From the IMG/VR virus record IMGVR_UViG_3300034141_000082: a stretch of DNA of 64,000 nucleotides; one strand, written 5' to 3'. The notes under the pieces were generated by a model. The model had not been told where the DNA came from and searched no databases. It saw only the letters and a program-made list of their open reading frames with translations. Made by a program: the position numbers and the translations under genes. This DNA comes from a virus. Positions 1 through 64,000 of this stretch are shown piece after piece (within the stretch, counting starts at the first letter, position 1; every line of letters begins with the position of its first letter).

Positions 1-1224
1 ATCCTCGGCGACGCCTTCTACCCGAACCTGCCGGTCGCTCTCGGCAACGGCAAGGTGCTGGTCATTACCGTCCGCGAGGACCGCGACGGCGACGAGGCAT
101 TCCACCCCGAGGCGCGCGTCTACACGATGACCGACAACGGCTGGACCCGCTCGACCGCCTCGGACCTGCCGCGCCAGTCGTACAACGCCCAGGCCGTGTG
201 CAAGACCCTGGACAGCTCCGTGCTCGTGCAGACCGACCGGACCACCGCCGGCGCCGCCGCCCCGGGGTATTACGTCGCCACCGTCAACGGCGACGTCGTG
301 ACCGGCGGAGCCCTGGCAGCCGTCACCGGCACCGGGCCGGCCCGCAGCCACAGCAACTCGATGGTGCGCCTGCCGAACACGAACGACTTCCTGGCCTGGC
401 GCCAGCACGACGACGCCGTCTACGTCGACCTGGTCCGGGTCAGCGGCACCACCTGCACCGTGCTGGACACCGCCACCGTCGCTCCGCCGTCCGGCTTGAC
501 CGACCCGGACCTCCCGCGGGCGCTCGTCCTGGACGGCGCCACCGCTGCGCTGGGCGCGCTCAGCTACGACACCAAGGTGCAGTTCGTGCGTGCGTCGGTT
601 GTCGGCGAGTCGATCACCATCGACACCGACGAGCTGACGACCACCTACACCGAGGGCGCCACTCTCTACCCGGGCTCCCTGGACCACACCGCGGAAATCA
701 TGCTTCGCGACGGCTCGGCCGGCTCTCGCGTCGTTAAGCGCCTCAGCGTCGACTACTCCGGCAGCGCCTTCTCCACCGAGCCGATGCCCATCATCCAGAC
801 CACGGAATCCTCGCCACCCGGGTATGAGCTGCGCACCGAAGACGGCGGCATCGACCCGTTCACCGACGCCCAGTATTTCCCGATCGCCGGTGACCTCTAC
901 GTCGCACGGCGCCTTTCGGACGGCCCCACCGACTCCAACTGGATTGTCGTTCAGCAGTACGACCAGGCGACCGGCACAATCAAGGCGACGGAGTGGAGCA
1001 AGGGCCAGATGAACGGCAGCGGTCCCGAGCTGCTCAGCACCACGCCGTTGCACATGGTCTACGAACCCGCGACCAAGCAGCTCGTCGTAACCGCCAGCGA
1101 GCAGTACTTCCCGAACCTGGAAGACGCAGAGAATTTCAGCCTGAACGCACGGATCGCCACGTTCCGCACGACGTACGTCCTGGCCCAGGGGCTGCGCAGT
1201 CAGGGCTCGGCCTTCTCCGGCTGA
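1..1224 (+). CDS. Probable minor tail/structural protein, 5'-truncated by the window edge
   Basis: Frame 1 is open from base 1 (ILGDAFYPNL...). Thr/Asp/Val-rich, beta-type composition; sits at the end of the rightward structural arm. Confidence 0.5.
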   Translation: MLGDAFYPNLPVALGNGKVLVITVREDRDGDEAFHPEARVYTMTDNGWTRSTASDLPRQSYNAQAVCKTLDSSVLVQTDRTTAGAAAPGYYVATVNGDVVTGGALAAVTGTGPARSHSNSMVRLPNTNDFLAWRQHDDAVYVDLVRVSGTTCTVLDTATVAPPSGLTDPDLPRALVLDGATAALGALSYDTKVQFVRASVVGESITIDTDELTTTYTEGATLYPGSLDHTAEIMLRDGSAGSRVVKRLSVDYSGSAFSTEPMPIIQTTESSPPGYELRTEDGGIDPFTDAQYFPIAGDLYVARRLSDGPTDSNWIVVQQYDQATGTIKATEWSKGQMNGSGPELLSTTPLHMVYEPATKQLVVTASEQYFPNLEDAENFSLNARIATFRTTYVLAQGLRSQGSAFSG

Positions 1225-1296
1225 CCAGATCAGCTCGCTCGATTGCCGGTAGCGATCACGCACCGTAGTCTGAGGATCAGACCCCGAGGAGTGATA

Positions 1297-1674
1297 ATGC
1301 CAGACAGCGGTTCGCCCCCCACCCCGGGGGAACTCGCGCGCAGTCTGCGCGACCTCCTCGTGCGCTTCGACCAGCTTTTCGCTCGGGTCGAGCAGAACTA
1401 CGTGACCAAGGAGGTCCACGCCGTTCAGCTCGAACTCCTGAAGACGCAGAACTCCGGGACGTCCAGCGCGATCGAGGCCGAGCGGGAGCTGCGCAAGACC
1501 GAGCACGCCGAGATAAACCGGCGCATCAAGGGTCTGGAAGACGGACCCGAGGTCAGCCGGCGACTCGCTGCTCTGGAGGACGCCCAGCGCTGGCTCATCC
1601 GTACGGTGGGAGGGATCGTCATCGCTGCTGTAATTACCGCCGCGATTGCATCTCGGTCGGTTGTGGGACAATGA
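1297..1674 (+). CDS. Coiled-coil protein with C-terminal TM helix (possible lysis accessory)
   Basis: GAGGAG RBS before ATG 1297; C-terminal WLIRTVGGIVIAAVITAAIA is hydrophobic. Confidence 0.6.
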   Translation: MPDSGSPPTPGELARSLRDLLVRFDQLFARVEQNYVTKEVHAVQLELLKTQNSGTSSAIEAERELRKTEHAEINRRIKGLEDGPEVSRRLAALEDAQRWLIRTVGGIVIAAVITAAIASRSVVGQ

Positions 1675-1892
1675 CGGGACACGAGGTCATCGGCCAGGAC
1701 GCGGCGGGCGACCACAGCCGGCCAGTCCCGCGGCAGCAGTCGGGGGTACCATCGGAAAGCGAGCTCCAACAAATGAGAGACAAGCAGATCCTGGAGGTCA
1801 TCCGGGAGACGGTGGTGGAGCTGCGCAGCATGGGCGACCGGCTGGAGCGGCTCGCAAACATCCATTCCCAGCCCAGCGGCGAGCGCGTCTGA
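1671..1892 (+). CDS. Hypothetical protein
   Basis: ATGA overlap upstream and TGATG overlap downstream. Confidence 0.65.
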   Translation: MTGHEVIGQDAAGDHSRPVPRQQSGVPSESELQQMRDKQILEVIRETVVELRSMGDRLERLANIHSQPSGERV

Positions 1893-2218
1893 TGCCCGGC
1901 CAGGAGCCGACCCCGGTCGAGACCGCCCCCACCGCGGACGAGCTGAGCGTCGCACTGAAGAAGCTGACCGCCCTGCTGGAAGAGAATTACTTCCGTCAGC
2001 GCGGCAACAGCACGCTGCGCATCGCACTCGCCGCGGTTCTGATCTTCGTCACCACGCTGCTGACCTCCAGCTCGGTCAGCTACTGCATCACCGCCTCCCA
2101 GCCCGCCGGCTGGTGCGCCGCCGTCCCGGGCGTCAGCGCCCGCGACGCCCGCGTACAGGACGAGCGCAGGTTCACCGACCTGGAGCGTCGTCTCACCCAG
2201 CTGGAGGATCGGCAATGA
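1892..2218 (+). CDS. Membrane protein
   Basis: TGATG-coupled start; TM segment IALAAVLIFVTTLL; CxxxxxxxxWC after the TM. Confidence 0.65.
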   Translation: MPGQEPTPVETAPTADELSVALKKLTALLEENYFRQRGNSTLRIALAAVLIFVTTLLTSSSVSYCITASQPAGWCAAVPGVSARDARVQDERRFTDLERRLTQLEDRQ

Positions 2219-2583
2219 TCGCCGCCATCGACGTCTTCCAGGCGCTGCCCATCGAGTACGCCCCGCTGATCCGTTGGTTCTCCCTCATCGCCGGCATCAC
2301 GGCCATGCTCCTGATGCTCGCCCTGTTCTGGGCGTTCCGCGGCTACGTCCGTGGCTACGGCCTGTTCATCCTGACCGGCATCCTCTGCTACCAGGCGGCC
2401 ACCATCTACGGCAACGCCTTCGCCCTGTCGCAGGACGAAGTGCCGCTGAGCTCCGCGACCGTGCTCATCACCATCGGGCACCTGATCTTCATCGGCGTCG
2501 GCCTGGAGCCGGCCCGGACGAAGCGCGTCCGGATCTCACGGGGCAACACGAACATCGACCGCTGGCAGCGTCCGACGGACTGA
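2215..2583 (+). CDS. Multi-pass membrane protein
   Basis: ATGA overlap; three hydrophobic segments. Confidence 0.7.
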   Translation: MIAAIDVFQALPIEYAPLIRWFSLIAGITAMLLMLALFWAFRGYVRGYGLFILTGILCYQAATIYGNAFALSQDEVPLSSATVLITIGHLIFIGVGLEPARTKRVRISRGNTNIDRWQRPTD

Positions 2584-2659
2584 CCAGGCGTTTTCCTTCG
2601 CACGGCGCCCGCGCCGTGGTAGACCTGTCACCACTGAAGGGCCTCCCGGAAGGAACAGC

Positions 2660-2998
2660 ATGGCTCAGAAGGTAATCGTCCAGCTCGTCGATGACCTGGA
2701 CGGCGGCGACGCGGACGAGACGGTCCGGTACGCCCTCGACGGCGTCAACTACGAGATCGACGTGTCGAAGAAGAACGCGCAGCGCCTCCGCACCACGATG
2801 GAGGAGTTCACCAGCAAGAGTCGGCGCGCCGCCGGCGGCCGGCAGACACAGCCCCGTGGAGCTCGCCGCGGAGCCGTCCGGCAGTCCGAGCCCGGCGCCG
2901 TCCGCGCCTGGGCCAGGGAGAACGGCCACACCCTCAGTGACCGGGGCCGCATCCCGGCCGACGTCATGGAGAAGTACCAGGCCGCGACGAAGTCGTAG
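2660..2998 (+). CDS. lsr2: Lsr2-family nucleoid-associated protein (full length)
   Basis: MAQKVIVQLVDDLDGG..ETVRYALDGVNYEIDVS N-domain; VRAWARENG..SDRGRIP DNA-binding domain. Confidence 0.95.
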   Translation: MAQKVIVQLVDDLDGGDADETVRYALDGVNYEIDVSKKNAQRLRTTMEEFTSKSRRAAGGRQTQPRGARRGAVRQSEPGAVRAWARENGHTLSDRGRIPADVMEKYQAATKS

Positions 2999-3015
2999 CA
3001 CCACCGGACACACTG

Positions 3016-3050
3016 AAGAGCCGCCGGCGTGCGGGACGCCGGCGGCTCTT
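3016..3050. terminator. Bidirectional intrinsic terminator at the convergence of the two arms
   Basis: Perfect 15-bp stem AAGAGCCGCCGGCGT/ACGCCGGCGGCTCTT with a 5-nt loop. Confidence 0.85.
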
Positions 3051-3064
3051 GTCGTGCGTGGGGG

Positions 3065-3259
3065 TCAGGATGTGTCGCGAGCCCGCCGGTTGCGGCGGAC
3101 GGCGAGGAGCAGGTTCAGCGCTGCAATCTCGGCGTCGGTGGGCCGCCAGGCCACGTACGCCTCGCTGCGGGCCCGAACGGCGCGCCGCTCCCGTCGGGTC
3201 AGCCCATCGTCACCGCGCCGCTCCAGGACGCGCAGGGCGCCGGCCAGGGCCCTCAGCAT
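3065..3259 (-). CDS. Hypothetical protein
   Basis: Overlap-coupled to the upstream gene; MLRALAGALRVL... Confidence 0.5.
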   Translation of the reverse strand: MLRALAGALRVLERRGDDGLTRRERRAVRARSEAYVAWRPTDAEIAALNLLLAVRRNRRARDTS

Positions 3260-3492
3260 GACGACCTGTCCATTCCGTTGGCGGCGCAGAGCGAGTCGGC
3301 GGCCTGCTCCCACGTGGCGTAGCCGATGCCCGCGGGGATGTAGATCCAGTGGCGCCGGCCGTAGATGTCGTAGTCCAGCGCACGGCGCATCACCCACCAG
3401 ACACCAGGCACGAGCCGGCGGATGCGGAACACCGGTGGTGCGGACTCGTCGTCCTCGAACAGGCGACCGATCAACCCGTGGATGCCACCCAT
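3253..3492 (-). CDS. Hypothetical protein
   Basis: TGATG overlap with the RuvC stop. Confidence 0.6.
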   Translation of the reverse strand: MGGIHGLIGRLFEDDESAPPVFRIRRLVPGVWWVMRRALDYDIYGRRHWIYIPAGIGYATWEQAADSLCAANGMDRSSC

Positions 3493-4058
3493 CACGCCGC
3501 ACGCTCTTTCGTCAGCTTCAGCGCGGCGGCGTTCCACGGATTCTTCTTCACCGCGGTGAGGGCCAGCAGCCGGTCCGAGGAGAGCTGGTAGGTCGGCTCG
3601 CCGAGCAGGTGCATGCCGAGTTCGCGCAGCACGCTGGCGTCGGCCTGGTTGTGGTCGCCGGCGAAGTCGACGCCGGTGATGCGGCTCCACTCGGACAGCA
3701 CGAGATCCTTGTTGCCGCGGCCGGTGCCGGTGGCGAACTTGGCCCGGCCGCCGGGGCTGACGCTCACGAGGGGGATGCCGCGCTGGGCGATGGCGAGCTT
3801 GATCACGCCGGCCGCTTCGCCGATGCCGAACACGTCGCCGAACTTCTTCAGGCCGTAGTTGTATGCCTCGATCACCACGAGATCGACACGGTGCTCATCG
3901 AGCAGCGCGGTGGCGTGGTCGTAGAGAAAGGTCAGCCGCGCGCCGGTCGGCTCCTTCGCCTTCAGCTTGTTGATCCAGGTCTCGTGACCGCCGTCCGGCC
4001 GCGCAATCCCGGTCCCGGCTGGGCTGGCGTCCACGCCCAGCACCCTCCACCCGCTCAT
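3492..4058 (-). CDS. ruvC: RuvC-like Holliday junction resolvase
   Basis: VLGVDAS..TG, VVIEAY, GEAAGVIKL, KFATGTGRGNKD, HNQADA motifs. Confidence 0.9.
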   Translation of the reverse strand: MSGWRVLGVDASPAGTGIARPDGGHETWINKLKAKEPTGARLTFLYDHATALLDEHRVDLVVIEAYNYGLKKFGDVFGIGEAAGVIKLAIAQRGIPLVSVSPGGRAKFATGTGRGNKDLVLSEWSRITGVDFAGDHNQADASVLRELGMHLLGEPTYQLSSDRLLALTAVKKNPWNAAALKLTKERAA

Positions 4059-4357
4059 CGCGCGAGCCAGGCGGTCAGCTCGGCGGCCTTGGCCGGCCGC
4101 GTCCCTGTGCCGTCGTCCAGGACGTTGCCGTACGCCTTGGCCCCGCCGCCCTCGGCCTGGCTCCAGTACGCCTGGAACGCCCGCACGAGGCCGCCAGGGA
4201 GGTGCTTGCGGCCGACCACGGCCCACGCCTTCGCGCCGGTCTCCGGGTCGCGGGCCTCCTGGACCACCACCTCGAACCCCGCGGCCGTCGCCTTCACCGC
4301 GAGCCGGCGCGGCGACGTGGGGGCGTCGGCTGGGTCGAGCAGGGTGATGCTGTGCAT
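4055..4357 (-). CDS. Hypothetical protein
   Basis: ATGA overlap with ruvC; GAGG RBS. Confidence 0.6.
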   Translation of the reverse strand: MHSITLLDPADAPTSPRRLAVKATAAGFEVVVQEARDPETGAKAWAVVGRKHLPGGLVRAFQAYWSQAEGGGAKAYGNVLDDGTGTRPAKAAELTAWLAR

Positions 4358-4382
4358 CTCGATTTATCCTCTCGTAGAGCCG

Positions 4383-4418
4383 AAAAAGGGGGCGACCGCG
4401 TGAACGGTCGCCCCCTTC
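4383..4418 (-). terminator. Intrinsic terminator after the SSB gene
   Basis: GGGGGCGACCG/CGGTCGCCCCC stem followed by a T-run on the minus strand. Confidence 0.8.
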
Positions 4419-4432
4419 GATTGCGGGGTGGC

Positions 4433-5005
4433 TCAGAAGTCGTCGAGCCCGGCAGCGTCGAGCGCGGCCACGGTCTCGTCCTTCGCGGGCGCGGCCTTGG
4501 CTGCCGGCTTCTTGGCGGGCGCGGCCTTGGGGGCCGGGGCCGGCGTGTCGTCCTCGTCGTCGAAGTCCGAGGGCTTGACCAGGGGGGCGTTCTTGTAGCG
4601 GTAGACCATTTCCTTCGTCGGGCTCCAGGCGCGCTTGATGCGCTCGCCCTCGGACTTGAACTTGGCCCAGAACTCCCCGCCGGTCTCGACGTCCTCGGCC
4701 TCGGCCTTGACGAGTGCCTCGATGAACGCCTTCTTCTGCGCGCCCCACCACTTGATGTAGATGGCGCGCTTGCCGTCGTCCTCGCGGCCCTGGTCGTCGA
4801 CACCCTCGTTGAGGTCGGTCTGCACGATGATGCGGACCTTCTGCTTCTGGTTGCCGTCCTCCCAGAACTCCAGCTCGTTGTCCTCGTCTCGGGACTGGAT
4901 GACGTCGGCCGAGATGACCGTGCCGCCGACGATGTCCCCGACGTTGGGGAACTTGGCGCCGCGGGCGCCACCGGTGGAGGATGCGATCAGTGCCTTGATA
5001 CCCAT
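4433..5005 (-). CDS. Actinophage-type single-stranded DNA-binding protein
   Basis: AKFPNVGDIVGGTV..Q...WEDG..K.K..I..QT pattern; acidic/Pro-Ala tail; next to the exonuclease. Confidence 0.7.
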   Translation of the reverse strand: MGIKALIASSTGGARGAKFPNVGDIVGGTVISADVIQSRDEDNELEFWEDGNQKQKVRIIVQTDLNEGVDDQGREDDGKRAIYIKWWGAQKKAFIEALVKAEAEDVETGGEFWAKFKSEGERIKRAWSPTKEMVYRYKNAPLVKPSDFDDEDDTPAPAPKAAPAKKPAAKAAPAKDETVAALDAAGLDDF

Positions 5006-5078
5006 GCGTGATTTCTCCATCTCAGAGGTTTTTTCCTGTGTGATAAATCTACGATCTGTGAATTTTTCGCGCCCCCGC

Positions 5079-5864
5079 TCACGCCGATCTGGCGGGCCGC
5101 TTCAGCAGTCCGGCAACGGTGGTCGCGGTGACGGTCGGGTTCGCTGTCGGGCATGTCGGGCGGCCGGGCGCCGGGGTGGCGAACGGGCAGCGCCGGCAGA
5201 AGTCGTCGACCGTCTTCAGGCGCTCCAGCGTGGCGGGAAGGCCGTCGTCCTCGACGGCCTGGAGAACGCGGCTGGCACGATTCAGGGCGGCTTGGGCGAC
5301 GGCCGGGTTGTAGGGCTCCTCGAACCAGAGCCGCTCACGGAACTCGCCGGCCGCGGGCATCGCCACCACCGCGACGGCGTTCACTGCGAAGCCCTCGTTC
5401 TCGTACCCGGCACCGTAGAGCTGCCCCTGGACGCGGTAGGTCTGCCCTGGACCGTGCGTCTTCTTCTCCTTGATGCTCCCGGGGCCCGGGACCTTGATGT
5501 CGACCACGGTGCCGCTGGGGACGTGGAAGAGGTCCGCGGTGCCCCAGATCTCGGTCTCGCCGTTGGTGGTGACCAGCTTCCCGACCATCACCTTGCGCTC
5601 GGTCAACCACAGGCCCTCGCCGTAGCGGATGAATTTGTCCTCGGCCCAGGCGTGGTAGCCGACGCCGACGGTCTGCCGGTGCTGGGTCTCGGGCTTCTGC
5701 CGATCGTCGGCCTGGGCCAGCTGGTAGGCCAGCTTGCGCGGGCACGGCGTGCCGAGCCCGGACGGGCCGATTAATTTCTGCTGCGAGCGTTCGTGTCCTG
5801 CCATGCCTGCGAGCACCGTCTTGGTGAAATGGTCTTCGGCGCTCAGCGACGTGTCAGGGGTCAT
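5079..5864 (-). CDS. Cas4-family (RecB/PD-(D/E)xK) exonuclease
   Basis: GPSGLG..CPRK, GTADL, VDIK, Q.QLYG and C-terminal C..CPF. Confidence 0.85.
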   Translation of the reverse strand: MTPDTSLSAEDHFTKTVLAGMAGHERSQQKLIGPSGLGTPCPRKLAYQLAQADDRQKPETQHRQTVGVGYHAWAEDKFIRYGEGLWLTERKVMVGKLVTTNGETEIWGTADLFHVPSGTVVDIKVPGPGSIKEKKTHGPGQTYRVQGQLYGAGYENEGFAVNAVAVVAMPAAGEFRERLWFEEPYNPAVAQAALNRASRVLQAVEDDGLPATLERLKTVDDFCRRCPFATPAPGRPTCPTANPTVTATTVAGLLKRPARSA

Positions 5865-5882
5865 CCTTCCACTGTAGGAAAA

Positions 5883-5917
5883 CAAGAAACGCCCGGCCCC
5901 CAGGCCGAGCGTTCTTG
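5883..5917 (-). terminator. Probable terminator after the holin
   Basis: Imperfect hairpin CAAGAAACGCCCGGCC..GGCCGAGCGTTCTTG. Confidence 0.5.
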
Positions 5918-5931
5918 GTCGAACAGGTATT

Positions 5932-6213
5932 TCAGAGCTGGCGCTTCGGCTCCGCGGAGAGGAACGGGACGAAGGTCTTCAGGAAGCTTTCCACGGCCGG
6001 CACCGCCAGGACGCGGGTCACGCCGGCGGCGATGGCGAGGGCCAGAGCGCTCCAGCCGGTCGCCTCGCCCGCGTCGTCACCGAGCGCGGCGTCGTAGATG
6101 AGCGGCGCCATCGAGCAGAGCGCGACGAGCGCGGCGAACGCGGTGCGCAGGGTGGCGCGCCAGGGCTGGCGCACCTGGGTTGGGGTGGCCTGGGGGAGGT
6201 CGACGTCAGGCAT
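5932..6213 (-). CDS. Holin (actinophage type)
   Basis: TQVRQPWRATLRTAF..., two TM helices, GVTRVLAVPAVESFL; strong AAGGAG RBS. Confidence 0.75.
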   Translation of the reverse strand: MPDVDLPQATPTQVRQPWRATLRTAFAALVALCSMAPLIYDAALGDDAGEATGWSALALAIAAGVTRVLAVPAVESFLKTFVPFLSAEPKRQL

Positions 6214-6214
6214 T

Positions 6215-6580
6215 TCATTCTCCTTCGGTGGGGATGAGAGGGCGGTACGGGTTGATGAAGCGGTCGGGGTCGGGGTACGACTCCAGCGTGGTGGCGATCT
6301 GGGCGCGGAAGAAGTCCTGCACGTGGGGCTGGACCAGCTTGTAGGCCCAGTCCTTCAGCCGCGCACAGTCCTCCTCGGTGAGGTGCGTGTCGTCGATGTG
6401 CGGACCCTGCGCGTCGATGGAGAAGCGGCCGGCGCTGTGGATCTGGACGCCGGCGGGCATCATCAGCATGGCGCCGTCCTGGGTCACGAGGAAATGGTAG
6501 TCGTCCAGGAAAATGGGCATGATGAGCGCGCCGTCAAGATGCGCGAAATCAGCTGCCCCGCTCAGCGACTCGGTCGCCAT
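6215..6580 (-). CDS. Hypothetical protein
   Basis: GAGGAGG RBS. Confidence 0.65.
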   Translation of the reverse strand: MATESLSGAADFAHLDGALIMPIFLDDYHFLVTQDGAMLMMPAGVQIHSAGRFSIDAQGPHIDDTHLTEEDCARLKDWAYKLVQPHVQDFFRAQIATTLESYPDPDRFINPYRPLIPTEGE

Positions 6581-7259
6581 GTGCCCTCCTCAGCTGGTGA
6601 GCGCCCACGTCGGCGGCCACCGGTGCGGGTCCGATTACTCGTGCTGCTCTCAGATTACCGTTGGCAGTAATTCCCTCGCACTCCACGCGAACCCTTCCGG
6701 TCAGCGGGCCGGCGTAGCGGGCCACGGCCTTCGGTCGGCGGTTCTCGTCGACCACGAAGAGAAATCCCTTGTGCGCGAGGCAGGTGTAGACGTGCGGGAA
6801 CTTCACCTTGAACGCGGCGCTGGAGTAGCCGCCGGCGACGCTGCGGATCACAATGCCCTCGGCGCCGTCCGCCGCCGCCCGCTCCCAGGCGAGGTGCACC
6901 GGGGCCGCGGGAAGCGGGTCGAAGCCGGCCTCGACCAGCGTGTGTAGGCGGGCGGGGAACGACTGGTCGCTGGACAGGTCGAACGGCACCCACGAGCCGC
7001 CGCCGGTGCGCAGCGACGAGAGCGCGCTCTCCCACGTTCCGGTGCCGACCAGCTCGCCGTCGACCAGCGTGCCGACCGGCATGTCCGGCAGGCCCGCGGG
7101 GGCCGGCGCGCGGTGCCCACCACGGGTGAGCCCGTACGGTCCGTCAGCGGCCCAGACGACGGCCAGGCGGACACCATCCAGCTTGCTCTGCGCGAGCCAG
7201 CCAGAGCCCAGGTACGGGCTGATGGAGGCCGCCTTGGTCGAGACGTTGAGCTTCACCAC
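6549..7259 (-). CDS. Minimal ATP-dependent DNA ligase (236 aa)
   Basis: Motif I SKLDGVR, III VDGELV, IIIa PFDL, IV EGIVIR, V FKVK; short OB-like tail; GGAGG RBS before GTG 7259. Confidence 0.8.
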   Translation of the reverse strand: MVKLNVSTKAASISPYLGSGWLAQSKLDGVRLAVVWAADGPYGLTRGGHRAPAPAGLPDMPVGTLVDGELVGTGTWESALSSLRTGGGSWVPFDLSSDQSFPARLHTLVEAGFDPLPAAPVHLAWERAAADGAEGIVIRSVAGGYSSAAFKVKFPHVYTCLAHKGFLFVVDENRRPKAVARYAGPLTGRVRVECEGITANGNLRAARVIGPAPVAADVGAHQLRRAHGDRVAERGS

Positions 7260-7435
7260 GGGGACTTCACCTCCCAGGCTTGGACGATGTAGGGGTAGAG
7301 CGGGGCGTGCGAGAGCAGGTTCGACTCGCGCGCGACAGCCTCGGCGTGGGCCTTGCTCTCGTAGAGCGAGCACAGCAAGTGGTGCTCGTACCCGGGCCGC
7401 TCCTCGTGAATGAAGAAGACGCCGTAGACCGTCAC
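7253..7435 (-). CDS. Hypothetical protein
   Basis: Overlap-coupled between Ku and the ligase. Confidence 0.6.
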   Translation of the reverse strand: MTVYGVFFIHEERPGYEHHLLCSLYESKAHAEAVARESNLLSHAPLYPYIVQAWEVKSPW

Positions 7436-8262
7436 GACAGCAGGTCCGCTTCGAGCAGCGCTTCCAGGTCCGCCGTCGCCGCGTTCTCTGCGAACGTGAC
7501 GCGCTCGCCGCGGGGCTTGACCAGCGCCTCGGCACCGGCTGCCTCCGCCTCGTTCGCGGCACGGCGCAGCGCCTCGCGGCCCGGGTCGATGGCGAGCTCG
7601 GCGATCTCGTCACGGGTGACCGGCTCGGCGGCCATGCTGAACATCGCCCGCGCCCGGTCGACCATGCGAGGGTCGGCGTCCGGCGGCTCGATCGGCGCGG
7701 CCCGCAGGTCGGCCGCGGGCACGAGCTCCACCATCGTGAGCAGGCCGTTGTGCGCGCCGATCCGGTAGAGCTTGGCGACGCTGCGCGATGCCCACGCGGT
7801 GACCAGCACCAGGCCGTCGTCCTCGATGGCCCGCACCAGCCCGAGGTAGGCGACGGCGTCGCCGGGGGCCGGCGTGAGCCAGTACAGGTTGCTCGACTCC
7901 ACGGCGCTGTCGCGCAGGTCGTAGGGGTCGACGGCGTGCGTCTGCATCACGTCACGCAGCGGGGCGACGTCGAGCAGGCGGTCGGCCTGCGCCGACGCGG
8001 CCAGCGGCACGAGGGCGCCGGTGTCGGACTTGTAGGCCCGGACCTCCTCGCCGACGACGTGCTGGCCGCCGGCGGAGCACACAGCGCAGAAGCGCTCGCT
8101 CTGAATCGGGGTCGCCTCGTGCGGACCGTCCTCGGTGCCCTTGCAGAAGGTGCTGGCGGAGGGCGCCTTGTAGACCCCGGAGTACACGCTGACCGTGATG
8201 CTCATCGGGCCCACGGACAGGACGACGTTGCTGCGACTGGAGCGCTTGCTGGCGGGCTGCAT
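7432..8262 (-). CDS. ku: Ku-like DNA end-binding protein
   Basis: Colinear by eye with bacterial Ku: LSVGPMSITVSVYSG, PIQSERFCAVC, EVRAYKSDTG.LV, YWLTP...AY.GL.RAI, ADLEALLEA; AGGAGG RBS. Confidence 0.85.
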   Translation of the reverse strand: MQPASKRSSRSNVVLSVGPMSITVSVYSGVYKAPSASTFCKGTEDGPHEATPIQSERFCAVCSAGGQHVVGEEVRAYKSDTGALVPLAASAQADRLLDVAPLRDVMQTHAVDPYDLRDSAVESSNLYWLTPAPGDAVAYLGLVRAIEDDGLVLVTAWASRSVAKLYRIGAHNGLLTMVELVPAADLRAAPIEPPDADPRMVDRARAMFSMAAEPVTRDEIAELAIDPGREALRRAANEAEAAGAEALVKPRGERVTFAENAATADLEALLEADLLS

Positions 8263-8273
8263 GGTGCCTCCTC

Positions 8274-9215
8274 TCAGAATTCGGTTTCGCCGACGTCGAT
8301 CAAGTCCTTCAACGTCTGGCAGTCGAGCAGGTCGGCGCTGGAGCAGATGCGGATCAGCGCGGTCATCTCGTGCGCCACCGGTGGTCGGCCGGTCGCCTCG
8401 ACGAACGCGGCCGACATCAGCGGCAGCACCGGGTCGGGCAGCGGGTTGATGTCGCCCAGCGCCTTCGCCACCTCGCGCAGCAGCGCCAGGTCGCGCCGGT
8501 GCAGGCTCGTCACCGAGGCGACGGACTCCATCGACCACTCCGACCGCTCCGCGAACAGGAACAGCGCCAGCGCGACGCTGCGGGCCGTGGACGGCGCGCC
8601 GCCGCCGCGGGTCCAGCGCAGGTGCCAGGGGGAGATGCAGTCCCGGGTGGAGCAGGAGACGTGCACGCTGCCCCGGCCGCCGCCCATGTCGACGCACATC
8701 AGCGTGGTCATGATGTAGTGCCGGATGGACTCGCGCCGGCCGTCGGGGGTGGTGATGCGACGGGAGTTGCGGATGATGCACTGCCCCTTGGTCGAATAGG
8801 CCAGCTGGCCGCGCTCGTTCGTGAGCAGGTCGTGCAGGCCGGGCAGGATCTTCTCGGCCGCGTTCACCATCGCCAGGCCCTTGCGGTTGCCGATGGCGAT
8901 GTTCAGAGACTTGGTCAGGTTGCTCTGGCGGACAGGCTTCACGTCGTGCCAGGTGAATCCGTCGGGGCTGAACCGGCCGCCCCAGACGCCGATCTCGTTG
9001 CCGGCTTCGGCGGTCTCGCCGCAGACCTGCCGGATTGGGCAGGCGTTGCAGTTCTGCGCCGCGATCCAACGAGCCATGAACGACTCGGTGGTCTGGTCGA
9101 AGAGCTTCTCCTGGCCGTTGCAGGGGGTTGGTCGGTGGAGGTCGAGAGCCTGCTCCATCGGGTTTCCCCGACGCCAGAGCGTCTCCCAATCCGCGTGACG
9201 TGGGACGCTGACCAT
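8274..9215 (-). CDS. WhiB-family domain fused to a degenerate HNH/His-Cys Zn loop and a possible HTH
   Basis: C..(x23)..CxxC(x5)C and GVWGG; later CSTRDCISPWHL; SMESVASVTSLHRRDL. Confidence 0.75.
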   Translation of the reverse strand: MVSVPRHADWETLWRRGNPMEQALDLHRPTPCNGQEKLFDQTTESFMARWIAAQNCNACPIRQVCGETAEAGNEIGVWGGRFSPDGFTWHDVKPVRQSNLTKSLNIAIGNRKGLAMVNAAEKILPGLHDLLTNERGQLAYSTKGQCIIRNSRRITTPDGRRESIRHYIMTTLMCVDMGGGRGSVHVSCSTRDCISPWHLRWTRGGGAPSTARSVALALFLFAERSEWSMESVASVTSLHRRDLALLREVAKALGDINPLPDPVLPLMSAAFVEATGRPPVAHEMTALIRICSSADLLDCQTLKDLIDVGETEF

Positions 9216-9517
9216 CAGTCGTCACCCATCCCGAGGTCGTCGAGCTCGCCGTCGTCGTCGATCGTCGCCTCGTACTCGTCGAGCGACATCGTGTGCGCCT
9301 CGTCGAGACCGGCCAGGATGTCCCGGACGTAGCCGTTGAGGCTGTCGACCATGTCCTCGACGATGGGCCGCACCGGCTCGGCGTCGCGGTCGAAGGTGAG
9401 GATGTGCGAGGTGGTCACGGGCGAGCCCTCGGCGGTCATGCGCGGGGCGGTCATGTAGATGATCTGCACGCTGTCGCCGTCGACCTCGACAGCGTTCACT
9501 CGAATTTCGTCGGCCAC
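9215..9517 (-). CDS. Acidic hypothetical protein
   Basis: TGATG coupling with the WhiB gene. Confidence 0.7.
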   Translation of the reverse strand: MADEIRVNAVEVDGDSVQIIYMTAPRMTAEGSPVTTSHILTFDRDAEPVRPIVEDMVDSLNGYVRDILAGLDEAHTMSLDEYEATIDDDGELDDLGMGDD

Positions 9518-9518
9518 G

Positions 9519-10394
9519 TCAGATTCCCTTCTCGGCGCGGATTCGCATCCGCTTGACGCCGGCGTGGTCGGCCACGAGGCCCGACGGGGTCGGCTTGATG
9601 TAGCGGCGTCGGATGAGCACCGCTTCGACGTCGTTCAGACCACCGGGCGCGCCGAGAATTCGGGCCAGCGCCTGTCGGCCGATGGGCCGACCGTGGTCGA
9701 TGAGGTAGGCGAGCATCTGGAGCGCGGAGTCGTCGAGACCGTCGCGCGTCAGCTGCGCCATCTCGACTGCCTTCTCGGGCCCGGCGGCCCAGAAGCCGAG
9801 GATGTTGCGCATGGTCCGCGGGTTGCCGACCGCGGCGCGCAGGAGCACCTCACGGCCGTGGGTGTCGAGGGTGATGCCGAACCGCGAGGCGACCTGGTCG
9901 GCGATGCGGCCGAGCTCCTCGTCGGTGTAGGCGATGTCCAGGCGGATGGGGAACCTAGAGAAGACCGTCTGGGGGAGCTGGCCGCGGTTGGTCGTCGCGC
10001 CGAAGGCGGTGAACCGGACGCTGCGGCCGATGCCGCGTGCGCCCTCCAGCGTGTCGAGCAGCCAGGTCTGATTCGCGTAGCTGTGGATCTCGTCGAGGAG
10101 CAGGAGCATGTCGTCCTCGATGTGGGCCAAGATCCAGTCGACCTCCTTGCGGTCGGGCTTGGCGCTGACGAGGATCACGCCCGCGGCGCTGATCTCCTTG
10201 GCGATGGCGAGGCCGAGCGACGTCTTGCCGAGGCCGCCGGCGCCGGTGAGCGCGAGCATGTGACGCGGGGGCCGACGCTCCTGAGCGGAGGCCGTCATCT
10301 CGAACGTGATGACCTCTTCGATGCCCGCGGGCAGGATGAGCTCGTCGAGCGACAGCTCCTCGGCCAGGCGTTCGGGGGTAATCAGGGTAGCCAA
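9519..10394 (-). CDS. ruvB: RuvB-like AAA+ branch-migration ATPase
   Basis: Walker A GAGGLGKT, LLDEIH, FTAFGATT, SRFPIRL..Y..EEL, GNPR, GLD, wHTH ending KPTPSG; AAGGAG RBS before TTG. Confidence 0.8.
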   Translation of the reverse strand: MATLITPERLAEELSLDELILPAGIEEVITFEMTASAQERRPPRHMLALTGAGGLGKTSLGLAIAKEISAAGVILVSAKPDRKEVDWILAHIEDDMLLLLDEIHSYANQTWLLDTLEGARGIGRSVRFTAFGATTNRGQLPQTVFSRFPIRLDIAYTDEELGRIADQVASRFGITLDTHGREVLLRAAVGNPRTMRNILGFWAAGPEKAVEMAQLTRDGLDDSALQMLAYLIDHGRPIGRQALARILGAPGGLNDVEAVLIRRRYIKPTPSGLVADHAGVKRMRIRAEKGI

Positions 10395-10490
10395 TTTGTC
10401 ATCTCCTTTCTGTGTCTCTCACAATTCTCCGGGCGCGCAAAATCAGTGTCTGTACTGCGTACGGGGGACTAAATTCGCTGTATTGCAGCG

Positions 10491-10502
10491 CCATCCGGGT
10501 GA
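10491..10502 (-). promoter_or_regulatory. TCACC-N3-ATGG upstream box (variant) before ruvB
   Basis: TCACCCGGATGG on the minus strand; the downstream CGATA element is not conserved here. Confidence 0.5.
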
Positions 10503-10806
10503 AGTTCCTTGATCCACCCGCCAGACCGCAGACAGCCGAGACACCCCAAAATCAGGCTGCCTACACTGCACTTAGGTCCTTCTGAGATAGCTAGCGATCA
10601 GAGCCGATCGTGTGGTCGATGGCCCCTTGCGCCGCTGAAGCGAAGCGGAAGCGGGCGGCGGGACCGGAGGGCCCGAGGGCCAGAGAGCCACCGTCGGCAG
10701 AAGCTCTCTCAGAATTCTCAAACCATCTAAGACACCCCGGGCCGGCCCTCCGCTGGCGCTCCGGCCGCCCACCTGCCTCGCACCCCTGAACCCCCTGAAC
10801 TCAGAC

Positions 10807-10856
10807 GAAAGGTCCGGCACCCCTCCGCAGGCAACGAAGGGGGCCGGACCTCTCTT
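10807..10856. terminator. Long hairpin, probable bidirectional terminator
   Basis: AGGTCCGGC/GCCGGACCT plus an inner CCCCTCCG/CGAAGGGG stem; T-rich tails on both strands. Confidence 0.7.
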
Positions 10857-11032
10857 TCAAACCGCAGCTTGCGTCAGCTCACCGGTTCCCAGCTAGCAGC
10901 GATCTCTCAGCCGGCGAGGACGTCAGATTTTCGCCCTGTAGCCGTCGGCCTCATGGAGACGCTTCGGGTGGAGGTGATGAGCATTTGAGCCCGTTGACGA
11001 GCGGGCCTGGTGAGCCGGTCCACTGCGGTGGG

Positions 11033-11191
11033 TCAGACGCCGGGGGCTCGGAAGTCCCGGCAGCGGGTGCACGAGCGCGAGAACTCCACGCGCCCGGAGG
11101 GGTAGCGCAAGACGTGCTGCTTCCACCGGTGCCCCCGCACGCGGCAGATGGTGTTCTCCTGGAGAGCGCGCCACAGCACGCCGAGCTCCAT
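11033..11191 (-). CDS. Small Cys/His protein (not in ORF track)
   Basis: MELGVLWRALQENTICRVRGHRW...CTRCR; overlaps the upstream stop. Confidence 0.6.
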   Translation of the reverse strand: MELGVLWRALQENTICRVRGHRWKQHVLRYPSGRVEFSRSCTRCRDFRAPGV

Positions 11192-12123
11192 CACAGCCGA
11201 CTGTCCAGGATCGACGCCGCCCGCGCCCGGTAGAACTCCGTGCTCCCCGGGTCGGTGCCCGCGTTGAGCAGCGCTGCCAGCACGCCCGCCATCGCCTCCT
11301 TCGAGCGACGCACGTCGCCGAAGGCGCTCACCGCGTGCAGCTTCAGCGACACCTGCTGCTTGTCGATCTGGCCGAGGATGAAGAACTCGTCGGGCTCGCC
11401 GGCCGTCTCGCTGGGCAGCCGAAGCCCGTGCCAGAAACCGACGACCGCGGGCAGCGGCTCCGGAGGCGCGGCCGTCTGGGCCAGCATGTCCCGCTGCTCC
11501 GTCACCGACGTGAGCTCACGCTCCAGGATCGTGATCCGGTGTCGGGCCTCGGCCAACCGCTCGGCATCCGAAGGCGGCCCGATCGGGCGCCGCTTGCCCA
11601 GCGTCTCGCGGTAGACGAACTCGTCGACAGCGTGACCCAGGTCGAAAGTCGGCACGGGAGGCAGCGCTCGACGAGCCGTCTCGGCGACGGCCGCCACTGA
11701 CCGCTGCACCTTCTCCAGAGCTTGCGTGATCTCGGGCGAGAGCTCCTCCTCGTCCGCGGCCCGGTAGTCCCCCTCGGTCGGCTCCGCCTCCGCCACCGGC
11801 TTCTCCCCGGCCGCCTCGGCGAACTCCTTCAGCAGCTCCAGGCTGTCGTCCGGCCCGGGGTCGGTGATGCCCGGGATGCCGAGCCCGGGCTTGCTGACCG
11901 ACACGCGCTCGCCGTGGAAGGCGACCAGGCGCAGCAGATCGTCCCGGGCCTTGGCGGCAAGCCTGAACGCCTCGACGACGTTCTCGTAGTCGCTCTCGCT
12001 CAGCAGCAGGCCGGACTGGCTCCTCCGGTTGTAGTCGTTGAACACGTCGTCGCGCAGGTTGAGCATCTGCCAGAAGTCGTCGAACGCCTTCGCCAGCACG
12101 GCACGCCGCTCGCCGGCCCTCAT
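11191..12123 (-). CDS. Hypothetical coiled-coil protein
   Basis: 310-aa ORF with phage codon bias, overlap-coupled. Confidence 0.7.
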   Translation of the reverse strand: MRAGERRAVLAKAFDDFWQMLNLRDDVFNDYNRRSQSGLLLSESDYENVVEAFRLAAKARDDLLRLVAFHGERVSVSKPGLGIPGITDPGPDDSLELLKEFAEAAGEKPVAEAEPTEGDYRAADEEELSPEITQALEKVQRSVAAVAETARRALPPVPTFDLGHAVDEFVYRETLGKRRPIGPPSDAERLAEARHRITILERELTSVTEQRDMLAQTAAPPEPLPAVVGFWHGLRLPSETAGEPDEFFILGQIDKQQVSLKLHAVSAFGDVRRSKEAMAGVLAALLNAGTDPGSTEFYRARAASILDSRL

Positions 12124-12437
12124 CGCACCCTCAGCAGGGCGTCGAGCTCGGTCTTGGTGACGACGACCGCGGGCTGGAGAACGATGGCGCCGCCCGGGTG
12201 GTAGTCCACGATATAGAGCTGGTCGGGCCTGACGTAGCCGACGAGGTCGACGCGACCCTTGCGGTCAACCTCGACGACGTCGAGCGCGTCCGGGTCGGCC
12301 ATGCGCAGCACCAGCTCCTCGGCGTAGCGGGCCTGTGCGGGGTCGGGATCGCGCAGCCCGCTGGTCGGCACCGCGGGCTCGAAGTCCTCGTCGCCGTAGT
12401 GGTCCAGGAACGCCTGGCCGATGTCGCCGCCGCTCAC
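12120..12437 (-). CDS. Hypothetical protein
   Basis: Overlap-coupled. Confidence 0.65.
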   Translation of the reverse strand: MSGGDIGQAFLDHYGDEDFEPAVPTSGLRDPDPAQARYAEELVLRMADPDALDVVEVDRKGRVDLVGYVRPDQLYIVDYHPGGAIVLQPAVVVTKTELDALLRVR

Positions 12438-12670
12438 GGCCGGTTCGCCTTCCGGCTGGCCTTCTGCCGGCTGGTCTTGCTGCGCCGCTTCGCCTTCGTC
12501 GCGGCCGACACGGTGCCGCGGTAGACCTGCTTGCCCTGGAGGCCGGCCAGGATCGCCAGCTGGTAGGGCGTGACGGGCTTGATCTTCGGGGCCTCGGTGG
12601 TGCCCTCGACTGGCTCCTGGCGCTTGAACAGTGCGCGGACCTGCTCGCGGATGGAGAGGTTCAGCCTCAT
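12434..12670 (-). CDS. Small basic protein (actinophage-type YxGTV..KAxRRxK)
   Basis: Lys/Arg-rich tail; start-associated leader upstream. Confidence 0.7.
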   Translation of the reverse strand: MRLNLSIREQVRALFKRQEPVEGTTEAPKIKPVTPYQLAILAGLQGKQVYRGTVSAATKAKRRSKTSRQKASRKANRP

Positions 12671-12704
12671 ATCAATTTCCCTTCTCTCGATGTGTGATCT
12701 TGGT

Positions 12705-12890
12705 CTAGCGCTTCTTGCCGGTGAGCTCGTCCATCGTCCAGTAGCCCTCGATGTTCTCGGTCCGGACGGCGCCGCACTCGCAACGCCTCAGCAGCGTCGT
12801 CACGTCGCCACCGGTCCTGATCCAGGTGAAGTGCTTCAGGCGCACCGTGCGGAAACGGTGTCGGTGCAGCCATCTCCATTTCAGGTTCAC
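12705..12890 (-). CDS. Small Cys/His protein
   Basis: AGGAGG RBS; HRF...RCECG. Confidence 0.65.
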   Translation of the reverse strand: MNLKWRWLHRHRFRTVRLKHFTWIRTGGDVTTLLRRCECGAVRTENIEGYWTMDELTGKKR

Positions 12891-12958
12891 GATTCCTCCT
12901 CTCGAAACGACGAAGGGCGGCCTGCCCCAGCAGACCGCCCAGCACCGTCAACGTTCTG

Positions 12959-13222
12959 TCAGGTGCCGGCCCGCCCCGGGGCGCTCTGCGGCCGGGCCAT
13001 CGCGCTGGCGACGACCTCGACGTCCGCCTTGGCGTCGCCGACGAGCTCGGTGGCGATCTCCTTGCGACGCTCGGGCTCGTTCGTCAGGTAGTTGACGAAG
13101 TGGGCCCGGTTGATCCGGCCGCGACTTCCGACCTCGACGCCCTGCTCCTTCAGCCAGGCCCGCACCTCGCTGGCCTGGTAGGGCTGGACGTCGCTGGATG
13201 GCTGGGTGCTCTTGCTGCTCAT
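12959..13222 (-). CDS. Lsr2-like DNA-binding domain without the N-terminal oligomerisation domain
   Basis: EVRAWLKEQGVEVGSRGRI matches the Lsr2 C-domain. Confidence 0.8.
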   Translation of the reverse strand: MSSKSTQPSSDVQPYQASEVRAWLKEQGVEVGSRGRINRAHFVNYLTNEPERRKEIATELVGDAKADVEVVASAMARPQSAPGRAGT

Positions 13223-13309
13223 TTTCGATGTGTCCTCTCGCTCAGGGGTTTTCCATTTCTAAATCTAGGGACGGCTGTCCCGGTGCGCCCCCGCGCGGAG
13301 TTGATTTGG

Positions 13310-13471
13310 TCAGGAGAAAATGCTGCCCCAGATATTCACGATCAGCCAGAGCAGGCACAGCCCGACGAAGACCGCGGCCAGGAGCCCGATGACGACAGCG
13401 ATTCCGCTGGCGGCGTAGGCGAAGACGTCGAGGACGCTCAGCCCCGGGCGCGGCGGCTTGGGCCGGCTCAC
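13310..13471 (-). CDS. Small membrane protein
   Basis: GTGA overlap; long hydrophobic C-terminus. Confidence 0.6.
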   Translation of the reverse strand: MSRPKPPRPGLSVLDVFAYAASGIAVVIGLLAAVFVGLCLLWLIVNIWGSIFS

Positions 13472-14139
13472 CGGAGCACGTTCCGCTGGATCGGGTGGGA
13501 TGAGTAGCCCCTTCGATGCCCGCTGCTGATCCGCAGAGCGGTCTCGATCTCCTGGTGGAGAGCCTCCAGGGTGAAGCCGCGGTAGTTGCGCAGCACGGCA
13601 TCGAATTCCCACTCGTCGAGCGCGGTCTCACTGACATGCCGCAGCCCCTCGCGGTAGGAACCAGTGACGTCCCGCTGGACTCGCCACACCACCCCGCTCC
13701 GCTCCGTAATCGCAGCCGCCTCGTTCGGGAAGCGGCAGTCCGGGATCACGTAGCTGACGCCGGGCTGGAGCCGGTCGAGCAGGGTGTTCACCCAGATCTC
13801 GCTGCTCAGGGTCTGCCGGCCCATCTCGGTGCCGATGCGCTGGAGGACGGCGCGGAACTCGGCGCCGTGGACGGGATGGTCCTTGGCGTCCTCGTAGCCG
13901 TGGGCGCTCTCCAGGCCGGTCCACCGAACGGGCCGACCCGCGTAGTGGTTGTAGCCCACGATCGGGTTCAGCGCCCGCGCGCACTCGCGCACGGCGTCCG
14001 CGAACGCGATCTTGGTGTAGCCGCGGTTCGCGACCAGGTAGTTGGCCGCGGTGTCCTTCCCGGACCTCGCCGGCCCGGCCAAGCCGATCAGCCTGGGCAA
14101 GTCACGCCCGGGTGGCAGGCTCGGATGTTGGGTGGTCAC
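13468..14139 (-). CDS. Deoxynucleoside monophosphate kinase
   Basis: IGLAGPARSGKDT, FADAVR, R..LQRIGTE.GR, IPDCRFPNE, HVSE. Confidence 0.9.
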   Translation of the reverse strand: MTTQHPSLPPGRDLPRLIGLAGPARSGKDTAANYLVANRGYTKIAFADAVRECARALNPIVGYNHYAGRPVRWTGLESAHGYEDAKDHPVHGAEFRAVLQRIGTEMGRQTLSSEIWVNTLLDRLQPGVSYVIPDCRFPNEAAAITERSGVVWRVQRDVTGSYREGLRHVSETALDEWEFDAVLRNYRGFTLEALHQEIETALRISSGHRRGYSSHPIQRNVLR

Positions 14140-14327
14140 ATGTCCTCCAGCTTCAGCCAGACGGTGTCGCCGGCGGTCGATATCAGGTTGCCTTCGCCGT
14201 CCTCTTGGGCCGGCTCGATCTCGACGGCCCGCACGTTGAACAGGCCGCCGTTGTCCTCGTCCATGCCCATCACGAGGTCGTTGTCGTTCGCCAGTGCGAG
14301 CAGGGCGCGCAGCGTCCCAACCCTCAC
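14136..14327 (-). CDS. Hypothetical protein
   Basis: Overlap-coupled. Confidence 0.6.
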   Translation of the reverse strand: MRVGTLRALLALANDNDLVMGMDEDNGGLFNVRAVEIEPAQEDGEGNLISTAGDTVWLKLEDM

Positions 14328-14509
14328 GGCTCGTCCACCAACTCGATGTCGATGTCGACGAGGTCACCCAGGCCCAGCCCCTTGGGCCCGCCCGAAAGCA
14401 CCCCTTGATAGCCCTCCAGCGACAGCCCGGTCTCGTCGTCCAGGTCGACCTGGTCCTCGTCGAGATCCTCGATCTCCAGGTAGCCGGTCACCTTGATTCG
14501 CTGTGCCAT
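14324..14509 (-). CDS. Acidic hypothetical protein
   Basis: GGAGG RBS. Confidence 0.65.
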   Translation of the reverse strand: MAQRIKVTGYLEIEDLDEDQVDLDDETGLSLEGYQGVLSGGPKGLGLGDLVDIDIELVDEP

Positions 14510-14524
14510 TTCAACCTCCTTCTC

Positions 14525-15001
14525 TCAGGCGCCCTGCAACAGGGCGTTGATCTCTCGGTCCAGGTTCTGCGCGATCTGCTCCGCGTGCTGCTTCAGCGCG
14601 ATGCCCAGCAGCAGGGTGAAGCACTGCAACTGGTCCAGCGGGAAGCGCGTCACGACGGAGTGGGGGACGTGCTCGTCGGGGTCCGGCGGCTCGTGGCTGA
14701 AGAGCCGGATGTCCAGCACCGTGGACTGCTTCAGCAGCTGGATGTCGCCGATCCCGCGGACGATGCCCTCGGTGCCCTGCACTGTGTCGCGCAGCATCTC
14801 GTGGTCGATGCGCCAGGCGACGGTCTCCGTGCTCTCGTGGAAGTTGAGCTGCACGGCGAACGGGTCGGCCACGTCCCACTGGAGGACGGTCTTGATCTTG
14901 CCCACCAGGGAGCCGTCGCTGGCGTCGATCAGCTCGGCGACCGACTCCATGTGGACTCGGCTGGATGGGCTCTCCGGGGTTGTGCTGGGCTTCTCGCTCA
15001 T
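14525..15001 (-). CDS. SsgA-like (SALP) cell-division/sporulation protein, copy 1
   Basis: LQWDVADPFAVQLNF..VAW....ML......GIGDI; C-terminal LDREINALL. Confidence 0.75.
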   Translation of the reverse strand: MSEKPSTTPESPSSRVHMESVAELIDASDGSLVGKIKTVLQWDVADPFAVQLNFHESTETVAWRIDHEMLRDTVQGTEGIVRGIGDIQLLKQSTVLDIRLFSHEPPDPDEHVPHSVVTRFPLDQLQCFTLLLGIALKQHAEQIAQNLDREINALLQGA

Positions 15002-15040
15002 CTCCAATATCTCCTCTCTCGATGTGTGATTTCAGTCAGG

Positions 15041-15220
15041 TCATAACCATCGCCGTGCCGACTTGGCCGGCGCCGCGTCCCTGCGCTGCTGGTCGACGAC
15101 GATCGCCGACGCGAAGGCGGCCACGCCCACTCCGAACGCCGCACCGTAGAGCCCGACGATCAGCAGCACGAAGCCGCCGATGCCGAGCAGGTAGGGCGTG
15201 CAGGGCCAGATGCGCCTCAC
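15041..15220 (-). CDS. Small membrane protein
   Basis: Two hydrophobic segments; GTGA overlap. Confidence 0.6.
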   Translation of the reverse strand: MRRIWPCTPYLLGIGGFVLLIVGLYGAAFGVGVAAFASAIVVDQQRRDAAPAKSARRWL

Positions 15221-15585
15221 GGTCCGACCGCCGGGTCGTCGGTCGGCCACTCGCAGTCGCAGTCGTCCTGGTTGTGCTTGGCGACCGGCCCACCGAACTC
15301 TGACCGATCACGCAGGGACTTCAGCAGTGCCTCGCGCTCCTGCTCGACCTTGCACCGGTCGATGCCGAAGAAGTCGGCCATGAGCTGTTCGGGCGAGCGC
15401 GGGTCCTCGACGAGGATGTCCTTGTTGTAGCGCATGTCGTCGACCTGCCAGCTGGCGAGGAACAAGTCCTGTGCCAACAGCCAGTCGATGAACTCCTGGA
15501 CAGTCTCCGCCTTGCCCGACGCGATGACCTGTCGCTGCTTCTCCAGCTCGGGCATCTCGGGCAACCAGTCTCGCGTCGGTGCCAT
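15217..15585 (-). CDS. Hypothetical phage protein
   Basis: EFIDWL...LMADFFGID..KVEQER pattern. Confidence 0.7.
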   Translation of the reverse strand: MAPTRDWLPEMPELEKQRQVIASGKAETVQEFIDWLLAQDLFLASWQVDDMRYNKDILVEDPRSPEQLMADFFGIDRCKVEQEREALLKSLRDRSEFGGPVAKHNQDDCDCEWPTDDPAVGP

Positions 15586-15755
15586 CAGTCCTTCGCTCTC
15601 TCGGGCAGTCGCACCACGTTGAATGCGTTCGCTCCGGTCTCCTGGGTGATCCAGTCGCCGAGGTAGAGCCGCAGCCCGACCTCGTCCACGGTGACCTCGT
15701 CGTGCCCGGTCCGCTTCAGCAGGAACCGCGCCCGCCGGCGCGCCGCCTCACTCAT
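15585..15755 (-). CDS. Hypothetical protein (not in ORF track)
   Basis: MSEAARRRARFLLKRTG..., overlap-coupled on both sides. Confidence 0.55.
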   Translation of the reverse strand: MSEAARRRARFLLKRTGHDEVTVDEVGLRLYLGDWITQETGANAFNVVRLPERAKD

Positions 15756-16074
15756 GGTCGTCGTCCTCGCAGTCGCACTCCTCGCCGATCGCCATCTCGA
15801 TCTCCGTCTTCGCCACGGACATCAGTCCGATGGCCGTCCACGGCGGCGTGCTCGGCCCCGGGATGGTGTGCATGCCCCGCGTGCCGTCGCTCGCCATCGT
15901 CTCGACGACGAGGATGAAGCCGGACACGACCTGTGCACGCCCGTCTCCCAGCGGGTAGAGCGCGTTCATCAGCTGCTGGACGAAGCCGTTCAGGTCGGTG
16001 ACGGGGGCCTCGTCGTTGGACGGCCAGGCTGGCATCCCGTCGGGCATCTCGCCCCCGGGCTGGTTCTCGGTCAT
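15748..16074 (-). CDS. Hypothetical protein
   Basis: GGAGGG RBS. Confidence 0.65.
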   Translation of the reverse strand: MTENQPGGEMPDGMPAWPSNDEAPVTDLNGFVQQLMNALYPLGDGRAQVVSGFILVVETMASDGTRGMHTIPGPSTPPWTAIGLMSVAKTEIEMAIGEECDCEDDDHE

Positions 16075-16412
16075 GTTCCCTCCTTCGTGTCGATCTCGAT
16101 GAACTCGCTGGGATGGAACGGGCCGGGGTCGGCCACGCCCTCGAACCAGATCTCCAGGGGGTAGAGCTCCTTCGGCAGGTGCTGCACGTCCACGACGGTC
16201 AGGAAGCGCTCCTCGCTGGTCCAGCCCTCGGCGTAGACGCTGCCCTCGGCGTTCGCGGGCACCGGCCGGATGCGGTCGCCCCGCTGGACGTCGTTGCCCT
16301 GGATGAACACGCGGTCGCCGTAGATCAGGTTGTTGGTGAACTCCTGGGTGAGATGGATGAAGTTCTCGCCCGTCTCCTCGTCGCGCTCGTACTCGAACTC
16401 GTCGTCAGCCAC
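16071..16412 (-). CDS. Hypothetical acidic protein
   Basis: AGGAG RBS before GTG. Confidence 0.65.
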   Translation of the reverse strand: MADDEFEYERDEETGENFIHLTQEFTNNLIYGDRVFIQGNDVQRGDRIRPVPANAEGSVYAEGWTSEERFLTVVDVQHLPKELYPLEIWFEGVADPGPFHPSEFIEIDTKEGT

Positions 16413-16617
16413 GGGTCTCCTTCTCCGAGTAGGCGCCCTCGGGCACCGGGATCTCCTGGACTCTGCGGCGGACCACATAAGCCCACTTCTCCCACATGAG
16501 CCGGTAGTCGGATCGCAGCTCTTCCCACGGCAGCTGCTCCTCGCCCTCGTCGAACCGCTCGTACAGCCACCGCGCCAGGGGATCGCTCACCCACTTCGCC
16601 GGCTTGTCCTCAGCCAT
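16405..16617 (-). CDS. Hypothetical Trp-rich protein
   Basis: Overlaps the thyX stop. Confidence 0.6.
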   Translation of the reverse strand: MAEDKPAKWVSDPLARWLYERFDEGEEQLPWEELRSDYRLMWEKWAYVVRRRVQEIPVPEGAYSEKETRG

Positions 16618-17308
16618 CCTTCGTCCCCTCGCTGAAGTCGGCGTAGGTCGCCGGCGCGATGCCGCACAGCTGCCGCAGCAACTCCCCGGCCAGGTCGCGG
16701 ATCTCGGCATCCGCCCCGGGGGCGTAGCGCTTGGAGATCACGTCCCGCCAGGCCCGGTGGTTGCCGGTGACGACGATCTTCGTCTCGGTCATGTTGGGGA
16801 GCACGGCACGCGCGGCCTCTCGGGCCTTCTTGCGGTCGAGCCCCTTGTCCTCCAGGAAGCCGACCAGGGACACGTAGGCGCCGCGGGCAGTCTCCATCGC
16901 GTCGTCGAGCACGTCCACGGCCATCTCGTACTCGGCCAGTGCCGGCGGCACGACGTAGTCGACGTCGTCCGACTTCACGAACCGCTGCGACACCTGCGAG
17001 TAGCTGAGATGCCGGTGTCGGATCAACTCGTGCGTCAACGCACGGCTCACGCCCTCGATGTAGAACGTCGCGCTCGCGTGTTCCAGCACGCTGAAGTGCC
17101 CCTGGCTGATGATGTTGCGCAGGTAGGCGGCGTTGTCCCGGCCGCTCGGGTTGGACCAGCTCTGGTAGCAGGCTCGCCCGGCGAACTCGGCGAGCAGGTC
17201 GGCCCGCCGTCCGACGCTCTGCCATGCCGGCGCGAGCTCCTCCATCTTGGTGGCGCCGTTGAAGTCGGCGCCAGCGAGCGCGGTGTGTGCGATCAGGGTG
17301 GCCTTCAT
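16610..17308 (-). CDS. thyX: Flavin-dependent thymidylate synthase
   Basis: EFAGRACY, GHFSVLEH, RHRHLSYSQVSQR, GNHRAW, AEIR. Confidence 0.97.
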   Translation of the reverse strand: MKATLIAHTALAGADFNGATKMEELAPAWQSVGRRADLLAEFAGRACYQSWSNPSGRDNAAYLRNIISQGHFSVLEHASATFYIEGVSRALTHELIRHRHLSYSQVSQRFVKSDDVDYVVPPALAEYEMAVDVLDDAMETARGAYVSLVGFLEDKGLDRKKAREAARAVLPNMTETKIVVTGNHRAWRDVISKRYAPGADAEIRDLAGELLRQLCGIAPATYADFSEGTKDG

Positions 17309-17628
17309 ATTCGATCTCCTCTCAAATATTCCTGAACCGAAACCGGCATGTCGCCGTCGTCGGGGCTCTCGTATCCCCAGCGCTGGCCCGGCATGCCGTG
17401 CACGTCACACGGGCGCATCGCGGCGAAGCCGTGGTTGCGGCAGGCGGGGTCGTCGCCTTCGCGGTCGCACGAGCAGCAGAAGCAGTCCGTCCGCTCCTCG
17501 ACCCAGTCCGTAGCGAGCACCCTGCGCCGGCGGATGATGCCGGGCTCCGTGTGGACCTCCACCCAGGACTCGCCGCCCTTGGGCAGGCGCTTGTGCTCGG
17601 TGATGGAGCGGTCCGGGTAGATGCTCAT
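17305..17628 (-). CDS. Cys/His-rich hypothetical protein
   Basis: CFCCSC..DPACRNH..RPCDVH. Confidence 0.65.
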   Translation of the reverse strand: MSIYPDRSITEHKRLPKGGESWVEVHTEPGIIRRRRVLATDWVEERTDCFCCSCDREGDDPACRNHGFAAMRPCDVHGMPGQRWGYESPDDGDMPVSVQEYLRGDRI

Positions 17629-17819
17629 CAGTCCTCGTCCGGAACGTAGGTCGCCGGCTCACCGGTGAAGCCCTGCACCCAGAACCGCGCCTTCTCCTGG
17701 CACTCGGGTCGGTGGCAGACCTCGGTGGAGGCGTGCGAGCGGTTGAGGTCGATGCCGTCCGGCTGGTTGGTCATGATGCCCTTCCGGGCGTGGCGCTCGT
17801 TGTAGAAGTCCCTGCTCAT
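17628..17819 (-). CDS. Hypothetical protein
   Basis: Overlap-coupled. Confidence 0.55.
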   Translation of the reverse strand: MSRDFYNERHARKGIMTNQPDGIDLNRSHASTEVCHRPECQEKARFWVQGFTGEPATYVPDED

Positions 17820-18103
17820 CCGCCGCCTCCCGGCTGCTTGAACGGCCAGGCGTCGTGCTCGTGGAAGAGGTCGGTCGCGTCGTAGACGAAGGCCGACGCG
17901 CCGTCCAGCAGGTGCTGAACGATGGCGTCCTCCAGGTGCTCGACCTTCTCGTAGTCGGACAGCAGGAAGGTGGCGGCGGTCTGTCCGGGCTGGTTGACTC
18001 GGACGGCCTGCGTCTCGGGGTCGTACTTGATCGTGGATGGGCCGCCGCGCCACACTTCGGTGGCGGGCGCGTAGCGTGGCCGGTCGTCGTCCCAGGGCGG
18101 CAT
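17816..18103 (-). CDS. Hypothetical protein
   Basis: TGATG coupling. Confidence 0.6.
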   Translation of the reverse strand: MPPWDDDRPRYAPATEVWRGGPSTIKYDPETQAVRVNQPGQTAATFLLSDYEKVEHLEDAIVQHLLDGASAFVYDATDLFHEHDAWPFKQPGGGG

Positions 18104-18282
18104 CAGGGCACCTCGTCCAGCTCGACGACGGCCACGATGCGCCAGGCTCGCGAGTCGTGCTTCAGCGCGACCGTCAGCTCAGCCTCCGCGTAGTCGCGGT
18201 CGGGGTAGATGTCCTCTGACCAGTCGGCGGCGATGACGCCGTCCTCGTCCTCGTGGACGAGCATGAATCCCAGCACCTTCAT
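18103..18282 (-). CDS. Hypothetical protein
   Basis: GAGAGGAG RBS. Confidence 0.65.
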   Translation of the reverse strand: MKVLGFMLVHEDEDGVIAADWSEDIYPDRDYAEAELTVALKHDSRAWRIVAVVELDEVP

Positions 18283-18494
18283 GTTGTGCTCCTCTCTGAT
18301 CTCTGAATGTGGAATCTCCGAAATGCCTTCACGAGCAAGATGCCCACGCCGAAGGCGATGACGCACCGCACGATGGTGCGTGCACCGAGAACGCTGAGCG
18401 AAGTCCAGGACACAAGACCGTCCACGATGACGTCGTATCCGAGAAAGATTGCCGCTATCGCGATGTCGAGCGCGAGCTCTTTCTTCCAGCTCAT
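18279..18494 (-). CDS. Small two-TM membrane protein
   Basis: MSWKKELALDIAIAAIFLGY...; ATGA overlap; lower GC. Confidence 0.55.
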   Translation of the reverse strand: MSWKKELALDIAIAAIFLGYDVIVDGLVSWTSLSVLGARTIVRCVIAFGVGILLVKAFRRFHIQRSERSTT

Positions 18495-18580
18495 CGGTCG
18501 GGCTTGGTCAGCCAGATTATGAACGCAAAGAATGCAAGAACCGCCAGCACCATGATGACGTAGGCCGTGTTGTCGTCCAT
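18491..18580 (-). CDS. 29-aa single-TM peptide (not in ORF track)
   Basis: MDDNTAYVIMVLAVLAFFAFIIWLTKPDR; TGGAG RBS; directly after the tRNA-like element. Confidence 0.6.
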   Translation of the reverse strand: MDDNTAYVIMVLAVLAFFAFIIWLTKPDR

Positions 18581-18604
18581 CTCTGATCTCCAATCTCTCG
18601 GTAG

Positions 18605-18650
18605 TGGACGCGGGCGGGCTCGAACCGCTGAACTTCCGTCAAGCGCATCC
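18605..18650 (-). ncRNA. 46-nt tRNA-like minihelix (acceptor stem + T-arm, no D or anticodon arm)
   Basis: GGATGCG/CGCGTCC 7-bp stem with one U.G; T-stem GCGG/CCGC; T-loop TTCGAGC; discriminator A; 14-nt linker. Confidence 0.65.
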
Positions 18651-18660
18651 TCGTACACTT

Positions 18661-18706
18661 ACATTATCGTCTCGCCAGCTCCGCACTTGATAGGCCATTT
18701 AGGTGA
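18661..18706 (-). promoter_or_regulatory. Repeated promoter-like motif (TCACC-N3-ATGG N25 CGA-TAATGT)
   Basis: Same box and spacing as four other copies. Confidence 0.65.
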
Positions 18707-18709
18707 TGC

Positions 18710-18880
18710 TCACACCCAGAAGACCATCATGCCTGCGGCGAAGAACACGCAGCCGCAGAAGAAGCCGAATGCGAATGGCACCAGCCACTTCTCCATCGCG
18801 GACCCTCCATCATTGGTTCGTCGGGCCGGCACCTCGACAGGTGCCGGCCCACGGCTGTGCCGCCCCCGTGGGGCAGCCAT
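18710..18880 (-). CDS. Small membrane protein
   Basis: C-terminal WLVPFAFGFFCGCVFFAAGMMVFWV. Confidence 0.55.
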   Translation of the reverse strand: MAAPRGRHSRGPAPVEVPARRTNDGGSAMEKWLVPFAFGFFCGCVFFAAGMMVFWV

Positions 18881-19122
18881 CAGTCTTCCTTCGCCCATTC
18901 GGCACCGATGATGCGGCTGTTCCGAATGGTCAGCTCCACGACGCGCAGATCCTCTGGATTCCTCCGCACGTAGTTGGAGATCGCGTAACCCACTTGCGCG
19001 TCCTGTCCGGTGAGCCAGCTTCTTCCGTCGCTGGTGAAGACGCGGTAGGTAGGGTTGCCGTTGTTGCTGTAGCCCTTGCGTTCGATGCGGGTGATGACGC
19101 ACTTCTCGGTCAGGGTCTTCAT
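18880..19122 (-). CDS. Hypothetical protein
   Basis: S.NGNP.Y.V pattern; TGATG coupling. Confidence 0.65.
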   Translation of the reverse strand: MKTLTEKCVITRIERKGYSNNGNPTYRVFTSDGRSWLTGQDAQVGYAISNYVRRNPEDLRVVELTIRNSRIIGAEWAKED

Positions 19123-19325
19123 CAGTCCGGCCTCCCTTGCTCGTCGAAGTAGGTCACGGTGTTGATGAGCCCTTGCGCTCTTCGCACCGTCGCGCTCTCG
19201 CTCATGTGCATCAGGCAGCAGGGCGCGCTGTAGACGAACATGAGGGCCGTGGTCTCGTGCCCCACCATCAGGCATGGAGCGCACGGATACGTCTCCGGCG
19301 GCAGGCTCATGTCCAACACGCTCAC
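19122..19325 (-). CDS. Cys-rich hypothetical protein
   Basis: CAPC...CCLMH; overlap-coupled. Confidence 0.6.
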   Translation of the reverse strand: MSVLDMSLPPETYPCAPCLMVGHETTALMFVYSAPCCLMHMSESATVRRAQGLINTVTYFDEQGRPD

Positions 19326-19702
19326 GCCAGCGCCCCCTCGTACTGCTCCACGGTGGCGCCGTCCGCTCGCACGATCAACGCCACGCCATCACCGAATTCG
19401 TACTTGTCGCCGGCCACGCGCAGGGCCAGCTGGCCCCGCTCGTACAGCACCTCGACGTCCGCCCTCCCGTACCCGGCCATGCGCTTCGCCGTCGTGCCGG
19501 TGGTCCAACCGCCGTGGTTGTAGACCACGTCGCCGTTCGGCTTGAAGATGAGCACGTTGGTCTGGCGGTAGCGCACCGCGATGTCGGGCTTGATCTCGCC
19601 GGGGGTGTCGAGCTCGACGAGGCTCGTCTCCTCGCCCGGCAGCTTCACGCTGGGGAGCGTGCCGAGCACGAGGTCAGCACGCTGGTATGTTCCGATTCTC
19701 AT
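19322..19702 (-). CDS. Hypothetical phage protein
   Basis: GGW.T.TT.KRM motif; AAGGA RBS. Confidence 0.7.
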   Translation of the reverse strand: MRIGTYQRADLVLGTLPSVKLPGEETSLVELDTPGEIKPDIAVRYRQTNVLIFKPNGDVVYNHGGWTTGTTAKRMAGYGRADVEVLYERGQLALRVAGDKYEFGDGVALIVRADGATVEQYEGALA

Positions 19703-19861
19703 CTGGAATGTGTCCTTTCTCTATGCGCCTCTCTCAGCGGTCACCGCCGAGGGCGCGATCATACTCCCTTCGGTCGACGTGCTGTAACCCCGGCCGCCTC
19801 ACCCTGTGCGGTAGCGACGGCCGGGGCCTTGATGGCAGTTGCCCGGTGGAACCCGATCGTG

Positions 19862-20398
19862 TCATGAATCACCTTTCTCGAAGTCGGCCATGAAGTCTAC
19901 ACCAGCTTGCGTCAGCCAGAACTCTTGAACGAGCACCGGCGACGGCTTCCCCGGAAGCCTCGTCTTGCCTACCGTTTCGCCTCCCACCAGGCCCTCCTTC
20001 TTCAACGCAAGGAGATGCCTGGTGGGAATTGGGCCGATGCCGGTGAGTCGGATGGACGATCCGTCTCGGGGTAGTCGCTTCATCTCCTCGATCTGAACCT
20101 GGTTCGGCTCCCACTTGACCTTCGGTGCAGCAGGCGTGCGGGGCCCCCGCTCTATCGCGGGCTTGGCGTTCTTTGCCCGCTCGATGCAGAACTCGCACAC
20201 CGGGTGTTCGAGTCCGAGCTTGGTCGATCTTTCGAGCCGAGGCTTGATGACGGCGAGCTGACGTTCGGCGGTGATTGCCTTCTTGGACCCGGGCACGGCT
20301 CGCGCCAGGTTCCGGGCCACTCGGGCCAGGTCGTTCTTGTCGCGGAGCACCTGAGCCAGGCGGTGAACGCACAGCTCCCGCTGCGTTTTCAGATCCAT
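19862..20398 (-). CDS. Zn-binding + winged-HTH-like protein, paralog A
   Basis: CxH...CxxC, then LP.DG...L.K.GL...LT.AG. Confidence 0.6.
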   Translation of the reverse strand: MDLKTQRELCVHRLAQVLRDKNDLARVARNLARAVPGSKKAITAERQLAVIKPRLERSTKLGLEHPVCEFCIERAKNAKPAIERGPRTPAAPKVKWEPNQVQIEEMKRLPRDGSSIRLTGIGPIPTRHLLALKKEGLVGGETVGKTRLPGKPSPVLVQEFWLTQAGVDFMADFEKGDS

Positions 20399-20411
20399 TC
20401 CACCGCCCTCC

Positions 20412-20909
20412 TCATCCTCGGCACCGACGCAGCATCTCCAGTCCCGCCGGGGTGATGGCGAGGGTCCAGGTCTGGGCGTAGTTGCCGCGCCGCCGGTGGA
20501 CCCGGCCGGCGTCCTCCAGGATCAGGAAGCCGCGCTTCACGAGTGGTCGGGCCGACGCCAGCTTGCCGGCGCCGAGCACGGCCGGCTCGGTCGGCGTCCC
20601 GTCCTCCGGCAGGCCGGACAGCATGTCGAGCTGTCGGTCGGTCGGCGGGATGTCCTCGGGCGCCACGATCTCGGCGGCGGGGCGGTTCAGGCAGGTGCCG
20701 CACGCGGGCTGCTTGGCGAGCTGCTCGCGGTTGTTGGCGAGCTTCGCTTGCGCGGCTTCCAGCCGAGCCTGCGCCTCCCGCACGCGCTCGGGGCGCTTGG
20801 CCCAGGCGCGCATCCTCACGGCGTTCTTCAGGTCGGCCATGGCGTGCGCGATCTTCATCGCGTTGTGTCGACAGAGCTTGACGGTCTCGACTGGTGGTGC
20901 GGTGTCCAT
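20412..20909 (-). CDS. Zn-binding + winged-HTH-like protein, paralog B
   Basis: CRH...CGTC, then LPEDG...LVKRGF...ITPAG. Confidence 0.6.
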   Translation of the reverse strand: MDTAPPVETVKLCRHNAMKIAHAMADLKNAVRMRAWAKRPERVREAQARLEAAQAKLANNREQLAKQPACGTCLNRPAAEIVAPEDIPPTDRQLDMLSGLPEDGTPTEPAVLGAGKLASARPLVKRGFLILEDAGRVHRRRGNYAQTWTLAITPAGLEMLRRCRG

Positions 20910-21184
20910 CAGAACGCCCTCGGGTCGTGCCGGGCCGGCACGTAGCGCGGCATGGGCAAGGTGGTCCCGCGGCGGTCCCGCTGGACGGGGATGGTGGTGG
21001 TGCGGCGGTCGTCGTGGACGGCGGCCCGTCGGACGATGTCACCGGGGTGCTCCAGCTCGATGGCGAGCTCGTCGTTGTGGTAGCCGAGTGAGACCTCCAG
21101 CACGGCCACGACGGTGCGCGTGCGGGGCCGCGGGGCGGCGAACATGCTCAGCGCGGTGGTGGCGACAACGTGCAGCATCTCCAT
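20909..21184 (-). CDS. Hypothetical protein
   Basis: Start-associated leader upstream; TGATG coupling. Confidence 0.55.
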   Translation of the reverse strand: MEMLHVVATTALSMFAAPRPRTRTVVAVLEVSLGYHNDELAIELEHPGDIVRRAAVHDDRRTTTIPVQRDRRGTTLPMPRYVPARHDPRAF

Positions 21185-21193
21185 CTCCAATCT

Positions 21194-21475
21194 CTATGTA
21201 TTCTCTCTCGCCAGTCTAGACCCGTCACGACTATTACATGGTCCGCAGGCTGGCCTAATATTGTCGCGCTTGTACGTTCCCCCGTACTTCTTCGGCACGA
21301 TCCGGTCGACCGTGATGGTGTCCAGGTCGACCAGCACGCCGCAGCCGAACGCGCAGGCTGCGACGATTCCGTTCCCGAACTCCCGCAACAGCCACAGCTT
21401 GCGTCTCAGCCTGTCGCGGGAGTTCCCGCGGTCATTCGTATTCGTAGTGCCCCGACGTGCTGGCCGGGTGGACAT
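21194..21475 (-). CDS. HNH endonuclease (small actinophage type)
   Basis: CAFGC...TVDRIVP...GGTY..DNIRPACGPCN. Confidence 0.85.
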   Translation of the reverse strand: MSTRPARRGTTNTNDRGNSRDRLRRKLWLLREFGNGIVAACAFGCGVLVDLDTITVDRIVPKKYGGTYKRDNIRPACGPCNSRDGSRLARENT

Positions 21476-21478
21476 GGC

Positions 21479-22096
21479 TCAGTCGGTGGTGGGCGGCTCG
21501 ACCGGCGCGTCCTCGGGGGCGGCCGGCGGCTCGTCCTCGGGGGGCGTGCGGCGGGCGCGCTCCTCGGTCAGCAGGTCGTAGAGCACGTCGAGCACGTCGG
21601 GATCGGCGGTCTTCAGGTACTCGGCCACGGCGCGGTACGACAGGGAGGAGAGGTCGGCTTCCGCCAGCTCGGTGACATCGGCCTGGAACGTCTGGGCCGT
21701 GACGAATCCGCGGCGGATCAGCTGGTCGTGGGCGACCCGACTGAGGAACAGCACGCGGTCGTCGTCGGCGGTGTCGAGGTACACGGCGATCTCGGCTCCG
21801 GTCACGCTGTCCAGGTCGACCTGCGGAGCCGCGACCTCGGCCTCGAACTCGCTGGCGATCGAAGGCAGATAACCGCGACGGGAGAGCGCGGCCCGCGCGG
21901 CGTCGTACAGGCCGAAGACGCGGTAGTTGTCGGCGTCGATGAGGTACTCGTCGACCTCTTTCCGCGTGAGGGTGTCGAGGATGTCCACCGTCCAGTTCCA
22001 GGCCACCTTCTCGGCGGCGTTCTTCTGCTCGGCCACCAGGGCCGGGTCGAGCTGGGGCTGCTCCTTGGTGCCGAAGAATCGCTTGAAAATGCTCAT
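21479..22096 (-). CDS. Protein with three internal helical repeats
   Basis: LDTLT..EV.EYL.DAD / LDSVT..EI.VYL.TAD / LSSLS..AV.EYL.TAD; ATGA overlap with the sortase stop. Confidence 0.7.
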   Translation of the reverse strand: MSIFKRFFGTKEQPQLDPALVAEQKNAAEKVAWNWTVDILDTLTRKEVDEYLIDADNYRVFGLYDAARAALSRRGYLPSIASEFEAEVAAPQVDLDSVTGAEIAVYLDTADDDRVLFLSRVAHDQLIRRGFVTAQTFQADVTELAEADLSSLSYRAVAEYLKTADPDVLDVLYDLLTEERARRTPPEDEPPAAPEDAPVEPPTTD

Positions 22097-22788
22097 CGTG
22101 TGATGGCCTCCTGTCGAGTAAGGGCCGCGTGGATAACCTCGCGGCGGTGATTCCCGGTCAACAGGCAGGTGACCAGGGTGAGCAGCTTTCGTGTAGCTGG
22201 TCGGTCGGGGTGCTGCGGGTTCGGCTGGACGACGCGCATGGCGTCGGGCTCTACGACCTCGCGCTTGTAAATCACGTAAGTGAAGCGCTCGCCGGCCGCC
22301 TCGATGACGACGGCGTGCCCGACGCGCAGCTGGTGGACGTTCTTGAAGATCGCATTGCTCCGGTGTCCGGCGATGGCGACGTTGCCGATCTCGCCGGGCA
22401 GCGCCGTGCCGGGGAAGTGGCCGGGGTTGCTCTTGATATCGGCTTCTCGCACGCCCTCCTTGACGGTCCAGGAGCCACCGATCTGGGGGATGCGGAGGGT
22501 GAAGCTGTCCCGGCCCAGAACGGGGCGCAGCGGCGAGCTGTAGGGCTGCCGTGGCGACTCCAGCGTGCGGGTCGCGGGCGGGTCGACGAGTGGGGCGACT
22601 TCGATGATGCCCAGTGCGGGTTCCACGGGCGCGTCGTGCTTGGCGACAGCCATGTACCCGGTGGTGACGATGAGTGCGGAGATCAGACCGGCGCCGACGA
22701 TGACGGCCAGGTCGTGCGGGTGGAGCTTTCGACGACCCTGCGCGGAAGGGCGGACCGACGATGCTCCGCCCTTCCGAGCGGTGGTCAT
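22093..22788 (-). CDS. Sortase (class E/D-like)
   Basis: N-terminal TM; LRIPQIG, GHFPGTALPGEIGNVAIAGHR, TLVTC, downstream Arg (catalytic H/C/R). Confidence 0.92.
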   Translation of the reverse strand: MTTARKGGASSVRPSAQGRRKLHPHDLAVIVGAGLISALIVTTGYMAVAKHDAPVEPALGIIEVAPLVDPPATRTLESPRQPYSSPLRPVLGRDSFTLRIPQIGGSWTVKEGVREADIKSNPGHFPGTALPGEIGNVAIAGHRSNAIFKNVHQLRVGHAVVIEAAGERFTYVIYKREVVEPDAMRVVQPNPQHPDRPATRKLLTLVTCLLTGNHRREVIHAALTRQEAITR

Positions 22789-22934
22789 CGCCCGCGCGGA
22801 ACGATGCGGGCGACTGCCGAGGCTGTGGCGACCACGGCGAACGCCGCCAGCGCGATCCAGATGGGACCGCCCATGAAGGCGACGCCCCCGCCGACACCGG
22901 CAGCGCCGGTCACCGGGAGGAAGTTGTCGTACAC
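22785..22934 (-). CDS. 49-aa LPVTG sorting-signal micro-protein (not in ORF track)
   Basis: MYDNF-LPVTG-AAGVGGGVAFMGGPIWIALAAFAVVATASAVA-RIVPRGR; AGGAG RBS; its stop overlaps the sortase ATG (ATGA). Confidence 0.85.
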   Translation of the reverse strand: MYDNFLPVTGAAGVGGGVAFMGGPIWIALAAFAVVATASAVARIVPRGR

Positions 22935-22938
22935 GAAA

Positions 22939-23988
22939 TCACCAGCTCCTTTCGCTTGACGTACACACGTCGAGGTAGGCCCTCGCGTGGATGGATTGCA
23001 GGTAGAGGTCGTACGCCACCTCGAACATGGTGGCCGCCAGCATGGCGTGTTTCCACCCGCGATCCTTCACCGTGACCACGCGCTCCAGAACGAAGATCGC
23101 GGTCACGGCCATCCACACCGGCTGCACGGACATGCCGGTCTGGAAGATGAAAGCCACTGCGAGAGTGGACAGGTACAACGCGGTGATGAGGATGCCGACA
23201 GCGGTGAGCACCTGGCGTCCCCAGTAGCGCCAGGTCACCTTGGTCAGTCCGTATTGCAGGCAGTTCTCGATGGCCCCGCGCTTCCACCGGAGGCGCTGGT
23301 TCCAGAGTGCGCGCCAGGTGAGCATCACCTCGGTCTCCAGCGTGCAGCCAGCGGGGGACAGCACGCGGTAGCCGAGGTGGAGCAGGGCGAAGGTGAGCTC
23401 GTTGTCCTCGGTCAGCACGGTGGTGTCGTAGATGCCGCCCCGGCCGTCGCCGGCCGGCAGCACGCCGCCCAACCGGGCCGCGGACACCACGTGCAGGGTC
23501 TCTACGCGCATCACTGCGGCCGTGCCGGTGACCACCAGGCACTTCCCCTTCAGACGCCGCACGTCGCGGGCGTAGCGGGCGTACTCGCTGCGCTGGAGGT
23601 AGCCGACCAGGCCGCCGCCGGGGCCGCCTCGGAAGGTGCCTCCGACGGCTCCCAGCATGGGGTCCGCCTGGGCGTGGGTCATGGCGGTCTCGATGAAGCC
23701 GGGGTCGAGCGTGCCGTCTGCGTCCATGACGAGGACGAAGTCGTCCCCGGCCATGCCGGGCAGCAGGGCGCGCAGGGCCTGGTTGAGCCCTCCCGCCTTG
23801 ACGTGCCGGTTGTCGACGGTCTCGAACACCTCCACGCCAGCGGCGTAGGCGAGCTCGATGGTGTCGTCGGTGCAGTTGTCGGCGACGACGATGATCTGGT
23901 CGGGCGGGAGGGTCTGCCGGTGGAGGCTGGCGATGGCTGCCTGGATCACGTCGGATTCGTTGTGCGCGGGGATGAGCGCGACGATCAC
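22939..23988 (-). CDS. Processive family-2 glycosyltransferase (PgaC/IcaA/cellulose-synthase-like)
   Basis: IPAHNE, DNCTD, KAGGLN, DAD, TED, QRLRW; C-terminal TM helices. Confidence 0.92.
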   Translation of the reverse strand: MIVALIPAHNESDVIQAAIASLHRQTLPPDQIIVVADNCTDDTIELAYAAGVEVFETVDNRHVKAGGLNQALRALLPGMAGDDFVLVMDADGTLDPGFIETAMTHAQADPMLGAVGGTFRGGPGGGLVGYLQRSEYARYARDVRRLKGKCLVVTGTAAVMRVETLHVVSAARLGGVLPAGDGRGGIYDTTVLTEDNELTFALLHLGYRVLSPAGCTLETEVMLTWRALWNQRLRWKRGAIENCLQYGLTKVTWRYWGRQVLTAVGILITALYLSTLAVAFIFQTGMSVQPVWMAVTAIFVLERVVTVKDRGWKHAMLAATMFEVAYDLYLQSIHARAYLDVCTSSERSW

Positions 23989-24173
23989 GGGGCCTCCATT
24001 TCTACGGGTTGAAGTCGGTCAGCCAGCACGAATTGCTCATGCCCGCCGTGGTCGAAGGTGATCCACCGTGCGGGCTCGCCGAACGTGCCCTTGACGGTGA
24101 TGGTCAGGTCGGGGTCGAAGGTGCCTTGGCGACCCGGCAGGAACCGAGCGGTGCTGCCGGGGGTCAGGCCCAA
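23985..24173 (-). CDS. Hypothetical protein
   Basis: GTGA overlap with the GT2 start. Confidence 0.55.
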   Translation of the reverse strand: MGLTPGSTARFLPGRQGTFDPDLTITVKGTFGEPARWITFDHGGHEQFVLADRLQPVEMEAP

Positions 24174-24180
24174 CCGCTGC

Positions 24181-24444
24181 TCACGCGAGTCCCGAGCCCG
24201 TACGGCCTGCGCTGGTGACGCTGGTGACCTGCGGGTGCTCCAGCATGAGATCCGCCAGGTGCTCCAGCCGGCCGTCCAGGTCCAGGGCGTAGTCGTAGCC
24301 GTCGTCCGGCACCTCGATGCCGAAGCGGACCGGGATGGTTCTCGTCGCGGGCTCGTCCTCCTTGTTGGCCCAGTATTCGGACACCGCCTTGACCTCGGCG
24401 ATGGTGCGGTCCCAGCGGGCGCGCTCGGCGTCGCTCAGTGCCAT
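24181..24444 (-). CDS. Hypothetical protein
   Basis: GAGAGGAG RBS. Confidence 0.65.
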   Translation of the reverse strand: MALSDAERARWDRTIAEVKAVSEYWANKEDEPATRTIPVRFGIEVPDDGYDYALDLDGRLEHLADLMLEHPQVTSVTSAGRTGSGLA

Positions 24445-24529
24445 GCCACTCCTCTCAGTACGTGCCAGGACGCGCGAGGTTTTTCTCTGCGGGCCTAGCA
24501 GGGTGGGGCTGGTGTCTCTGGGTGGTAGC

Positions 24530-24745
24530 TCAGGCGCCCAGCTCCACGGTGACGCCCAGCAGCTCGGCCGCCGCCTCGATGGCGTCGCGGAGGTAGGCGA
24601 CCTCGACCTCGTAGTCGGGAGCGTCTCGGGCCTCGTCGGTCGCCGTCTGGAAGATGTTGAGCAGCAGCTCACGGCGGGCCGCAGCAGCGGCGTCGATCCG
24701 GGCCTGGGTGGCCTGCTCGGCGAGCAGGCGCTCGGTGGGGGTCAT
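24530..24745 (-). CDS. Hypothetical helical protein
   Basis: ATGA overlap. Confidence 0.65.
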   Translation of the reverse strand: MTPTERLLAEQATQARIDAAAAARRELLLNIFQTATDEARDAPDYEVEVAYLRDAIEAAAELLGVTVELGA

Positions 24746-25008
24746 CGGGCGTCCACCGGCACGACGCTGACGTCCAGGACTTCCTGGACGAGGTCGGTGT
24801 CCTCGCGGCTGTCGATCCCGTAGGGCATGTCCTCGGCGACGGCGCTGCTGATGGCGGACGTCAGCTCGGCGAGCAAGTCGGTCCTGACCTCACCGTAGGC
24901 GTTCACAGTGGCGAGATCGACCTTCACCTTCACCAGGAAGGTAGCCTCCATCTGGACGATCTCGGGCTGGATGGGATTGCCGTCGGCGCCCTTCACCTTG
25001 CGTGCCAT
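24742..25008 (-). CDS. Hypothetical protein
   Basis: GAGGAG RBS. Confidence 0.65.
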   Translation of the reverse strand: MARKVKGADGNPIQPEIVQMEATFLVKVKVDLATVNAYGEVRTDLLAELTSAISSAVAEDMPYGIDSREDTDLVQEVLDVSVVPVDAR

Positions 25009-25024
25009 TTCGTACTCCTCTCGT

Positions 25025-25402
25025 TTACCACCAGTAGTGGATCAGGTACTCACCGGAGGGAAGATGTCCTTCGGCGACGAGGTAGCGCACCACCGACTCG
25101 GCGGACAGCGCGGGCACGTTGTCGTCCAACCAGCTGTTGCGCTGGAAGTCGTGCCGGAACTCCATGTGGTCCACCACGGATCGGTCGAATGCGAGGTAGT
25201 CGGCCACGGTCGGCGCGTCCTCGTCCTGCCAGGACTCGCCGCGGGTGTTGAAGGAGTCGTGGGTGTCCTGGCCGGCTCCCTCGTAGTGGGTGCGAGCGCG
25301 CATGCGGAGCGCGTCCCACTTGACGCCTAGCAGCTCGGTGACGAACTTGGTCAGGTCGTGGCAGTCGAGCACGTTGACCGTGCGGAATCGCAGCTCGCTC
25401 AT
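25025..25402 (-). CDS. Hypothetical protein
   Basis: AGGAGG RBS; ends in YLIHYWW. Confidence 0.7.
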   Translation of the reverse strand: MSELRFRTVNVLDCHDLTKFVTELLGVKWDALRMRARTHYEGAGQDTHDSFNTRGESWQDEDAPTVADYLAFDRSVVDHMEFRHDFQRNSWLDDNVPALSAESVVRYLVAEGHLPSGEYLIHYWW

Positions 25403-25413
25403 CTCGCCTCCTC

Positions 25414-25578
25414 TCAGTAGCCCCAGCCACAGCCGGGCGTCGAACAGTCGGCGCGACGCTCCACGTCGCCCTCACTTCCGGGGATCTCCACCCACCACCG
25501 GTGGACGGTGTCGTGCCCGCACTGCGGGCAACGGTTACGGGGCGCCGTAGTTGACGTAATGCTCGAATCGGGCGGCAT
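25414..25578 (-). CDS. Zn-ribbon peptide (not in ORF track)
   Basis: CPQCGH...CSTPGCGW; overlaps the upstream ORF by 44 nt. Confidence 0.5.
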   Translation of the reverse strand: MPPDSSITSTTAPRNRCPQCGHDTVHRWWVEIPGSEGDVERRADCSTPGCGWGY

Positions 25579-25699
25579 CGTCGATCACCTCGTCTGCGGT
25601 CTGGTGCTTCCGCTGGTCGTTGGCGGCCTCGCCCTGGTGGATTCGACTTGCGATCTCCAGTGCGGCGAGGCGAATCGTCTCCATCCGGTTGAGGCTCAT
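25535..25699 (-). CDS. Hypothetical protein (not in ORF track)
   Basis: MSLNRMETIRLAALEIA..; ATGA overlap. Confidence 0.55.
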   Translation of the reverse strand: MSLNRMETIRLAALEIASRIHQGEAANDQRKHQTADEVIDDAARFEHYVNYGAP

Positions 25700-26052
25700 C
25701 CGAACCTCAGATCGTCGAGCACGGTGAGCTGGATGATGACGTCGACTGCATCGGCGCCGAGGTCGTCGTTCCTGATGTCCTGCACGATGTCGCGCCGGAC
25801 TCCGGTCTCACCGGCGGCCACCTTGCGGGCGGTCGCGCGGAACTGGTCCCGGGTGAAGCTGTAGTCCTCGATGTCGCCGAAGCCGTCGGTGAACGCCACC
25901 AGGAAGGTGCCGTCACGCTCGCCGCCAACGACCTGACCGATGCCGTCCACGTACCAGTCCCAGCACTCGGCGCCGGAACCGAGAACGACATTGTCCACGT
26001 CCTCGTCGGTCCAGTCCGGAAGGGTCACGCTGTCGACCACGGGCCACCTCAT
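25696..26052 (-). CDS. Hypothetical phage protein
   Basis: D.GADAVDVIIQ..V....FG terminus; A-rich leader. Confidence 0.7.
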   Translation of the reverse strand: MRWPVVDSVTLPDWTDEDVDNVVLGSGAECWDWYVDGIGQVVGGERDGTFLVAFTDGFGDIEDYSFTRDQFRATARKVAAGETGVRRDIVQDIRNDDLGADAVDVIIQLTVLDDLRFG

Positions 26053-26132
26053 TTCTCATCTCGGATTTGTGTTTTATTTTTTACTTCGGCGGTCCCCCGG
26101 CCGGACTGGATAGCCCAGCCGGGTGACGCGCG

Positions 26133-27488
26133 TCAGGGAGCGGTGAGGGTGCGCAGGTGCGCGCGGATCTTCTCGTTGGCCTCGGCCTCGGTGAAGGCCG
26201 AGACGGCGTAGGAGCCGAAGTCGCCGACCTTGATCTGGAAGAATTGCTCACGCGGGGTGATTTTGACGGTGAGGTGCGGGTTGACGGCGGCGATAAAGCT
26301 GTCGTAGTCGCCGCACCAGTTCCTGCGGACCGCTTCGGCGGAGAGCATGCGGCTGATCGTGGCGATGTCGGCCGCGTGCGCGTCGGTCGGGGCGGCGGCC
26401 GGGTTGACGGCCGCGACGTTCCCGGCCTCGAACCAGCGGGCCTCGTGGTTGTCGAACTGGACGCGGAAGGGGACGGAGGACTCGTCGTCGTGGGTGATCG
26501 TGCCCTCGTCACCGATCTGGATGTAGCCGCCGACCTGGATGAGGGACCGCACGCGGTCGCCCACCTTCGGTCGGGCGGGAGCGACCGGCGTCGGAGTCGC
26601 GTCGGCCGGCTCCAGGTCCGTGGCGCGGAACCACCACTGCCTGTCGTCGCCCTCCATCCGCACCTGGAAGGGGATCGCCGTTGCGTCGTCCCGGACGATC
26701 TCACCGAAGTCGCCGGTGCTGACTCCGCTGTTGTCCAGGCTGTTGCTGACGATGCGGACCCGGTCCCCGACGCGGAGCCGGTTGGGAGCGGCCAGCTTGA
26801 ACCGCCAGGCGTACAAGCCTTCGTTCGTGACCCCGGTGGCGACGTTGCGCACGTCGACCATGCTGCCGCACTCCCCGATGATCTCGACCACGTCACCCTG
26901 GCTCAGTATGGAGAAGGTGGCGTTCCCCGGCTCCTCGGTGTTGGTCTTCAGGGTGACGCGGTCGCCCGTCCGTAGGGGTCGGCTCTCGGTGCTCGTGGTC
27001 ACGTTGGTGGCCTCCTCGCTCTCGGGGGCGTCCTCGCCCAGCCATTCGATGTGGTTGACGTTGGTCCAGCGGACCGGGCTGCGACCGTCGGAATCGGTGT
27101 ATTCGAGCTGGATCTCGCCGTCGCCGTCGGAGGTGTCGTCGTCGCGGAGACGGCCGACAATTCCGGCCTCGATCTGGCGGCCCTGGCTGTTCCGGTGGGT
27201 GCGGGTGATGCGGTAGTAGCCCGCCTCGTACTCCGTGCCACTGTCGTCGGAGCAGTCGCCGCAGTCGCAGTCGCCCGAGTCGTCCACCTCGTCGTCCTCG
27301 TCCACGTTGACCGCCTCCAGGTGTGAGTAGTGGATGAAGCCGCTGCCTCCGTCGCCGTACACGTACAGGTCGCCGTCGCTGTCCGGTCGGGCGGACTCGC
27401 GCAGCTCGACCAGCGTGCCCGCTGCGAAGCGGTCACCGCTGATGGTCACGCGGTACTGGCCGCGATGAAATGTGGTGTCGAGACTCAT
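26133..27488 (-). CDS. Tandem SH3/KOW-like repeat protein A
   Basis: Repeated (L/P)x(V/T)GDRV units; C-terminal EAVRRNWCGDY. Confidence 0.7.
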   Translation of the reverse strand: MSLDTTFHRGQYRVTISGDRFAAGTLVELRESARPDSDGDLYVYGDGGSGFIHYSHLEAVNVDEDDEVDDSGDCDCGDCSDDSGTEYEAGYYRITRTHRNSQGRQIEAGIVGRLRDDDTSDGDGEIQLEYTDSDGRSPVRWTNVNHIEWLGEDAPESEEATNVTTSTESRPLRTGDRVTLKTNTEEPGNATFSILSQGDVVEIIGECGSMVDVRNVATGVTNEGLYAWRFKLAAPNRLRVGDRVRIVSNSLDNSGVSTGDFGEIVRDDATAIPFQVRMEGDDRQWWFRATDLEPADATPTPVAPARPKVGDRVRSLIQVGGYIQIGDEGTITHDDESSVPFRVQFDNHEARWFEAGNVAAVNPAAAPTDAHAADIATISRMLSAEAVRRNWCGDYDSFIAAVNPHLTVKITPREQFFQIKVGDFGSYAVSAFTEAEANEKIRAHLRTLTAP

Positions 27489-27555
27489 TTCTGATTTCTC
27501 CTCTCTGACGTTCCACTGCCGGGCACCGACCGAAGCCGATGCCCGACAGAAGCCG

Positions 27556-29229
27556 TCAGTCCTCGTCGACCACGCAGACGTTGGAGAACCTGTCGTCGAT
27601 GTCCGTGATCTCCACGTCCTCCAGGTCGTCGTCGAACTCCAGCTCGCCGTCGGTGTTCAGGGAGTCGCAGGACGACCGCAGGTCGTAGACGTCCGGCGTG
27701 CTGCCGTCGGAAGCGCGAGCCCGGACGGTGTAGGTCCGGGTGATGGTGAACTCCACCAGCGGGTTCTGGCAGTACACGTCGGGGTCGATCCCGGCGTCCC
27801 GGAGCGTCTCCCGGACGACGGAGCACCAGTCGTGCTCGCGGGCGGCTTCCATCGCGTGCCTGGCGACGTTGCGCTTCAGCTCCTCGATGTTGCGCTCGTA
27901 CTCGGCGCGGACCTCCCGCTTGGCGTCGCGCACCTGCTGCGCGACCTGCTCGGCGGTGAACGTCTCGACGGCCGGGGCGGGCGTCTCGACGGCCGGGGCG
28001 GGCTCGGCTGCCTGCTCGAAGCCGGACTCGACCAGGTAGTAGTCGAAGGCCGGGGCGTCGTCGTATCCCAGGTTGCGGGGGTCGTGGTGCTTGTCCATCC
28101 GGACCTTCCAGGAGCTGCTGCTCCGGCCGACCAGCGTGCCCAGGTCGCCCACGGTCACGTTGGCGCCGTGGTTCCCGGTCTCGGTCACCCGGATGCGGTG
28201 CCCCACTGCCGGGAACGGGTCGGCGACGGCCGGGGCGGGCTCGATCTTCTCGAAGGTCCCCCCGCGCACGTCGTAGTCGGTGGCGATGTAGCAACCGCCT
28301 CCGTAGGCGCCGCCGTCGTGGGCCTCGTCGAACTGGACTCGCATGGAGCCGCCCGGCGTCCCGTGGCCGTCGAACTGGCTGACGGCGCCCAAGGAGCCGC
28401 GCGGCACGCCGTCCCAGCTCCTCGTGAGCCGCACGCGGTCGCCGATCGCGAAGCCGTGGAAGGTCAGCGGCGCGTCGACCACGGGCTCGCCGTCGGCGGC
28501 CACCGGCTCGGTCACGACCTTCTGGACGTACCCGAAGTAGGCCGGGTCGATCCGGTGGCGCTCCTGGTTGTCCAGTCGCTCGACGGTGAAGGTCTCGGCA
28601 CCGCGGGCGCGGACGACGCCGCGGGTGCCGCGGGGCGCGATCAGGTAGATGTCGGAGGTCACGACCTCGACGATGTCGCCTTCGTTCACGTCCATGCTGT
28701 TGGTGATCGGGACCAGTCGCTCGGTGGTGGCGGGGGCATCGGTGGTGGCGGTCATCTCGGATGACTCCTCTCGATCGGAGGGAAGGTCGGGGGTGACGAT
28801 GGTGAGAAGGCGACGGGTCCACATGAAGGGCGCGAAACCCTCGCCGTCGGGACGCTCGTCCAGCGGCTTCAGCCAGCTGTGACCGGCGGAGGACCGGCCG
28901 GGCCACGGGAGGACCTGCGCCCGGAAGCCGGTCCAGGTCGGGCCGTGGTGGGGGAGGGGGTCCGTGATGGAGACGATGTCGCCGGGCTCGAACGTTCCAG
29001 CGGGGCGGACCAGCGTGAGGTTCTCGGTGGACCAGTTGAAACCGTCTCGCCTACGGACGTCGGGGCGGTCGGCCAGCGGAACCAGCCAGGTCTGATCGGA
29101 CTGAGTGCGGCCGGGATCACGCTCGTCCACCTGAGCCAGGAAGCCGTCCCAACCGAGATCCAGCCAGTCCTGGTGCGACTGGACGCAGATCCGGACGATG
29201 TCCCCGACGTTGAACGGGCCGCCGCTCAC
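27556..29229 (-). CDS. Tandem SH3/KOW-like repeat protein B
   Basis: FNVGDIV, FEPGDIV, VNEGDIV, FAIGDRV, AVGHRI; C-terminal EAAREHDWCSVV. Confidence 0.7.
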   Translation of the reverse strand: MSGGPFNVGDIVRICVQSHQDWLDLGWDGFLAQVDERDPGRTQSDQTWLVPLADRPDVRRRDGFNWSTENLTLVRPAGTFEPGDIVSITDPLPHHGPTWTGFRAQVLPWPGRSSAGHSWLKPLDERPDGEGFAPFMWTRRLLTIVTPDLPSDREESSEMTATTDAPATTERLVPITNSMDVNEGDIVEVVTSDIYLIAPRGTRGVVRARGAETFTVERLDNQERHRIDPAYFGYVQKVVTEPVAADGEPVVDAPLTFHGFAIGDRVRLTRSWDGVPRGSLGAVSQFDGHGTPGGSMRVQFDEAHDGGAYGGGCYIATDYDVRGGTFEKIEPAPAVADPFPAVGHRIRVTETGNHGANVTVGDLGTLVGRSSSSWKVRMDKHHDPRNLGYDDAPAFDYYLVESGFEQAAEPAPAVETPAPAVETFTAEQVAQQVRDAKREVRAEYERNIEELKRNVARHAMEAAREHDWCSVVRETLRDAGIDPDVYCQNPLVEFTITRTYTVRARASDGSTPDVYDLRSSCDSLNTDGELEFDDDLEDVEITDIDDRFSNVCVVDED

Positions 29230-29387
29230 TTGCTGGCCTTGACGAACCGGCCCTTGCTGTCGCGCGCCGGTCCCTTCGGCTTCGGCTTGAAAGTGGCCGC
29301 CGCGATGCGCGCCACGATCTCGGTGTGGTTCATCGTCGGCTTGTGGATGGTGTGGGCGCGCCGGGCGCGCGGGGGAGCGTAGACCAT
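29226..29387 (-). CDS. Small basic protein with RDxKGRF motif (not in ORF track)
   Basis: MVYAPPRARR...ARDSKGRFVKASK; GTGA overlap downstream. Confidence 0.6.
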   Translation of the reverse strand: MVYAPPRARRAHTIHKPTMNHTEIVARIAAATFKPKPKGPARDSKGRFVKASK

Positions 29388-29422
29388 CTCCGATCTCTCC
29401 AATCTCTGATATTTGCTCTCAG

Positions 29423-29471
29423 TATTAGTATCGGCTCAACGTTCACCGGACTCTAGCCGCCATTCGGGTGA
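29423..29471 (-). promoter_or_regulatory. Repeated promoter-like motif
   Basis: TCACCCGAATGG N26 CGATACTAAT. Confidence 0.7.
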
Positions 29472-29473
29472 CG

Positions 29474-29656
29474 CTAGTACATGCTCTTTCGAAGCAGAGT
29501 GTCCCTCGCTCGCACTTGCGCGAGCGTCGTCATCTTCTTCTCCAGCTCGCGCCATCTGGCCTCTCGGGAGGCAATGATCCGGCGCTCGTAAACCAGACCG
29601 AAGACGAAGATGGCGACGACTGCCACACCGACGAAGACGAGGAGCGGATCGCTCAC
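29474..29656 (-). CDS. Small membrane protein
   Basis: N-terminal TM. Confidence 0.6.
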   Translation of the reverse strand: MSDPLLVFVGVAVVAIFVFGLVYERRIIASREARWRELEKKMTTLAQVRARDTLLRKSMY

Positions 29657-30099
29657 AGCTCGGCGCGCGGGCCGGTGAACGACTCCACCGTGACGTCCCC
29701 GGCCAGCTCGGATCGGGTGGACGGCACGCGGTCGTCCCCGGCGGCAGCGGTCACGAAGATGGGCTGTCCGATGGTGACCGCGATGGTGTCCTGGTCGAAC
29801 GCGCGGGCCACCTCGGCGAGCTCCTCGACCAGCTTGGAGAGGTAAGGCCGGGGCGTGAACAGCGTCCAGATGGTCGAGTCCTCCGGCACGCCGTTCCAGA
29901 TGCCGGTGCCGGAGTGGATGGTGTCGTGACGGCCGACCGTCGCGCCGATGGCGAACGAGACGACGGAGCGGAAGGTCAGCCAGTCGTCGTCGGACATCGG
30001 GGTGGAGCCGACGTTGCGGCCGACGGAGATGGTCAGCGTGTTGCCGGGCAGGATCTCGGGTGCGACCACGGGGAGTCGGCCGTTCGGGTTGCTGCGCAT
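29653..30099 (-). CDS. Hypothetical phage protein
   Basis: TISVGRN..PM...W..F..G.G.W.G..E...F.QD.IA pattern. Confidence 0.7.
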   Translation of the reverse strand: MRSNPNGRLPVVAPEILPGNTLTISVGRNVGSTPMSDDDWLTFRSVVSFAIGATVGRHDTIHSGTGIWNGVPEDSTIWTLFTPRPYLSKLVEELAEVARAFDQDTIAVTIGQPIFVTAAAGDDRVPSTRSELAGDVTVESFTGPRAEL

Positions 30100-30199
30100 A
30101 TCGGCACCTTCTTTCATCTGTGATGTATGGGGGAGTGTTGTCCGATGGACACTACGATCCACCGACTTGCCCAGCCGATGAACCATAGAGAGCAGCGGA

Positions 30200-30511
30200 T
30201 TAGTAGTCGAGGTTCTGCGAGCGGTAGAAGTCGACCAGCCTGGAGAGAACCTTGCCAGCGAAAATCAGGTCGTCATCGGTGATACGGCCGAAGTCGTGCT
30301 GGAAGCGAAGCTCAGTAGCAAGGAAATCGTCCGAGCCGAACGCGCATACCGGGCTGTGTCGATACTGCCATTCGGCCGGGATCTCCTCGGCACTCGCGTG
30401 CCAGAGGACATCGGCCACCGAGAAGAATGCGTTGAGGGCGGAACCCCAGGGATCGAAGCCGTCGTCGATCTCACGGAACAGTGCGAGTGCGGGATTCTTC
30501 GTCTTGACCAT
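30200..30511 (-). CDS. Hypothetical phage protein
   Basis: DPWG...F.VA.VL...W.YR pattern; GGAGG RBS. Confidence 0.7.
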   Translation of the reverse strand: MVKTKNPALALFREIDDGFDPWGSALNAFFSVADVLWHASAEEIPAEWQYRHSPVCAFGSDDFLATELRFQHDFGRITDDDLIFAGKVLSRLVDFYRSQNLDY

Positions 30512-30512
30512 C

Positions 30513-30758
30513 TCAAACCTCCGATGCGAAGAACTTGCGAACCCATTCGGTGCCGAACTTGCCGAATCGGCTGGGGTCGGTCACGAATGTCTGGGAGCCG
30601 TCGGGCAGGACCATGACGACGGGGCCGCCGTACGTGCTGCCGACGAATTGGATCTTCTGAGTGGGGTCGTCGCCGTAGGTGACATCGGCGGTGACGCTGA
30701 ATTGCCCAGCGATTCCCGCGTGGCGCCGGACGTTCTCGACCTTGGATTTCCACTGCAT
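30513..30758 (-). CDS. Hypothetical phage protein
   Basis: FVGSTYGGPVVM...TFVTDP.RFG; GGAGG RBS. Confidence 0.7.
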   Translation of the reverse strand: MQWKSKVENVRRHAGIAGQFSVTADVTYGDDPTQKIQFVGSTYGGPVVMVLPDGSQTFVTDPSRFGKFGTEWVRKFFASEV

Positions 30759-30821
30759 ATCTCAGTCCTCCGAATGTCTAATCTCTGATATCTCGGCACG
30801 TTCCTTACTGCCTCACTGCTT

Positions 30822-30868
30822 AATGTATCGGCCAGCTGAGCCGGGGAATTAATCCGCCATTCGGGTGA
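30822..30868 (-). promoter_or_regulatory. Repeated promoter-like motif
   Basis: TCACCCGAATGG N26 CGATACATT. Confidence 0.75.
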
Positions 30869-31007
30869 CGCTACAGGACGCTGTAGCCCTCACGCTCGAA
30901 GTGGCTCCGGCGCACGCTGTGCTCCGTTCGGTCGATGCACGCCCACCGGATCTCCCGCTCACCCTTGCGAGCGATGATGGTCAGCGCCGGATCGGCGCCA
31001 GCCAGTC

Positions 31008-31691
31008 TCACGCCGCACCGATGTAGTCGGCGAGCTGGGCCTGGTCTGCGATTGCGTCCAGAGCTGCGGCCCGGATCTGCGGCGTGATCATGACGATGGG
31101 CAGACCCTTGGCCGTGAGGTACTGCCGGATCACCGCGTCCTGCTCCTCGCGTCGCGTCAGCGGCTTGACCGGCTTGACCGGCTTCTCTCCGGTGGTCTGA
31201 GCCGGGACAACCGCCGTGGGGTCGGCGGTCGTCCCAGCGGTTTCGGTGGAGTCGACGTCGGCCGTGGCGACCGTGACGTCATTCTCCTGAACGGGCCGAC
31301 CGTGATAGTCGTCGTCAACCCAGACTGCCGAGTAGGTGATCTGTCCGGCAGCCGCCAGCCCGTAGCGGGCACGATCTTCTGCCGTCACGCTGGACTCCCG
31401 AACGATCATCTCGTCTCGCATGAGGACTCGGCGCATCGTCGGCCGGACCTCGGCATCCTCGGGAATGTCGTCGGTAACCCTACCCGATCCCAACGGGCTG
31501 ACGTTCGGCGCCGTGGACCAGGAGTAGACCTTTCGGCCCGCCGTGAGGGAACGCCGTCCCAGCGGCATCGGGTCGTTGTCCGGGATGATGAAGGATTTGC
31601 GACCAACCGTCATCGTCTCGCCCCGGTCGACGATGCCGGGCGTGTAGCGGTAGACCGGAGGAGCGGAGCGGTGATTGCCTCGCTTGCCCAT
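31008..31691 (-). CDS. Hypothetical protein
   Basis: Start-associated leader and GAGG RBS. Confidence 0.65.
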   Translation of the reverse strand: MGKRGNHRSAPPVYRYTPGIVDRGETMTVGRKSFIIPDNDPMPLGRRSLTAGRKVYSWSTAPNVSPLGSGRVTDDIPEDAEVRPTMRRVLMRDEMIVRESSVTAEDRARYGLAAAGQITYSAVWVDDDYHGRPVQENDVTVATADVDSTETAGTTADPTAVVPAQTTGEKPVKPVKPLTRREEQDAVIRQYLTAKGLPIVMITPQIRAAALDAIADQAQLADYIGAA

Positions 31692-31736
31692 GATCCGTAC
31701 CTCTTTCATCTCTGATTTGTGATTGCGTCTCTGAGT

Positions 31737-31782
31737 ATGTTATCGGCTTGTGTAGCGGACACTTAAGCCGCCATTCGGGTGA
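31737..31782 (-). promoter_or_regulatory. Repeated promoter-like motif
   Basis: TCACCCGAATGG N25 CGATAACAT. Confidence 0.75.
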
Positions 31783-31787
31783 CGTTC

Positions 31788-31922
31788 CTAGCGGATGCCC
31801 AGCTCACGGCGGATGTGCGAGGAGGGACGGCCGGTCGCGCGGGAGATCTGGTGGACGGCCCGGTTGGAGCGGGTGCCCTGGGCCATCGCGAGACGGTACG
31901 CAGCCTTGATGTCGATCAACAT
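31788..31922 (-). CDS. Small HTH-like peptide
   Basis: AVHQISRATGRPSSHIRRELG. Confidence 0.55.
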   Translation of the reverse strand: MLIDIKAAYRLAMAQGTRSNRAVHQISRATGRPSSHIRRELGIR

Positions 31923-31938
31923 GTCGGATCTCTCTTTC

Positions 31939-32015
31939 ATCTGTGATGTATAGGTGGCCTGCCCACCATAGCCAGGCTCAACCATAGTTGAGCTTGACTA
32001 AAGCCGTCAGGTCAG
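31939..32015 (-). repeat. ~77-bp intergenic direct repeat, copy A
   Basis: Closely matches 32324-32401; contains hairpins. Confidence 0.85.
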
Positions 32016-32311
32016 TAGTCCAGCGGACCGGCGCACATTCCGCAGGTGGAGTCCTCGGGCAGGTCGGCCCCGAGAACGATCTTGGGGAAGTCGCCCGAGT
32101 CGAACGACTCTTCGTCGGCCCGATCGATCTGGAAAGCCGCCGCGATTTCATCCAAGTTGTCCTCGGCAGTCACGTCGCCCATCCAGTCGGCCTTGACCAT
32201 CGCCCAACCGTCGTACTTCTCACCCTCGCCCGTGGGGAGAGCTTCCCCGATGCATCCGGGGCAGTACAGGTCGGCGTTGAACGTGTAGGCCACGATCGCG
32301 GTGAGTCGCAT
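32012..32311 (-). CDS. Hypothetical Zn-binding phage protein
   Basis: ADLYCPGC...IDRADEESFDSGDFPK...CGMC. Confidence 0.7.
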   Translation of the reverse strand: MRLTAIVAYTFNADLYCPGCIGEALPTGEGEKYDGWAMVKADWMGDVTAEDNLDEIAAAFQIDRADEESFDSGDFPKIVLGADLPEDSTCGMCAGPLDY

Positions 32312-32323
32312 GTCGGTTGCCCA

Positions 32324-32401
32324 ATCTGTGATGTGTATAGGTGGCCTGCCCACCATAGCCACTCTCACCATAGGTGAGGATGACTAAAGCTGTCAGGTCA
32401 G
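32324..32401 (-). repeat. ~78-bp intergenic direct repeat, copy B
   Basis: Closely matches 31939-32015. Confidence 0.85.
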
Positions 32402-32517
32402 AGCTTGATGTCGAGAACGGTTCCCTCGCAGGCGTTCGTCATTGCGACGATTCGCGCACGGTCGGCCGGGCTCATGTTGCGGAAGATTCGAGCTATCTGG
32501 TCGGGTGGGGGGAGCAT
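32398..32517 (-). CDS. 39-aa hypothetical peptide (not in ORF track)
   Basis: MLPPPDQIARIFRNMSPADRARIVAM... Confidence 0.5.
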   Translation of the reverse strand: MLPPPDQIARIFRNMSPADRARIVAMTNACEGTVLDIKL

Positions 32518-32523
32518 GACGGG

Positions 32524-32673
32524 TCAGCCCTTCAATTCGTTGAGAACGGTACTCCAGGTGCCCATCGGGGCGATGTGGGAAGGTGCGACGGCGCCGCACC
32601 CCCTGCACTCACGTGTTCGGCGGGAGTGGGATTCGTGGGTGCCCAGGACGGGGCACGTACCGATCTCAGCCAC
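32524..32673 (-). CDS. Small Cys/His peptide
   Basis: CPVLGTH..H...CRGC. Confidence 0.5.
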   Translation of the reverse strand: MAEIGTCPVLGTHESHSRRTRECRGCGAVAPSHIAPMGTWSTVLNELKG

Positions 32674-32806
32674 GGTGAGCGTACTTGGAGTCGATGTTGA
32701 CCGTGGGATCACCCCAGGGATCGACGTAGGTCGCTGCGACGTGGTCCTCGTAGGGGTGGTGCGGGTAACCGCAGGAGGAGCAGGTGGGAACCTTTCGCAC
32801 GCCCAT
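32666..32806 (-). CDS. Small Cys/His peptide (not in ORF track)
   Basis: MGVRKVPTCSSCGYPH; start-associated leader. Confidence 0.55.
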   Translation of the reverse strand: MGVRKVPTCSSCGYPHHPYEDHVAATYVDPWGDPTVNIDSKYAHRG

Positions 32807-32843
32807 GATCGTTCTCTCTCTCATCTGTGATGTATGGGATGTA

Positions 32844-33044
32844 TCAGGAGACTGCGAGCAGTGCGGCAGTCAGACGCTCGTTCTGTGCGGTCAATCTTTC
32901 GATTTCTGCAACCATCGCACGCACATCACGGGCGACACTACCAGCGGTACCCGAGACGTTCGCGCAAGTAACGGTGTCATTCGGGTGCGCTTGTCCTACT
33001 GCCCAGAGAAACGAACCGGGGGCCGGTGCCAATTCGGTTGCCAT
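32844..33044 (-). CDS. Hypothetical protein
   Basis: First gene after the 33100 promoter motif; start-associated leader. Confidence 0.6.
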   Translation of the reverse strand: MATELAPAPGSFLWAVGQAHPNDTVTCANVSGTAGSVARDVRAMVAEIERLTAQNERLTAALLAVS

Positions 33045-33099
33045 GATCCGTTCTCTCTTTCATCTGTGATGTATGGGGCGGTTCGCTTGGCTTCTAGTT

Positions 33100-33146
33100 C
33101 TATTATCGGCTGCTGCCCTATCTTACTGTATAGCCCATCTGGGTGA
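33100..33146 (-). promoter_or_regulatory. Repeated promoter-like motif (variant)
   Basis: TCACCCAGATGG N26 CGATAATAG. Confidence 0.65.
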
Positions 33147-33561
33147 CTCTCTGTCCTGGCTTCCGGTGTCTCTCCCCCTCCCTATCTGTATCGGCTTGCC
33201 TGCCCGGTTCCTTTAGCCTCCCGTCTCCCTTTCTTTCCGTCCGGCCCCGGTGGCCCTTGCCCTCCCCCTTGCTTGTAGTACTAGTATGGCATGGCTCCAC
33301 ACCAGAACCTATAGCCTGAGCGTCTTTCTGGGCCAATCTCAGGCACCTCATTGCCGACCCTACCGAAAAGCCGTGACGGGTCTGCTAGCGCGTCTGCGGG
33401 CATCCTACGGCTTCTCAGTGCCGTCCCAGAATCTACCGTCGGTCAATAGATCCCCCCGGGGTTCCCGCCACGGGTTCTGGCACCTAAGAAGTACGTCAGC
33501 ACCTTCCCAGATACGTCAGTCGTTTTTTCGCCATAAAGACATATAGTAGACCGTAGTGCCC

Positions 33562-34002
33562 TCACCGCGATCCTTCCAGGATATCACAAATGGCCTGGTC
33601 AAGCGCTTCGGCGACGCGGTCCGCGTGCGTATCGACATTCATCACCGCACGCACCGCATTCACGAAGATTTTCAAGTCACTGACCATGATTCGATAGGTG
33701 AAGCGCATGCCCTTCTCGTTGATGAAGCGCAGAATGGCGAAATTGGGGTCGAGCTGGTCGTAGTCGAACCGCACCAGGCCGACGCCGGTCGGCCGGCAGG
33801 TGCTGATGTGCACGAGCAGGTCGAAGGCGAAGACCGCCTGCTGGACGTCCTTCTGGTTCGCCGCCATCGTGAGCCGCACGGCCACCGGGTCGGCGCGCGT
33901 AAATTCGAGCTCAGCGGTCACCGCGCACCACCCGCTACCGGGGCCGTTGCGGTCGAGCTGGTAGATGGGCATGGGCCTGTAAATATCCGTCATGTCGTCC
34001 AC
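33562..34002 (-). CDS. SsgA-like (SALP) protein, copy 2
   Basis: VTAELEFTRADPVAVRLTM...VFAFDLL...GVGLV; LDQAICDIL terminus. Start may be 33993. Confidence 0.7.
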   Translation of the reverse strand: MDDMTDIYRPMPIYQLDRNGPGSGWCAVTAELEFTRADPVAVRLTMAANQKDVQQAVFAFDLLVHISTCRPTGVGLVRFDYDQLDPNFAILRFINEKGMRFTYRIMVSDLKIFVNAVRAVMNVDTHADRVAEALDQAICDILEGSR

Positions 34003-34053
34003 TGTCGCTCAGCGTGGGGGTGCTCGCCCCCGCCCAGACCTACTTTGAACGAC

Positions 34054-34437
34054 ATGAGCCCATCCCCCGACGGCACGACGCCGGCCTCCGACACGGCGGA
34101 CGCCGAATTCGACACGACTGCCTACGACCGTGCCCTGGACCGCATTTTCGCGGATGAGGACCTGGAAGAGGTCATCGGCCTGGCGATCGGCGCCGGCTCG
34201 ATGTGCTGGACCAACATCTCCGGGGCCGGAGAATTCGACAGTCTGGCGGCGACCACGATCAACGACGCTGTCCTGCGTCGCATCGCCGCCGAGCGCATCC
34301 GCACCTCGTACCCGCGCCCGGACGGCGACACCTTCGTGCTCGGCCCCTACGTCATCGCCAGCACCGGCCACCCGCGGCCGGACACCGTCATCAACTGGGG
34401 TGGCGTGAATTTCGTCGTTGCTCCCACCGAGGTCTGA
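34054..34437 (+). CDS. Hypothetical phage protein, probably leaderless
   Basis: TACTTT 7 nt before ATG; IG.AIGAGSMCW...G.GEF motif. Confidence 0.65.
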   Translation: MSPSPDGTTPASDTADAEFDTTAYDRALDRIFADEDLEEVIGLAIGAGSMCWTNISGAGEFDSLAATTINDAVLRRIAAERIRTSYPRPDGDTFVLGPYVIASTGHPRPDTVINWGGVNFVVAPTEV

Positions 34438-34440
34438 GCC

Positions 34441-35175
34441 GTGGCCGCCTCGACCGACGCCACGCTGATGGCGGCACGCTTCGCGCCGTGGGCGACCACG
34501 CGCAAGTCCGTGCTGGCCGAGGCGGCCACCACCCTCGGCCTCACCCCGCGGCCGAACTGGCGCGGCCCCTCGCACGAGGAGCTGCGCGTCGAGCTGGAGA
34601 TCCTGGCCGCCGGCACGGGGGTCACCATCATCGGCCGCGACCGCCGCGACATCCGCGAGGGCCCCGCCTCCCGGTACCAGACGCAGGCCGCCTGGACGGT
34701 GGCCGCGGACGGCGCCGCCCCGGGCCGGATCACCTGGGACATCGACTCGGGCAAGATCGGCGGCCAGATCCGCGGGCCGCAGTACCGCCCGTTCGTCGAG
34801 GGCCTGCCGGCCGCCCTGGACAAGGCCCGGTCTGAAGCCAAGATCACCCGTAACAACCTCCACGACCAGATCGCACTCACGATCATGGACGCCGCCCCCG
34901 CGGCCCCCTACTCCAAGCTCGCCCACATCGGCGCCGGCAGCTGGATGGTCATGCCGGCCGGCGCCGACTTCGAGCGGTTCTGCCGCTTCATGCGCGCCAT
35001 CGGCATGCCGGTGCGCGACAAGATCTTCGTGGACGGTCCGCAGCGCAGCATGCTCGCCGTCCTGGCCGCCTCCCTGGAGAGCGCGGAGAGCCGCTTCGGC
35101 ACCCGCTCGGGCTGGCTCGCCGTCGCCCGCCGGTCGCACGCCGACCTGCGCGCCGCCGTCATGGAGTCCTCGTGA
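34441..35175 (+). CDS. Hypothetical protein
   Basis: Strong phage codon bias. Confidence 0.7.
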   Translation: MAASTDATLMAARFAPWATTRKSVLAEAATTLGLTPRPNWRGPSHEELRVELEILAAGTGVTIIGRDRRDIREGPASRYQTQAAWTVAADGAAPGRITWDIDSGKIGGQIRGPQYRPFVEGLPAALDKARSEAKITRNNLHDQIALTIMDAAPAAPYSKLAHIGAGSWMVMPAGADFERFCRFMRAIGMPVRDKIFVDGPQRSMLAVLAASLESAESRFGTRSGWLAVARRSHADLRAAVMESS

Positions 35176-35414
35176 TCGCGGCCCTGATCGCTCTGCTTCT
35201 CGGCCTGATCTCCATCAGCGCCGTGCTCTGGCTGGTCACCAAGCAGGAGGCAGCGATGAAGTGCGTCTGCGGCGATGCAATTTCTTATCACAACGGGCCG
35301 GACGGTAGCTGCACCGCTGTCCACGCACCGCACCGAGACGACGACTTCGGCGTCTCGTGGGTCTGCGGCTGCCCCGGGTTCACCACCCCCAAGATCGTGT
35401 CGAGGAGAGCCTGA
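35172..35414 (+). CDS. TM + CxCxxxxxxH..C..CxC Zn-finger-like protein
   Basis: CVCGDAISYH...C...CGCPGF. Confidence 0.6.
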   Translation: MIAALIALLLGLISISAVLWLVTKQEAAMKCVCGDAISYHNGPDGSCTAVHAPHRDDDFGVSWVCGCPGFTTPKIVSRRA

Positions 35415-35830
35415 TGACCGGCCTGTCCATCGCCCTGGTGCTCGCGTATTTCGCGATCGGCCAGGTGCTGTCTGCGGTGATCGTGCGCCGTGTCGTCAAC
35501 CTCAACCGGCGCTACCAGTTCACCCGGGGCGACTTCAATTTTAACGACGTGCGCTGGGTGGTGGGCGCCGGCCTGTTCTGGCCGATCATCGGCTTCTACG
35601 TGATCTACCACCTGCACCGCTACGCCCGCCTCTTCTGGAAGAACGAGTTCTGTCTGTGCGTCCACGGCCGAGGCCGGCACGCCGACTCGCCGTCCGGCAA
35701 GCACACCGGGCACTGCACGGTCCGCCGGCCGATCCCGACCCGGCTCCTGTTCGACCCCGAAGCTGAAATCCCCTGGGAGCGCTGCGAGTGCGTCGACTTC
35801 CGCCCCGTCCCCCCGGAGGAGAACCGATGA
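35414..35830 (+). CDS. TM + Zn-finger-like protein
   Basis: CLCVH...H...HC...CECVDF. Confidence 0.6.
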   Translation: MTGLSIALVLAYFAIGQVLSAVIVRRVVNLNRRYQFTRGDFNFNDVRWVVGAGLFWPIIGFYVIYHLHRYARLFWKNEFCLCVHGRGRHADSPSGKHTGHCTVRRPIPTRLLFDPEAEIPWERCECVDFRPVPPEENR

Positions 35831-38199
35831 TCGGCCCCTACGAGATCGTCCGGGCCTACATCGACGCCGGCTGGGACGCCCCCTTCCCGCTGCCCGCCGG
35901 GAAGAAGTTCCCCCCGCCGGAGGGCTTCACCGGCGCCGGCGGCCGGTACCCCACGAACGAGGACTTCGAGCGCTGGATCGACCAGGACCGCTACGGCAAC
36001 TACGGCGTACGCGCCCCGCTCGGCGTCATCGGCATCGACTGGGATTTCTACAAGGGCCACCAGCTCTACGACTGGGTCATGCCCTACATATCCCGGGCCC
36101 CGCGGTCGACGTCCAAGGGCGGGGACGACGAGTCCGCGATCTACTGGGTGCGCGTCCCGGTCAATCTCGTCGAGCAGCTGCGCGACCGGCACTTCGCCGA
36201 GGCCGGCACCGAGGTCATCCGGGCTCAGCACCGCTACGCCGTCGTCTGGCCCTCGGTCCACCCGGACACCGGCCAGACCTACCGCTGGTACGCGGCCGGC
36301 TCGGAGACGCCGCTCGACGGCCCGCCCGAGCTCGACGACCTCCCCGCGGTCACGCAGGAGGTGCTCACCAAGGTCATCGCCGAGTACGGCGGTGGCCGCC
36401 GCACCGGTAAGTCGAGCGGGGTGAGCGGGCGCGGAGCTGGGGAGCTCGCCCCTGCGGTGGAGCTCAGCGAGCTCGGGAGCCTGAAGGCCCTGGTCCGCGG
36501 CTACCACCCCTACGACGTCGAGGTCGGCCCCGAGCTGACGGCCCGCCGTGCGATCTTCGAGGCCAGCCGGACCGGCGACATCCTGGGCGACCTCGACGAC
36601 CTCGTCGGCGGGGCTGACGCCTGGGAGTCCTCGGTCGGCACACTGAGCTTCAAGCTCATCTCGCTGGCCCTGGCCCCCTGGAGCGCGCTCACGCTGGAGC
36701 GGGTTGTCGAGCTCGTCGAGGAGAACGGCCCCACCTGCGAGCTCGCGGTGCAGCGCGGCGTGCACGACCACCGCGGTACCTGCTGGACGGCGGCCGACAA
36801 CCGGGTCCGGGCCGAGCGCTCCATCGAGCAGCACGACGGCGGGTGGACCCAGCTCCCGGCCGAGCTCCGCCGCGATGTCCGCGAAGCCGCCGATGACAGC
36901 ACCGCGGCCCCGGCCGATGTCAGTTCACAGACATCGGCGCCGGCCGCCCCGGCCTTCGACGACGAGGACGACGACTTCTTCGACGAGCCCGTCCGGCGCG
37001 ACCCGGCCGCCATGTTCCTGCGCCTGGACCGCAGCCTCACCCGCCAGGCCCGCCCGCGGCCCATCGCCGGCGGCCTGCTCTACGAGAACGTCTTCAACAT
37101 CGTCTCGGGTCGGGGCGGCCTGGGAAAATCCACCGCGGTCCAGGCGATCTGCGCTAAGCACGGCCCGACTCTGTGGCTGTCCACCGAGGAGAGCTGGGGC
37201 GCCGTCCACGACCGCGCGCTGGTGCTGGGGTACGAGGACTTTTACGCCCCGAACGAGCCCCTTACCGTCATGGACTCGCCGGTAATTTTCCAGTGGCTCG
37301 CCACAACGCCCGATGTCCGCACCGTAGTGATCGACAATCTCCAGGCTTTCTTCAAATTGGGCGCCGATTCAAACAATAACACCGTGGTCCGCGACGCCTT
37401 CCTGGAGTTCTACCGCCAGGCCGAGGCGCTGCGCATGACCGTGGTCGGCGTCTCCCACCCGCCGAAGTCCGGCGCCACGGCGGTGCAGGGGTCCGCCGCC
37501 TGGGAAGAGGTGGCTCGCCACGTCCTGAAGATGCAGGAGCTTGACGAAGAGGGCTACCGCGGCCTCGCGCTGAGCGTCGCGAAGACCAACCTGCACACCC
37601 GGGCGTACGACACCTGGCCCGTCACCATCGAGACCGTCGAGATCCCCATCCCCTCGGCCGACGGGACCATCGAGACGACGAGCCGAGCGCACTTCCCCGA
37701 GAGCGACGTCCTGCGCGAGCTGCTCCGCGGCTACATGGGCGGGCACGTCGCCGACGCCAAGGCCGCCGCCGGCCAGCGTGCGAACGCCAGGCACCGCCCA
37801 GAAGAACTCCCGCAGATCGACGACCTCGACCTGCTCATCACCCACAACTGGGTCGAGCCCTCGATCATCGCCGCTCGATGGAACATCCCGGTGAACCGCG
37901 TGCGAGGGCTGGCCGAGATGCACGACCTCGTCCTGCACACCGCGGCGGACGGCCGGCTGGTCTGGGTTGCCGAGGAAGGCGACGACACCTGGCTCGCCGG
38001 CGCGGCCGTGCCGACCGGCACCTTCGAGGTCGACCAGCTACTCCGCCAGCTCCAGGTCACCCAGACCACGCACCTCACCTGGCTCATCTCGGCCGCCGGC
38101 CTGGACGCCGACTACCGCGACACCGCGGTCACGATCACGAACCGCGAGCGCGACGAGGTCGACCAGGCCCTGCGCGACGCCGGACTGGAGGAACTGTGA
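35827..38199 (+). CDS. Bifunctional primase/polymerase fused to an AAA/RecA-like helicase
   Basis: PFPLPAGKKFPP..GN.G.R...IDWD..YAVVWPSVHP; Walker A GRGGLGKS; VVIDN; HPPK..GSAA. Confidence 0.88.
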   Translation: MIGPYEIVRAYIDAGWDAPFPLPAGKKFPPPEGFTGAGGRYPTNEDFERWIDQDRYGNYGVRAPLGVIGIDWDFYKGHQLYDWVMPYISRAPRSTSKGGDDESAIYWVRVPVNLVEQLRDRHFAEAGTEVIRAQHRYAVVWPSVHPDTGQTYRWYAAGSETPLDGPPELDDLPAVTQEVLTKVIAEYGGGRRTGKSSGVSGRGAGELAPAVELSELGSLKALVRGYHPYDVEVGPELTARRAIFEASRTGDILGDLDDLVGGADAWESSVGTLSFKLISLALAPWSALTLERVVELVEENGPTCELAVQRGVHDHRGTCWTAADNRVRAERSIEQHDGGWTQLPAELRRDVREAADDSTAAPADVSSQTSAPAAPAFDDEDDDFFDEPVRRDPAAMFLRLDRSLTRQARPRPIAGGLLYENVFNIVSGRGGLGKSTAVQAICAKHGPTLWLSTEESWGAVHDRALVLGYEDFYAPNEPLTVMDSPVIFQWLATTPDVRTVVIDNLQAFFKLGADSNNNTVVRDAFLEFYRQAEALRMTVVGVSHPPKSGATAVQGSAAWEEVARHVLKMQELDEEGYRGLALSVAKTNLHTRAYDTWPVTIETVEIPIPSADGTIETTSRAHFPESDVLRELLRGYMGGHVADAKAAAGQRANARHRPEELPQIDDLDLLITHNWVEPSIIAARWNIPVNRVRGLAEMHDLVLHTAADGRLVWVAEEGDDTWLAGAAVPTGTFEVDQLLRQLQVTQTTHLTWLISAAGLDADYRDTAVTITNRERDEVDQALRDAGLEEL

Positions 38200-39122
38200 A
38201 GAAGATCAAGGCCAACGAGCTCCTCCTCGGCGACAAGCTCGCGGACGGCGGGGTGGTAGTCGGCCGGCACGGCAACGGCGCCATCGTGCTGGCCCGCCCC
38301 GACAGCGACAACGGCTGGGTCCGTGAGGAGCGGTTCATCTTCGACTGGGCCTCCGGCGACCCCCGCGAGGTGTACCTGGCGCACCGGCCGGTCGGCTGCT
38401 CGGTCTGCCGCCACGCCACCGAGGACCCGGGCGTCGACCACCCGGTCTGCACCCCCGGCCCCGGCCCCGACCTGTCGGCCGCGGTGGACGCCCTGCTCAC
38501 CCTCGGCGGGGAGCTCGTCACGCCGGTCGCGGTCGGCGCCCTCGGCCCCTGGCACCCGGCGCTCGGCGGCATGGAGTTCACGGTCTTCGACACGGAGACG
38601 ACCGGCCTGCACCGCATCGACGACCGCATCACGGAGATCGCGGCGATCCGGCTGTCGGTCAATGGCGAGATCTCCCGCATGGAGTCGCTGGTGAACCCGG
38701 GCATCCCGATCCCCGCGCGCATCACGGAGATCACGGGCATCACCGACGAGGACGTCGCCGGCGCGCCGCGGGAGGCCGAGGTGCTGCGCCGGTTCTCCGA
38801 CTTCTGCCGGGGCAGCGTGCTGGTCGCGCACAACATCGAGTTCGACGCAGCGTTCATCTCGAACGGCGGGGACCGGCACGGGATCGACTTCGAGATCGTG
38901 CGCCAGCTGGACACGCTGACGATGGCACGCGGCAAGCCCGGCACGGCCGGCCTCATCGCCCGCAACGAGGTGGCGAATTTCAAGCTGACCACCCTCACGC
39001 AGGCCCTGGGCATCAAGCACCAGGACGCCCACCGAGCGATGGCCGACGTCGAGGCGACGGCCCGTCTGCTGGACCACCTGCTGAAGCTGAAGTACCGCGC
39101 GCAGGCCGACGAGGCCGCCTGA
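38196..39122 (+). CDS. DnaQ-like DEDDh 3'-5' exonuclease with N-terminal extension
   Basis: FDTETTG, AHNIEFD, HRAMADV. Confidence 0.92.
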   Translation: MKKIKANELLLGDKLADGGVVVGRHGNGAIVLARPDSDNGWVREERFIFDWASGDPREVYLAHRPVGCSVCRHATEDPGVDHPVCTPGPGPDLSAAVDALLTLGGELVTPVAVGALGPWHPALGGMEFTVFDTETTGLHRIDDRITEIAAIRLSVNGEISRMESLVNPGIPIPARITEITGITDEDVAGAPREAEVLRRFSDFCRGSVLVAHNIEFDAAFISNGGDRHGIDFEIVRQLDTLTMARGKPGTAGLIARNEVANFKLTTLTQALGIKHQDAHRAMADVEATARLLDHLLKLKYRAQADEAA

Positions 39123-39256
39123 AAATCCCCGATGTTACGCTGGGTCGAATGCGCTCTACGCGGTTGCTCTGCAATTTATCTTCACAGACGATGATGAAGA
39201 TGAAGAGCCGCCGCTCTCTTGCGGGCGTCTCGCCGAATCGCGAGAGGATAAATGCG

Positions 39257-39541
39257 ATGCCAGGACCGCGGTGTTCGGTGGGGAAGATGCTCGGCGAGCT
39301 GGGGGAGACCGACAAGGCCGCCGTCGAGAACGCCATCAACGGCGGCTCGGTCTCGGCTCACGACCTCAGCCTGGTGCTGCGGACCTACGGCTACCGGGTC
39401 ATGCCGCAGACGATCCGCCGGCACGCCCGCGACCTGTGTTCCTGCACCGCAGACCCCGACGGCGTCTCCGTCGAGCTCTCCCGCGCCGGCTCCATCGACG
39501 GCGCGCTCACGCTCCTGACCACCAAGGGAGGTCGGGCGTGA
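39257..39541 (+). CDS. Small Zn-binding/HTH-like protein
   Basis: C.VG..L..L...IRRH..LCSC; GAGAGGA RBS. Confidence 0.6.
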   Translation: MPGPRCSVGKMLGELGETDKAAVENAINGGSVSAHDLSLVLRTYGYRVMPQTIRRHARDLCSCTADPDGVSVELSRAGSIDGALTLLTTKGGRA

Positions 39542-40779
39542 CGCTCGGCGATGAAATCGGCAACATGATCCAGAGCAACGTCGCGCGCCCGGCGCCGGCC
39601 GTCCCGGCGGCCACCGCCCCGCGGGGCTGGGAGCCGAAGGTCGACTACGACGAGACCGAGGGCCAGGGCGTCACGCCCCCGCGGCCGGCCGGCGAGACGC
39701 CCCCGTCGCACGCGGAGATCCTGGCGGAGTTCGGCCTGGACCCCGAGGCGTGGCAGGTGCTGACCCTGCGCCGCAGCCGCTGGCAGATGCAGTCGCCCGA
39801 GGGTCCGATCTGGCTGGAGGCGTACCGGGCCACGTTCCGCGCGGTGTCGCCGTCGGACCCCCGGGTCGTGAAGGCCGACGTGGACGAGCTGGCCGCCGAG
39901 ATCCGTGGCTTCGATCCGATCCGCGTCGCGTCCTTCTCCTCCGGCGGCGCTCGGGCGGCCTTCGTCGTCGCGCTGTCGGACATGCAACTCGGCAAGGGCG
40001 AGGGCGGCGGCTCGATGGCGACCGTCAAGCGCATCCTGGACTCGTACGGCCACGCCGCTGCCCGGCTGGCCCAGCTCCGCTCTCTCGGATACCAGATCGA
40101 CACCGTCGCGCTGGTCGGGCTCGGGGATCTGGTCGAGCAGTGCTTCGGCCACTACGCCATGCAGACCTTCCAGGCCGACCTGGATATGCGCGAGCAGCGC
40201 AAGATCGCCTGGCGCCTCACGCTGAAGGCCGTGCAGACCTTCGCCCCGCTGGTCGACAACGTCCGGGTGACGGGGATCGCCGGCAACCACGGCGAAGGGC
40301 GCAACGGCGACGGCAAGGCGTTCACCACGTTCGCCGATTCCGACGACCTGCTTCTCCTCGACGCGGTCGGCGACATCGTCTCGCAGTGCCCCGGGCTCTC
40401 GAACGTCTCCGTCGAGCTCCCGACTGATCCGCTGGCGCACACCATCGAGCTGGCCGGCACCACGGTCGGCCTCGTGCACGGTCACCAGTTCCGCACCGGG
40501 AAGTCCGCGGGCGAGAAGGCGCATGCCTGGTGGCTCGGTCAGATGATGGGCCTCCAGCCGATCAAGGACGCGAACATCCTCCTGAACGGCCATTTCCACC
40601 ACCTCGCCATCACCGAGTACGCGCAGGCCGGCCGGACGACGATCCAGGCCCCGGCGATGGACGGCGGCTCGGCCTGGTTCACCGGCAGCAGCGGCCAGTC
40701 GGCCGCCCCCGGAATGCTCACCCTCCTGGTCGGCTCGGAGCTCGGTCCCCGCCAGTGGGACGAGCTGAAGGTCGTCTGA
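39538..40779 (+). CDS. Mre11-like metallophosphoesterase
   Basis: SDMQLG, GDLVE, GNHG, HGH, GHFH. Confidence 0.88.
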   Translation: MTLGDEIGNMIQSNVARPAPAVPAATAPRGWEPKVDYDETEGQGVTPPRPAGETPPSHAEILAEFGLDPEAWQVLTLRRSRWQMQSPEGPIWLEAYRATFRAVSPSDPRVVKADVDELAAEIRGFDPIRVASFSSGGARAAFVVALSDMQLGKGEGGGSMATVKRILDSYGHAAARLAQLRSLGYQIDTVALVGLGDLVEQCFGHYAMQTFQADLDMREQRKIAWRLTLKAVQTFAPLVDNVRVTGIAGNHGEGRNGDGKAFTTFADSDDLLLLDAVGDIVSQCPGLSNVSVELPTDPLAHTIELAGTTVGLVHGHQFRTGKSAGEKAHAWWLGQMMGLQPIKDANILLNGHFHHLAITEYAQAGRTTIQAPAMDGGSAWFTGSSGQSAAPGMLTLLVGSELGPRQWDELKVV

Positions 40780-40803
40780 CCTACTGCCCTCGGAGCCACA
40801 CCC

Positions 40804-40947
40804 ATGCAATTCTTCGTATTTGTCGACGGCAAGATGCTCGGGCAGATGGAGATCGCTGACGATCTCGCCTTGGACAGACTGCTATCACAATTCCCGCAAG
40901 CTACACTCAAAACTACGGCGCAAGTTCTCGACGAAGGGTGGAGGTGA
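40804..40947 (+). CDS. 47-aa hypothetical peptide (not in ORF track)
   Basis: MQFFVFVDGKMLGQMEI...; GGAG RBS; lower GC. Confidence 0.45.
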   Translation: MQFFVFVDGKMLGQMEIADDLALDRLLSQFPQATLKTTAQVLDEGWR

Positions 40948-40951
40948 CGTC

Positions 40952-41338
40952 GTGGCTGCCGTCTATAATTTCGGGGTCGACCAGGGCAGCACTGTCCGAT
41001 TCTCGTTCACCTGGAAGCACAACACCGGCACCGCGGACGATCCCGTATTCGAGCCCTACGACCTCACCGGCTGCACTGCTCGCATGCAGGTGCGCCAGGC
41101 CCGCGGCAAGCCCCTGATTTTCGAGGTCTCGACCTCTACGACCGACGGAAGCCTAGCTGTGCAGCCCGGCGGCGTGCTGGGCCGGATCGACGTCTGGCTG
41201 TCCGACGAGAACACCGACCTGCTCGACCTGAAGATCACGAAGTACGACATCGAGGTCGCCTTCCCGGGCGGCGACGTTCAGCGCGTACTCGAAGGCCGCA
41301 TCACTTCCAACCCTTCGATCACGAAGGACGAGAGCTGA
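40952..41338 (+). CDS. Ig-like beta-sandwich virion protein (fibre adaptor type)
   Basis: [11 protein letters not shown]...[12 protein letters not shown]...YDIE...RVLEG.I...P.IT. Confidence 0.75.
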
Positions 41339-43173
41339 TGTCTGAGCAGATTATCGTCGTCCGTGATGGCGACGACCTCACCGAGATCGTTACCGCCGGC
41401 GAGGCCACCGTCCAGCTGGACGTGCAGGCCGTCGTCGGCCCCCGCGGCGACGCCGGCCCCACCGGCGCGACCGGACCTACTGGCCCGACCGGGCTGAGCG
41501 GAGCGACTGGTGCGACTGGCCCCACCGGATCAACCGGCCCTGTGGGAAGCACCGGACCCGACGGAGCCACCGGCGCGACCGGGGCGACCGGCCCCGCGGG
41601 CGCGACGGGCTCCACGGGCGCAACCGGCCCGGTCGGAGCAACTGGCGCTACCGGGACTGCCGGAACCGCAGGCGCTGTCGGCGCCACCGGTGCCACCGGC
41701 CCCGCGGGCGTAACCGGGGCGGACGGCGCCGCCGGCCCCACCGGTGCCACGGGCCCCGCAGGCTCCACCGGACCCGCTGGCGCGTCGGGGGCCACTGGCC
41801 CCGCAGGCGTGGCCGGCGCCACCGGCTCTACGGGCCCCGCGGGCGCGACGGGCTCCACGGGCGCAACCGGCCCGGCCGGCGCGGACGGCGCCACGGGGGC
41901 GACTGGAGCAACCGGCCCCGCGGGCGCCACCGGAGCCACCGGCGCGACCGGCGTCGGGACCACAGGCGCGACAGGCCCCGCCGGCGCCACAGGTGCCACT
42001 GGTCCGGCCGGTCCCCCCGGGGCTGATGGCGGTGGCGGCGAGGGCTCGATCGGCGCCACGGGCCCGACCGGCGCGACCGGCCCGGCCGGCTCCGCTGGAG
42101 CTCCCGGCGCCACCGGCCCCGCGGGCCTGACCGCGCAGGGCGCCTGGAACGACACCGACACCTACGTCGCCAACGACGTCGTCACCCACGAGGGCTCGAC
42201 GTACCGCGCGACCGCTCCCATCGCGGCCGACACCGAGCCGGGCGCCGGCGGCGCCCCGGTCACCACGCTGAAGGCCGCGCGCACCAGCACGCCGTTCGAC
42301 ACGGTCGGCCAGAAGAGCGCTTTTACCCGTCTGCTTGCCACCTCGCCACACGTCGTGACGCAGATCGTGCTGAAGACGATGCCCGGCGCTGCCGGCGTCG
42401 CCACCGTCGGCCTGGTGACCTCTCCGGTGCCCTCCACCCCAGGTGAGGTCGTTTTCGATCTCGGATCAGTCGCCGGGGTCGTGTTCGACGGCAGCGGCGC
42501 GGACGTCGTGGTCAACCTGCCGGCTCCGGCGATCCTGTCCACAGATTCTTCGACGAACATCGTCGCGGTCGGCACCTCGGACGCCGGCGCGGCGACGTGG
42601 GCCTGGGGCAACAGCCCCACCAACACAGGTGTCACCAGCAGCAACCAGTGGTACCGCTCGTCGAACGACCCCGGTGACCCCTGGGAGCAGTACGACTTCG
42701 GCCCTGCCCTGTGGACCCTCAACGAGGTCGCCAGCGCGGAGTCCCCCTGGGAGCTGCTGGCCGCCAAGGGTGACGACGGAGCCGCCGGCGCAGCGGGCGC
42801 CACCGGTGCCACCGGCCCCTCGGGCTCGGCCGGCGCCGCAGGCCCCACCGGTCCCACCGGTCCCTCGGGCTCGGCCGGCGCCGCAGGCCCCACCGGCGCG
42901 ACTGGACCGACCGGAACGACCGGCTCCGCGGGCGCCACGGGTGCCACTGGTCCGGCCGGCGCCGCAGGCCCCACCGGCGCGACTGGGCCGACCGGAACGA
43001 CCGGCTCTGCGGGCGCCACGGGCGCCACTGGCCCGGCCGGCTCCACCGGACCCACCGGCGCGACCGGCCCCACCGGCGTGGGTTCCACCGGGGCGACCGG
43101 CCCCGCAGGCCCCACCGGAGCCACCGGCCCGTCCGGCAGCGCAACAACCCCCTTTCTCCTGATGGGAGCATGA
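41338..43173 (+). CDS. Collagen-like (G-X-T) fibre protein
   Basis: Two long Gly-X-Thr tracts flanking a globular domain; ends in PFLLMGA. Confidence 0.85.
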
Positions 43174-43174
43174 A

Positions 43175-43501
43175 ATGCCCACATACCGTCCCCTGGGCCA
43201 GGTGGCGCCTTCGGCCGCAACGGCTACGCCGCTCTACACCGTGGGCGCCGTCACGAACGCCGTGATATCCACAATCATGGTCTGCAATCAGTCGGCCACG
43301 CCGACCACGTACCGGATCGCCATCCAGCCCGCGAACGAGACCCTGGCGGCCAAGCACTACATCGCCTACGACGTGACGCTCGGCGCCAACCAGGCCACGG
43401 CCTACACGCTGGGGATCACCCTCGCGGCAACCGACGTAATCACCGTCTACGCCGCAGCGGCCACCGTTTCTTTCAGCGCTTTCGGCGCAGAGACCGTCTG
43501 A
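43175..43501 (+). CDS. Virion-associated beta-sandwich protein
   Basis: LGQ.APSA...LYTV...IST..VCN...YRIA...HYIAYDV...LGITL...VSFSAFG.E. Confidence 0.7.
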   Translation: MPTYRPLGQVAPSAATATPLYTVGAVTNAVISTIMVCNQSATPTTYRIAIQPANETLAAKHYIAYDVTLGANQATAYTLGITLAATDVITVYAAAATVSFSAFGAETV

Positions 43502-43516
43502 GACAGGAGCTAAATC

Positions 43517-44305
43517 GTGACGATCACCCAGTACAACGCGACAGCGGCTGCTGCCAGCGGCAAGACCCTGAAGACCCAAGAGTTCCTGTCAAATGGCACA
43601 TGGGTCTGCCCCACTGGCGTGCTCGCCGTGGACGTGTTCCTCGTCGCCGGCGGTGGCGCCAGCGGCGGCCTCAGCAACGCCGCCACCGGTAACGCTTCTG
43701 GCGGTGGCGGCGGCGGTCAGGTCATCAAGCGCACGATCACGGTTGTCCCCGGCACCTCTTACGCCGTCACGATCGGCTCTGGCGGCTCGGGCGTCACGGG
43801 CAACGTCGGCGGAAACGGCAACGACTCCAGCTTCGGGGCACTGCTCACAGCGATCGGCGGAGGCGGCGGCGGTCTGAACGGCTTCGCCGGTGTCGACGGC
43901 GGCAACGGTGGCGGCGGCGGCGGGTCAAGCGGCACCGGGTCGTCGGTCGCTGGAGGCGGCGGTGGCGCCGGCGGTCACGGTGGAACCCCGGTTATCTTCT
44001 CGGCCCCCAACAGCACCATGTTCCGAGGCGGCAAGACGACGGCTGGCGGCCACGGCGGCGGGGCCGGCTGGCAGTCCCTTTGGGCTCCGGGCGGCTACGG
44101 CGGCATCGGAGTCGATGGCTACGGCGGCGGCGGCTGCGGCGGCGGCATGCAGGTTCAGGGCATGGGCGCGGACGGTGGCGGCAACCAGGCTCAGGCGGGT
44201 ACGGCGAACCGTGGTGGTGGCGGCGGCGGGATTGTCGGGTCCGGCAGCAACCAGGCGGGGACCTCGGGCGGCTCCGGCTACTGCCGCGTCACCTGGGCGG
44301 AGTGA
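43517..44305 (+). CDS. Glycine-rich domain virion protein
   Basis: F.SNGTW.CP.GV..VDVFLVAGGG, GGGGG runs, G.SG...VTW. Confidence 0.8.
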   Translation: MTITQYNATAAAASGKTLKTQEFLSNGTWVCPTGVLAVDVFLVAGGGASGGLSNAATGNASGGGGGGQVIKRTITVVPGTSYAVTIGSGGSGVTGNVGGNGNDSSFGALLTAIGGGGGGLNGFAGVDGGNGGGGGGSSGTGSSVAGGGGGAGGHGGTPVIFSAPNSTMFRGGKTTAGGHGGGAGWQSLWAPGGYGGIGVDGYGGGGCGGGMQVQGMGADGGGNQAQAGTANRGGGGGGIVGSGSNQAGTSGGSGYCRVTWAE

Positions 44306-44490
44306 TCTCGGTGGCGGGCAAGGAGCCGAAGCCAGTCGAAAAGACAGGCAAGACACCGCCTATTGTTCCGCCCCCGGTGACGACCACCAACGCCTCGACG
44401 TCAGCCTCCGTCAGCACGAGCGCCTCGACGTCGGACACCCCGATGACTAACGCCTCGACCTCCACCTCTGACGCCACCAACAAGAAGTGA
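44302..44490 (+). CDS. Ser/Thr-rich low-complexity peptide
   Basis: GTGA overlap; T(N/S)AST repeated three times. Confidence 0.4.
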   Translation: MISVAGKEPKPVEKTGKTPPIVPPPVTTTNASTSASVSTSASTSDTPMTNASTSTSDATNKK

Positions 44491-44554
44491 GCTTGCCCGA
44501 CCAGATGCGCTGACGACGGGGGCCGGCGGGGGCCGGCCGCCCGACAATTCAAGC

Positions 44555-45631
44555 ATGAGAATTCACGTCGTCTCCCTGCCGCACACCCAGGTCTCCCGCG
44601 AATTTGAGTGGTGCGCGTACACCGCGAAATGTAGGCGGCTCGCGAAGATGATGGCGCTCCAGCAGATCCCCATGTTCCTGTACGCGGGCGAGCTCACCGA
44701 CGCCGAGACGAAGGCCAACCTCGCCGAGGACATCTGCATCGTGGGCCCGGAGGACCGCCTGAAATGGTACGGCTCCGAGCAGTGGTCCGAAGATCAGATC
44801 TTCCACCACTGGGACCGGACGCACGACTCCTGGACGCGGATGAACCACACCGCGGTGGACGAGATCGCGTCCCGCTGGCAGGACGGCGACATCCTCGGCG
44901 TCATCGCCGGCGTCTGCCAGGAGCAGATCGCCACCGAGCTGGCCGAGCGCGGCATCAACGCCCCGGTCGTCGAGTGGGGGATCGGCTACACCGGCGTGTT
45001 CGCGCCCTACCGGGTTTTCGAGAGCCATGCCCACCGGCACCACGTCGCCGGCCTTCAGCGCGACGACGACTTCCGCCCGCTGGACACGGTGATCCCCAAC
45101 GCCTTCGACGTCGCCGACTTCATCTACCGGCCGACCCTGGGCCCGGTGGCCGACACCAGCTACCTGCTCTACCTCGGCCGCATGATCGAGCGGAAGGGCC
45201 TGGACACCGTGGCCCACTTCGCCGACCTGGGTCGCCACCTCGTTTTCACCGCCGGCCAGGGCGACATCCGGGTCGCGAACGCCGTCCACTGCGGCGTGGT
45301 GCGGGGCAAGGCCAAGGCCCGGCTCATCGCCGGCGCGCAGGCCGTGCTCGTCCCCACCCGCTACGCCGAGCCGTTCGGCGGGGTGGCCGTCGAGGCGATG
45401 ATGAGTGGAGTGCCCGCGGTCACGACGAACTGGGGCGCGTTCACCGAGACCATCCCCGCCGAGTACCGCGCTTCCACGCCCTACGAGTTCGAGCAGGCAG
45501 TCGACCGGGCGGCCATCGAGGACCGTCACAATTTCCAGCAGCGCGCCTGGGCCCGCTTCTCACTGGAGCCGGTGTCGAAGATGTACGCCGAATACTTCGA
45601 GAAGGTCTTGACCCACCACCGCTCCCGCTGA
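44555..45631 (+). CDS. GT-B (family 4-like) glycosyltransferase
   Basis: YLGRMIERKG, P..Y.EPFGGVAVEAMMSGVP..T.WGAFTE. Confidence 0.9.
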   Translation: MRIHVVSLPHTQVSREFEWCAYTAKCRRLAKMMALQQIPMFLYAGELTDAETKANLAEDICIVGPEDRLKWYGSEQWSEDQIFHHWDRTHDSWTRMNHTAVDEIASRWQDGDILGVIAGVCQEQIATELAERGINAPVVEWGIGYTGVFAPYRVFESHAHRHHVAGLQRDDDFRPLDTVIPNAFDVADFIYRPTLGPVADTSYLLYLGRMIERKGLDTVAHFADLGRHLVFTAGQGDIRVANAVHCGVVRGKAKARLIAGAQAVLVPTRYAEPFGGVAVEAMMSGVPAVTTNWGAFTETIPAEYRASTPYEFEQAVDRAAIEDRHNFQQRAWARFSLEPVSKMYAEYFEKVLTHHRSR

Positions 45632-45666
45632 TTGCGGCATAAATTCAGCGGCCTCATTCTAAGAAT

Positions 45667-45852
45667 ATGAGCTGCAACCACTGTGCCGACGAGCACCTCG
45701 CGCCCGACGACGACTGCCCGTTGGCCGAGGTAGCAGACGACCTGGACGACGACGGTTTCGCCGACGCCGCCCCCAATTCCGACGACTGGGACCTGGCCGG
45801 CGTGCCGCTCCCGGACGAGACCGCTGACGAGGACGAGGAGGACACGCCGTGA
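45667..45852 (+). CDS. Acidic hypothetical peptide
   Basis: Overlap-coupled to the endolysin. Confidence 0.5.
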   Translation: MSCNHCADEHLAPDDDCPLAEVADDLDDDGFADAAPNSDDWDLAGVPLPDETADEDEEDTP

Positions 45853-46691
45853 CGGCTCGCACCGGCACCGCCGCCCGCCTCCTGGAAGTGCTCGCCCCGG
45901 AGGTCGGCTACCGCGAGGGAACCGGGAACCGGAACAAGTATGCGGCCATCGCCGGCCACGCCAACGGATTCGCCTGGTGCGCCACGTTCGTCTGCGCCAC
46001 CGCGAAGATGGCCGGCGTCACCGGCGTCCCGAACTCGGCCTGGACCCCGTACCAGGAGTCGCAGTACAAGGCCAACGGCCGCCTGCACACCACGCCCATC
46101 GTGGGCGCCCAGTTCTTCGTGTATTTCGTCGGTGAGGGTCGCGTCGCCCACACCGGATGGGTCACCGGCATCGCCGCCGGCGGTCGCAGCGTCTACACGG
46201 TCGAGGGCAACAGCAACGACAACGGCTCCCGCGAGGGCATCGAGGTCGTGCGCCGGGTCCGCCCGGTGCTGCGCGCCAGCGGCTCCAGCGGCATCCGCTC
46301 CTACGGCTACCCGACCTTCGTCCGGCCGCCGACCTCGACCACGACGACCGCGCCGGCCAAGCCGGTCGCGTTCTCGGTCCGGGCCCTGCGCAACGCCCTG
46401 TTCGTCCGGCCGCGGTCGGACGTCTGGGACGCCACGCTGACCAAGGGCTCGGGCATCGTTCGCCGCGCCGGCCAGCACGGCGTCACGCGCAGCTGGACCG
46501 ACACCGACGTCCGCTACCTCCAGGGCCGGGTCGGCACCGAGATCGACGGCGACTGGGGCAGCGACAGCGCCACCGCGCTGAGTCGTGCGATCAAGCGCGT
46601 GCAGGTCGTCCTGGGCGTGGCTCCCGACGGCCGGTGGGGCCCCCTCACCGACGCCGCCTACTTGCGGGCGAAATCCCGTCACGCGAAATGA
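45849..46691 (+). CDS. Endolysin, CHAP domain + peptidoglycan-binding tail
   Basis: EVGYREG..NKY..WCATFV, AHTGWV, TVEGNS; DGDWG/DGRWGP repeats. Confidence 0.88.
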   Translation: MTARTGTAARLLEVLAPEVGYREGTGNRNKYAAIAGHANGFAWCATFVCATAKMAGVTGVPNSAWTPYQESQYKANGRLHTTPIVGAQFFVYFVGEGRVAHTGWVTGIAAGGRSVYTVEGNSNDNGSREGIEVVRRVRPVLRASGSSGIRSYGYPTFVRPPTSTTTTAPAKPVAFSVRALRNALFVRPRSDVWDATLTKGSGIVRRAGQHGVTRSWTDTDVRYLQGRVGTEIDGDWGSDSATALSRAIKRVQVVLGVAPDGRWGPLTDAAYLRAKSRHAK

Positions 46692-46740
46692 CCCGGCTGT
46701 CGGCGCCGACCGCCGGGCACCACAAGGAAAGGGGCCAGAA

Positions 46741-46971
46741 ATGACCAACCCGCGACCGAAGAAGTCCGATTACACCGTCAACGAGGACGGGGGCGTCGTG
46801 TTCACCGGCGACCCCGACAACTACTCGGAAACCTTCGCTGCCTCCCTGGTGGAGGGCCTGGAGCTCGGCTCCCAGCCCGCCCCCACGGGTGACCCGAAGA
46901 AGGTCACCAAGGAGACCGCGGCTCGCACCACCCCGAAGAGCAACCCGAACATCGAGATGGGAGCAGTCTGA
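46741..46971 (+). CDS. Hypothetical protein
   Basis: AAGGA/GGGG RBS; TGATG coupling. Confidence 0.55.
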   Translation: MTNPRPKKSDYTVNEDGGVVFTGDPDNYSETFAASLVEGLELGSQPAPTGDPKKVTKETAARTTPKSNPNIEMGAV

Positions 46972-47186
46972 TGGCAGTCGAGGACAGGGACTACGCAGCG
47001 ATGGCCGCGGTGCAGGGCGACAGCGACACGCCCGTCACCGCCGACAAGCTCGCCGACGCCCAGAAGGTCGAGCAGCCCAAGGAGGGCGACGGCGGCCTCC
47101 AGGACTCCGAGGACGAGAAGGACGAGACCACGGTCACGCCCGAGCAGCCCGTGCGGCGCGGCCCCGGCCGTCCCCCGCGCAGCTGA
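46971..47186 (+). CDS. Hypothetical protein (ends in RRGPGRPPRS, AT-hook-like)
   Basis: TGATG coupling. Confidence 0.55.
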   Translation: MAVEDRDYAAMAAVQGDSDTPVTADKLADAQKVEQPKEGDGGLQDSEDEKDETTVTPEQPVRRGPGRPPRS

Positions 47187-47201
47187 TCTCACCTCCTGAA
47201 C

Positions 47202-47241
47202 GAGGCGCCGCCGGCCGGACGATCCCGGTCGGCGGCGTCTT
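47202..47241 (+). terminator. Probable terminator
   Basis: GAGGCGCCGCCGGCCGG/CCGGTCGGCGGCGTCTT stem. Confidence 0.6.
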
Positions 47242-47271
47242 CCCATCCCAGACCAATCTTGGAGACCCGCG

Positions 47272-47826
47272 ATGCTGACCGACAGCCGAATCCAGCAGGC
47301 CGTGCACTGGGGCGACCTGGAGATCAGCGGGTTCAACGACAGTCAGCTCCAGCCGGCCAGCTACGACATCCGGCTCCACGACGAGGCGCTTCAGCTCAGG
47401 CCCGGCCTGCCGCTGGACCCCCGCGAGAACGCCGAGCCGGAGTTCGAGCGGGTTCTGATCCCCGAGAGCGGCGCCGTCCTGCGCGGTCGCGGCTTCCTGC
47501 TCTGCTCCACCGCGGAGCGGGTCCGGGTCGGCCCCGGCTTCGTAGGGCAAGTAGAGGGGAAGTCGTCCCTCGGCCGCCTCGGCCTGATGGTCCACGCGAC
47601 CGCCGGCTACATCGACCCGGGGTTCGACGGTCAGATCACGCTGGAGCTCAGCTGCGTGCACGACCGCGGCGTGAAGATCTACCCGGGGATGCGGATCGGA
47701 CAGCTCGCCTTCCGGTACTGCGGTTCGGGGGACCGCCTGTACGAGGGCAAGTACCAGGGCCAGGAGGGCCCCACGGCCTCCCGCTACCACCAGAACTGGG
47801 ACGCCCTGCTGGAGCAGTGGCGATGA
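47272..47826 (+). CDS. dcd: dCTP deaminase
   Basis: LQPASYDIRL, EGKSSLGRLGL..HATAG.IDPGF.GQITLE, YPGMRIGQL, KYQGQ.GPT.SR. Confidence 0.95.
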   Translation: MLTDSRIQQAVHWGDLEISGFNDSQLQPASYDIRLHDEALQLRPGLPLDPRENAEPEFERVLIPESGAVLRGRGFLLCSTAERVRVGPGFVGQVEGKSSLGRLGLMVHATAGYIDPGFDGQITLELSCVHDRGVKIYPGMRIGQLAFRYCGSGDRLYEGKYQGQEGPTASRYHQNWDALLEQWR

Positions 47827-48515
47827 GCGGCGACTTCGACCTCGACCTCGACTTCGACGACGGCCCCGCGGACCCGCTGAGCCACGTCGAGGAGGGCGCC
47901 CCGCCGCTGACCGTCATGACGGTCGCCGGGTTCGAGCTGCCCGTCCTGGAGCCGGCCGAGAAGCGCTTCTACGAGACCATGCGGGACAAGTACACGACCG
48001 AGTACGTGATGACCGACCCGTCGGACATCGCCGACCTGGACGCCGTCCTGACGTACGAGCTGATGGTCTACCGGCTGTCGACCCAGCTGGGCCGCGGCTA
48101 CGACGCGAACCGATTTCCGCTCAGCCCCAAGGACATGGCCCAGCTCCAGCGCACGCTGAAGGAGGCCAGCGAGCACCTCGCGAAGCTGAAGGACGCCCTG
48201 GGCGTCTCGAAGTCCGCCCGGGACCGCGCCGCCGGCGAGGACACGGCCACCTACCTGACCGGCCTGCTGAAGCGGGCCAAGGAGTTCGGCGTCCACCGCA
48301 ACAGTCAGACGCTGGAATCCATAGCGCTCGCGCACGAGATCGGGTCCGTCGTCGGCACGTACCTGCGCAGCAACGAACTGGAGCGGTCGAAGACCAACTT
48401 CCGCACGGCCGAGGACATCCTCGCCTGGATCAACGAGACGGTGTACCCGCGGTTCACCAAGCTGGACGAGGACTTCCGGGCGAACCAGCAGTCGCAGTGG
48501 GTCGGTGAATTGTGA
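47823..48515 (+). CDS. Probable terminase small subunit
   Basis: Helical ORF overlap-coupled directly upstream of the large terminase. Confidence 0.55.
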   Translation: MSGDFDLDLDFDDGPADPLSHVEEGAPPLTVMTVAGFELPVLEPAEKRFYETMRDKYTTEYVMTDPSDIADLDAVLTYELMVYRLSTQLGRGYDANRFPLSPKDMAQLQRTLKEASEHLAKLKDALGVSKSARDRAAGEDTATYLTGLLKRAKEFGVHRNSQTLESIALAHEIGSVVGTYLRSNELERSKTNFRTAEDILAWINETVYPRFTKLDEDFRANQQSQWVGEL

Positions 48516-50071
48516 CCGCCTACCGCCGGCTCACCGAGGAGGAGGCCCACCTCGTCTGCCTGCTCCAGGACGACAGCGGCATCGACCTGATGGAGTTCGC
48601 CTACCGGGCCGAGGCGTCACCGGACAACTGCTACCGGCTGAGGAATTACCAGTGGTACTGGTGGTGGTCGCCGGACAAGTACAAAATGAGCGCCTGCGCG
48701 CGTGACGTCGGCAAGACGGAGAACCTGATCGCTGAGGCGTGCGCCTTCCCCTACGCGCACCCCGGGTACGATTTCTTCCTCACCGCGCCGACGAGCGACC
48801 ACCTGCGCCCGCTGGTCGACAAGATCGAGGAGCGGGTGCTGTCGATCCGCATCCTGCGCGAGCTGCTCCAGTCCCGGAACGGCAAGAACGGCATCAGCCG
48901 CATCCCCAGCTTCCAGGCCCTGTTCACCAACGGCGCCAAGATCATCACCCGGCTGCCGAAGTCCGACGGCCAGGGCGTGAAGGGCCAGCACGCGCTGAAG
49001 GTCCGGGTCGACGAGGGCCAGGACTTCCCCGAGCCCGCCTGGAACGAGCTGTTCCCGACCCTGCGATCGGACCTGCCCGGTTCGAGCATGAGCATCTTCG
49101 GCGTCACCGCCGGCCTGGCGAACCGCTTCGACGAGTTCGCGTCCGACCCCGACACCATGTTCACGGTCTTCCGCAAGATCGGCCCCGAGCGACCGACGTG
49201 GGGCGACGAAGAGCGCATCGCCGCCATCAAGAAATACAAGGGCGAGACGAGCATCGACTACGGCCGGAACATCTTCGGCCTCAGCCTCGGCGTGCACTCG
49301 AACTGGTACGTCACCGCCCGCCTCATGGCGTGCGTGCGGGTCGAGGAGACCCCCTGGGCGATCCAGTACAACCGCGACGTCTACCAGCACATCGAGATCG
49401 ACAGCGAGGCCCTGCGCGGCACCGGGCGGACGGCGGCCGGAGAGGTCCACATCCCCGCGTCGCACCTGGAGCCCGACTACGCCTCCTACTGGGCCGGCTA
49501 CGACGTCGGTCTGACGAAGGACCCCTCCGAGATCCTGGTCTTCGGCCAGTACGACCGCCCCGGCCTGCCGTCCGGCTTCCGCCTTCTGACTCGCGTGAGC
49601 ATGAAACGCATCTCGGCCGGCGAGCAGATCGAGGTCGTGAAGCGCCTGTGCACCAGCTACGGCAACCGCCTGCGCCGCATGGCGATGGACGGCACCGGCC
49701 TGGGCCTGCCCGTGGCGCAGATGCTGCTCACCATCCCCGAGACCCGCGACGTCGTCCGCGGCTACGGCTTCAGCGAGAAGATCACCGTCGGCTGGGAGGA
49801 CCGCAAGCTCGCCCCGCGGGAAAAGCCCGAGGCCCTCGAAATCAAGAAGAAGTCGCCCGAGCACGGCCTCGACGTCATGCGCGAGCTCATCGACGAAGGC
49901 CGCCTGGAACTGCCGATGGACGTGCCGCTGCTCACCGAATGGCAGGGCGTCGGCGAGGACCACACCCTGCACGCCGGGTGGATGTTCGGCGTCGCTGTCC
50001 GCCAGCACGAGATCGACGGCAAGAAGGAATTGTTCGCGGCCCGGCCTCCGATCATTCCCGCTATCGGCTGA
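48512..50071 (+). CDS. Terminase large subunit
   Basis: ARDVGKT Walker A, VDEGQD Walker B, AGYDVG and MDGTG RNase H motifs. Confidence 0.9.
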   Translation: MTAYRRLTEEEAHLVCLLQDDSGIDLMEFAYRAEASPDNCYRLRNYQWYWWWSPDKYKMSACARDVGKTENLIAEACAFPYAHPGYDFFLTAPTSDHLRPLVDKIEERVLSIRILRELLQSRNGKNGISRIPSFQALFTNGAKIITRLPKSDGQGVKGQHALKVRVDEGQDFPEPAWNELFPTLRSDLPGSSMSIFGVTAGLANRFDEFASDPDTMFTVFRKIGPERPTWGDEERIAAIKKYKGETSIDYGRNIFGLSLGVHSNWYVTARLMACVRVEETPWAIQYNRDVYQHIEIDSEALRGTGRTAAGEVHIPASHLEPDYASYWAGYDVGLTKDPSEILVFGQYDRPGLPSGFRLLTRVSMKRISAGEQIEVVKRLCTSYGNRLRRMAMDGTGLGLPVAQMLLTIPETRDVVRGYGFSEKITVGWEDRKLAPREKPEALEIKKKSPEHGLDVMRELIDEGRLELPMDVPLLTEWQGVGEDHTLHAGWMFGVAVRQHEIDGKKELFAARPPIIPAIG

Positions 50072-50145
50072 CGCTGGGGGCGAAACAATTTATGTCCCCC
50101 TACTCTGGCTAAGAAGGCCACAAGGCGAGGTAGCGGAGGCACAGC

Positions 50146-51687
50146 GTGGCGGTAGAGACAGTCAACGAGACCGGCCTCGCACTCCCGAATTCGGTGCTGC
50201 GAGAGACCGCGTCGCACGTCATGCGCGCGATGGACGAATGGCGCCCGGTCGACCGCAACGGCTCGATGTCGATGTTCACCCGCGGCACCTTCCACCAGCC
50301 GCGCACCGCCCTTCAGGCGATCCACGCGGCCCGGAACGCGATGCACGACGACGTCGTCGGCAACGCGCTGGAGCTGCTGGAGGGCATCAGCCTCGACACG
50401 GTCTCCTGGGAGTCTTCCGACCAGGAGGTAGCCGCCGCCTGGAACCGCTCGGCGGCCGAGATCGACCTCGACTGGTTCGTCCGCGCCGCGCTGCGCGAGC
50501 TCAACACCCTCGGCCGGATGACCGTGGCGACCTGGTGGGGCACCACCGAGGCCCGCCCGGCCGGCACCGGCCCCGCCGGAAAGCGCGCCCGCCGTCGCGT
50601 CTCGCGGGTCATGCCGCAGCGCCTGGTCATCCTGCCGGCGGAGAAGGTCTTTCGCATCGCGTCGTTCTGGGGCGTCGACAAGCTGCTCTGGCTCGCCACC
50701 CAGGAGGAGCACGACGCGCTCGTCGCCGGCCTGGATCCCACCAGCGACCGCCTGATCCTGGGCTCGTACCCGGTACCGGTCGACCTCAACGCCGACATCA
50801 TCGCCCTCGGCGGCGACCCCGAGCGCTGCTGGCTGCTGGACCCCCGCTCGGTGTGGCAGTACCGCCTGCCGGGCGAGGACTACGGCACCGGCACCGCCAC
50901 CCCGATGGCGCGCGTGCTGCCCTGGCTGGAGCAGAAGGCGCGCCTCATGGACGCCGACCGCGCCTCCCTGATCGGCGCCGCCAACTTCGTGCTCGTCTTC
51001 AAGATCGGCACCGACCTGGCGCCCGGTCAGCAGGAGGAGATCACGGCCTACCGCGAGGGCATGACCAAGATCGCGAAGATGCCCGTCATCGTCGGCGACC
51101 ACCGGCTCAACGTCGAGATCCTGGCGCCCGACACCGCCGCGGTGCTGAACGCCGACAAGCACGCCGTGGTCAACAACCGGATCGCGGCCACTGTGCTGGG
51201 GCTGCCCGACGACGACATGCTGCCCGGCAGCGGCCGGCTCGACCCCGAGGTCGCCGCCCGGATGATGGTCGCCCGCGCCAAGTCGCGCCGGCGGATGCTC
51301 CAGCGGGCGCTGGAGGCCAACCTGGGCCGCGTCGGCTCGAAGCTCAACGGCGACGAGTTCCTGGAGAAGGTCCCCTCGCTGGCCTTCACCCCGCGCGAGA
51401 TCCCCCTCGTGGGCGTCACCGCGGCGATGAACGCCGTGCTCGCCGCCCGCCAGCGCAACGACCTGTCCCGCCAGTCCTACCTGGAGGGCCTGGGCTACGA
51501 CCAGGACGTCGAGCGGGTCCGCCGCGAGCGCGAGGCCGACGAGGGCTTCGACGACACTTTCCAGACCCACGAGCCCTTCGACTCGCCGGGGGGCGGGAAC
51601 ACGAACAACAACGGGGGCGACACGAACGGAGGCGGCAGGCCGCTTGGAGCGAAGTCGACGGACACCGGCGAAGGGAACAAGTCGTGA
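50146..51687 (+). CDS. Portal protein
   Basis: 513 aa, position after TerL, helical composition. Confidence 0.75.
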   Translation: MAVETVNETGLALPNSVLRETASHVMRAMDEWRPVDRNGSMSMFTRGTFHQPRTALQAIHAARNAMHDDVVGNALELLEGISLDTVSWESSDQEVAAAWNRSAAEIDLDWFVRAALRELNTLGRMTVATWWGTTEARPAGTGPAGKRARRRVSRVMPQRLVILPAEKVFRIASFWGVDKLLWLATQEEHDALVAGLDPTSDRLILGSYPVPVDLNADIIALGGDPERCWLLDPRSVWQYRLPGEDYGTGTATPMARVLPWLEQKARLMDADRASLIGAANFVLVFKIGTDLAPGQQEEITAYREGMTKIAKMPVIVGDHRLNVEILAPDTAAVLNADKHAVVNNRIAATVLGLPDDDMLPGSGRLDPEVAARMMVARAKSRRRMLQRALEANLGRVGSKLNGDEFLEKVPSLAFTPREIPLVGVTAAMNAVLAARQRNDLSRQSYLEGLGYDQDVERVRREREADEGFDDTFQTHEPFDSPGGGNTNNNGGDTNGGGRPLGAKSTDTGEGNKS

Positions 51688-52436
51688 GCACCGAACACGA
51701 GCTACACCAGCGACGCTCGGAGATCCTGGCCCGGATGCGGGCCGACCGGGCGACCGCGGCCCTGCTGGAGTCCCTGACCCCGCCGCCGGCCGCCCTGCCG
51801 GTCGTCGAGCAGGAGCAGAGCCTGTTCCACACGACCGTGATGCCCGCCTCGCCGCTCAGCTCCGACGATGGGGAGCCATCGACAACCCCTGGCGGAACCC
51901 CCGCGACGGAGACTGCTCGATCTGCGACTGCTCCGACACAGCGCGCACTAAGCGTTGGTTTTGCCGGGAGGCTGGTGAGGGCTGACGAGGTCAACCTCAA
52001 CGGCGCATATTTCTCCCGCGAAGACCTGGACTTCGGTCTGGCGTCGCTGATGATGGCGCCGGCGACGTACAACCACGTCGGCGACGGGGCGATCGGGTAC
52101 ATCACCGAGGCGAAGACGATGGAGACGGCCGACCACGGCTACCACATCGACATCCGCGGCCGGCTCTGGACGGCGCGCTTTCCCTTCGTGGCCGACTCGC
52201 TGGAGACGACGATGGCCGCGGGTCAGGCCGCTCTGTCGATGGAGTGCGTCGCGTCCGCGGTGGGCTGCATGACCGAAGGCTGCATGACCGTCGCGACCGA
52301 GTTCGAGGAAGCCTGCGAGCACATCGCACAGCGCACCGGGCCGCGGCGAATGATTCGGCCGACGTTCTACGGGGCCGCGCTCATCCTCGACGGCATCAAG
52401 CCGGGATGGCCCGGGGCAAGTCTCGCGCGCGACTAA
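51684..52436 (+). CDS. Capsid maturation protease-like protein
   Basis: N.NG..F..EDL, NH...IG, GRLW..F, SMEC, F.GAALI; lies between portal and scaffold. Confidence 0.7.
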   Translation: MSTEHELHQRRSEILARMRADRATAALLESLTPPPAALPVVEQEQSLFHTTVMPASPLSSDDGEPSTTPGGTPATETARSATAPTQRALSVGFAGRLVRADEVNLNGAYFSREDLDFGLASLMMAPATYNHVGDGAIGYITEAKTMETADHGYHIDIRGRLWTARFPFVADSLETTMAAGQAALSMECVASAVGCMTEGCMTVATEFEEACEHIAQRTGPRRMIRPTFYGAALILDGIKPGWPGASLARD

Positions 52437-52450
52437 CCGACTCCGGGCGG

Positions 52451-52483
52451 TTGCAGGGTAATTTTCACCCACTTACCCTGCAA
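52451..52483. promoter_or_regulatory. Perfect 11-bp inverted repeat upstream of the scaffold gene
   Basis: TTGCAGGGTAA-N11-TTACCCTGCAA. Confidence 0.6.
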
Positions 52484-52538
52484 TAGAAGGCGCCAATAAA
52501 GCGCTCTCTCAGAATTTCCCGCCCGAGGAGGAAGAATA

Positions 52539-53075
52539 GTGACTGCCAAGCCGCAGGGCACTCCCCTTCAGCTGGAGATCGCAGACGCCTCGGGCGCCCC
52601 GATCCCCGCTGACGACAAGGTCGCCATCCTGGTCGCCCACCAGGTCGCCGTCGAAACCGCGTCGCTCAACGACGAGGTCAAGACGCTGAAGACCGAGAAC
52701 GCCAGCCTGAAGGACCAGCTCGACGTCGCGGAGGCCGCGAAGGCCGCCGCCGTCAAGGAGTTCGAGGACTACAAGGCCGAGCAGGCCGCCGCCGCCGAGC
52801 GCGCGTCGCTCGTCGAGGCCCGCACCGCCGAGGTCGCCAAGGTCGCCCCCGCCCTGGAGGCCACCGAGGACCGCGTGCAGCGCTGGACCTCGATGGACAA
52901 GGCGTCGTTCGACAACTACCTGGCCGAGCTCGCGGCCGTCGCCGGCACCCCCAGCCAGTCCGCCCCGACCGCGCCGTTCGACGCGACCACGGGCGAGACC
53001 GCGATGAGCAACGTCCGTACCGCATCCACCACCGGGGGCACCAGCGCCACTCGCGCGCTGCTGCTGCCGGCCTGA
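52539..53075 (+). CDS. Scaffolding protein
   Basis: Ala/Glu coiled-coil; GAGGAGG RBS; position. Confidence 0.75.
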   Translation: MTAKPQGTPLQLEIADASGAPIPADDKVAILVAHQVAVETASLNDEVKTLKTENASLKDQLDVAEAAKAAAVKEFEDYKAEQAAAAERASLVEARTAEVAKVAPALEATEDRVQRWTSMDKASFDNYLAELAAVAGTPSQSAPTAPFDATTGETAMSNVRTASTTGGTSATRALLLPA

Positions 53076-53100
53076 AGTCGAACCGAGAGGAGAAAAGACA

Positions 53101-53631
53101 ATGCACAACTTCGGTGACAGCTTCGGGTTCCGGCGCAGCGACGAGATCCTGCACTCCGGTGCCGAGGCCAACCTGAAGGTCCCCGTGACGGGCACCTTCC
53201 TCCAGGGTGACGTGGTCGAGCTCGACCCCGCCAACCCCGGCTACGTCAAGAAGAGCGCGACCGACCTCCCGCTGGTGCCCGGCATCCGCGGCCTGCTGGT
53301 CCAGTACGGCGAGCTCCGCAACGAGCCCGGCCTGACCCGCAACGTCATCCACAACACCCGGGACCTGAGCGCGGTCGTCAACGACGCGCAGACCGTCGTC
53401 GTCACCGGCGCCGGCATCAAGGTCTGGGTGAAGAACCTCACCGCGGTCACCGCCGGCTCCGGCCGCCGGGCGTACCTCGCGGAGGACCGGGTCACCCTCG
53501 CCAGCCTCGCGGTCGGCGACCTCGTCAAGTGGAACGGCTCGAAGTTCGTCGAGACGTCCGACGCCGCCATCGCCATCGGCACGGTCACCAAGGTGACCGC
53601 CACCGGTGCCGAGTTCACGCTGAACAACTGA
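53101..53631 (+). CDS. Capsid decoration/cement protein
   Basis: Small beta-rich ORF between scaffold and major capsid genes. Confidence 0.65.
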   Translation: MHNFGDSFGFRRSDEILHSGAEANLKVPVTGTFLQGDVVELDPANPGYVKKSATDLPLVPGIRGLLVQYGELRNEPGLTRNVIHNTRDLSAVVNDAQTVVVTGAGIKVWVKNLTAVTAGSGRRAYLAEDRVTLASLAVGDLVKWNGSKFVETSDAAIAIGTVTKVTATGAEFTLNN

Positions 53632-53645
53632 GAGGAAGCAGTCCG

Positions 53646-54602
53646 ATGGCTGGAGAGCTGAACCTGAAGAGCTTCCTCGCCGGTGTCGCACGTCAGACGC
53701 CGACCGCGGAACTCGCCGCACGCCAGGCCGCCGCCAACGCGGAGGCCCGGGAGAACTGGGGCGACCCCCGCTGGCACAAGGAGCAGTCCGCACTGATCGC
53801 CGAGGCGGTCGACGCGGGCTTCACCAACCCCGAGGTGTTCCGCGGCGTGCTGCGGTTCCGCAACCTGGGTGCCAACGACAAGCTGGTCCACCGCACCCGC
53901 AAGGGCCTGAAGATCTACGCTTCGGCCCACGGCGGCTACGTGGACGAGTCGACCCTGTCGATCGACACCTTCGAGGCCCCCAAGACGCCGATGGCGTGGC
54001 ACGTGGTCGCCTCCGAGGACGACATGCTGTCCGACTACGCGGTGCAGATGGCCGAGCTCGTCGGCCTGGCCCGTCAGGCCGAGCAGGCCGAGATCGTGCG
54101 CCGGCAGCTGCTGCTGCTCCAGGCCGCGGTGCCGTCCTCGTCCCCGTACTACGTGGACGCGACCGGCTCGGGTCTGACCGCCGCCGTCCTGAACGCCGCG
54201 ATCCGCGGTGTCGCCGACGCCGACCGTCCGGGCGGCGGCCTCCTGCCGACGCAGATCACGATCATCGGTCGCGCCGCGGCCGTCGACGAGATCTCGGACT
54301 TCACCGGGTTCAGCGACACCCAGCTCGACGAGATCAACGCGCAGGGCTGGCTCGGCCGCTACCGCGGTGCGCGCATCAACCGGCTCGTCAACTGGACCGA
54401 CGGCGAGGGCACGTCCTTCATGCCGGAGGACGAGGTCTGGGTCGTCTCCGACGACGCCGGCGACTTCGCCCGCTTCGGTCAGGCCCGGGTGAACACCTGG
54501 ACCGAGAACGAGCTCGACAAGACGCACACCAAGTCGCGTCGCGAGGTCGGCGGCTTCATCGCCTACCCGCAGAACGTGCGTCGGATCAAGCTCGCCGCCT
54601 GA
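53646..54602 (+). CDS. Major capsid protein
   Basis: 318 aa, very strong codon bias, G.Y.G..I, followed by a terminator; position. Confidence 0.85.
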   Translation: MAGELNLKSFLAGVARQTPTAELAARQAAANAEARENWGDPRWHKEQSALIAEAVDAGFTNPEVFRGVLRFRNLGANDKLVHRTRKGLKIYASAHGGYVDESTLSIDTFEAPKTPMAWHVVASEDDMLSDYAVQMAELVGLARQAEQAEIVRRQLLLLQAAVPSSSPYYVDATGSGLTAAVLNAAIRGVADADRPGGGLLPTQITIIGRAAAVDEISDFTGFSDTQLDEINAQGWLGRYRGARINRLVNWTDGEGTSFMPEDEVWVVSDDAGDFARFGQARVNTWTENELDKTHTKSRREVGGFIAYPQNVRRIKLAA

Positions 54603-54640
54603 TCCAGCGCAGCACGATCGCCCTGGGATGGGGCCGCAAG

Positions 54641-54680
54641 ACCAGGAGGGGCTCGGCCGGGAGGCTGGGCCCCTTCTGGT
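54641..54680 (+). terminator. Terminator-like hairpin after the capsid gene
   Basis: ACCAGGAGGGGCTCGGCC/GGCTGGGCCCCTTCTGGT. Confidence 0.65.
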
Positions 54681-54720
54681 GTCCCCGGGGCATTGGGTGT
54701 CATGCAGTAGTATTTCGGAC

Positions 54721-54963
54721 ATGAGCGACGCCGTACCTGACGCCGTGCCCGATCATCGACAGATTCGAGAGCTGAACGACGAACCCGACCGGGTCCGGGC
54801 CGATGTGCAATATCTGATGCAGCGCGAAGGCGTCAAGAGCACCACGGCCATCGCACGGGCGATCTCGATGTGCGCCATGATCCGCCGGGTGGAGGAGCAC
54901 GGTGGGGAGGTCTGGCTCAGCGCCAGTCCCGGACACCGGCCGCGGTCGATCTGGTTCCGCTGA
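54721..54963 (+). CDS. Ribbon-helix-helix (CopG-like) DNA-binding protein
   Basis: VQYLMQREGVKSTTAIARAI...GGEV.L. Confidence 0.55.
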   Translation: MSDAVPDAVPDHRQIRELNDEPDRVRADVQYLMQREGVKSTTAIARAISMCAMIRRVEEHGGEVWLSASPGHRPRSIWFR

Positions 54964-54966
54964 GAC

Positions 54967-55173
54967 TCAGCCGGCCCGCAGGCGCAGGGGCATCTCCAGC
55001 CCGCACACCAGGCAGACCACCACCGCGCTGGACTGGGTGACCTCCCGGTAGCTCGGCCACCGCTCGCCGAAGTTGCGGACCTTCTGCATGAACTTCTGCT
55101 CGGTGATGCGCAGGTCCAGGCTGCGGGCCTGGCACCGGGGGCAGGGCGTGTACTCGATCGTCGAATCCGCCAT
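54967..55173 (-). CDS. Zn-ribbon protein
   Basis: CPRC...CLVC; AGGAAGG RBS. Confidence 0.6.
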   Translation of the reverse strand: MADSTIEYTPCPRCQARSLDLRITEQKFMQKVRNFGERWPSYREVTQSSAVVVCLVCGLEMPLRLRAG

Positions 55174-55218
55174 CGTGCGCGCCTTCCTGTGATATACACG
55201 AACGGTGGGGGCAGGGAA

Positions 55219-55524
55219 ACGCCGCCCGCCCTGGGTTTCGTCGGCTTACCCGGGCGGGCGGCGTCTCGTCAGCTCGGGGCGCTGGCTCGGGTGTCCGTTC
55301 CCCGGCGCGCCGCCGAGCACCGCGCCGGCCCACTAGTACCCTCGGTTGACCCGGCGCGGGTCTGTGGGGATGCCGCCCCCGGCACCCGGCGTCTCCACGT
55401 CGCCGGGGGCGGCACCCTTGTTGGCGACTGCCGGCCTTCGAGTCACGTCGCCACGGGGGAGGCTTCCTGACTCGCTGGGCCGGCGGCCCCCTCCGCGTCG
55501 CTCTTCACCTGGAAACGACGCGGA
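55219..55524. ncRNA. Array of six or more consecutive GC-rich hairpins; candidate structured RNA
   Basis: Perfect stems of 13, 9, 13, 7 and 9 bp plus an 11-bp bulged stem; no convincing ORF. Confidence 0.45.
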
Positions 55525-55535
55525 AGCTCTTCGAT

Positions 55536-55706
55536 TTACGACATGGTCTCGATGTTGACCCGGACGATGACCAGCTTGCTGCCCTCGCCCGAGCTCTCCA
55601 GCAATTTGTCCAGGTGCAGCTGCGCGGCGGCCGTCGCCCGGGTGGAGAACCCGTCCTTGAAAACGTACCGCAGAATCACCACCGGCAGGGGCGGAAGTCG
55701 GGTCAC
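55536..55706 (-). CDS. Hypothetical protein (not in ORF track)
   Basis: MTRLPPLPVVILRYVFKDGF...; GTGA overlap. Confidence 0.5.
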   Translation of the reverse strand: MTRLPPLPVVILRYVFKDGFSTRATAAAQLHLDKLLESSGEGSKLVIVRVNIETMS

Positions 55707-56017
55707 CACCACAAGGTTTTCCCTTCTCGGACGCTGGAGAGCAGGGTGCGCAGGTGCTCGATCGCCTGGGCGCGGTCCGACGTCGCGTACTCGTCGCCGA
55801 AGACGTAGAACAGCACCTCGTCCGGCCCGACCGAGTAGCGGAACGGCTCGTGGCCGCCCGAGCGTGACGTGAACTCCAGGGACATGCGGTCCAGGTCGTT
55901 CATGAAATGCATCGCGGGCGCCCTCGCCGCGCGGGCCACCGGCGGCGGCTCGCGTCGGCGGCGTTCGGTGAGCTGGGCGGGCAGCAGGCCGGCGCCCCGC
56001 CGGCGCGGTGGCATCAC
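55703..56017 (-). CDS. Hypothetical protein
   Basis: Overlap-coupled. Confidence 0.55.
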   Translation of the reverse strand: MMPPRRRGAGLLPAQLTERRRREPPPVARAARAPAMHFMNDLDRMSLEFTSRSGGHEPFRYSVGPDEVLFYVFGDEYATSDRAQAIEHLRTLLSSVREGKTLWW

Positions 56018-56418
56018 GGCAGCAGCCCGATGCTGCGCGCGGACTCGATGTCCATCTCGACCGAGGCGGCCCCGGTCCGCTTCACCCGGCGCATGTCGCC
56101 CACGGCCTCGGCGGTGCGGCGCAGCGCGGCCGGCAGTCCGTCCAGCACGTTGGTCGTGATGACCGGTTCGGCGCGGTGGCGACCCCGCGGCTTGCGCCGG
56201 CGCACCGGTGCCGGCTCAGCGCCGACGGGCAGGTCGCTGACGTCGATCGGCTCGGTGCGCTCGCGCCACTCCGGCGGGCACAGCTCGGTCGACGTCGTGA
56301 ACAGCGCCGGCATGCCGTGGGTGGGGGTGTTGGTCCCGAACCAGACTCGGTCCCGGGGGTCGTACGTCGTCACCATGTCGGGGCTCCAGATCGTGCAGGG
56401 GCTTCCTCGGCGGGCCAT
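56014..56418 (-). CDS. Hypothetical protein
   Basis: Follows the integrase. Confidence 0.55.
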   Translation of the reverse strand: MARRGSPCTIWSPDMVTTYDPRDRVWFGTNTPTHGMPALFTTSTELCPPEWRERTEPIDVSDLPVGAEPAPVRRRKPRGRHRAEPVITTNVLDGLPAALRRTAEAVGDMRRVKRTGAASVEMDIESARSIGLLP

Positions 56419-56450
56419 GACCCATTTCTAGACCATTTCACTCGCCGCTG

Positions 56451-57539
56451 TCACGCGGTCCCGCGCAGTAACCGAAGGTTTCCGCCGTTCTCGGCCGGCG
56501 GGGTCAGCAGTTCGGGGCGGTGCTCCACCACGTAGCAGTCGCGCTCGTCCTCGCAGTCGTGCATGGGGTGCAGCTCCCCGGTCATCGAGCTCCACCCGCA
56601 CGCCACCTCGGCCAGCCCGACCCGCACGTAGGTGCTGGTGACCGTGGAGCTCATCGAGTGCCCGGCCCACGTGGCCGCCACCACGAAGCTGGACGCGCGC
56701 TCCATCCGGGTGACCGCGGTGTGCCGCATCCAGTGGCAGGAGACGCCCAGCTCGGCGCCCCACCCGGTGATGGCCCTCAGCACGTCCCAGTCGTCCTCCA
56801 GGCGGTGCCTGGACCAGTCGTAGAGGGTGGACGTGGGTCGGGCCAGCTCGGCCGCCAGCGACGCCGACAGGGGCAGCACGCGGGTCTTGCGGCCCTTCTC
56901 GGTCACCATCACCGTGCGGGTCGCGGCCCGCACCGCCCCGGGCTCCAGGTTCAGCAGGCCCTCCCGCCTGGACCCGGTCTCCAGCAGCCAGCGCAGCATC
57001 CACATCGTGCGCTCGTGGTGGCGGGTCGCCACGGTCAGCAGTTCGGCGGTCTGGGTCCGGGACAGCGCGTGCCGCTCGGACTGCCCGCGGGCGGGCTTGG
57101 GGACCGACAGGGCGACGTTGCGCTCGACCAGGCCGTCCTTCAGCGCCGCGCCGAACAGGTGCCGGGCCGCGGCGACGGCGTGCTCGGCCGAGGACTGCCC
57201 GCCGTGGTGGCGCCGGCGGACCGCGGTGTCGCGCGCGGTGCGGGCCAGCTCGGCCACGTCGCTGGGCACGATGTCGCGCAACGGACGCTCGCTCCAGCTG
57301 GACTCGATCAAGGTCAGGGCCCGGCCCCAGGCGCTGATGGTGCCCGGCGTCAGGCCGGATCGGATGCGGGGAAGGTAGTCACCCACCGTGATGTCTGCGG
57401 TCATGGTCCAGGCATCGGCACGCCGTCCGGCGGCCTTGAACGCCCCGCCACCCACTGTGAGTAGCCGATTACTTTTGCTGGTGTCCGAGGGGGGACTCTG
57501 CCGGTCACTCTCAGTTGCCTGTCCGTTTCGTCGTGTCAT
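56451..57539 (-). CDS. int: Tyrosine recombinase/integrase (alternative start 57404)
   Basis: Catalytic R (TGSRR), K (EKG), HxxR (HWMRH), H (WAGH), Y (STYV). Confidence 0.88.
   Translation of the reverse strand: MTRRNGQATESDRQSPPSDTSKSNRLLTVGGGAFKAAGRRADAWTMTADITVGDYLPRIRSGLTPGTISAWGRALTLIESSWSERPLRDIVPSDVAELARTARDTAVRRRHHGGQSSAEHAVAAARHLFGAALKDGLVERNVALSVPKPARGQSERHALSRTQTAELLTVATRHHERTMWMLRWLLETGSRREGLLNLEPGAVRAATRTVMVTEKGRKTRVLPLSASLAAELARPTSTLYDWSRHRLEDDWDVLRAITGWGAELGVSCHWMRHTAVTRMERASSFVVAATWAGHSMSSTVTSTYVRVGLAEVACGWSSMTGELHPMHDCEDERDCYVVEHRPELLTPPAENGGNLRLLRGTA
57479..57497 (-). other. Candidate attP core matching a tRNA 3' end (tRNA-Leu(GAG)-like)
   Basis: AGTCCCCCCTCGGACACCA = end of T-loop + CCCCC + CTCGGAC + A + CCA; next to or inside int. 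The tRNA-Leu assignment is from memory. Confidence 0.75.
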
Positions 57540-57618
57540 GACCGTAAATCTACTCGGCGGCTGTCCAGACCGGCAGATGCTGGGGGCCGATCACCCCGGC
57601 CAGACCTAATCTGACTAC

Positions 57619-58092
57619 ATGACGCGGAAAACGAGCACAGTGAGTGAAGAGATCTGGGAGGTCGTCGGGGAGGGCCAGGTCTGGCTGACCCTGGTCGACG
57701 GCCACGGCCGCCCGACCTACAAGTCCGTCGGCGGCCCCGGCGGCGGCAAGCGCATCCGGCTGAAGCCGACCGACCGCGAAAACATGGAGTACGCCGCCGG
57801 CGACTCCAACCCGTTCGCCACCGGGCGCCTGCGCCGGGTCGACGGCGAGCACGCGGCCGAGGCCCAGACGGCCAAGACCGACGAGGAGCTCCTGGTCCTC
57901 CTGGAGTCGCCGGACCTGACGGCCGCCCTGGACGCCGAGTCCGAGTTCAACGTCCGCCGCCTGCGCGCGATGGCCGAGACCGGCACCGCCTCGAAGCGGG
58001 TCACCGTCCAGCAGCTGCACGACATCAAGGAGGTCATCGACCGTCGGTGGCCCCAGCCGGCCCCGCCCGCCAGCCAGCTGAACATCGACTGA
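57619..58092 (+). CDS. Hypothetical protein
   Basis: TGATG coupling to dnaE. Confidence 0.7.
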   Translation: MTRKTSTVSEEIWEVVGEGQVWLTLVDGHGRPTYKSVGGPGGGKRIRLKPTDRENMEYAAGDSNPFATGRLRRVDGEHAAEAQTAKTDEELLVLLESPDLTAALDAESEFNVRRLRAMAETGTASKRVTVQQLHDIKEVIDRRWPQPAPPASQLNID

Positions 58093-61000
58093 TGCCGTTC
58101 GTCCACCTGCGCGTCAGGTCGGACCTGTCGTTCCTCCAGAGTGCGGCCCGCGTGGACCAGATCGCGCGGGCCGCTGCTGCTGACGGGGCGCCGGCCGTGG
58201 CCCTGACCGACGTCCGCATGCACGGCGCCTGGCGCTTCCAGCAGGCGTGCGCCAAGGCCGGCGTGCGCCCGATCCACGGCCTCGAAGTCGACCGGCACCT
58301 CGCGGTGCACGCGATCGACGACGTCGGCATGCACAACCTCATCCGGCTGTCCTCCCTGGACACCTGCACCGCGGCCGACCTCGGCGCCCACAGCGACGGC
58401 CTGATGGCGATGGCGAGCAGCCGCCCCTGGCTGGAGGCGCTGCGCGAGCCGTTCGGCGACCGCCTGCACGTCGAGGTGCAGGGCATGGGCCCGCGCGTGC
58501 CCCGCGAGGTGCACGAGCTCGCCGCCGAGCTGGGCCTGCCCACGGTCGCGACGCACAACGTCCGCTACCTGGTGCCCGACGACCGGCACGCCTACGCCGC
58601 CCTGCGCGCCCTGGACACCCGCGGCCGGGTCAGCGACTTCCTGCCCGACGCCGACTGGCTCCACATGCTCAGCGCCGAGGAGATGTACGAGTACGTCCTG
58701 CGCGACCACGAGGGCCTGGCCGAGCGCACGCTGGCCTACGCCGAGCGCTGCCACGGCGCGCTGACGCCAGAGCTGCACATGCCCCGCTTCCCAGTGCCGG
58801 TCCCCGGATGGGACGAGGAGCAGTACCTGCGCGCTGAGGTCGACGCCCGCCTGGACATCATCTACGGCGGGCTCCGCGATGAGCAGCGCCCGGACGTCGG
58901 CGGGCGCGAGTCCTACGAGCTGAAGGTCATCTGCGAGATGGGCTTCGCTGGCTACTTCCTCGTCGTCGCCGACTACATCGCCTGGGCCCGCGAGCACGGC
59001 ATCCGCGTCGGCCCCGGCCGCGGGTCGGGCGCCGGCTCGCTGGTCGCCTACGCGCTGGGCATCACCGCGCTGGACCCGATCCGCCACGGCCTGCTGTTCG
59101 AGCGCTTTCTGAACCCCGAGCGCGTGAGCCTGCCCGACTTCGACGTCGACTTCGACGACGTCCGCCGCGGTGAGGTCATCGCCTACGTCGCGGACAAGTA
59201 CGGCCACGACCGCGTCGCACAGATCTGCAACCTCGGCCAGATGAAGTCCCGGGCCGCGCTGAAGGACGCGAACCGCGTGCTGGGCATGCCGTTCGCTCTG
59301 GGCGAACGCCTCTCGAACTCGATGGGCGCCAGCATCGCCGGCCGCCCGATGGACCTCGTCGCGGTCATCGACGAGGAGCACCCTCGATACCCCGACGGCG
59401 AGCCGATGCGCGCCCTGCTCGACAGCGACCCCGAGGCCGCCGCGGTGTTCGAGCTCGCGCTGAAGATGGAGGGCCTGCACCGCCAGTCCGGCGTCCACGC
59501 CGCCGGCGTGCTGCTGGCCGACGTGCCGCTGACCGACATCGCCCCGCTGATGAGCCGCGACGGCGAGGACATCGCGCTGTCCCAGTGGGACTGGGTCGAC
59601 GCCGACTCGATGGGCATCGTCAAGTTCGACTTCCTCGGCCTGTCCACGCTGCGGGTGCTGTCCGACGCCCTGGACAACATCCGCGCCGGCGGCCACGAGC
59701 CGCCCGACCTCCAGGCGCTCATCGACGACCCGACCGACCCCGAGACCTTCCGCCTGCTGGCGGCCGGCGAGACGGTCGGCTGCTTCCAGATCGAGACCGG
59801 CCCGATGCGCTCCCTGCTGCGGCAGATGGAGTGCTCCAGCTTCGAGGACATCGGCGCGACCCTGGCGCTGTACCGCCCGGGGCCCATGTCCATCGGGTCG
59901 CACATCGCGTACGCGAAGCGCAAGACCGGCCAGGCGCCAGCCGACCCGCTGCACCCCGAGCTCGCGGATGCGCTGGCCCCGGTGCTCGACGAGACCTACG
60001 GCCTGCTCGTGTACCAGGAGCAGATCATGGCCGCCGCCCAGGCGGTCGCCGGCTACACCCTCGGCGGCGCCGATCTGCTGCGTCGGGCGATGGGCAAGAA
60101 GGACCCAGAGAAGATGGCGCTGGAGGAGACCAAGCTGCGCGCCGGCATGACCGAGCGCGGCTACAGCGACGAGGCCGCGGACGCCCTGTGGAACGCGATC
60201 AAGGGCAACGCCGACTACTCCTTCAACAAGGCTCACTCGGCCGCCTACGCCGCCATCACGTACCAGACCGCCTACCTGAAGGCCCACTTCCCGGCCGAGT
60301 TCATGGCCGCGCTGCTGACGTCGGTCCGCGACGACAAGGAGAGCACCGCGCTCTACCTGAGCGAGTGCCGCCGCATGGGCATGGAAGTGCTGCCGCCGGA
60401 CGCAACCTTGTCCAAGGCGGGTTTCTCCGTGGAGGACAACAAGATCCGCTTCGGCCTGGGCGCGGTGCACGGCCTCGGTGATGCCGTCGTCGCGCAGATC
60501 ACCCGCGAGCCGATCGACGCTGCCACCGTGCTGGACTGGGTCGCCAACGCCCCGCCCGCGGCCCGGAATAAAAAGACGCTGGAGGCCCTGGTCAAGTCCG
60601 GCGCGTTCAGCCGCCTGCCCGTCACGCGCAAGGCGCTGCTGGCCGCCGTCCCGCAGGTGCTCGACGTCGCCAAGATCATCGGCTTCGGCCGCGACCACGG
60701 CTTCGACCTGCCCGCCATGTCGGACGTCGCGATGCCCGACGTCGAGGAGTTCACCCGGTCCGAGATCCTCCAGCTGGAGCGCGAGACCCTGGGCCTCTAC
60801 GTCTCCGACCACCCGCTCGCCATCATGGCGCAGGACGTGGCCGAGATGTCCACGCACTCCATCGGCGAGCTCGGCCGCCTGGCCGACCGCGACCGCGTGC
60901 GGATCGCCGGCCTCGTGGTCATCCTGGCTCAGAAGACGACCAAGAAGGGCGGCGCCCCCTGGGCCATCGCCACCTTGGAAGACCTGGACGGGTCCGTCGA

Positions 61001-61376
61001 GGTGCTGCTGTTCCCGAAGTCCTGGACCAAGGTCTCCCATCGGATACGCGAGGGCTCCGTCGTCGCGATCGAGGGCCGCGTCTCCATGCGCGACGGCGGG
61101 GTCTCGGTCATGCCCGACGAGGTCACCGTCCTGGAGCCCGGCCCCGCCACGCCGACCGCGGTCACCCTGCGCCTGCCGGCCCGGGTCATCACCCGCGAGG
61201 TCGCGCTCGATCTGTTCGGCATCGCCAGCGAGTTCCCCGGGAACTCCTTCCTGGAGATCGTGGCGATCGATGGCGAACGCGCGCAGATGGTGAAGGTGAA
61301 CGGCGTGAGCGCTTCACCCGAATTCGTACTCCAGCTCAAAAAGCGCTACGGGCCGCGAACGGTGACCCTCGGCTAA
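58092..61376 (+). CDS. dnaE: DNA polymerase III alpha subunit (C family)
   Basis: PGRGSGAGS, FERFLNPER.SLPDFDVDF, HAAGV, KFDFLGL, YQEQIM, YSFNKAHS, C-terminal OB fold. Confidence 0.97.
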   Translation: MPFVHLRVRSDLSFLQSAARVDQIARAAAADGAPAVALTDVRMHGAWRFQQACAKAGVRPIHGLEVDRHLAVHAIDDVGMHNLIRLSSLDTCTAADLGAHSDGLMAMASSRPWLEALREPFGDRLHVEVQGMGPRVPREVHELAAELGLPTVATHNVRYLVPDDRHAYAALRALDTRGRVSDFLPDADWLHMLSAEEMYEYVLRDHEGLAERTLAYAERCHGALTPELHMPRFPVPVPGWDEEQYLRAEVDARLDIIYGGLRDEQRPDVGGRESYELKVICEMGFAGYFLVVADYIAWAREHGIRVGPGRGSGAGSLVAYALGITALDPIRHGLLFERFLNPERVSLPDFDVDFDDVRRGEVIAYVADKYGHDRVAQICNLGQMKSRAALKDANRVLGMPFALGERLSNSMGASIAGRPMDLVAVIDEEHPRYPDGEPMRALLDSDPEAAAVFELALKMEGLHRQSGVHAAGVLLADVPLTDIAPLMSRDGEDIALSQWDWVDADSMGIVKFDFLGLSTLRVLSDALDNIRAGGHEPPDLQALIDDPTDPETFRLLAAGETVGCFQIETGPMRSLLRQMECSSFEDIGATLALYRPGPMSIGSHIAYAKRKTGQAPADPLHPELADALAPVLDETYGLLVYQEQIMAAAQAVAGYTLGGADLLRRAMGKKDPEKMALEETKLRAGMTERGYSDEAADALWNAIKGNADYSFNKAHSAAYAAITYQTAYLKAHFPAEFMAALLTSVRDDKESTALYLSECRRMGMEVLPPDATLSKAGFSVEDNKIRFGLGAVHGLGDAVVAQITREPIDAATVLDWVANAPPAARNKKTLEALVKSGAFSRLPVTRKALLAAVPQVLDVAKIIGFGRDHGFDLPAMSDVAMPDVEEFTRSEILQLERETLGLYVSDHPLAIMAQDVAEMSTHSIGELGRLADRDRVRIAGLVVILAQKTTKKGGAPWAIATLEDLDGSVEVLLFPKSWTKVSHRIREGSVVAIEGRVSMRDGGVSVMPDEVTVLEPGPATPTAVTLRLPARVITREVALDLFGIASEFPGNSFLEIVAIDGERAQMVKVNGVSASPEFVLQLKKRYGPRTVTLG

Positions 61377-61405
61377 ACTGAGGCTGACGCCTCCAGGAGG
61401 ACATT

Positions 61406-61912
61406 ATGACGATTTTCACCGACGACGCTCCCGTCGCCGCCATGAAGCGCGCTCTCGCGCCGCCTGGAGCCTTCACGTCCACCTGGCCGAACGTCAGCGA
61501 CCAGGAGGTCGCCGAACTCCTGGGCGACGGCTTCTCCCGGGCGCGCCTGGCCGGCTGGTTCCCGACGGCCACCTACGACCCCGACTCGCTGGAGGTCGAC
61601 CCCGACCTCACCGACGCCGGCCTCATGCTGGTGATCCAGTACGCCGCCCGGCAGGTGCTCCAGCAGCGTCTGCTCACCCTCCAGTCCGGCGCCAGCTACA
61701 AGGCCGGCCCGGTCGAGTACTCGACCAGCGCGCAGTCCAACGTCCTGGTCGCCCTGCTGCGCAGCGCCGAGCAGGAGATCGAGCTCCTCCGGACGCAGGT
61801 CGCCCGCCGCATCGTGCCCGAGTTCGGCGACATGACCGCAATCCGCCTCGGCCTCAGTGCCGGCCAGCTCGCCCTGCACGAGTGGTCCTACGGCATGCCC
61901 GAGCTGTACTGA
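61406..61912 (+). CDS. Probable head-tail adaptor
   Basis: GGAGG RBS; position; KAGPVEY. Confidence 0.6.
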   Translation: MTIFTDDAPVAAMKRALAPPGAFTSTWPNVSDQEVAELLGDGFSRARLAGWFPTATYDPDSLEVDPDLTDAGLMLVIQYAARQVLQQRLLTLQSGASYKAGPVEYSTSAQSNVLVALLRSAEQEIELLRTQVARRIVPEFGDMTAIRLGLSAGQLALHEWSYGMPELY

Positions 61913-62355
61913 TGGCCGGGCCCAACCCGCCCGGCTTCGCGCAGGCGGACTTCGAGGCGGGCATCCGCCTGGCGATGCAGCTCGGCACCCCGGTCGACCC
62001 CGCGCGCCGCCCGGTCTTCGTCCTGCCGGTCCCCGCCGACAGCAACGAGGACGGCCAGGGTCTGCCCTGGGACATCACCGGCGACATGACCGAGACCAAC
62101 CCCACGGTCTCGAACGTGCTGTGCGCCGTGGAGTTCAAGCCCGCGGGCAGCAACCTCACCGACGCCGGCGGCGTCTACGCCCAGCGCGCCACCATCATCG
62201 TGACCCTGCTCCATGCGGAGTGGCTCCTGGTGCGGACCGCGGTCGCCGTGAAGACGTCCGGTGGCACCTACAACCGGTGGCACGACGCCCCCGATCTCGC
62301 GCTCGGCACCGCCGGCGTGTACCAGCTCTACTTCACGGCGGGGGACATCCTGTGA
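61912..62355 (+). CDS. Probable head-tail stopper
   Basis: TGATG coupling; position. Confidence 0.55.
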   Translation: MAGPNPPGFAQADFEAGIRLAMQLGTPVDPARRPVFVLPVPADSNEDGQGLPWDITGDMTETNPTVSNVLCAVEFKPAGSNLTDAGGVYAQRATIIVTLLHAEWLLVRTAVAVKTSGGTYNRWHDAPDLALGTAGVYQLYFTAGDIL

Positions 62356-62861
62356 TGCGACACGCACGCCGGCACATCGAGGCATCGGCCAAGGCCCACC
62401 TCGTCACCCAGCTCACCGCCCTGGGCTGGATGGGCCCGACCCGGCCGTTCAACGCCCCGAACTCGCCCAACATCGCCATCGGCTTCATCGGCCTGGACGG
62501 CTCGACGCTGGTCGCCGCGGGCGGCCCGATCCCCCTCGTCAGCGTCTCGATCCCCGGGGACAACGAGGACGAGGAGACCGAGGTCGGCGGCGCCGCGGTG
62601 CAGACGGCCTACGACCTATTCGTCAGCGTGATCGCCGTGCCCGCCATCGTGGGCGTGCTCACCGAGGACATCGTCGACATCCTCGCCGGCCGCATCGTCC
62701 GACCCACCATCCCGTTCATCAACCAGGCCACCCAGCTCACCGTCGCCGGCGAGACCCTGGAGGTGGAGGACGTCCACTCGGACCGGGCCCGACTCGACCG
62801 CCCCGACTGGATGCTCATCACCGCCACGGTGGTGCGCGACTTCAGCCGGAGCTGGGCCTGA
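62355..62861 (+). CDS. Probable tail terminator
   Basis: TGATG coupling; position. Confidence 0.55.
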   Translation: MRHARRHIEASAKAHLVTQLTALGWMGPTRPFNAPNSPNIAIGFIGLDGSTLVAAGGPIPLVSVSIPGDNEDEETEVGGAAVQTAYDLFVSVIAVPAIVGVLTEDIVDILAGRIVRPTIPFINQATQLTVAGETLEVEDVHSDRARLDRPDWMLITATVVRDFSRSWA

Positions 62862-63586
62862 TGGCCGAGAAGGACTTCATCCTCAAATACGCGGTCAACC
62901 AGCGCGGCGCCACCGAGTACAGCAAGGAGATGAAGGACGGCGCCGCCCGCGCCGAGCGCGCCGCCGCCGCCATCGACCGCGTGCGGATGCGCGGCGTCCG
63001 GCTCAACGCCAACGCCCGTGGTCTGTCCGCCGCCATGCGCCGCGAAGCGGCACGACGTGACCGCGACCGCCAGCGCGTCATCACCGCGGCCAACGACATC
63101 AGCCGTGGCCTACAGGCCGCCGTCGTCAAGGAGATCGGCATCGGACTGCGCCGGCCGGGCGGCTCCACCGGCAAGCTGGCGAAGGTGACCGCCTCGGGGC
63201 GGAACCGCGGCTTCACCACTTCGCGCGACGTCATCAACACCGGCGTCGGCCGCTTCAGCTGGCTGCTCAACAACAAGCAGGTCGACTACGCGCTCGCCAT
63301 CGAAGGCGGCACGCGCAAGCACGTCGGCCGCTCGATCTCCGGTCTGTGGATCGCTTCGACCGGCCGGCCCACCGGCTTCGGCAAGCCGACCAAGACCGCA
63401 CGCTTCGTCGCCATGCGTGCACAGGACGCCGCGAAGACGCTGGTCGCCGCCGGCCGCAAGAACTTCCGCGTCGCCGGGGTCATCCGCAAGGAGATCGTGG
63501 CGCATAAGGACTACCGGGCCGCGCTGACGAATTACCAGCCCAAGCAGCGGATGCTCGCCGAGATCCGTCGGATTTACGGCGCCTGA
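62861..63586 (+). CDS. Basic neck/tail-completion protein (HK97 gp10-like)
   Basis: DYALAIEGGT motif; Arg/Lys rich. Confidence 0.55.
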   Translation: MAEKDFILKYAVNQRGATEYSKEMKDGAARAERAAAAIDRVRMRGVRLNANARGLSAAMRREAARRDRDRQRVITAANDISRGLQAAVVKEIGIGLRRPGGSTGKLAKVTASGRNRGFTTSRDVINTGVGRFSWLLNNKQVDYALAIEGGTRKHVGRSISGLWIASTGRPTGFGKPTKTARFVAMRAQDAAKTLVAAGRKNFRVAGVIRKEIVAHKDYRAALTNYQPKQRMLAEIRRIYGA

Positions 63587-63999
63587 AGGTCGCTGGCCTT
63601 GCGACGCTGGCCGCCGTGCCCCTGGATCGGCGCATGGGGATCGGTTGCCAGCCAGCGGAAGAGGCCAAGGGCACGCTCGGCGTCCTCGCCAAGAAGGCCG
63701 ATCGCCATGTTGCACTTCGGGTGGAGCAGGCCGCGGACGTGGCCGTCCGCGTGCGAATGGTCGATGACGCAGCCAGCACCGTTCTCCTCGTCCCACTCCA
63801 TAGGCTGCCCACAGGGGCACAGCCCTCGCTGAGAGTCGAAGAGCGCCCGCTTCTCAGAAGTGCTGATCCCCCACGTCCATACCTGCTTGCACTCACGGGT
63901 GCAGCGCAAGCAAAATTGGGTACGACTCGTGATGGTCGCGTCGCAGATGCCGGCGTAGTCGCCGTAGCCAGTACAGGCGGCGCCAATCCGCGCTTCTCT
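63574..63999 (-). CDS. Endonuclease VII-family HNH protein, 5'-truncated by the window edge
   Basis: Q.G.CPC...IDHSH..G.VRGLLH.KCN.AIG...ED; frame stays open to the window end. Confidence 0.85.
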   Translation of the reverse strand, partial: REARIGAACTGYGDYAGICDATITSRTQFCLRCTRECKQVWTWGISTSEKRALFDSQRGLCPCGQPMEWDEENGAGCVIDHSHADGHVRGLLHPKCNMAIGLLGEDAERALGLFRWLATDPHAPIQGHGGQRRKASDLQAP

Positions 64000-64000
64000 G

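What the first reader, a model, noticed from the sequence alone, without database searches (positions are those of the whole stretch)
9519..10394. Phage RuvB-like motor with RuvC but no RuvA in the window
Seen: full RuvB-like architecture including the C-terminal winged helix, with RuvC 5.5 kb downstream in the same arm. Established: RuvB needs RuvA to load on junctions, and phages usually carry resolvases but rarely RuvB. Inference: it recruits host RuvA, uses a novel loader (for example the acidic 100-aa neighbour 9215-9517), or acts as a dominant modulator.
Basis: partly seen in the sequence, partly recalled or inferred. Interest (0 to 1): 0.62.

Follow-up and report, generated by a model that had tools for sequence, protein, structure and literature searches.

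The report
Phage mini-RuvB lacking its RuvA dock
An uncultured temperate phage of high-GC actinomycetes encodes a real but stripped-down RuvB DNA motor that has lost the loop by which RuvB docks on its usual partner RuvA, so it probably works without RuvA in the phage's own DNA repair and recombination gene cluster.

Summary
Window 9519-10394 (-) encodes a 291-aa protein whose only convincing relatives are RuvB. PDB phmmer gives E 9e-14 over residues 14-285. The AlphaFold model (pLDDT 92) aligns to T. maritima RuvB at Z 26 and 2.4 A over 273 residues, winged helix included. Walker A and B, sensor 1, arginine finger and sensor 2 are invariant in an 18-member family.

A RuvC-like resolvase lies at 3492-4058 (-). 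An actinobacterial RuvA profile finds nothing in any frame of the 64 kb.

The new point is that the protein is a cut-down RuvB. The Walker B to sensor 1 spacer is 26-27 aa, against 41-42 in canonical RuvB, and the model has no presensor-1 beta-hairpin, which is the RuvA domain III dock. About 14 lid residues are missing and the head-domain arginine wing is replaced. It scores 78 bits against the NCBIfam RuvB cut-off of 282.

Recruiting host RuvA is therefore unlikely. The acidic neighbour occurs only in the closest relative, so it is not a family-wide loader.

The most likely role is a RuvA-independent DNA translocase serving the phage's Ku, exonuclease and RuvC cluster. That role is inferred, not shown.

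This scan has already noted hairpin-less phage RuvBs on other DNA. 12.5 kb of the contig was not seen.

The parts
9519..10394 (-). Mini-RuvB: a 291-aa RuvB-fold AAA+ ATPase. Motifs: Walker A 51-59, Walker B DEIH 101-104, short Gly/Arg loop 118-124 in place of the presensor-1 hairpin, sensor 1 GATT 132-135, Arg finger R147, sensor 2 GNPRT 190-194, winged-helix head about 215-291.
10395..10571 (-). 177-nt intergenic leader upstream of the mini-RuvB gene, with an AAAGGAG ribosome-binding site. It may be the start of the transcription unit; no promoter was shown.
9215..9517 (-). Acidic 100-aa protein (pI 4.05; 26 D/E against 5 K/R). It is translationally coupled to the mini-RuvB gene. Its model has three strands, a long helix and a disordered acidic tail. 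It is conserved only in the closest relative.
8274..9215 (-). 313-aa protein with an N-terminal WhiB Fe-S domain. Its start overlaps the stop of the acidic gene.
7432..8262 (-). Very diverged Ku-like DNA-end-binding protein.
5079..5885 (-). Cas4/RecB-type exonuclease. A terminator-like hairpin at 5914-5887 lies just upstream of it.
4433..5020 (-). phrog_1911 protein of unknown function with an acidic ...DDF C-terminal tail. It is a candidate ssDNA-binding or annealing partner of the exonuclease (inference).
3492..4058 (-). RuvC-like Holliday junction resolvase, 188 aa.

Best explanation
The gene encodes a catalytically competent but heavily trimmed member of the RuvB branch of AAA+ ATPases. 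By analogy with RuvB it should form a ring-shaped motor that pulls on double-stranded DNA. It has lost the surface beta-hairpin that canonical RuvB uses to dock on RuvA domain III, and the phage window encodes no RuvA. So it most likely acts without RuvA, whether host or phage. Shown here: the RuvB fold in all three domains, intact ATPase motifs, loss of the hairpin, a shortened lid, a replaced arginine wing, absence of RuvA from the 64 kb, and a position at the head of a tightly packed minus-strand gene run that holds Ku, a Cas4-type exonuclease and a RuvC-like resolvase. Inferred: it is a hexameric dsDNA translocase or branch-migration motor that remodels branched or broken phage DNA for that repair and recombination cluster, for example by feeding junctions to the phage RuvC. 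Also inferred: targeting comes from its own altered head domain and the conserved Gly/Arg loop, or from a partner not yet identified.
For: RuvB is the sole strong match by sequence and fold. Walker A, Walker B, sensor 1, R147 and sensor 2 are invariant across 18 homologues of 46-87% identity, which indicates selection for ATPase activity. The Walker B to sensor 1 spacer is 26-27 aa, against 41-42 in canonical RuvB. The model has a helix at 110-116 and a loop, with no strands between residues 101 and 128, at pLDDT about 92. The hairpin together with helix alpha3 is the RuvA domain III binding site (PMC9477746; PMC10272136). No RuvA or domain III signal appears in six frames of the window. The family forms one clade with support 1.0 on a long stem. 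Context: RuvC-like, Cas4-like exonuclease and Ku-like genes lie on the same strand within 6 kb. RuvC homologues sit on contigs of exactly the lengths (41,184, 34,954 and 76,752 bp) that carry RuvB-like homologues P0005, P0011 and P0199. Shortened hairpins without a nearby RuvA are common among viral RuvB-likes: 53 of 81 IMG/VR ORFs have spacers of 29-38 aa, and a full RuvA is near only 1 of 80 loci.
Against: No biochemical data exist. DNA-contact residues of canonical RuvB are not kept. The wing motif RTPRGR aligns to KPTPSGL, and the Arg that follows DEIH is Ser (residues named in PMC9477746 and PMC10272136). DNA translocation in the RuvB manner is therefore not assured. The RuvB-RuvC link rests on close relatives only, so it is shared descent and not independent evidence. 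The 46%-identical homologue in L002 has no RuvC or Ku within 10 kb on either side. A terminator-like hairpin at 5914-5887 may separate the RuvB-like and RuvC transcription units. The 12.5 kb of the contig outside the window was not examined.
Confidence: 0.55

Rival explanations
1. It uses a dedicated phage-encoded adaptor in place of RuvA. Candidates are the translationally coupled acidic 100-aa protein or the WhiB-domain protein downstream. The adaptor would load or aim the motor.
For: The gap between the RuvB-like stop and the acidic gene's start is 1 nt, and the next gene overlaps. Earlier notes of this scan on other phages report small conserved partners next to hairpin-less RuvBs. A conserved Gly/Arg loop replaces the hairpin and could be a new docking site.
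Against: The acidic protein has a homologue only on the closest relative's contig, although the word-based search has limited reach for small, fast-evolving proteins. L002 has an HNH endonuclease downstream and an unrelated 109-aa protein upstream. The model of the acidic protein matches no RuvA domain and no PDB fold at E < 0.05.
Confidence: 0.2
2. It borrows host RuvA, and perhaps competes with host RuvB for it, to run classical RuvAB-type branch migration ahead of the phage RuvC.
For: RuvA is nearly universal in the presumed host class: 39 of 41 sampled genomes have it. RuvA-RuvB pairs can cross-complement between species (PMC9477746). Helix alpha3, the other half of the dock, was not assessed.
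Against: The presensor-1 hairpin, the main RuvA domain III contact, is deleted in every family member. Identity to actinobacterial RuvB is only about 25-28%.
Confidence: 0.12
3. It is not a recombination motor at all. On this reading it is a RuvB-derived AAA+ plus winged-helix protein recruited to another task, such as origin or helicase loading for the phage PrimPol-helicase and DnaE polymerase, clamp loading, or DNA-end handling with Ku during genome circularisation.
For: Canonical DNA-contact arginines are replaced. Weak PHROG hits are to 'clamp loader' families. The phage has its own PrimPol-helicase and DnaE-type polymerase. The gene heads the run that holds Ku. L002 keeps the gene without the recombination neighbours.
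Against: The fold match to RuvB, head domain included, is far stronger than to clamp loaders or other AAA+ proteins: Z 26 against at most 17, and Foldseek 1e-17 against 1e-8. No clamp gene was seen among the proteins scanned.
Confidence: 0.13

Closest known systems
Bacterial RuvB of the RuvAB(C) branch-migration machine (PDB 1IN4, 1HQC, 1IXS, 7PBL series, 8EFV)
   Same: It has the same three-domain architecture: large AAA+ domain, lid, and winged-helix head. Walker A and B, sensor 1, arginine finger and sensor 2 sit in the same places. VIA-align gives Z 26 and rmsd 2.4 A over 273 residues.
   Different: It has about 40 fewer residues. The presensor-1 hairpin (RuvA dock) is replaced by a short conserved Gly/Arg loop, about 14 lid residues after sensor 2 are missing, and the N-terminus is shorter. 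The head-domain arginine wing and the Arg after Walker B are not conserved. There is no adjacent ruvA. It scores 78 bits against the 282-bit cut-off of the NCBIfam RuvB equivalog.
Short-hairpin RuvB-like proteins of uncultured phages and MAGs (P0042-P0063 and IMG/VR loci L038-L041)
   Same: They share the RuvB fold, the reduced hairpin and the usual absence of RuvA nearby. They are the nearest sequence neighbours, at 33-40% identity and E 1e-21 to 1e-15.
   Different: Those proteins keep a 33-38-aa spacer, the full lid and a GR in the wing. This family is the most reduced seen here (spacer 23-30 aa) and forms its own long-branched clade.
Phage RuvC-type resolvases that work without a RuvB partner (jumbo phages, poxviruses; PMC7824862)
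   Same: This phage also carries a RuvC-like resolvase.
   Different: That review states that phage RuvC is not coupled to a RuvB-like ATPase. Here, and in at least three related contigs, a RuvB-like gene and a RuvC-like gene share one genome.

Membership tests
RuvB (Holliday junction branch migration ATPase) | AAA+ large domain with Walker A, Walker B, sensor 1, arginine finger and sensor 2 | tested here: met
   GAGGLGKTS 51-59, DEIH 101-104, GATT 132-135, R147 and GNPRT 190-194 are invariant in 18 homologues. Pfam RuvB_N scores 38.5 bits against a cut-off of 27.
RuvB (Holliday junction branch migration ATPase) | C-terminal winged-helix head domain | tested here: met
   The model aligns to 1IN4 through residue 288. 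Pfam RuvB_C is weak, at E 0.008 and below the cut-off.
RuvB (Holliday junction branch migration ATPase) | Presensor-1 beta-hairpin that docks RuvA domain III | tested here: not met
   The spacer is 26-27 aa against 41-42. There are no strands between residues 101 and 128 at pLDDT about 92.
RuvB (Holliday junction branch migration ATPase) | Conserved head-domain arginines that grip the DNA backbone (Arg291, 310, 312 and 315 in PMC9477746) | tested here: not met
   The wing motif RTPRGR aligns to KPTPSGL. An RRR cluster lies 6 residues earlier. The equivalent of Arg291 was not mapped.
RuvB (Holliday junction branch migration ATPase) | Partnership with RuvA (ruvA gene alongside) | tested here: not met
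   No RuvA profile hit appears in six frames of the 64-kb window. The 12.5 kb of the contig outside the window was not seen.
RuvB (Holliday junction branch migration ATPase) | Passes the curated equivalog threshold (NCBIfam NF000868 / TIGR00635) | tested here: not met
   78.3 bits against a cut-off of 282, and 75.9 bits against 299.
RuvB (Holliday junction branch migration ATPase) | Hexamer on dsDNA with ATP-driven branch migration | not testable with these tools
   This needs biochemistry or multimer modelling.
Clamp-loader AAA+ (DnaX / RFC type) | Best profile or fold match to clamp-loader subunits, with a C-terminal collar domain | tested here: not met
   PHROG clamp-loader hits reach only 1e-5 and cover the N-terminal P-loop part. 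Foldseek gives 4e-8 with TM 0.51, against 2e-17 with TM 0.83 for RuvB. NCBIfam dnaX scores 20 bits against a cut-off of 250.
RuvC (crossover junction endonuclease), for window 3492-4058 | Matches the RuvC profile above the curated threshold | tested here: met
   Pfam PF02075 scores 29.2 bits against 22.2. It is not an NCBIfam equivalog, at 34 bits against 163.

The most novel reading that the evidence does not exclude
This is a self-sufficient mini-RuvB: a RuvB-derived ring motor that finds and moves branched or broken DNA with no RuvA-like adaptor. It would use a remodelled head domain and the Gly/Arg loop that replaced the hairpin. Together with the phage Ku, ligase, exonuclease and RuvC, it would form a portable DNA break-repair and recombination kit.
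Probability: 0.3. Interest if true: 0.7.

Novelty: new variant of a known kind. Interest (0 to 1): 0.52.

Why it matters
RuvB is the textbook case of an AAA+ motor that depends on an adaptor. In the current mechanism (PMC9477746), RuvA domain III acts as tether, nucleotide-exchange factor and fulcrum. A natural lineage that keeps the ATPase core under selection but has deleted the RuvA dock asks directly how much of the RuvB mechanism really needs RuvA. It also offers a minimal 291-aa version for structural and single-molecule work. It adds to evidence, from this scan and from the IMG/VR loci examined here, that phages hold a large and undescribed radiation of RuvB-like motors that mostly lack RuvA. 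A published survey of jumbo phages found RuvC uncoupled from any RuvB-like ATPase.

Tried and rejected
The contexts of most family members and the 12.5 kb of the own contig outside the window could therefore not be read.
- No whole genome is held for the window.
- Close relatives were sought and not found in IMG/VR with the single protein or the family alignment; the only hit was a 25%-identity locus.
- INPHARED gave only three weak hits, all in faecal 'Bacteriophage sp.' fragments. Megablast of 15 kb matched known phages only over a 40-nt stretch.
- The one metagenome scan returned a single relative, L002.
- The genome scan returned only cellular ruvB (L003 lies in a ruvCAB operon) and weak hits.
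- The clamp-loader reading was rejected on fold and profile scores.
- The acidic neighbour as a RuvA mimic was rejected. It has no RuvA profile signal, no PDB fold match at E < 0.05, and is not conserved.
- Foldseek rows for XLF/NHEJ chains against the acidic protein (E 0.17-0.34, TM about 0.3) are not significant and were not used as evidence.
- The ESM Atlas gave only sub-threshold viral hypothetical proteins for the neighbour.
- A link between the L002 HNH endonuclease and the window's WhiB-domain protein was tested by BLASTP and not found.
- RuvC was sought near 80 viral RuvB-like loci. It was found only in L047, which carries a full ruvCAB set.
- The midpoint-rooted tree gives no informative sister group for the family.

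Full report
**Setting.** The window has 66-72% G+C over most of its length. It has the gene content of a temperate actinomycete phage:
- tyrosine integrase (56451-57539, -), PrimPol-helicase (35788-38199, +) and Lsr2
- DnaE-type polymerase (58047-61376, +), large terminase, endolysin and dCTP deaminase
- ThyX, an SsgA-like protein and a WhiB domain
- sortase and a GT2 glycosyltransferase

No whole genome is held for it. It matches no deposited phage beyond a 40-nt stretch. The protein database records its own contig as 76,538 bp, so 12.5 kb lie outside the window.

**The observation.**
- ORF 9519-10394 (-) has GC3 0.92. It starts at a TTG behind an AAAGGAG site.
- Its 291-aa product matches Pfam RuvB_N (1.3e-9, above the cut-off) and weakly RuvB_C (0.008).
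- All 18 best PDB sequence matches are RuvB. The alignment to T. maritima RuvB spans residues 14-285, at E 8.8e-14.
- An AlphaFold2 model built on an 18-sequence family alignment has mean pLDDT 92.2.
- Foldseek's top 45 chains are RuvB (TM 0.83, rmsd 2.4 A to 1IN4). Spastin and clamp loaders follow, nine orders of magnitude weaker.
- VIA-align gives Z 26.2 over 273 residues reaching residue 288. The best non-RuvB AAA+ reaches Z 16.9 and covers only the ATPase part.
My first GC3 filter missed it inside a longer spurious ORF. It passes Pfam RuvC at 29.2 bits against 22.2. Its start lies 5.46 kb downstream of the RuvB-like stop.
- For RuvA, I took ruvCAB loci from 39 genomes of the class of a Sporichthyaceae MAG. 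I built a 24-sequence RuvA profile and ran it unfiltered against all six frames of the window. Nothing scored better than E = 1.1.
- One of the loci offered for that profile (L021) comes from genome G032, which is flagged as unpublished. The negative result does not depend on it.

**What the protein really is.** It is a RuvB that has been cut down.
- In an alignment with canonical RuvBs (metagenomic and actinobacterial) and with its nearest non-family relatives, the stretch between Walker B (DEIH 101-104) and sensor 1 (GATT 132-135) is 26-27 residues. Canonical RuvB has 41-42.
- The missing residues are the two strands of the presensor-1 beta-hairpin. The model shows only a helix (110-116) and a loop between the strands at 96-101 and 128-134, all at pLDDT of about 92.
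- In its place the family keeps a short, nearly invariant Gly/Arg loop with G118, R120 and G121.
- That hairpin, together with helix alpha3, is the hydrophobic site where RuvA domain III binds. Through it RuvA tethers and regulates the motor (PMC9477746, read; PMC10272136).
- About 14 residues of the lid after sensor 2 are also absent, and the N-terminus is shorter.
- The head-domain wing, RTPRGR in canonical RuvB, aligns to KPTPSGL. It belongs to the arginine set said to grip the DNA backbone (PMC9477746). An RRR cluster sits six residues earlier.
- The Arg that follows DEIH, a DNA contact in T. thermophilus RuvB (PMC10272136), is Ser here.
- Walker A, Walker B, sensor 1, the arginine finger (R147) and sensor 2 (GNPRT) are invariant across homologues that are only 46-87% identical. 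This argues for a working ATPase and not a decaying copy.
- Against NCBIfam's RuvB equivalogs it scores 78 and 76 bits, where 282 and 299 are required. It is RuvB-like, not an orthologue of RuvB.

**Relatives.**
- The family is small. About 20 clusters at 90% identity, all from metagenome assemblies, were found among 5.8 billion proteins. Only 5 representatives below E 1e-30 were found among 1.84 billion.
- It forms one clade with support 1.0 on a long stem.
- Its nearest neighbours are a much larger cloud of RuvB-like proteins of about 290-345 aa: 144 representatives below 1e-10. These have an intermediate spacer of 33-38 residues.
- A profile of that cloud found at least 98 IMG/VR contigs. 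Of 81 RuvB-like ORFs in the 80 loci kept, 28 have a full-length spacer, 52 have 33-38 residues and one has 29. A full RuvA lies within 5 kb in one locus, and a weak domain-III-only hit in another.
- Among 50,697 deposited phage records only 33 match. Most are short faecal or host-like fragments, and none is an actinophage.
- So RuvB-like genes are rare in cultured phages but not in uncultured ones. This family is the most reduced form I saw.
- Earlier notes of this scan describe hairpin-less phage RuvBs and 'mini-RuvA' partners on other DNA. Those are unchecked AI notes. My IMG/VR tallies agree with the general pattern.
- I found no paper describing such proteins. A jumbo-phage survey states that phage RuvC is not coupled to a RuvB-like ATPase (PMC7824862).

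**The acidic neighbour.**
- Window 9215-9517 (-) starts 1 nt after the RuvB-like stop and overlaps the next gene.
- It is very acidic: pI 4.05, with 26 D/E against 5 K/R.
- Its model (pLDDT 75, two-sequence alignment) has three strands, a 38-residue helix and a disordered acidic tail. It has no PDB match at E < 0.05 and no likeness to any RuvA domain.
- It has a homologue only on the 41,184-bp contig that also carries the 87%-identical RuvB-like protein.
- In the only distant relative whose DNA I could read (L002, 46% identity), the gene is followed 2 nt later by an HNH endonuclease and preceded by an unrelated 109-aa protein. Almost nothing else in 20.8 kb resembles the window.
- The neighbour cannot be ruled out as a lineage-specific partner. 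It is not a family-wide loader.

**Context and likely role.**
- The gene follows a 177-nt intergenic leader.
- I could not confirm the mini-ligase reading with Pfam.
- A terminator-like hairpin at 5914-5887 comes next. After it lie a Cas4/RecB-type exonuclease (phrog_1674, 2.3e-53), a phrog_1911 protein with an SSB-like acidic ...DDF tail, a 100-aa protein and the RuvC-like resolvase.
- RuvC homologues lie on contigs of 41,184, 34,954 and 76,752 bp. These are exactly the lengths of contigs that carry RuvB-like homologues P0005, P0011 and P0199. The pair therefore co-occurs in at least three related phages. Because those are close kin, this is shared descent and not independent association.
- From this I infer a RuvA-independent DNA motor serving phage recombination or break repair. 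The replaced DNA-contact residues, the L002 context and the possible split into two transcription units keep other roles open.

**Verdict.** The interpretation needs revision: canonical recruitment of host RuvA is unlikely, the proposed loader is not conserved, and a dominant-negative role is improbable. The feature is a new, extreme variant of a known kind of protein. It belongs to a wider and apparently undescribed set of phage RuvB-like motors without RuvA. The unseen 12.5 kb of the contig and the lack of any biochemistry are the main caveats.

Noticed in passing
window 4433-5020 (-): The phrog_1911 protein (unknown function, E 2.6e-31) ends in an acidic ...LDDF tail like the C-terminal tail of bacterial SSB. 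It sits directly after a Cas4/RecB-type exonuclease, so it may be the ssDNA-binding or annealing half of a two-gene recombination pair.
   Followed up: partly
window 9215-9517 (-): The acidic neighbour's model (beta head, one long helix, acidic tail) draws several non-significant Foldseek rows for XLF and other NHEJ complex chains (E 0.17-0.34, TM about 0.3). The gene lies two genes upstream of the phage Ku. This is a curiosity only, not evidence.
   Followed up: partly
L002:10867-11181 (+): In the 74-kb relative an HNH endonuclease gene starts 2 nt after the RuvB-like stop, while the rest of the 20.8-kb locus shares almost nothing with the window. The RuvB-like gene may move between phages as a cassette with a homing-type nuclease.
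   Followed up: no
L002:5373-6179, 7734-8483, 11643-14773 (+): The relative phage carries a GGDEF-type protein, a GH16-like glycoside hydrolase and two large secreted proteins with signal peptides around the RuvB-like gene. That is unusual cargo for a phage.
   Followed up: no
IMG/VR loci L038-L117: At least 98 viral contigs, many of 80-390 kb, carry RuvB-like genes. Of 81 ORFs, 53 have a shortened presensor-1 hairpin region, and only one locus has a full RuvA within 5 kb. L051 has a weak hit to RuvA domain III only, just upstream of its RuvB.
   Followed up: partly
window 56451-61376: A tyrosine integrase (-) lies between the head-gene block (terminase at 48512-50071) and a 1109-aa DnaE-type polymerase (+). 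This is an odd place for both genes in a siphovirus-like layout.
   Followed up: no
window 13468-14100 (-), 16610-17308 (-), 47272-47826 (+): The phage has a nucleotide-metabolism set spread over both arms: dNMP kinase, ThyX and dCTP deaminase.
   Followed up: no

Follow-up and report, generated by a model that had tools for sequence, protein, structure and literature searches.

The window, a stretch of 64,000 nucleotides of viral DNA (IMG/VR record IMGVR_UViG_3300034141_000082), encodes a true but far diverged SsgA-like protein (SALP) that has the fold of SsgB and is carried by a temperate actinophage. Four independent lines of evidence, namely the Pfam match, profile comparison with solved structures, fold comparison, and an independently made structural model, place this protein (SALP1) among the SALPs. 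The SsgA/SsgB family acts in septum placement in filamentous actinomycetes, and SsgA-like proteins also control sporulation. SALPs encoded by phages are a kind of protein already known, and SALP1 is a new and unusually divergent member of it. By analogy with what the family does in its hosts, an effect of SALP1 on host septation, such as the blocking of cross-walls or a route for the phage into spores, is plausible.

The SALP1 gene lies on the minus strand, and a reading of its frame gives exactly the coordinates that the original prediction had assigned to it (Table 1). It starts with an ATG at 15001 and ends with a TGA at 14527-14525, with 158 codons before the stop. The fraction of GC is 0.96 at third codon positions (GC3) versus 0.37 at second positions (GC2) in a window of 68% GC overall, which is the coding pattern of real genes from a high-GC organism. 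Long plus-strand reading frames overlapping the gene fail this GC3/GC2 filter. The public gene call (P0002) begins at Met18 and yields a form of 141 amino acids. The longer start is favored because it has its own Shine-Dalgarno sequence and because the N-terminal extension is common to the homologs P0003 and P0008, with P9 and R15 invariant. SALP1 belongs to a closely packed run of minus-strand genes, with gaps of 39 nt to the upstream neighbor (15041-15250) and 15 nt on the downstream side, and no sigma-70-like promoter was found in positions 12500-19500, which include its surroundings. The largest contig bearing the gene is 76.5 kb long.

Table 1. Positions in the window of SALP1, its sequence elements, and the other features discussed in the text.
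Feature	Position	Strand	Basis and remarks
SALP1 (P0001), divergent SsgA-like protein, 158 aa	14525..15001	minus	Open reading frame and translation; stop codon within coordinates
Shine-Dalgarno AGGAG of SALP1	15011..15015	minus	Sequence reading; 9 nt upstream of the ATG at 15001
Acidic, proline-rich insertion loop of SALP1, codons 103-113 (H-E-P-P-D-P-D-E-H-V-P)	14689..14721	minus	Alignment with 11 cellular SALPs
ThyX (flavin-dependent thymidylate synthase), upstream anchor	16610..17308	minus	Pfam Thy1 E 2.6e-54; syntenic in L001, L002, L005
Deoxynucleotide monophosphate (dNMP) kinase-like gene, downstream anchor	13468..14139	minus	Pfam DNMK 41.8 bits; syntenic in L001, L002, L005
Lsr2-like, 87 aa, DNA-binding domain only	12959-13222	minus	84% and 75% identity in related phages
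Lsr2, full length (dimerization and DNA-binding domains)	2660-2998	plus	
SALP2 (P0004), 146 aa	33562..34002	minus	Pfam SsgA 26.8 bits, profile positions 1-93 of 98
20-bp tRNA 3'-end-like (att-like) core	57479-57498	minus	Inside integrase reading frame 56451-57539

The core signature of the family (L.Y...DP.AV...F, W, G.GD) is complete in SALP1, with the Y replaced by W, and the residues originally cited as a SALP signature are all present: L40-x-W42, D46-P47-x-A49-V50-x-L52-x-F54, W63, and G83-x-G85-D86. A search with the Pfam SsgA model (PF04686), the check that had been named for this assignment, scored 32.1 bits (E 1.1e-7) against a curated cutoff of 25 bits, with a match covering only positions 2-55 of the 98 in the profile, its N-terminal half. 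The same model gave 26.1 bits for the ortholog P0003 and 24.3 bits, slightly under the cutoff, for the ortholog P0008. When the single SALP1 sequence was searched against the PDB with phmmer, the sole match was SsgB of Streptomyces coelicolor (6SLC, E 0.0027), and a profile built from 6 SALP1 homologs reached the same protein at E 6.9e-8 over residues 43-155 of its 157-residue chain. This profile alignment spans nearly the whole of SsgB, including both C-terminal helices. These E-values and the fold result rule out a chance match to the signature motif. HMM, profile, and fold together thus bear out the identification of a phage-encoded SALP. SALPs are small single-domain proteins of 120 to 150 amino acids (PMC2440963); of the 158 residues of SALP1, residues 1-14 lie outside the fold, and the folded part comprises about 140.

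An AlphaFold2 model of SALP1, computed from an alignment of homologs (pLDDT 84.6, pTM 0.75), consists of a disordered tail rich in proline and serine (residues 1-14), a beta-barrel core (15-121), and 2 C-terminal helices (122-155), and DSSP assigns 8 strand segments and 3 helices to it. The SALP fold, as seen in 6SLC and 3CM1, is an alpha+beta fold in which a seven-stranded barrel is covered by 3 helices (PMC8061694). In a Foldseek search of the PDB, the best 8 matches were all SsgB chains (E 1.2e-8 to 4e-5), with TM-scores to SsgB of 0.69 to 0.76 when normalized by the target. VIA-align gave Z-scores of 16.2, 16.0, and 15.6 for 6SUJ, 6SLC, and 3CM1, with 119 to 129 residues aligned, and an independent model of SALP1 from the ESM Atlas has TM-scores of 0.74/0.79 to an SsgA cluster. 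Three elements set SALP1 apart from cellular SALPs: a disordered N-terminal tail of 17 amino acids, an insertion of 4 amino acids before GxGD, and an acidic, proline-containing loop of 9 to 11 amino acids. This loop lies between the last 2 strands and is without counterpart in cellular SALPs; it occurs in 3 of 3 orthologs, with D107 invariant, and the mean pLDDT in the 10-residue block that covers most of it (101-110) is 66.

After SsgB, the next folds in the VIA comparison are MRP1/2, Whirly, and OspE at Z 8-9, and the whirly fold class is related to SsgB (PMC8061694). SALP1 could therefore be imagined as a Whirly-type binder of single-stranded nucleic acid in phage replication or recombination, since it shares a fold class with MRP1/2, Whirly, and PUR-alpha (Z 7-9.4) and sits among DNA-metabolism genes. 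We regard this as very unlikely, because SsgB at Z 16 ranks far above these nucleic acid binders and is homologous to SALP1 in sequence as well. Moreover, SALP1 is acidic (pI 4.8, net charge -12), as are all its relatives, which makes it unsuited to nucleic acid binding and leaves it without the basic surface expected of such a protein.

The distance of SALP1 from the cellular members of its family was gauged against 11 SALPs from 2 Streptomyces genomes and from Micromonospora, Spirillospora, and Geodermatophilus genomes, which score 66 to 131 bits against Pfam SsgA. In a joint alignment, SALP1 is 28% identical to Streptomyces SsgB, its closest cellular protein, 22.7% to an SsgA-like sequence of Streptomyces sp. 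I6, 22% to gp31 of phage Dagobah, and 17% to SALP2, a second SALP of the same phage. Thirty positions are invariant or almost so among 10 cellular SALPs; SALP1 keeps 16 of these and has lost 14, and Dagobah gp31 keeps 24. Those kept include, in SsgB numbering, L27, D33, P34, A36, V37, F41, W51, L58, G67, G69, D70, and E120 (E141 of SALP1), and the changes include Y29W, R55H, L57M, G61T, V71I, P75K, G93H, A95V, V115L, P116K, and G118H. Several of these fall in the loop between helices alpha2 and alpha3, where VPPGTE of SsgB corresponds to LKQHAE of SALP1, so that only E120 of the VPxGxE motif is left, and R55 has become a histidine. In SsgB, V115, G118, and E120 and the salt bridges to R55 fix the angle of helix alpha3, and substitutions in this loop tilt septa or rotate the division plane (PMC8061694).

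These changes bear directly on orthology. An SsgB ortholog would be recognized by the VPxGxE loop, by R55, and by near-invariance within its lineage; SALP1 has neither the loop motif nor the arginine, and its identity falls to 32% between related phages. As for SsgA, the identity of 22.7% is below that to SsgB, and the phylogenetic tree gives no supported grouping with the SsgA-like sequence. Lacking the VPxGxE loop and R55 and being this divergent, SALP1 is therefore a member of the family that is an ortholog of neither SsgA nor SsgB.

Relatives of SALP1 are rare in sequence databases. An exhaustive HMMER search of 1.8 billion representative proteins returned only 5 matches to SALP1, and 2 of these, the long repeat proteins P0009 and P0011, look spurious by their Pfam content. 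No relative of SALP1 was found in IMG/VR, JGI metagenome contigs, or GTDB genomes, tblastn of SALP1 and SALP2 against 50,697 phage records gave no meaningful match up to E 10, and PHROGs held no family for SALP1, SALP2, Dagobah gp31, or gp200 of phage Annadreamy. The two orthologs are P0003, 78% identical to SALP1 and encoded on a 41-kb contig of SRR16016013, and P0008, 32% identical and encoded on a 17.6-kb contig of SRR27563696. Both contigs are syntenic phage sequences, with ThyX, small genes, the SALP, the dNMP kinase, and Lsr2-like and RuvB-like genes. A third group (P0010, P0012, and P0013) is about 24% to 28% identical to SALP1 in the joint alignment, and the contig of this group is also phage-like, with ParB-like, PAPS-reductase-like, and HNH genes.

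Maximum-likelihood phylogeny puts SALP1, the P0010 group, SALP2, and Dagobah gp31 on 4 separate long branches, with a backbone that lacks resolution. SALP1 has its own clade (support 87/80), and such a backbone does not allow its placement in any one cellular SALP subfamily. The tree argues against a recent capture of SALP1 from a host. SALP1 is a long-standing resident of this phage lineage, because its orthologs occupy the same site between ThyX and the dNMP kinase, cellular proteins reach at most 28% identity, and it forms a clade of its own. It is also among the fastest changing of the syntenic genes, with 32% identity where the RuvB-like protein has 83% and SALP2 has 61%. Nei-Gojobori dN/dS values are about 0.6 for SALP1, about 0.22 for SALP2, and 0.22 to 0.38 for the neighboring enzymes; the extreme GC3 bias inflates these figures in absolute terms, and only their ranking was used. 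Fast evolution of this kind would be expected of a gene for host interaction, and a ratio of about 0.6 is also compatible with simple relaxed constraint. It is this relatively high ratio that could suggest a decaying passenger gene without function for the phage, a reading that we consider most improbable given that SALP1 has an unbroken frame behind a good Shine-Dalgarno sequence, that the gene holds the same locus in 3 phages diverged to 32% identity, and that the residues which determine the fold persist in a protein whose fold prediction is confident.

The second SALP of the phage, SALP2, heads the same leftward arm, in a stretch of lower GC opposite the Prim-Pol gene. Its orthologs, with 87% and 61% identity, come from the same 2 samples as the SALP1 orthologs and again stand at the head of the arm, and both SALPs have therefore been kept throughout this small clade of 3 phages. 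The AlphaFold2 model of SALP2 is of low confidence (pLDDT 59) and shows the same order of secondary-structure elements as SALP1. By eye, the C-terminal helix of SALP2 is nearer to SALP1 than the rest of the protein, with 8 of 23 residues identical; this weak additional similarity would fit an old duplication within the phage lineage. One could conceive of SALP1 and SALP2 as a phage-borne, two-component module for division-site choice, analogous to SsgA plus SsgB of the host, which would reposition or disable FtsZ and wall synthesis in infected hyphae. If so, the phage would bring with it the means to decide where its host divides, or whether it divides at all. We consider such a module improbable. 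A complex prediction for SALP1 with SALP2 scored 0.01, which counts neither for nor against binding.

The window as a whole is the genome sequence of a new, uncultured, temperate phage of high-GC actinomycetes. Its genes include a Prim-Pol primase, an exonuclease, a collagen-like tail fiber, a large terminase, a DnaE-type polymerase, and a tyrosine integrase, hallmarks that confirm the phage context in which SALP1 had been placed. The closest cultured relatives of this phage infect Streptomyces, and its DnaE is only about 40% identical to those of Streptomyces phages, Lannister and Asten among them. The window had no nucleotide match among the 50,697 phage records, as judged by megablast of positions 13000-17000. 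SALP1 sits between ThyX and the dNMP kinase. In one of the related phages (L002:4083-5720, SRR27563696), the ThyX ortholog has 545 amino acids and carries an intein-splicing domain between 2 Thy1 halves; the ThyX of the window is without an intein. Just downstream of ThyX in coding order, a cysteine-rich reading frame of 107 amino acids (17305-17628, minus strand) has good coding statistics and belongs to no Pfam family. A scan for a Cys motif and a Pfam scan of 40 reading frames detected no WhiB gene in the window. A gene for an Lsr2 DNA-binding domain lies within about 1.3 kb of SALP1, both in the window and in the related phage with the intein, and SALP genes also lie close to Lsr2-like genes in the cluster BE phages described below; this repeated proximity may be due to chance.

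The integrase gene contains a 20-bp core that resembles the 3' end of a tRNA gene and an attachment site. This core has exact matches in 21 actinomycete genomes, from Streptomyces, Pseudonocardia, Micromonospora, Crossiella, Spirillospora, and other genera, with identity not extending beyond the core. In only about 3 of them (Streptomyces diacarni, a Streptomycetales MAG, and Actinopolymorpha alba) does it end an intact tRNA-Leu-like gene, and elsewhere it stands alone, like the remnant of an attachment site. The distribution suggests a widely used integration site. Since the core matches many actinomycete genera, it does not single out one genus as the host.

With regard to function, we tentatively favor, with a little less than even confidence, the explanation that SALP1 is a mimic of host SALPs made in lytic growth, and that its net effect is interference with the sporulation-specific division machinery. 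Within the closely packed genes of the leftward arm, SALP1 would be translated from its own Shine-Dalgarno sequence. Its synthesis probably takes place while the phage replicates lytically in vegetative hyphae, because it shares this arm with genes of nucleotide metabolism and recombination (ThyX, dNMP kinase, Lsr2-like, and RuvB-like), a timing read from gene order alone. By retaining the SALP scaffold, it could occupy the partners of host SALPs, among which FtsZ, SsgA/SsgB, SepG, and cell-wall enzymes come into consideration, and without the alpha2-alpha3 loop motif and R55 of SsgB it would not do the job of SsgB faithfully. It would then titrate or mislocalize the sporulation-specific division machinery, and the infected mycelium would be held in a vegetative and susceptible state, with the way closed to aerial hyphae and spores, which are septated and tolerate phage.

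Interference is suggested because the SsgB loop residues are lost, because SALP1 evolves fast, because host development limits phage, and because the WhiB protein of phage TM4 offers a precedent. Host development limits the spread of phages, and at an early stage of infection developmental genes undergo repression (PMC10117723). WhiB of TM4 blocks septation by inhibiting the transcription of host whiB2 (summarized in PMC7650747). The direction of the effect, a block or a trigger of septation, is the least certain step of this explanation. Divergence from SsgB does not prove antagonism, since the cellular proteins SsgC-G are likewise divergent and act positively on wall remodeling. The loss of 14 of 30 positions, loop motif included, and the fast evolution argue at the level of sequence against a simple additional SsgA or SsgB role.

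The main rival to interference is that SALP1 triggers septation, behaving like over-produced SsgA. Ectopic septation or wall remodeling in vegetative hyphae would then compartmentalize or fragment the infected mycelium and weaken the wall, easing lysis, release, or the dispersal of infected or lysogenic fragments. The intact SALP fold and N-terminal core signature of SALP1 are consistent with such activity, and a raised level of SsgA is by itself enough to increase septation and fragmentation, with a sensitivity to heat, sucrose, and SDS that points to a weakened wall (PMC2440963). All SALPs have been proposed to recruit wall-modifying enzymes (reviewed in PMC2440963), and dispersal of Streptomyces mycelium driven by a prophage is on record (PMC11302927). 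However, SALP1 is only distantly similar to the SsgA-like sequence (22.7% identity) and has lost almost half of the near-invariant positions (14 of 30), additional cross-walls would be expected to restrict rather than aid the spread of a phage along a hypha, and there are no lysis genes next to SALP1. We consider a triggering role possible and on the unlikely side.

Returning to interference, this explanation shares with the triggering role the premise that SALP1 acts on division, and a further alternative departs from this premise. The SALP scaffold may have been reused as a small adaptor for a phage or host protein, in replication, anti-defense, or superinfection exclusion. SALP1 lies in a module for replication and nucleotide metabolism, as Dagobah gp31 does, it evolves rapidly, it is missing key functional residues of SsgB, and neither a PHROG family nor any other annotation narrows down its function. 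Against this, SALP genes have been kept in at least 5 separate phage lineages, of which all the cultured ones infect Streptomyces, and the simplest account of this retention is a role linked to what SALPs do in the biology specific to these hosts. A function outside division accordingly appears improbable to us.

In filamentous actinomycetes, the choice of division sites is under positive regulation by SALPs. Sporulation is part of the means by which Streptomyces contains phage infection (PMC10117723), and for these two reasons together phage SALPs are natural probes of the SALP surfaces that are important. They are also candidate agents by which phages would counter the escape of the host into development. 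The general idea that a phage SALP alters host development is already in the literature and is not original here: Hardy et al. 2020 found an ssgA homolog in Streptomyces phage Dagobah and suggested a role for it in the manipulation of development (PMC7650747), and Luthe et al. 2023 listed ssgA among the phage genes that possibly do so (PMC10117723). Our literature search found no functional test of a phage SALP. What the present clade adds is a very divergent SALP and 2 co-conserved SALPs in a single phage, the first such case in this analysis, and with them a widened sequence space for work on SALP structure and function. SALP1 in particular offers a clean case in which to ask whether septation is blocked or triggered by a SALP that lacks the motif of the alpha2-alpha3 loop, and its value is that of a good candidate and not of a discovery.

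Among known proteins, SALP1 is best compared with SsgB of S. coelicolor (6SLC/6SUJ) and Thermobifida fusca (3CM1), the archetypal, FtsZ-recruiting SALP. The two share the fold over the whole chain, acidity, and full-length profile homology, along with DPxAV...F...W...GxGD, P100, L104, F107, E120, and the C-terminal LDxE(L/I)..LL helix. In contrast to SsgB, SALP1 is phage-encoded and just over one-quarter identical (28%), has lost the VWP motif, carries an extra tail and 2 insertions, and has the loop and R55 replaced. SsgB varies by at most 1 residue within a genus (PMC8061694), whereas SALP1 falls to 32% identity between related phages.

Nearer in kind are the SALPs of other phages. A "hypothetical protein" similar to Dagobah gp31 is encoded in 22 records of cluster BE Streptomyces phages. 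In Annadreamy, the sole BE record scanned with Pfam, this protein (gp200; NC_048719; L041:1429-1815) is a clear SALP, with 52.4 bits against Pfam SsgA over profile positions 1-97 of 98. As with SALP1, the gene is a phage SALP near an Lsr2-like gene, within about 1 to 1.5 kb of it, and gp200 of Annadreamy lies about 900 bp upstream of its Lsr2-like gene. Cluster BE phages, however, are lytic and jumbo-sized (about 130 kb), and their SALP is nearer to the canonical family and without detectable pairwise similarity to SALP1. Dagobah gp31 (MT711977, HUN42_00031), annotated in GenBank as "SsgA family sporulation/cell division regulator", has 154 amino acids and is likewise encoded in a region of replication and nucleotide metabolism, beside a primase/polymerase and a dCMP deaminase. 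It is near-canonical, with 74.7 bits against Pfam SsgA and 24 of 30 positions, versus 32.1 bits and 16 of 30 for SALP1. At 22% identity to SALP1, it is not detected by tblastn and occupies a separate branch of the tree, and Dagobah has one SALP whereas the phage of the window has two. WhiB of TM4 is comparable by functional analogy only: it too is a phage copy of a host regulator of development and division, and it antagonizes the host version and blocks septation (summarized in PMC7650747). In contrast to SALP1, it belongs to another protein family, that of Fe-S transcription factors, and acts on transcription and not on the division machinery.

Follow-up and report, generated by a model that had tools for sequence, protein, structure and literature searches.

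On the minus strand of a viral DNA stretch of 64,000 nucleotides, analysed here as a whole and referred to as the window, a 46-nt segment in front of a small peptide gene can be drawn as a tRNA-like minihelix consisting of an acceptor stem and a T arm, with neither a D arm nor an anticodon arm. The locus raises the question of where such an RNA came from and whether it is still active. The window represents a 68% GC temperate actinophage-like genome that encodes a Prim-Pol helicase, DnaE, ThyX, WhiB and an integrase (56451-57539). No tRNA-related enzyme (RtcB, CCA enzyme, SmpB) was found among 30 window proteins compared with Pfam or 10 neighbour proteins compared with PHROGs only.

Layout of the element and its operon

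The element occupies positions 18650-18605 of the minus strand, and direct reading of the window gave exactly the sequence described in an earlier note on this DNA. The same agreement was found for the -10 hexamer TAATGT (18666-18661, 10 nt before G1), for the 14-nt linker between the acceptor 5′ strand and the T arm (18643-18630), for the absence of an encoded CCA (the A at 18605 is followed by CTA) and for the 29-aa peptide gene right after the element, whose ATG at 18580 lies 24 nt downstream. The canonical T-arm and acceptor geometry claimed in that note was borne out in the seven acceptor pairs and in the consensus T loop TTCGAGC, but not in the T stem, which carries an A.C mismatch at 49:65. 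The acceptor pairs include A3-U70 and U4.G69, one of the seven thus being U.G; A73 is present, and G3.U70 is absent. UUGAC-GG directly follows a single C in the window copy, which lacks both a GG-containing segment of 5-8 nt before UUGAC and a P2 helix. Fold prediction indicated that the linker could form either of two alternative 3-bp mini-hairpins. The features of the locus are collected in Table 1.

Table 1 Features of the locus in the window and contigs carrying TLD-only mini-tmRNAs
Feature	Position	Strand	Observation or basis
Upstream small membrane peptide gene, 28 aa (or 56 aa from 18880)	18710..18796	-	75% identical to the L127 orthologue
Upstream box TCACC-N3-ATGG of the phage-specific promoter motif	18695..18706	-	six intergenic copies in the window; alignment of paralogues and orthologues
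-10-like GATAATGT, CGATA block of the promoter motif	18661..18668	-	CGATA invariant in 7/7 aligned sites
Acceptor-like 5′ strand GGATGCG	18644..18650	-	all 7 positions pair with 18606-18612
14-nt linker C-UUGAC-GGAAG-UUC	18630..18643	-	10 of the first 11 nt as in L127
T-arm-like stem-loop, loop TTCGAGC	18613..18629	-	four G-C pairs and A.C mismatch 49:65; aligned by Rfam to the tmRNA T arm
Acceptor-like 3′ strand CGCGTCC and discriminator A	18605..18612	-	identical in L127, the L145 mini-tmRNA and four full tmRNAs
CTA tail instead of CCA	18602..18604	-	same ACTA end in the DS6A TLD-only tmRNA and several viral mini-tmRNAs
Shared leader with GGAG ribosome-binding site	18581..18601	-	GAGAGATTGGAGAT 14/14 identical in L127
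29-aa membrane peptide gene, first gene of the operon	18491..18580	-	GC3 23/29; L127 orthologue; recorded gene call
IMG/VR contigs with TLD-only mini-tmRNAs (L349, L383, L390, L426, L435, L357, L423, L440, L444, L456)			T-arm scan

The promoter-like motif in front of the element is phage-specific and occurs in six minus-strand copies in intergenic parts of the window (10502, 18706, 29471, 30868, 31782 and 33146). An alignment of five window paralogues with the orthologues of two related phage contigs, L127 (4738) and L128 (1812), showed that TCACC, TGG and CGATA were invariant. The motif can be written as TCACC-N3/4-TGG ... AGT ... CGATA followed by a shared AGAGAT-rich leader, and leaders similar to that at 18581..18601 were also seen behind the paralogous window promoters. 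A seventh match of the regular expression, at 56713, was rejected as lying in coding sequence without a CGATA box, and a generic sigma-70 scan did not call the motif. From the spacing between TAATGT and G1, transcription would start 2-8 nt before G1, which would place the element ahead of any other structure in the transcript. The operon that starts with the 29-aa peptide gene, the gene call on record for the locus, extends to ThyX. The element itself is non-coding, as the in-frame 55-aa open reading frame has a GC3 of 12/26 before its internal ATG, versus 23/29 in the 29-aa gene. A perfect 12-bp G+C-rich hairpin without a T tract was also noticed at 18823-18850 (minus strand), between the 80-aa gene and the small peptide gene. 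It falls inside the 56-aa reading of the latter, if that reading applies, explains weak look-alike matches to Rfam sRNA families, and is not retained as a hairpin in L127.

Standard callers and chance expectation

ARAGORN, which the earlier note had named as the check that the element is not a standard tRNA, called no tRNA or tmRNA in the whole window and likewise none in L127. At gathering scores, Rfam returned nothing at the element in the window, and its tRNA family gave no match even at E <= 10. Both the window and the L127 forms are overlooked by these standard tools. A minihelix scan was run with five requirements: the T loop had to read TTCRANN, G53 and C61 had to close it as a pair, the T stem could contain no more than one mismatch, the 7-bp acceptor had to be perfect and the linker could not exceed 30 nt. 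It produced one match in the window against 0.155 expected by chance per window on both strands, as estimated from simulated sequence of the same composition, and because of this expectation the element sequence alone is only suggestive. The same scan of approximately 0.9 Mb of unrelated viral DNA gave one match against 0.67 expected; the pattern is uncommon in arbitrary phage DNA.

A 96-nt homologue in a related phage

Megablast, blastn and tblastn searches with the region and the neighbour genes detected no relatives among cultured phages. Within IMG/VR, a scan with the 80-aa neighbour protein gave no relative, a ThyX scan led only to unrelated low-GC phages, and a scan for the promoter box gave single chance matches only, and the 5′ motif gave nothing but chance matches in IMG/VR and genome contigs. 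Seven further metagenomic contigs of the same phage were identical in the compared stretch, including the element where they reached it, which left no variation within the population to exploit; a third variant contig (L461) ends short of the element. Protein searches with two neighbour genes led to related phage contigs, of which L127 (Logan SRR16016013_17019) was the closest, with neighbour genes 79-91% identical in DNA and flanking small peptide genes 65-75% identical.

The search in related phages suggested by the earlier note revealed a homologous element at L127 4904-4999, a 96-nt tRNA-like RNA at the same operon position, before the same leader and the orthologous peptide gene. That note had regarded missing stem conservation in homologous loci as grounds for giving up its reading, and the L127 locus keeps both stems. 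The next relative, L128, has an orthologous promoter followed directly by the leader, the element being absent. R1, a covariance model based on the single sequence, found no second copy in the window and none in L128-L137 or L338-L342. The element is thus carried by two phage lineages only, and therefore a covariation test is impossible.

The two copies match at both ends. The 5′ 18 nt are identical at 15/18 positions, including the 93% identical 14-mer GCGCTTGANGGAAG, and the 3′ 25 nt (18605-18629; T arm, acceptor 3′ strand and A73) are identical at 22/25 (E 2.6e-7). Across the core, 37/43 positions agree, a divergence of 6/43 or 14%, compared with 25-35% in the immediate flanks and 15%, equal to that of the core, at third codon positions of a neighbouring gene. 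Sequence constraint on the window core is possible on this comparison of core with flanks. The L127 form has a perfect 7-bp acceptor stem with G3.U70, A73, a perfect 5-bp T stem and two extra hairpins at the places of the anticodon and variable arms, giving four arms and no anticodon loop of 7 nt. Its place is between two cistrons: a 28-aa membrane peptide gene, absent in the window phage, has its stop codon 9 nt upstream.

Relative to L127, the window copy is without approximately 50 nt, and both inner hairpins are gone. Position 49 is A in the window and G in L127, and the first T-stem pair (49:65) is broken in the window. In the 5′ strand, A3 and U4 of the window stand against G3 and C4 of L127, and pairing is preserved in both cases. 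One base after the L127 promoter comes GATGCG, followed by a leader, the 28-aa peptide gene and only then the element. The GGATGCG of the window may accordingly be promoter leader that was fused to the element by a deletion through similar 7-mers; the GATGCG match is collinear with the promoter match, but it is short. The A3 and U4 differences from L127 may thus not be point changes. As for the direction of change, a deletion in the window is presumed rather than an insertion in L127.

Folding of the two forms

The L127 form folds at -57.3 kcal/mol (z -3.0), with none of 200 shuffles folding as well, and its acceptor and T-arm pair probabilities are 0.92-1.0. For the window copy, the tRNA-like fold is predicted at -14.1 to -15.4 kcal/mol versus -17.7 for a competing inner fold. 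In isolation, its outer (acceptor) stem has a pair probability of 0.90-1.0, its T stem makes up approximately 9% of the ensemble, and its z against shuffles is -0.74. When 92 nt of the mRNA are folded together, shuffled sequences do as well (z +0.5), and the acceptor 3′ strand prefers the AUGGACG start region of the 29-aa gene. CGUCCA (18606-18611, minus strand) is complementary to UGGACG (18574-18579, minus strand) of that gene, and the predicted pairing hides the AUG.

Resemblance to tmRNA and to TLD-only RNAs

The best Rfam family for a short stretch of the window was tmRNA (RF00023), at 10.5 bits over the T arm and 3′ strand only, and the L127 form reached 11.8 bits with both ends aligned; neither attained the gathering score of 47. 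For comparison, the TLD-only tmRNA of mycobacteriophage DS6A scored 43.2 bits and a mini form in contig L145 scored 63.6 bits. Apart from one gut-phage tRNA-Gln group and one chance coding region, the matches of the 3′ 24-mer pattern GCGGTTCGANNCCGCCCGCGTCCA in metagenomes were tmRNAs. Four of these were full-length (100-112 bits), another was permuted, one was cut by a contig edge so that its 3′ end remained (22 bits), and the last was the 126-nt mini form of L145. The four full-length tmRNAs start with GGGCGCG, followed by 5-8 nt containing GG and then UUUGAC-RGGAA, at the place of which the mini form has UUUCGAC-GCCCG. The corresponding starts are GGATGCG-C-UUGAC-GGAAG in the window and GGGCGCG-C-UUGAA-GGAAG in L127. 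From these 5′ and 3′ motif matches, both halves of the window and L127 elements would therefore resemble a tmRNA TLD minus the GG stretch and the P2 helix. A tmRNA ancestry would rest on short motifs, with scores far below the gathering score.

The mini form itself (L145:1516-1641, minus strand; Ga0129299_1025235) is a 126-nt mini-tmRNA with an ACTA end and no ARAGORN call. It shares its acceptor stem with the L127 element and has no evident tag reading frame. A terminator-like hairpin stands before it, and the genes on its two sides encode pentapeptide-repeat proteins.

A scan of IMG/VR for T arms of the L127 type yielded at least 10 TLD-only RNAs of 74-92 nt in eight distinct sequences, none of them called by ARAGORN (contigs in Table 1). 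All have G3.U70, their acceptor positions 4-6 covary, and several end in ACTA. A covariance model (R2) was built from nine phage TLD-only RNAs, all nine with G3.U70. It scored the window copy at 13.1 bits (E 2.9, with the wrong 5′ strand), L127 at 28.4 bits and a real tRNA control at 25.2 bits. R2 does not separate TLDs from tRNAs, and because the real tRNA scores so close to the L127 form, membership in the TLD-only family is not established. Two of the defining features of TLD-only RNAs are missing from the window copy.

Origin and possible activity of the window element

Two origins unrelated to a phage RNA gene were considered. A chance resemblance within a GC-rich intergenic hairpin would fit the number of scan matches expected per window and the failure of the window copy to fold better than shuffled sequence. 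It is nevertheless very improbable, since the element is intergenic and on the sense strand and the L127 homologue has both halves together with the canonical features; this homologue excludes the chance reading in practice. The other origin is an attP core or a 3′ piece captured from a tRNA or tmRNA gene of the host; integration into such genes is frequent among temperate actinophages, and the phages carry the 3′ ends of these genes (PMC10865867). This origin has only the slightest probability. The exact 22-mer is missing from one genome each of 185,579 species, which excludes a host tRNA or attP origin in practice, and it is missing from IMG/VR as well. Moreover, 38 kb separate the element from the integrase, which has a candidate site of its own, and an att core would not include a 5′ strand, as the element does.

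Comparison with L127 suggests instead that L127 and the window have the same phage RNA gene as orthologues, in a fuller form of 96 nt in L127 and shortened in the window. By its sequence, the L127 form appears closest to the tag-less TLD-only mini-tmRNA of DS6A. We consider the chances about even that the window element is the deletion-scarred remnant of a mini-tmRNA-like tRNA-like gene with alanine identity, the fuller form of which survives in L127. One deletion in the window phage would have removed the inner hairpins of the fuller form, and another probably fused the promoter leader to the element, removing the 28-aa peptide gene. The remaining 46 nt can still be drawn as an acceptor/T-arm minihelix that would stand at the extreme 5′ end of the operon mRNA. 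The RNA would be transcribed from the conserved promoter and, if folded, could be excised by RNase P and 3′ tRNA-end enzymes. Excision would be expected of a folded RNA because RNase P, RNase Z and the CCA-adding enzyme are established to recognise the acceptor-T coaxial stack. AlaRS requires the G3.U70 identity pair, and since the window copy has A3-U70 it should not be an AlaRS substrate and presumably cannot accept alanine.

The most likely reading is that the window copy is a remnant and, by itself, has little or no activity. The signs of this are A3-U70, the A.C mismatch at 49:65, the small share of the T arm in the ensemble and the weak z values, both alone and in the mRNA context. Against it, all 7 acceptor pairs are kept, the T loop still fits the consensus, and neither the discriminator A nor the ACTA tail has been lost. 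The description of the element in the earlier note as a promoter-proximal tRNA-like minihelix holds insofar as it is tRNA-like, non-coding, promoter-proximal and different from a standard tRNA, but L127 shows it to be a cut-down version of a larger RNA gene. A decayed relic, the outcome which that note had named as speaking against its reading, is at least as likely as the active processing tag or decoy it had proposed, because the window copy has lost G3.U70 and one T-stem pair and its fold is not thermodynamically favoured.

Two kinds of activity were weighed against the remnant reading. Modelled on the proposal for DS6A, RNase P and 3′ trimming might free the 46-nt RNA as a minimal decoy, an uncharged mimic of the TLD or tRNA top half that binds SmpB and dampens trans-translation during infection, or that targets RNase P, the CCA-adding enzyme or EF-Tu. 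Such a decoy seems unlikely, though it deserves consideration. The acceptor stem, the T-loop consensus, the UUGAC that matches the tmRNA D-loop analogue, A73 and the ACTA tail are kept, the core is better conserved than its flanks, and 47-nt minihelices of the same layout occur in other viral contigs with differences that preserve pairing; TLD-only RNA was also reported to inhibit tmRNA with or without the capacity for alanine charging (PMC4131195; PMC11915505). These points are set against the missing GG-containing segment before UUGAC, the missing P2 helix and the weakened T stem, a fold favoured neither over alternatives nor over shuffled sequence, the 13 bits obtained with R2 and the lack of the element in other relatives. 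In a related proposal, which we also regard as improbable, the 46-nt RNA would be the smallest natural and still active derivative of a tmRNA TLD, an uncharged (A3-U70) sponge for SmpB or another tRNA-elbow binder. On this view the first 50 nt of an early phage mRNA would give rise to the RNA, RNase P and 3′ trimming would release it, and it would stay uncharged throughout; the sister phage would carry, in its 96-nt form, a chargeable version of the device.

The activity might otherwise lie in cis, with the element serving as an RNase P/RNase Z processing tag that sets the 5′ end of the peptide-ThyX mRNA, as a 5′-terminal hairpin that protects the mRNA from 5′-end-dependent decay, or as a mask in which the 3′ strand alternately covers the start codon. 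A 5′ UTR function of this sort is doubtful, on a par with the sponge. In its favour, only a few nt separate the predicted transcription start from the element, the ATG follows 24 nt behind it, the context fold allows pairing between its acceptor 3′ strand and the start region, and the acceptor/T stack is an established recognition site for RNase P; in L127 the element lies between two cistrons, shortly after a stop codon. Yet other paralogous promoter-leader units and the L128 orthologue work without the element, the context fold is no better than shuffles, and the promoter-proximal position is not conserved in L127.

Two states of the locus thus exist in nature: at 96 nt the RNA is well folded and has alanine identity, and at 46 nt it lacks this identity. 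Comparing the two could reveal what processing, charging and SmpB binding each require. Should the short form prove inert, the locus would simply illustrate the decay of such genes.

Comparison with known systems

Acceptor/T-arm minihelices are substrates of RNase P, the CCA-adding enzyme and AlaRS, and plant mitochondrial t-elements and mascRNA are tRNA-like processing elements that are cleaved. With these the window element shares a 7-bp acceptor on a T stem-loop, the lack of D and anticodon arms and a place in a longer transcript beside a coding region. It differs in that their cleavage is demonstrated, whereas the window element is known from its sequence, and in its A.C mismatch at the stacking junction and its 14-nt bulge.

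Similar minihelices were observed in other viral DNA. Viral contigs of approximately 42% GC contain 47-nt acceptor/T-arm minihelices (L352:10703-10749, L417:227-273 and L442:9463-9509) in which the linker measures 15 nt and the tail is T-rich; one variant differs at two acceptor positions with pairing kept (A-U to G.U, C-G to U.G). A 54-nt tRNA-like minihelix lies in the unannotated right genome end of the cultured Arthrobacter phage TripleJ (L343:383-436; NC_049470 ~44980-45033) and also occurs in phage Kukla, with six acceptor pairs and one mismatch, a 22-nt linker containing a small hairpin and a perfect T arm. These RNAs are like the element in size and layout, with 7-nt strands and 15-22-nt linkers, and in having the GGCGG/CCGCC T arm of the L127 copy. 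However, their acceptors are unrelated, they have no UUGAC, and they stand in low-GC contigs or at another genome position; the likeness seen is one of layout and T arm.

Compared with the TLD of bacterial tmRNA (RF00023), the 3′ 24-25 nt match several real tmRNAs, exactly in the case of the L127 copy, and the acceptor strand followed by UUGAC-GG in the window is like the UUUGAC-RGG of tmRNAs. In contrast to them, the element has no mRNA-like domain, pseudoknots, GG stretch before UUGAC or sheared G.A pairs, and the window copy has no G3.U70.

The closest known system is the TLD-only (CDS-less) tmRNA of mycobacteriophage DS6A described by Hudson, Lau and Williams in 2014 (PMC4131195; see also PMC11915505), which we located at L118 28478-28560, with 43 bits (RF00023), G3.U70 and an ACTA end. 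When expressed in E. coli it is reported to inhibit endogenous tmRNA (PMC11915505). The proposed target of this decoy is SmpB and trans-translation rather than defence nucleases. Like it, the window element is a small phage RNA without anticodon or tag, built of an acceptor stem and a T arm, intergenic in an actinophage and ending in ACTA, and the L127 copy also shares G3.U70 and A73. The DS6A RNA differs in its 83 nt, its 12-nt D-loop analogue and its P2 helix, as against 46 nt, A3-U70 and no P2 in the window; from the L127 form it differs in that the latter has two inner hairpins in a cloverleaf-like layout and a far lower tmRNA score. The kind of RNA is thus already known from one published case, reported to block the host ribosome-rescue system. 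What is new here is the lineage, the position inside an mRNA leader and the pairing of a long, chargeable-looking form with a 46-nt form lacking alanine identity.

Follow-up and report, generated by a model that had tools for sequence, protein, structure and literature searches.

Sortase substrates are usually viewed as exported proteins that carry a passenger domain. Their canonical sorting signals, of the LPXTG type or of the class E LAXTG type as in the Streptomyces chaplins ChpA-C (PMC5148588), combine a pentapeptide, a hydrophobic stretch and a tail that is positively charged. The phage locus described here shares these parts and has an adjacent sortase gene, but differs from the canonical arrangement in two respects. 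Firstly, the signal is carried by a mini-protein without signal peptide or passenger domain, such that the passenger amounts to the nine residues before the predicted cleavage site. Secondly, the mini-protein appears to belong to a family in which the helix and tail of the signal are themselves conserved in sequence, and which is obligately paired, one-to-one, with a polysaccharide synthase (GT2) that has no N-terminal helices.

Two known systems come close to parts of this arrangement. IcaD and PgaD are small TM proteins whose genes come right behind that of a processive GT2 (PgaC/IcaA type); the mini-gene has this position too, and binding of its product to the synthase is predicted at the level of 'weak support'. 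The mini-protein differs in having one TM helix instead of two, in carrying a sortase signal, and in apparently replacing helices that are fused to the synthase in a sister subfamily; searches of Pfam and NCBIfam showed no sequence similarity between the mini-proteins and IcaD or PgaD. The GspA-LcpA-SrtA system of Actinomyces oris provides a class E substrate with a glycan-linked role, which is wall-anchored after glycan attachment (PMC6381275). Unlike the mini-protein, GspA has a passenger domain and is exported through Sec; an LCP phosphotransferase glycosylates it extracellularly, using a lipid-linked donor, and the system has no synthase-type GT2 (PMC6381275).

The only viral sortases that we found reported in the literature are the class B enzymes of huge gut phages, described in a 2026 preprint according to which viral sortases were previously undocumented (bioRxiv 10.64898/2026.10.24.761521). 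Those modules and ours have in common a phage sortase with a substrate gene immediately upstream. They differ in that the gut phages infect Bacillota, encode large, signal-peptide-bearing substrates (with SHIRT and FctA domains) and have no GT2 beside a sortase of class B, whereas the present module consists of a class-E-like sortase in an actinophage with a substrate of 49 aa.

Among curated protein models, NF058583 ('LAXTG_small_WW', LAXTG motif-containing small protein) comes closest. It describes proteins of ~54 residues from Met1, in which LAxTG precedes a lone TM helix. The model supplies no more than a name, and we found no functional paper on a mini family of this type or on its link to a GT2. 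Of 27 members of the family defined below, 14 match nearly all of NF058583, with scores of 14-34 bits where the cut-off is 65. The three phage copies (P0001, P0002 and P0018) show no match even at E <= 10, and the phage protein differs in having LPVTG at residues 6-10 in place of LAxTG immediately before the helix. Weak matches among 27 relatives were also obtained for TIGR01167 (seven) and PF00746 (four); the mini-protein of our locus matches no curated model, these three included.

A sorting signal encoded between a synthase and a sortase

The window is the stretch of 64,000 nt that was analysed, part of a 76.5-kb metagenomic contig. Its DNA is that of a phage, with PHROGs matches to a primase, an exonuclease, a large terminase and a PolIII-type DNA polymerase. 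The contig also encodes ThyX, as well as SsgA-like and Lsr2-like genes; the latter two are host-development genes carried by the phage. Amid small, early-type phage genes lies a cassette of three genes, in the order GT2, mini-protein, sortase (Table 1).

Table 1. Positions of the cassette's genes and of the parts of the mini-protein in the window.
Feature	Position	Strand	Remarks
Processive GT2 synthase	22939..23988	-	349 aa; Pfam and NCBIfam; DAD, TED (TEDNE) and QRLRW motifs
AGGAG RBS	22946..22950	-	11 nt before GTG, within the final GT2 codons
Mini-protein gene	22785..22934	-	49 aa; GTG start; stop codon included
LPVTG sorting motif	22905..22919	-	residues 6-10; predicted scissile bond T9/G10
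Gly/Ala-rich spacer	22863..22904	-	residues 11-24; family alignment A4
TM helix IWIALAAFAVVATASAVA	22809..22862	-	residues 25-42; family-invariant Trp26
Cytoplasmic tail RIVPRGR	22788..22808	-	residues 43-49; R43 invariant, P46 nearly invariant across the family
Sortase	22093..22788	-	231 aa; PF04203, E 8e-25; N-terminal membrane anchor; class-E-like

The first-pass annotation had described the middle gene as encoding almost nothing but a sorting signal, preceded by an AGGAG RBS and devoid of signal peptide and passenger domain. The sequence (translation MYDNFLPVTGAAGVGGGVAFMGGPIWIALAAFAVVATASAVARIVPRGR) confirms each of these points: LPVTG, preceded by just MYDNF, is followed by a Gly/Ala-rich hydrophobic stretch and RIVPRGR. 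The segment IWIALAAFAVVATASAVA and the RIVPRGR that follows it provide the hydrophobic segment and the positive C-terminal tail that sorting signals require. For a sorting signal, LPVTG stands far from the helix, with a gap of 15 residues; the gap holds the sequence VAFMG, a decayed version of the site at which the family usually has its pre-helix LAxTG (alignment A4). No other credible sorting signal was found in the 64-kb window by a six-frame scan.

The mini-gene (GC3 = 0.84) begins 4 nt beyond the GT2 stop codon (22939-22941), and its own stop codon overlaps the sortase ATG in an ATGA junction at 22785-22788, an overlap that was absent from the earlier description. Of the sortase classes, class E scores best with the window sortase (NF033747, 114.6 bits, under the cut-off of 160), and the enzyme's catalytic residues His142, Cys208 and Arg216 are invariant in alignment A2. 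A 205-aa gene downstream of the sortase was considered as a further part of the module; we do not count it because it is patchy in relatives (found in related phage L008, not in L007) and has no Pfam or PHROG match.

The mini-gene is conserved among related phages

The arrangement of GT2, mini-ORF and sortase is repeated in two more metagenomic phage contigs, L001 (mini-protein 86% identical to the window copy) and L007 (sortase 57% identical to that of the window). Both keep the start position, the ATGA junction and an identical AGGAG RBS. LPVTG is invariant in all three phage copies, which also show no difference in MYDNFLPVTGAAG or in RIVPRGR. Elsewhere the copies have diverged: the mini-ORFs of the window and L007 are separated by 24 synonymous and 13 non-synonymous differences (dS 1.17, dN/dS 0.12). 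Across the phage copies, dN/dS of the mini-ORF ranges from 0.12 to 0.27, and is 0.12-0.13 where dS is 1.0-1.2. Between the window and L007 it is as low as that of the GT2 (0.15) and below that of the sortase (0.32). Given this low dN/dS and the conservation of start, RBS and ATGA junction, the 49-aa ORF is real beyond chance: it is a true gene under purifying selection.

In a related phage, L008 (sortase 51% identical), the gene immediately before the sortase is longer. The product, which is interrupted by the contig end, contains Pro/Lys-rich repeats and finishes with GFLPVTS, a hydrophobic segment and RRRNRRG. The presence of a protein resembling a sorting signal at this position suggests that, in this phage lineage, the gene preceding the sortase encodes its substrate.

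Searches for further phage copies returned little. A tblastn search with the sortase against 50,697 phage records gave no match, nor did peptide-pattern scans of IMG/VR with the sortase, and a DNA pattern for YDNFLPVTG is absent from viral and genome contigs. The single metagenome match to the latter pattern is AT-rich and was set aside as a chance match.

A family of small membrane proteins in actinobacteria and their phages

A word-based protein search with the mini-protein returned only itself and one close copy. An exhaustive HMM profile search of 1.84 billion representative proteins, using a profile seeded with the three phage copies, yielded 23 small proteins with lengths of 36-85 aa, the majority aligned over nearly the whole profile. 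Since the phage copies seeded the profile, their membership is by construction; independent evidence for a family comes from the bacterial relatives, because these share the same gene context.

Scans of GT2 loci added members that had to be read from the DNA. These include mini-ORFs at 16 bacterial GT2 loci (L093-L107 and L121), an uncalled, TTG-start mini-ORF right behind the GT2 of a Streptomyces chromosome (L092), and one at a second GT2 locus of genome G146 (L124). Two cultured Microbacterium phages each have a member: gp87 of RobsFeet (annotated 'membrane protein') and gp61 of Count (annotated 'hypothetical protein'). Together, the profile search and the locus scans give a family of 46 proteins (36-85 aa) from actinobacteria and cultured Microbacterium phages. 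One candidate, a mini-ORF at locus L086, was rejected as the probable frameshifted C-terminus of a larger, lipase-like protein. No convincing mini sorting-signal ORF was found near 80 bacterial class E sortase loci.

The family consensus runs M-Y-[DN]-[NK], then a variable Gly/Ala/Thr-rich stretch, LAxTG (L[AP]xTG overall), 3-8 residues, and W..LA.FAL.A.G.A..RIVPR. The helix part of this consensus is conserved from phages to Streptomyces. In the tail that precedes the helix, M1 is kept in 45/46 members and Y2 in 43/46, with the remainder variable. The window protein has the M-Y start, the consensus helix and tail, and a neighbouring GT2 without N-terminal TM helices. It thus belongs, as a divergent copy, to a family of single-pass membrane proteins of ~50 residues that is widespread in actinobacteria and actinophages.

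The mini-gene accompanies synthases that lack N-terminal helices

The GT2 of the window has the D, DxD, TED and QxxRW motifs of processive synthases, and ~3 C-terminal TM helices; there are none at the N-terminus, where the GT-A domain opens the sequence. A profile of the GT2 matched solved structures by sequence in the GT-A half only, and a fold search was used for this reason. With the AF2 model (pLDDT 88.8) as query, the top Foldseek matches are BcsA, vertebrate and chlorovirus hyaluronan synthases, and chitin synthases (TM-scores by query of 0.63-0.73; 4p00, 8smm, 8smn, 7sp7). These resemblances in motifs and fold indicate that the GT2 is a processive, membrane-embedded synthase. Its match to the PgaC_IcaA equivalog model TIGR03937 (81.9 bits) lies under the cut-off of 422.3.

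Among 401 Actinomycetes genomes, 38 contain a close match to this GT2 (E <= 1e-80), and the loci of the best matches, plus L092 and L094, were scanned for mini-genes. Where the GT2 has no TM helix before its catalytic domain, a mini-gene adjoins it in 17/17 loci (directly downstream in 16, upstream in one); where it belongs to a sister subfamily, in which two TM helices are fused to the N-terminus, a mini-gene occurs in 0/15, the loci of both counts being phylogenetically non-independent. This complementary distribution of mini-genes and fused helices is our chief ground for thinking that the mini-protein provides, in trans, the helix that the GT2 lacks. It bears out the functional tie to the adjacent GT2 that the first-pass annotation had proposed, and adds a point that it did not make: most likely, the mini-protein doubles as the synthase's absent TM helix.

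Two further comparisons bear on this idea. In an outer loop of the fused sister synthases, ~9 residues ahead of TM2, there is a Y-D-T motif reminiscent of the M-Y-D/N with which the mini-proteins start; an hhalign comparison of the mini helix with the fused TM2 gives a probability of 35%, over an alignment that spans the TM only, a level that falls short of establishing homology. In addition, the complex of GT2 and mini-protein was predicted with an ipSAE of 0.55 (runs of 0.53, 0.55 and 0.59) versus 0.00 for the best control, with a partner pLDDT of at least 58 and at least 45% of contacts common to the runs; the verdict is 'weak support'. In the calibration of this score, the mark was reached by 58/80 solved complexes and 2/110 mismatched pairs. 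Both of these mismatches, but just 7/80 solved complexes, scored no higher than 0.60; the counts hold only roughly for the present run, to which alignments of our own were supplied.

The sorting motif varies with the neighbouring sortase

A strict L[AP]xTG stands in the tail before the helix in 34/46 family members. When the tails are shuffled, the mean expectation is 0.55 (maximum of 4 in 2000 shuffles), an enrichment of ~60-fold. The conservation of Y..LPxTG in small ORFs beside GT2 genes, which had been raised as a check on the original observation, is thus seen in the form Y...L[PA]xTG. The motif occupies one of two positions: just before the helix (the majority), or residues 6-10. The latter group includes the three phage copies together with P0142, P0162, P0163 and L102, which carry LATTG, LAATG, LPLTG or LPATG where the phages have LPVTG; in this group the alternative site has usually decayed, as in the window copy. 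That one motif is kept while its position shifts argues for selection on the motif itself. The 12/46 members without a strict L[AP]xTG suggest that processing by sortase is perhaps not universal.

The neighbourhoods of GT2/mini pairs in ten bacterial genomes were checked for sortases, and in several a sortase adjoins the pair. Two loci (L124 and L125) have the order found in the phage, GT2, mini-gene and class E sortase. At L126, a class E sortase is the convergent neighbour of the pair; at L127, a class F sortase lies directly upstream; at L130, a class F-like sortase is the divergent neighbour; and at L128 and L129, a class E sortase is found about 7.5 kb away. Processing thus seems integral to the module, given that the phage itself supplies a translationally coupled sortase and that in bacteria one is often found adjacent. 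RobsFeet and Count have the pair, with LAATG in the mini-protein, and would rely on a class E sortase of the host, since tblastn with the window sortase found none in either phage.

The motif, as far as these neighbourhoods allow comparison, is shown to vary in type with the sortase beside the pair. In SrtE1, a Tyr has been proposed as the determinant of LAXTG recognition, through a hydrogen bond to the amide of the Ala at P3 (PMC5148588). At this site (Tyr229, in the beta3/beta4 loop), the aligned bacterial class E relatives have Tyr (GHY), including those that adjoin LAxTG mini-genes, whereas all three phage sortases, which are paired with LPVT(G/S), have Phe (GHF). Pro has no such P3 amide to offer. 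Beside the class F sortase of L127, the mini-protein reads AAITAP where others have LAxTG.

Discussion

We hold it probable, though by no means assured, that the 49-codon ORF is a true member of a GT2-coupled family whose helix packs on the synthase, and whose N-terminal tail sortase cuts off and attaches to the cell wall. The steps would be as follows: (i) the mini-protein inserts N-out/C-in without a signal peptide, a topology suggested by the short, nearly uncharged N-tail and the positive C-tail; (ii) the conserved helix and RIVPR tail pack on the GT2 as its absent TM helix; (iii) the class-E-like phage sortase, with Phe in place of the Tyr to which the selection of Ala at P3 is attributed, cuts the predicted target YDNFLPVTGAAG between T9 and G10 (LPVT/G); (iv) the nonapeptide MYDNFLPVT is moved onto a peptidoglycan cross-bridge through lipid II, a route that is established sortase chemistry (PMC5148588); and (v) the helix, now starting at Gly10, remains in the membrane with the synthase. 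The most likely purpose would be a coupling of the wall to the synthase or to the polysaccharide that it makes, and the phage cassette most plausibly serves to remodel the surface of the infected actinomycete. The LPVTG/Phe-sortase pair would work independently of the LAxTG/Tyr-sortase system of the host. Three ends are conceivable for cleavage: it could couple the polymer or the synthase exit to the wall, let the glycan be primed covalently on the peptide, or mature or regulate the subunit.

For the second of these ends, the GT2 would build its polymer on the N-terminal peptide (e.g., on the Tyr at position 2), and the sortase would staple the resulting peptide-polysaccharide to peptidoglycan, providing a covalent wall anchor for synthase-made polymers that have no lipid carrier. 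The first-pass annotation had named such a primer or carrier among its suggestions, and the tie to the GT2 that it implied stands, in that the pairing of GT2 and mini-protein is strict. In keeping with priming, M1 and Y2 persist in an otherwise variable tail, the nine-residue wall peptide left after cleavage retains little that is conserved except M-Y and LPxT, and A. oris GspA/LcpA/SrtA offers an earlier case of a class E sortase substrate that is glycosylated (PMC6381275). The primer role is nonetheless weakened by the fused sister synthases, in which the Tyr of the Y-D-T motif lies in an outer loop, out of reach of the cytoplasmic active site. This location argues against the Tyr as a cytoplasmic acceptor and favours a structural role at the channel exit, and we accordingly regard covalent priming, along with the anchor that it would create, as unlikely. 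Hyaluronan synthases (HAS) and chitin synthases prime themselves, with no protein primer; that synthases related to the window GT2 do so also counts against it.

Could the mini-protein be a synthase subunit and nothing else, with an L[AP]xTG-like stretch that is structural and never cleaved? The order of the genes, in which a small TM protein follows a GT2 as icaD follows icaA, would suit such an IcaD/PgaD-like accessory helix; so would the conserved helix and tail, their distribution complementary to that of N-terminal TM helices, and the members without a strict motif. However, the motif's enrichment over shuffled sequence and its persistence through a change of position are hard to square with a purely structural stretch, as are the sortase genes that recur beside the pair, the tracking of motif type with sortase type, and the translational coupling of the phage's own sortase. 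We consider this explanation quite improbable. Poorer still are the prospects of the two other uses first suggested for the peptide: a cap that uses up cross-bridge amines and so blocks cross-links, and a decoy that competes with host class E substrates such as chaplins, neither with a physical role at the GT2. A nine-residue peptide on the cross-bridge is indeed the expected product, and the SsgA-like and Lsr2-like genes show that the phage has other host-development genes. Both uses leave unaccounted for the occurrence of the family on the chromosomes of many actinobacteria, its constant, one-to-one link to a GT2, and a conservation of the helix and RIVPR tail far beyond the needs of a generic stop-transfer signal. 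Moreover, the LPVTG/Phe-sortase pair appears orthogonal to the host LAxTG system, not competitive with it, and we give either use very little credence.

Starting from the favoured reading, in which a packed helix is combined with a cleaved tail, a more far-reaching version can be put forward tentatively, though we think it rather unlikely to hold in full. The GT2 would be a split enzyme with a detachable first helix, which carries an outer peptide of 9-26 residues that holds, or is joined to, the glycan; sortase would then fix both to the cross-bridge. Actinobacteria and their phages would in that case share a so far undescribed route by which a synthase-made exopolysaccharide becomes attached to peptidoglycan. 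The phage would possess a kit of three genes, including an orthogonal LPVTG/Phe-sortase pair, with which it coats its host; such a coat could, for example, block superinfection or stop the re-adsorption of progeny.

Set against the systems described above, the locus and its family suggest that polysaccharide synthesis and sortase-mediated wall anchoring are linked in a way not described before, and there is a real chance, on present sequence evidence, that the module of mini-protein, GT2 and sortase embodies a new mechanism. If true, it would (i) define a split-synthase architecture with a sortase-processed subunit, (ii) offer a testable route to how Gram-positive cells retain polymers made by synthases without a lipid carrier, and (iii) mean that actinophages carry surface-remodelling kits, in this case with a class-E-like sortase of their own. 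Experiments are feasible because RobsFeet and Count, which are lytic Microbacterium phages (PMC7302621), are in culture and have the pair of GT2 and mini-gene.

In two bacterial metagenome contigs from one sample, four genes stand side by side: a GT2, one of 57 aa, a polysaccharide deacetylase and a GH26-like gene. One of the two contigs contains, in addition, a divergent sortase and a gene of 83 aa upstream of the GT2.

Members of the mini-protein family in cultured phages and bacteria

Two lytic, cultured Microbacterium phages, RobsFeet and Count, encode GT2s of the window GT2's subfamily (61–64% identical), and in both of them the GT2 gene is followed by a family member bearing the sequence LAATG. 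Near its GT2 and gp87, RobsFeet also encodes a UDP-glucose dehydrogenase and another glycosyltransferase.

The closest relative of the phage mini-protein outside the cassette is P0142, a protein recovered by profile search; it is encoded on a 1.2-kb contig (L133) in the order GT2 C-terminus, P0142, PG_binding_1 protein. The Streptomyces member (MYNNPATTVGGGVLASTG...RIVPRGRSRA) is encoded directly 3' of a GT2 gene, is preceded by the RBS GGGAGGG, and is absent from the called genes of the genome record.

Coordinates of genes in the window and in related loci
Feature	Location	Strand	Remark
62-aa gene	window 23985-24173	-	4-nt overlap with GT2 start
205-aa acidic protein gene	window 21479-22096	-	begins at sortase stop
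Second glycosyltransferase	window 44555-45631	+	phrog_3408, E 1e-41
Pro/Lys-rich repeat protein gene	L008:3-326	+	precedes sortase gene; incomplete at contig end
Sortase (second gene of L008 pair)	L008:400-1083	+	
52-aa family member	L092:6130-6288	+	TTG start; Streptomyces sp. GCA_048270745.1
Class F sortase	L127:4571-5347		directly upstream of GT2; L127 is the extended L093 locus
P0142, family member	L133:315-470		MYDKVLATTG...
PG_binding_1-domain protein	L133:524-1204		after P0142
RobsFeet gp87, family member	L134:3551-3703		annotated 'membrane protein'
Count gp61, family member	L135:3551-3706		annotated 'hypothetical protein'

Variant motif, longer substrate and sister GT2s

In a subgroup of the family, found at Actinomadura-type loci (L093, L094, L105-L107), LAxTG is replaced by AA(I/L)TAP(W/F), with TAAAVPW occupying this place in the L094 protein. 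Class F enzymes may recognise these motifs as a variant type of sorting signal.

In L008, a related metagenomic phage contig, the sortase gene is preceded by one for a protein longer than the mini-protein, with Pro/Lys-rich repeats (PPVVKPKP...) and a C-terminal end consisting of GFLPVTS, a hydrophobic segment, and RRRNRRG. This protein is a sortase substrate of conventional appearance; it shares the FLPVT core with the window mini-protein.

Comparison of the N-terminal part of GT2 genes distinguishes a sister subfamily (L108-L123 except L121), whose members are 43–51% identical to the phage enzyme and carry two fused N-terminal TM helices, with a conserved W..(F/L)YDT..P in the loop before TM2. 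No mini-gene lies near these GT2s. The sister GT2s look as if they were related to the mini-protein family by fission or fusion.

Other genes of the window

The 62-aa gene may be part of the GT2/mini-protein/sortase cassette; its product is kept in the related phage contigs L001 (82%) and L007 (44%), and has no match in Pfam or PHROG. The 205-aa acidic protein contains internal repeats (...AVAEYLKTADPDVLDVLYDLLTEERARR...), has no family match and no counterpart in L007, and is 44% identical to the product of the gene after the L008 sortase. The second glycosyltransferase of the window, unrelated to the GT2, is located in the phage's other arm.
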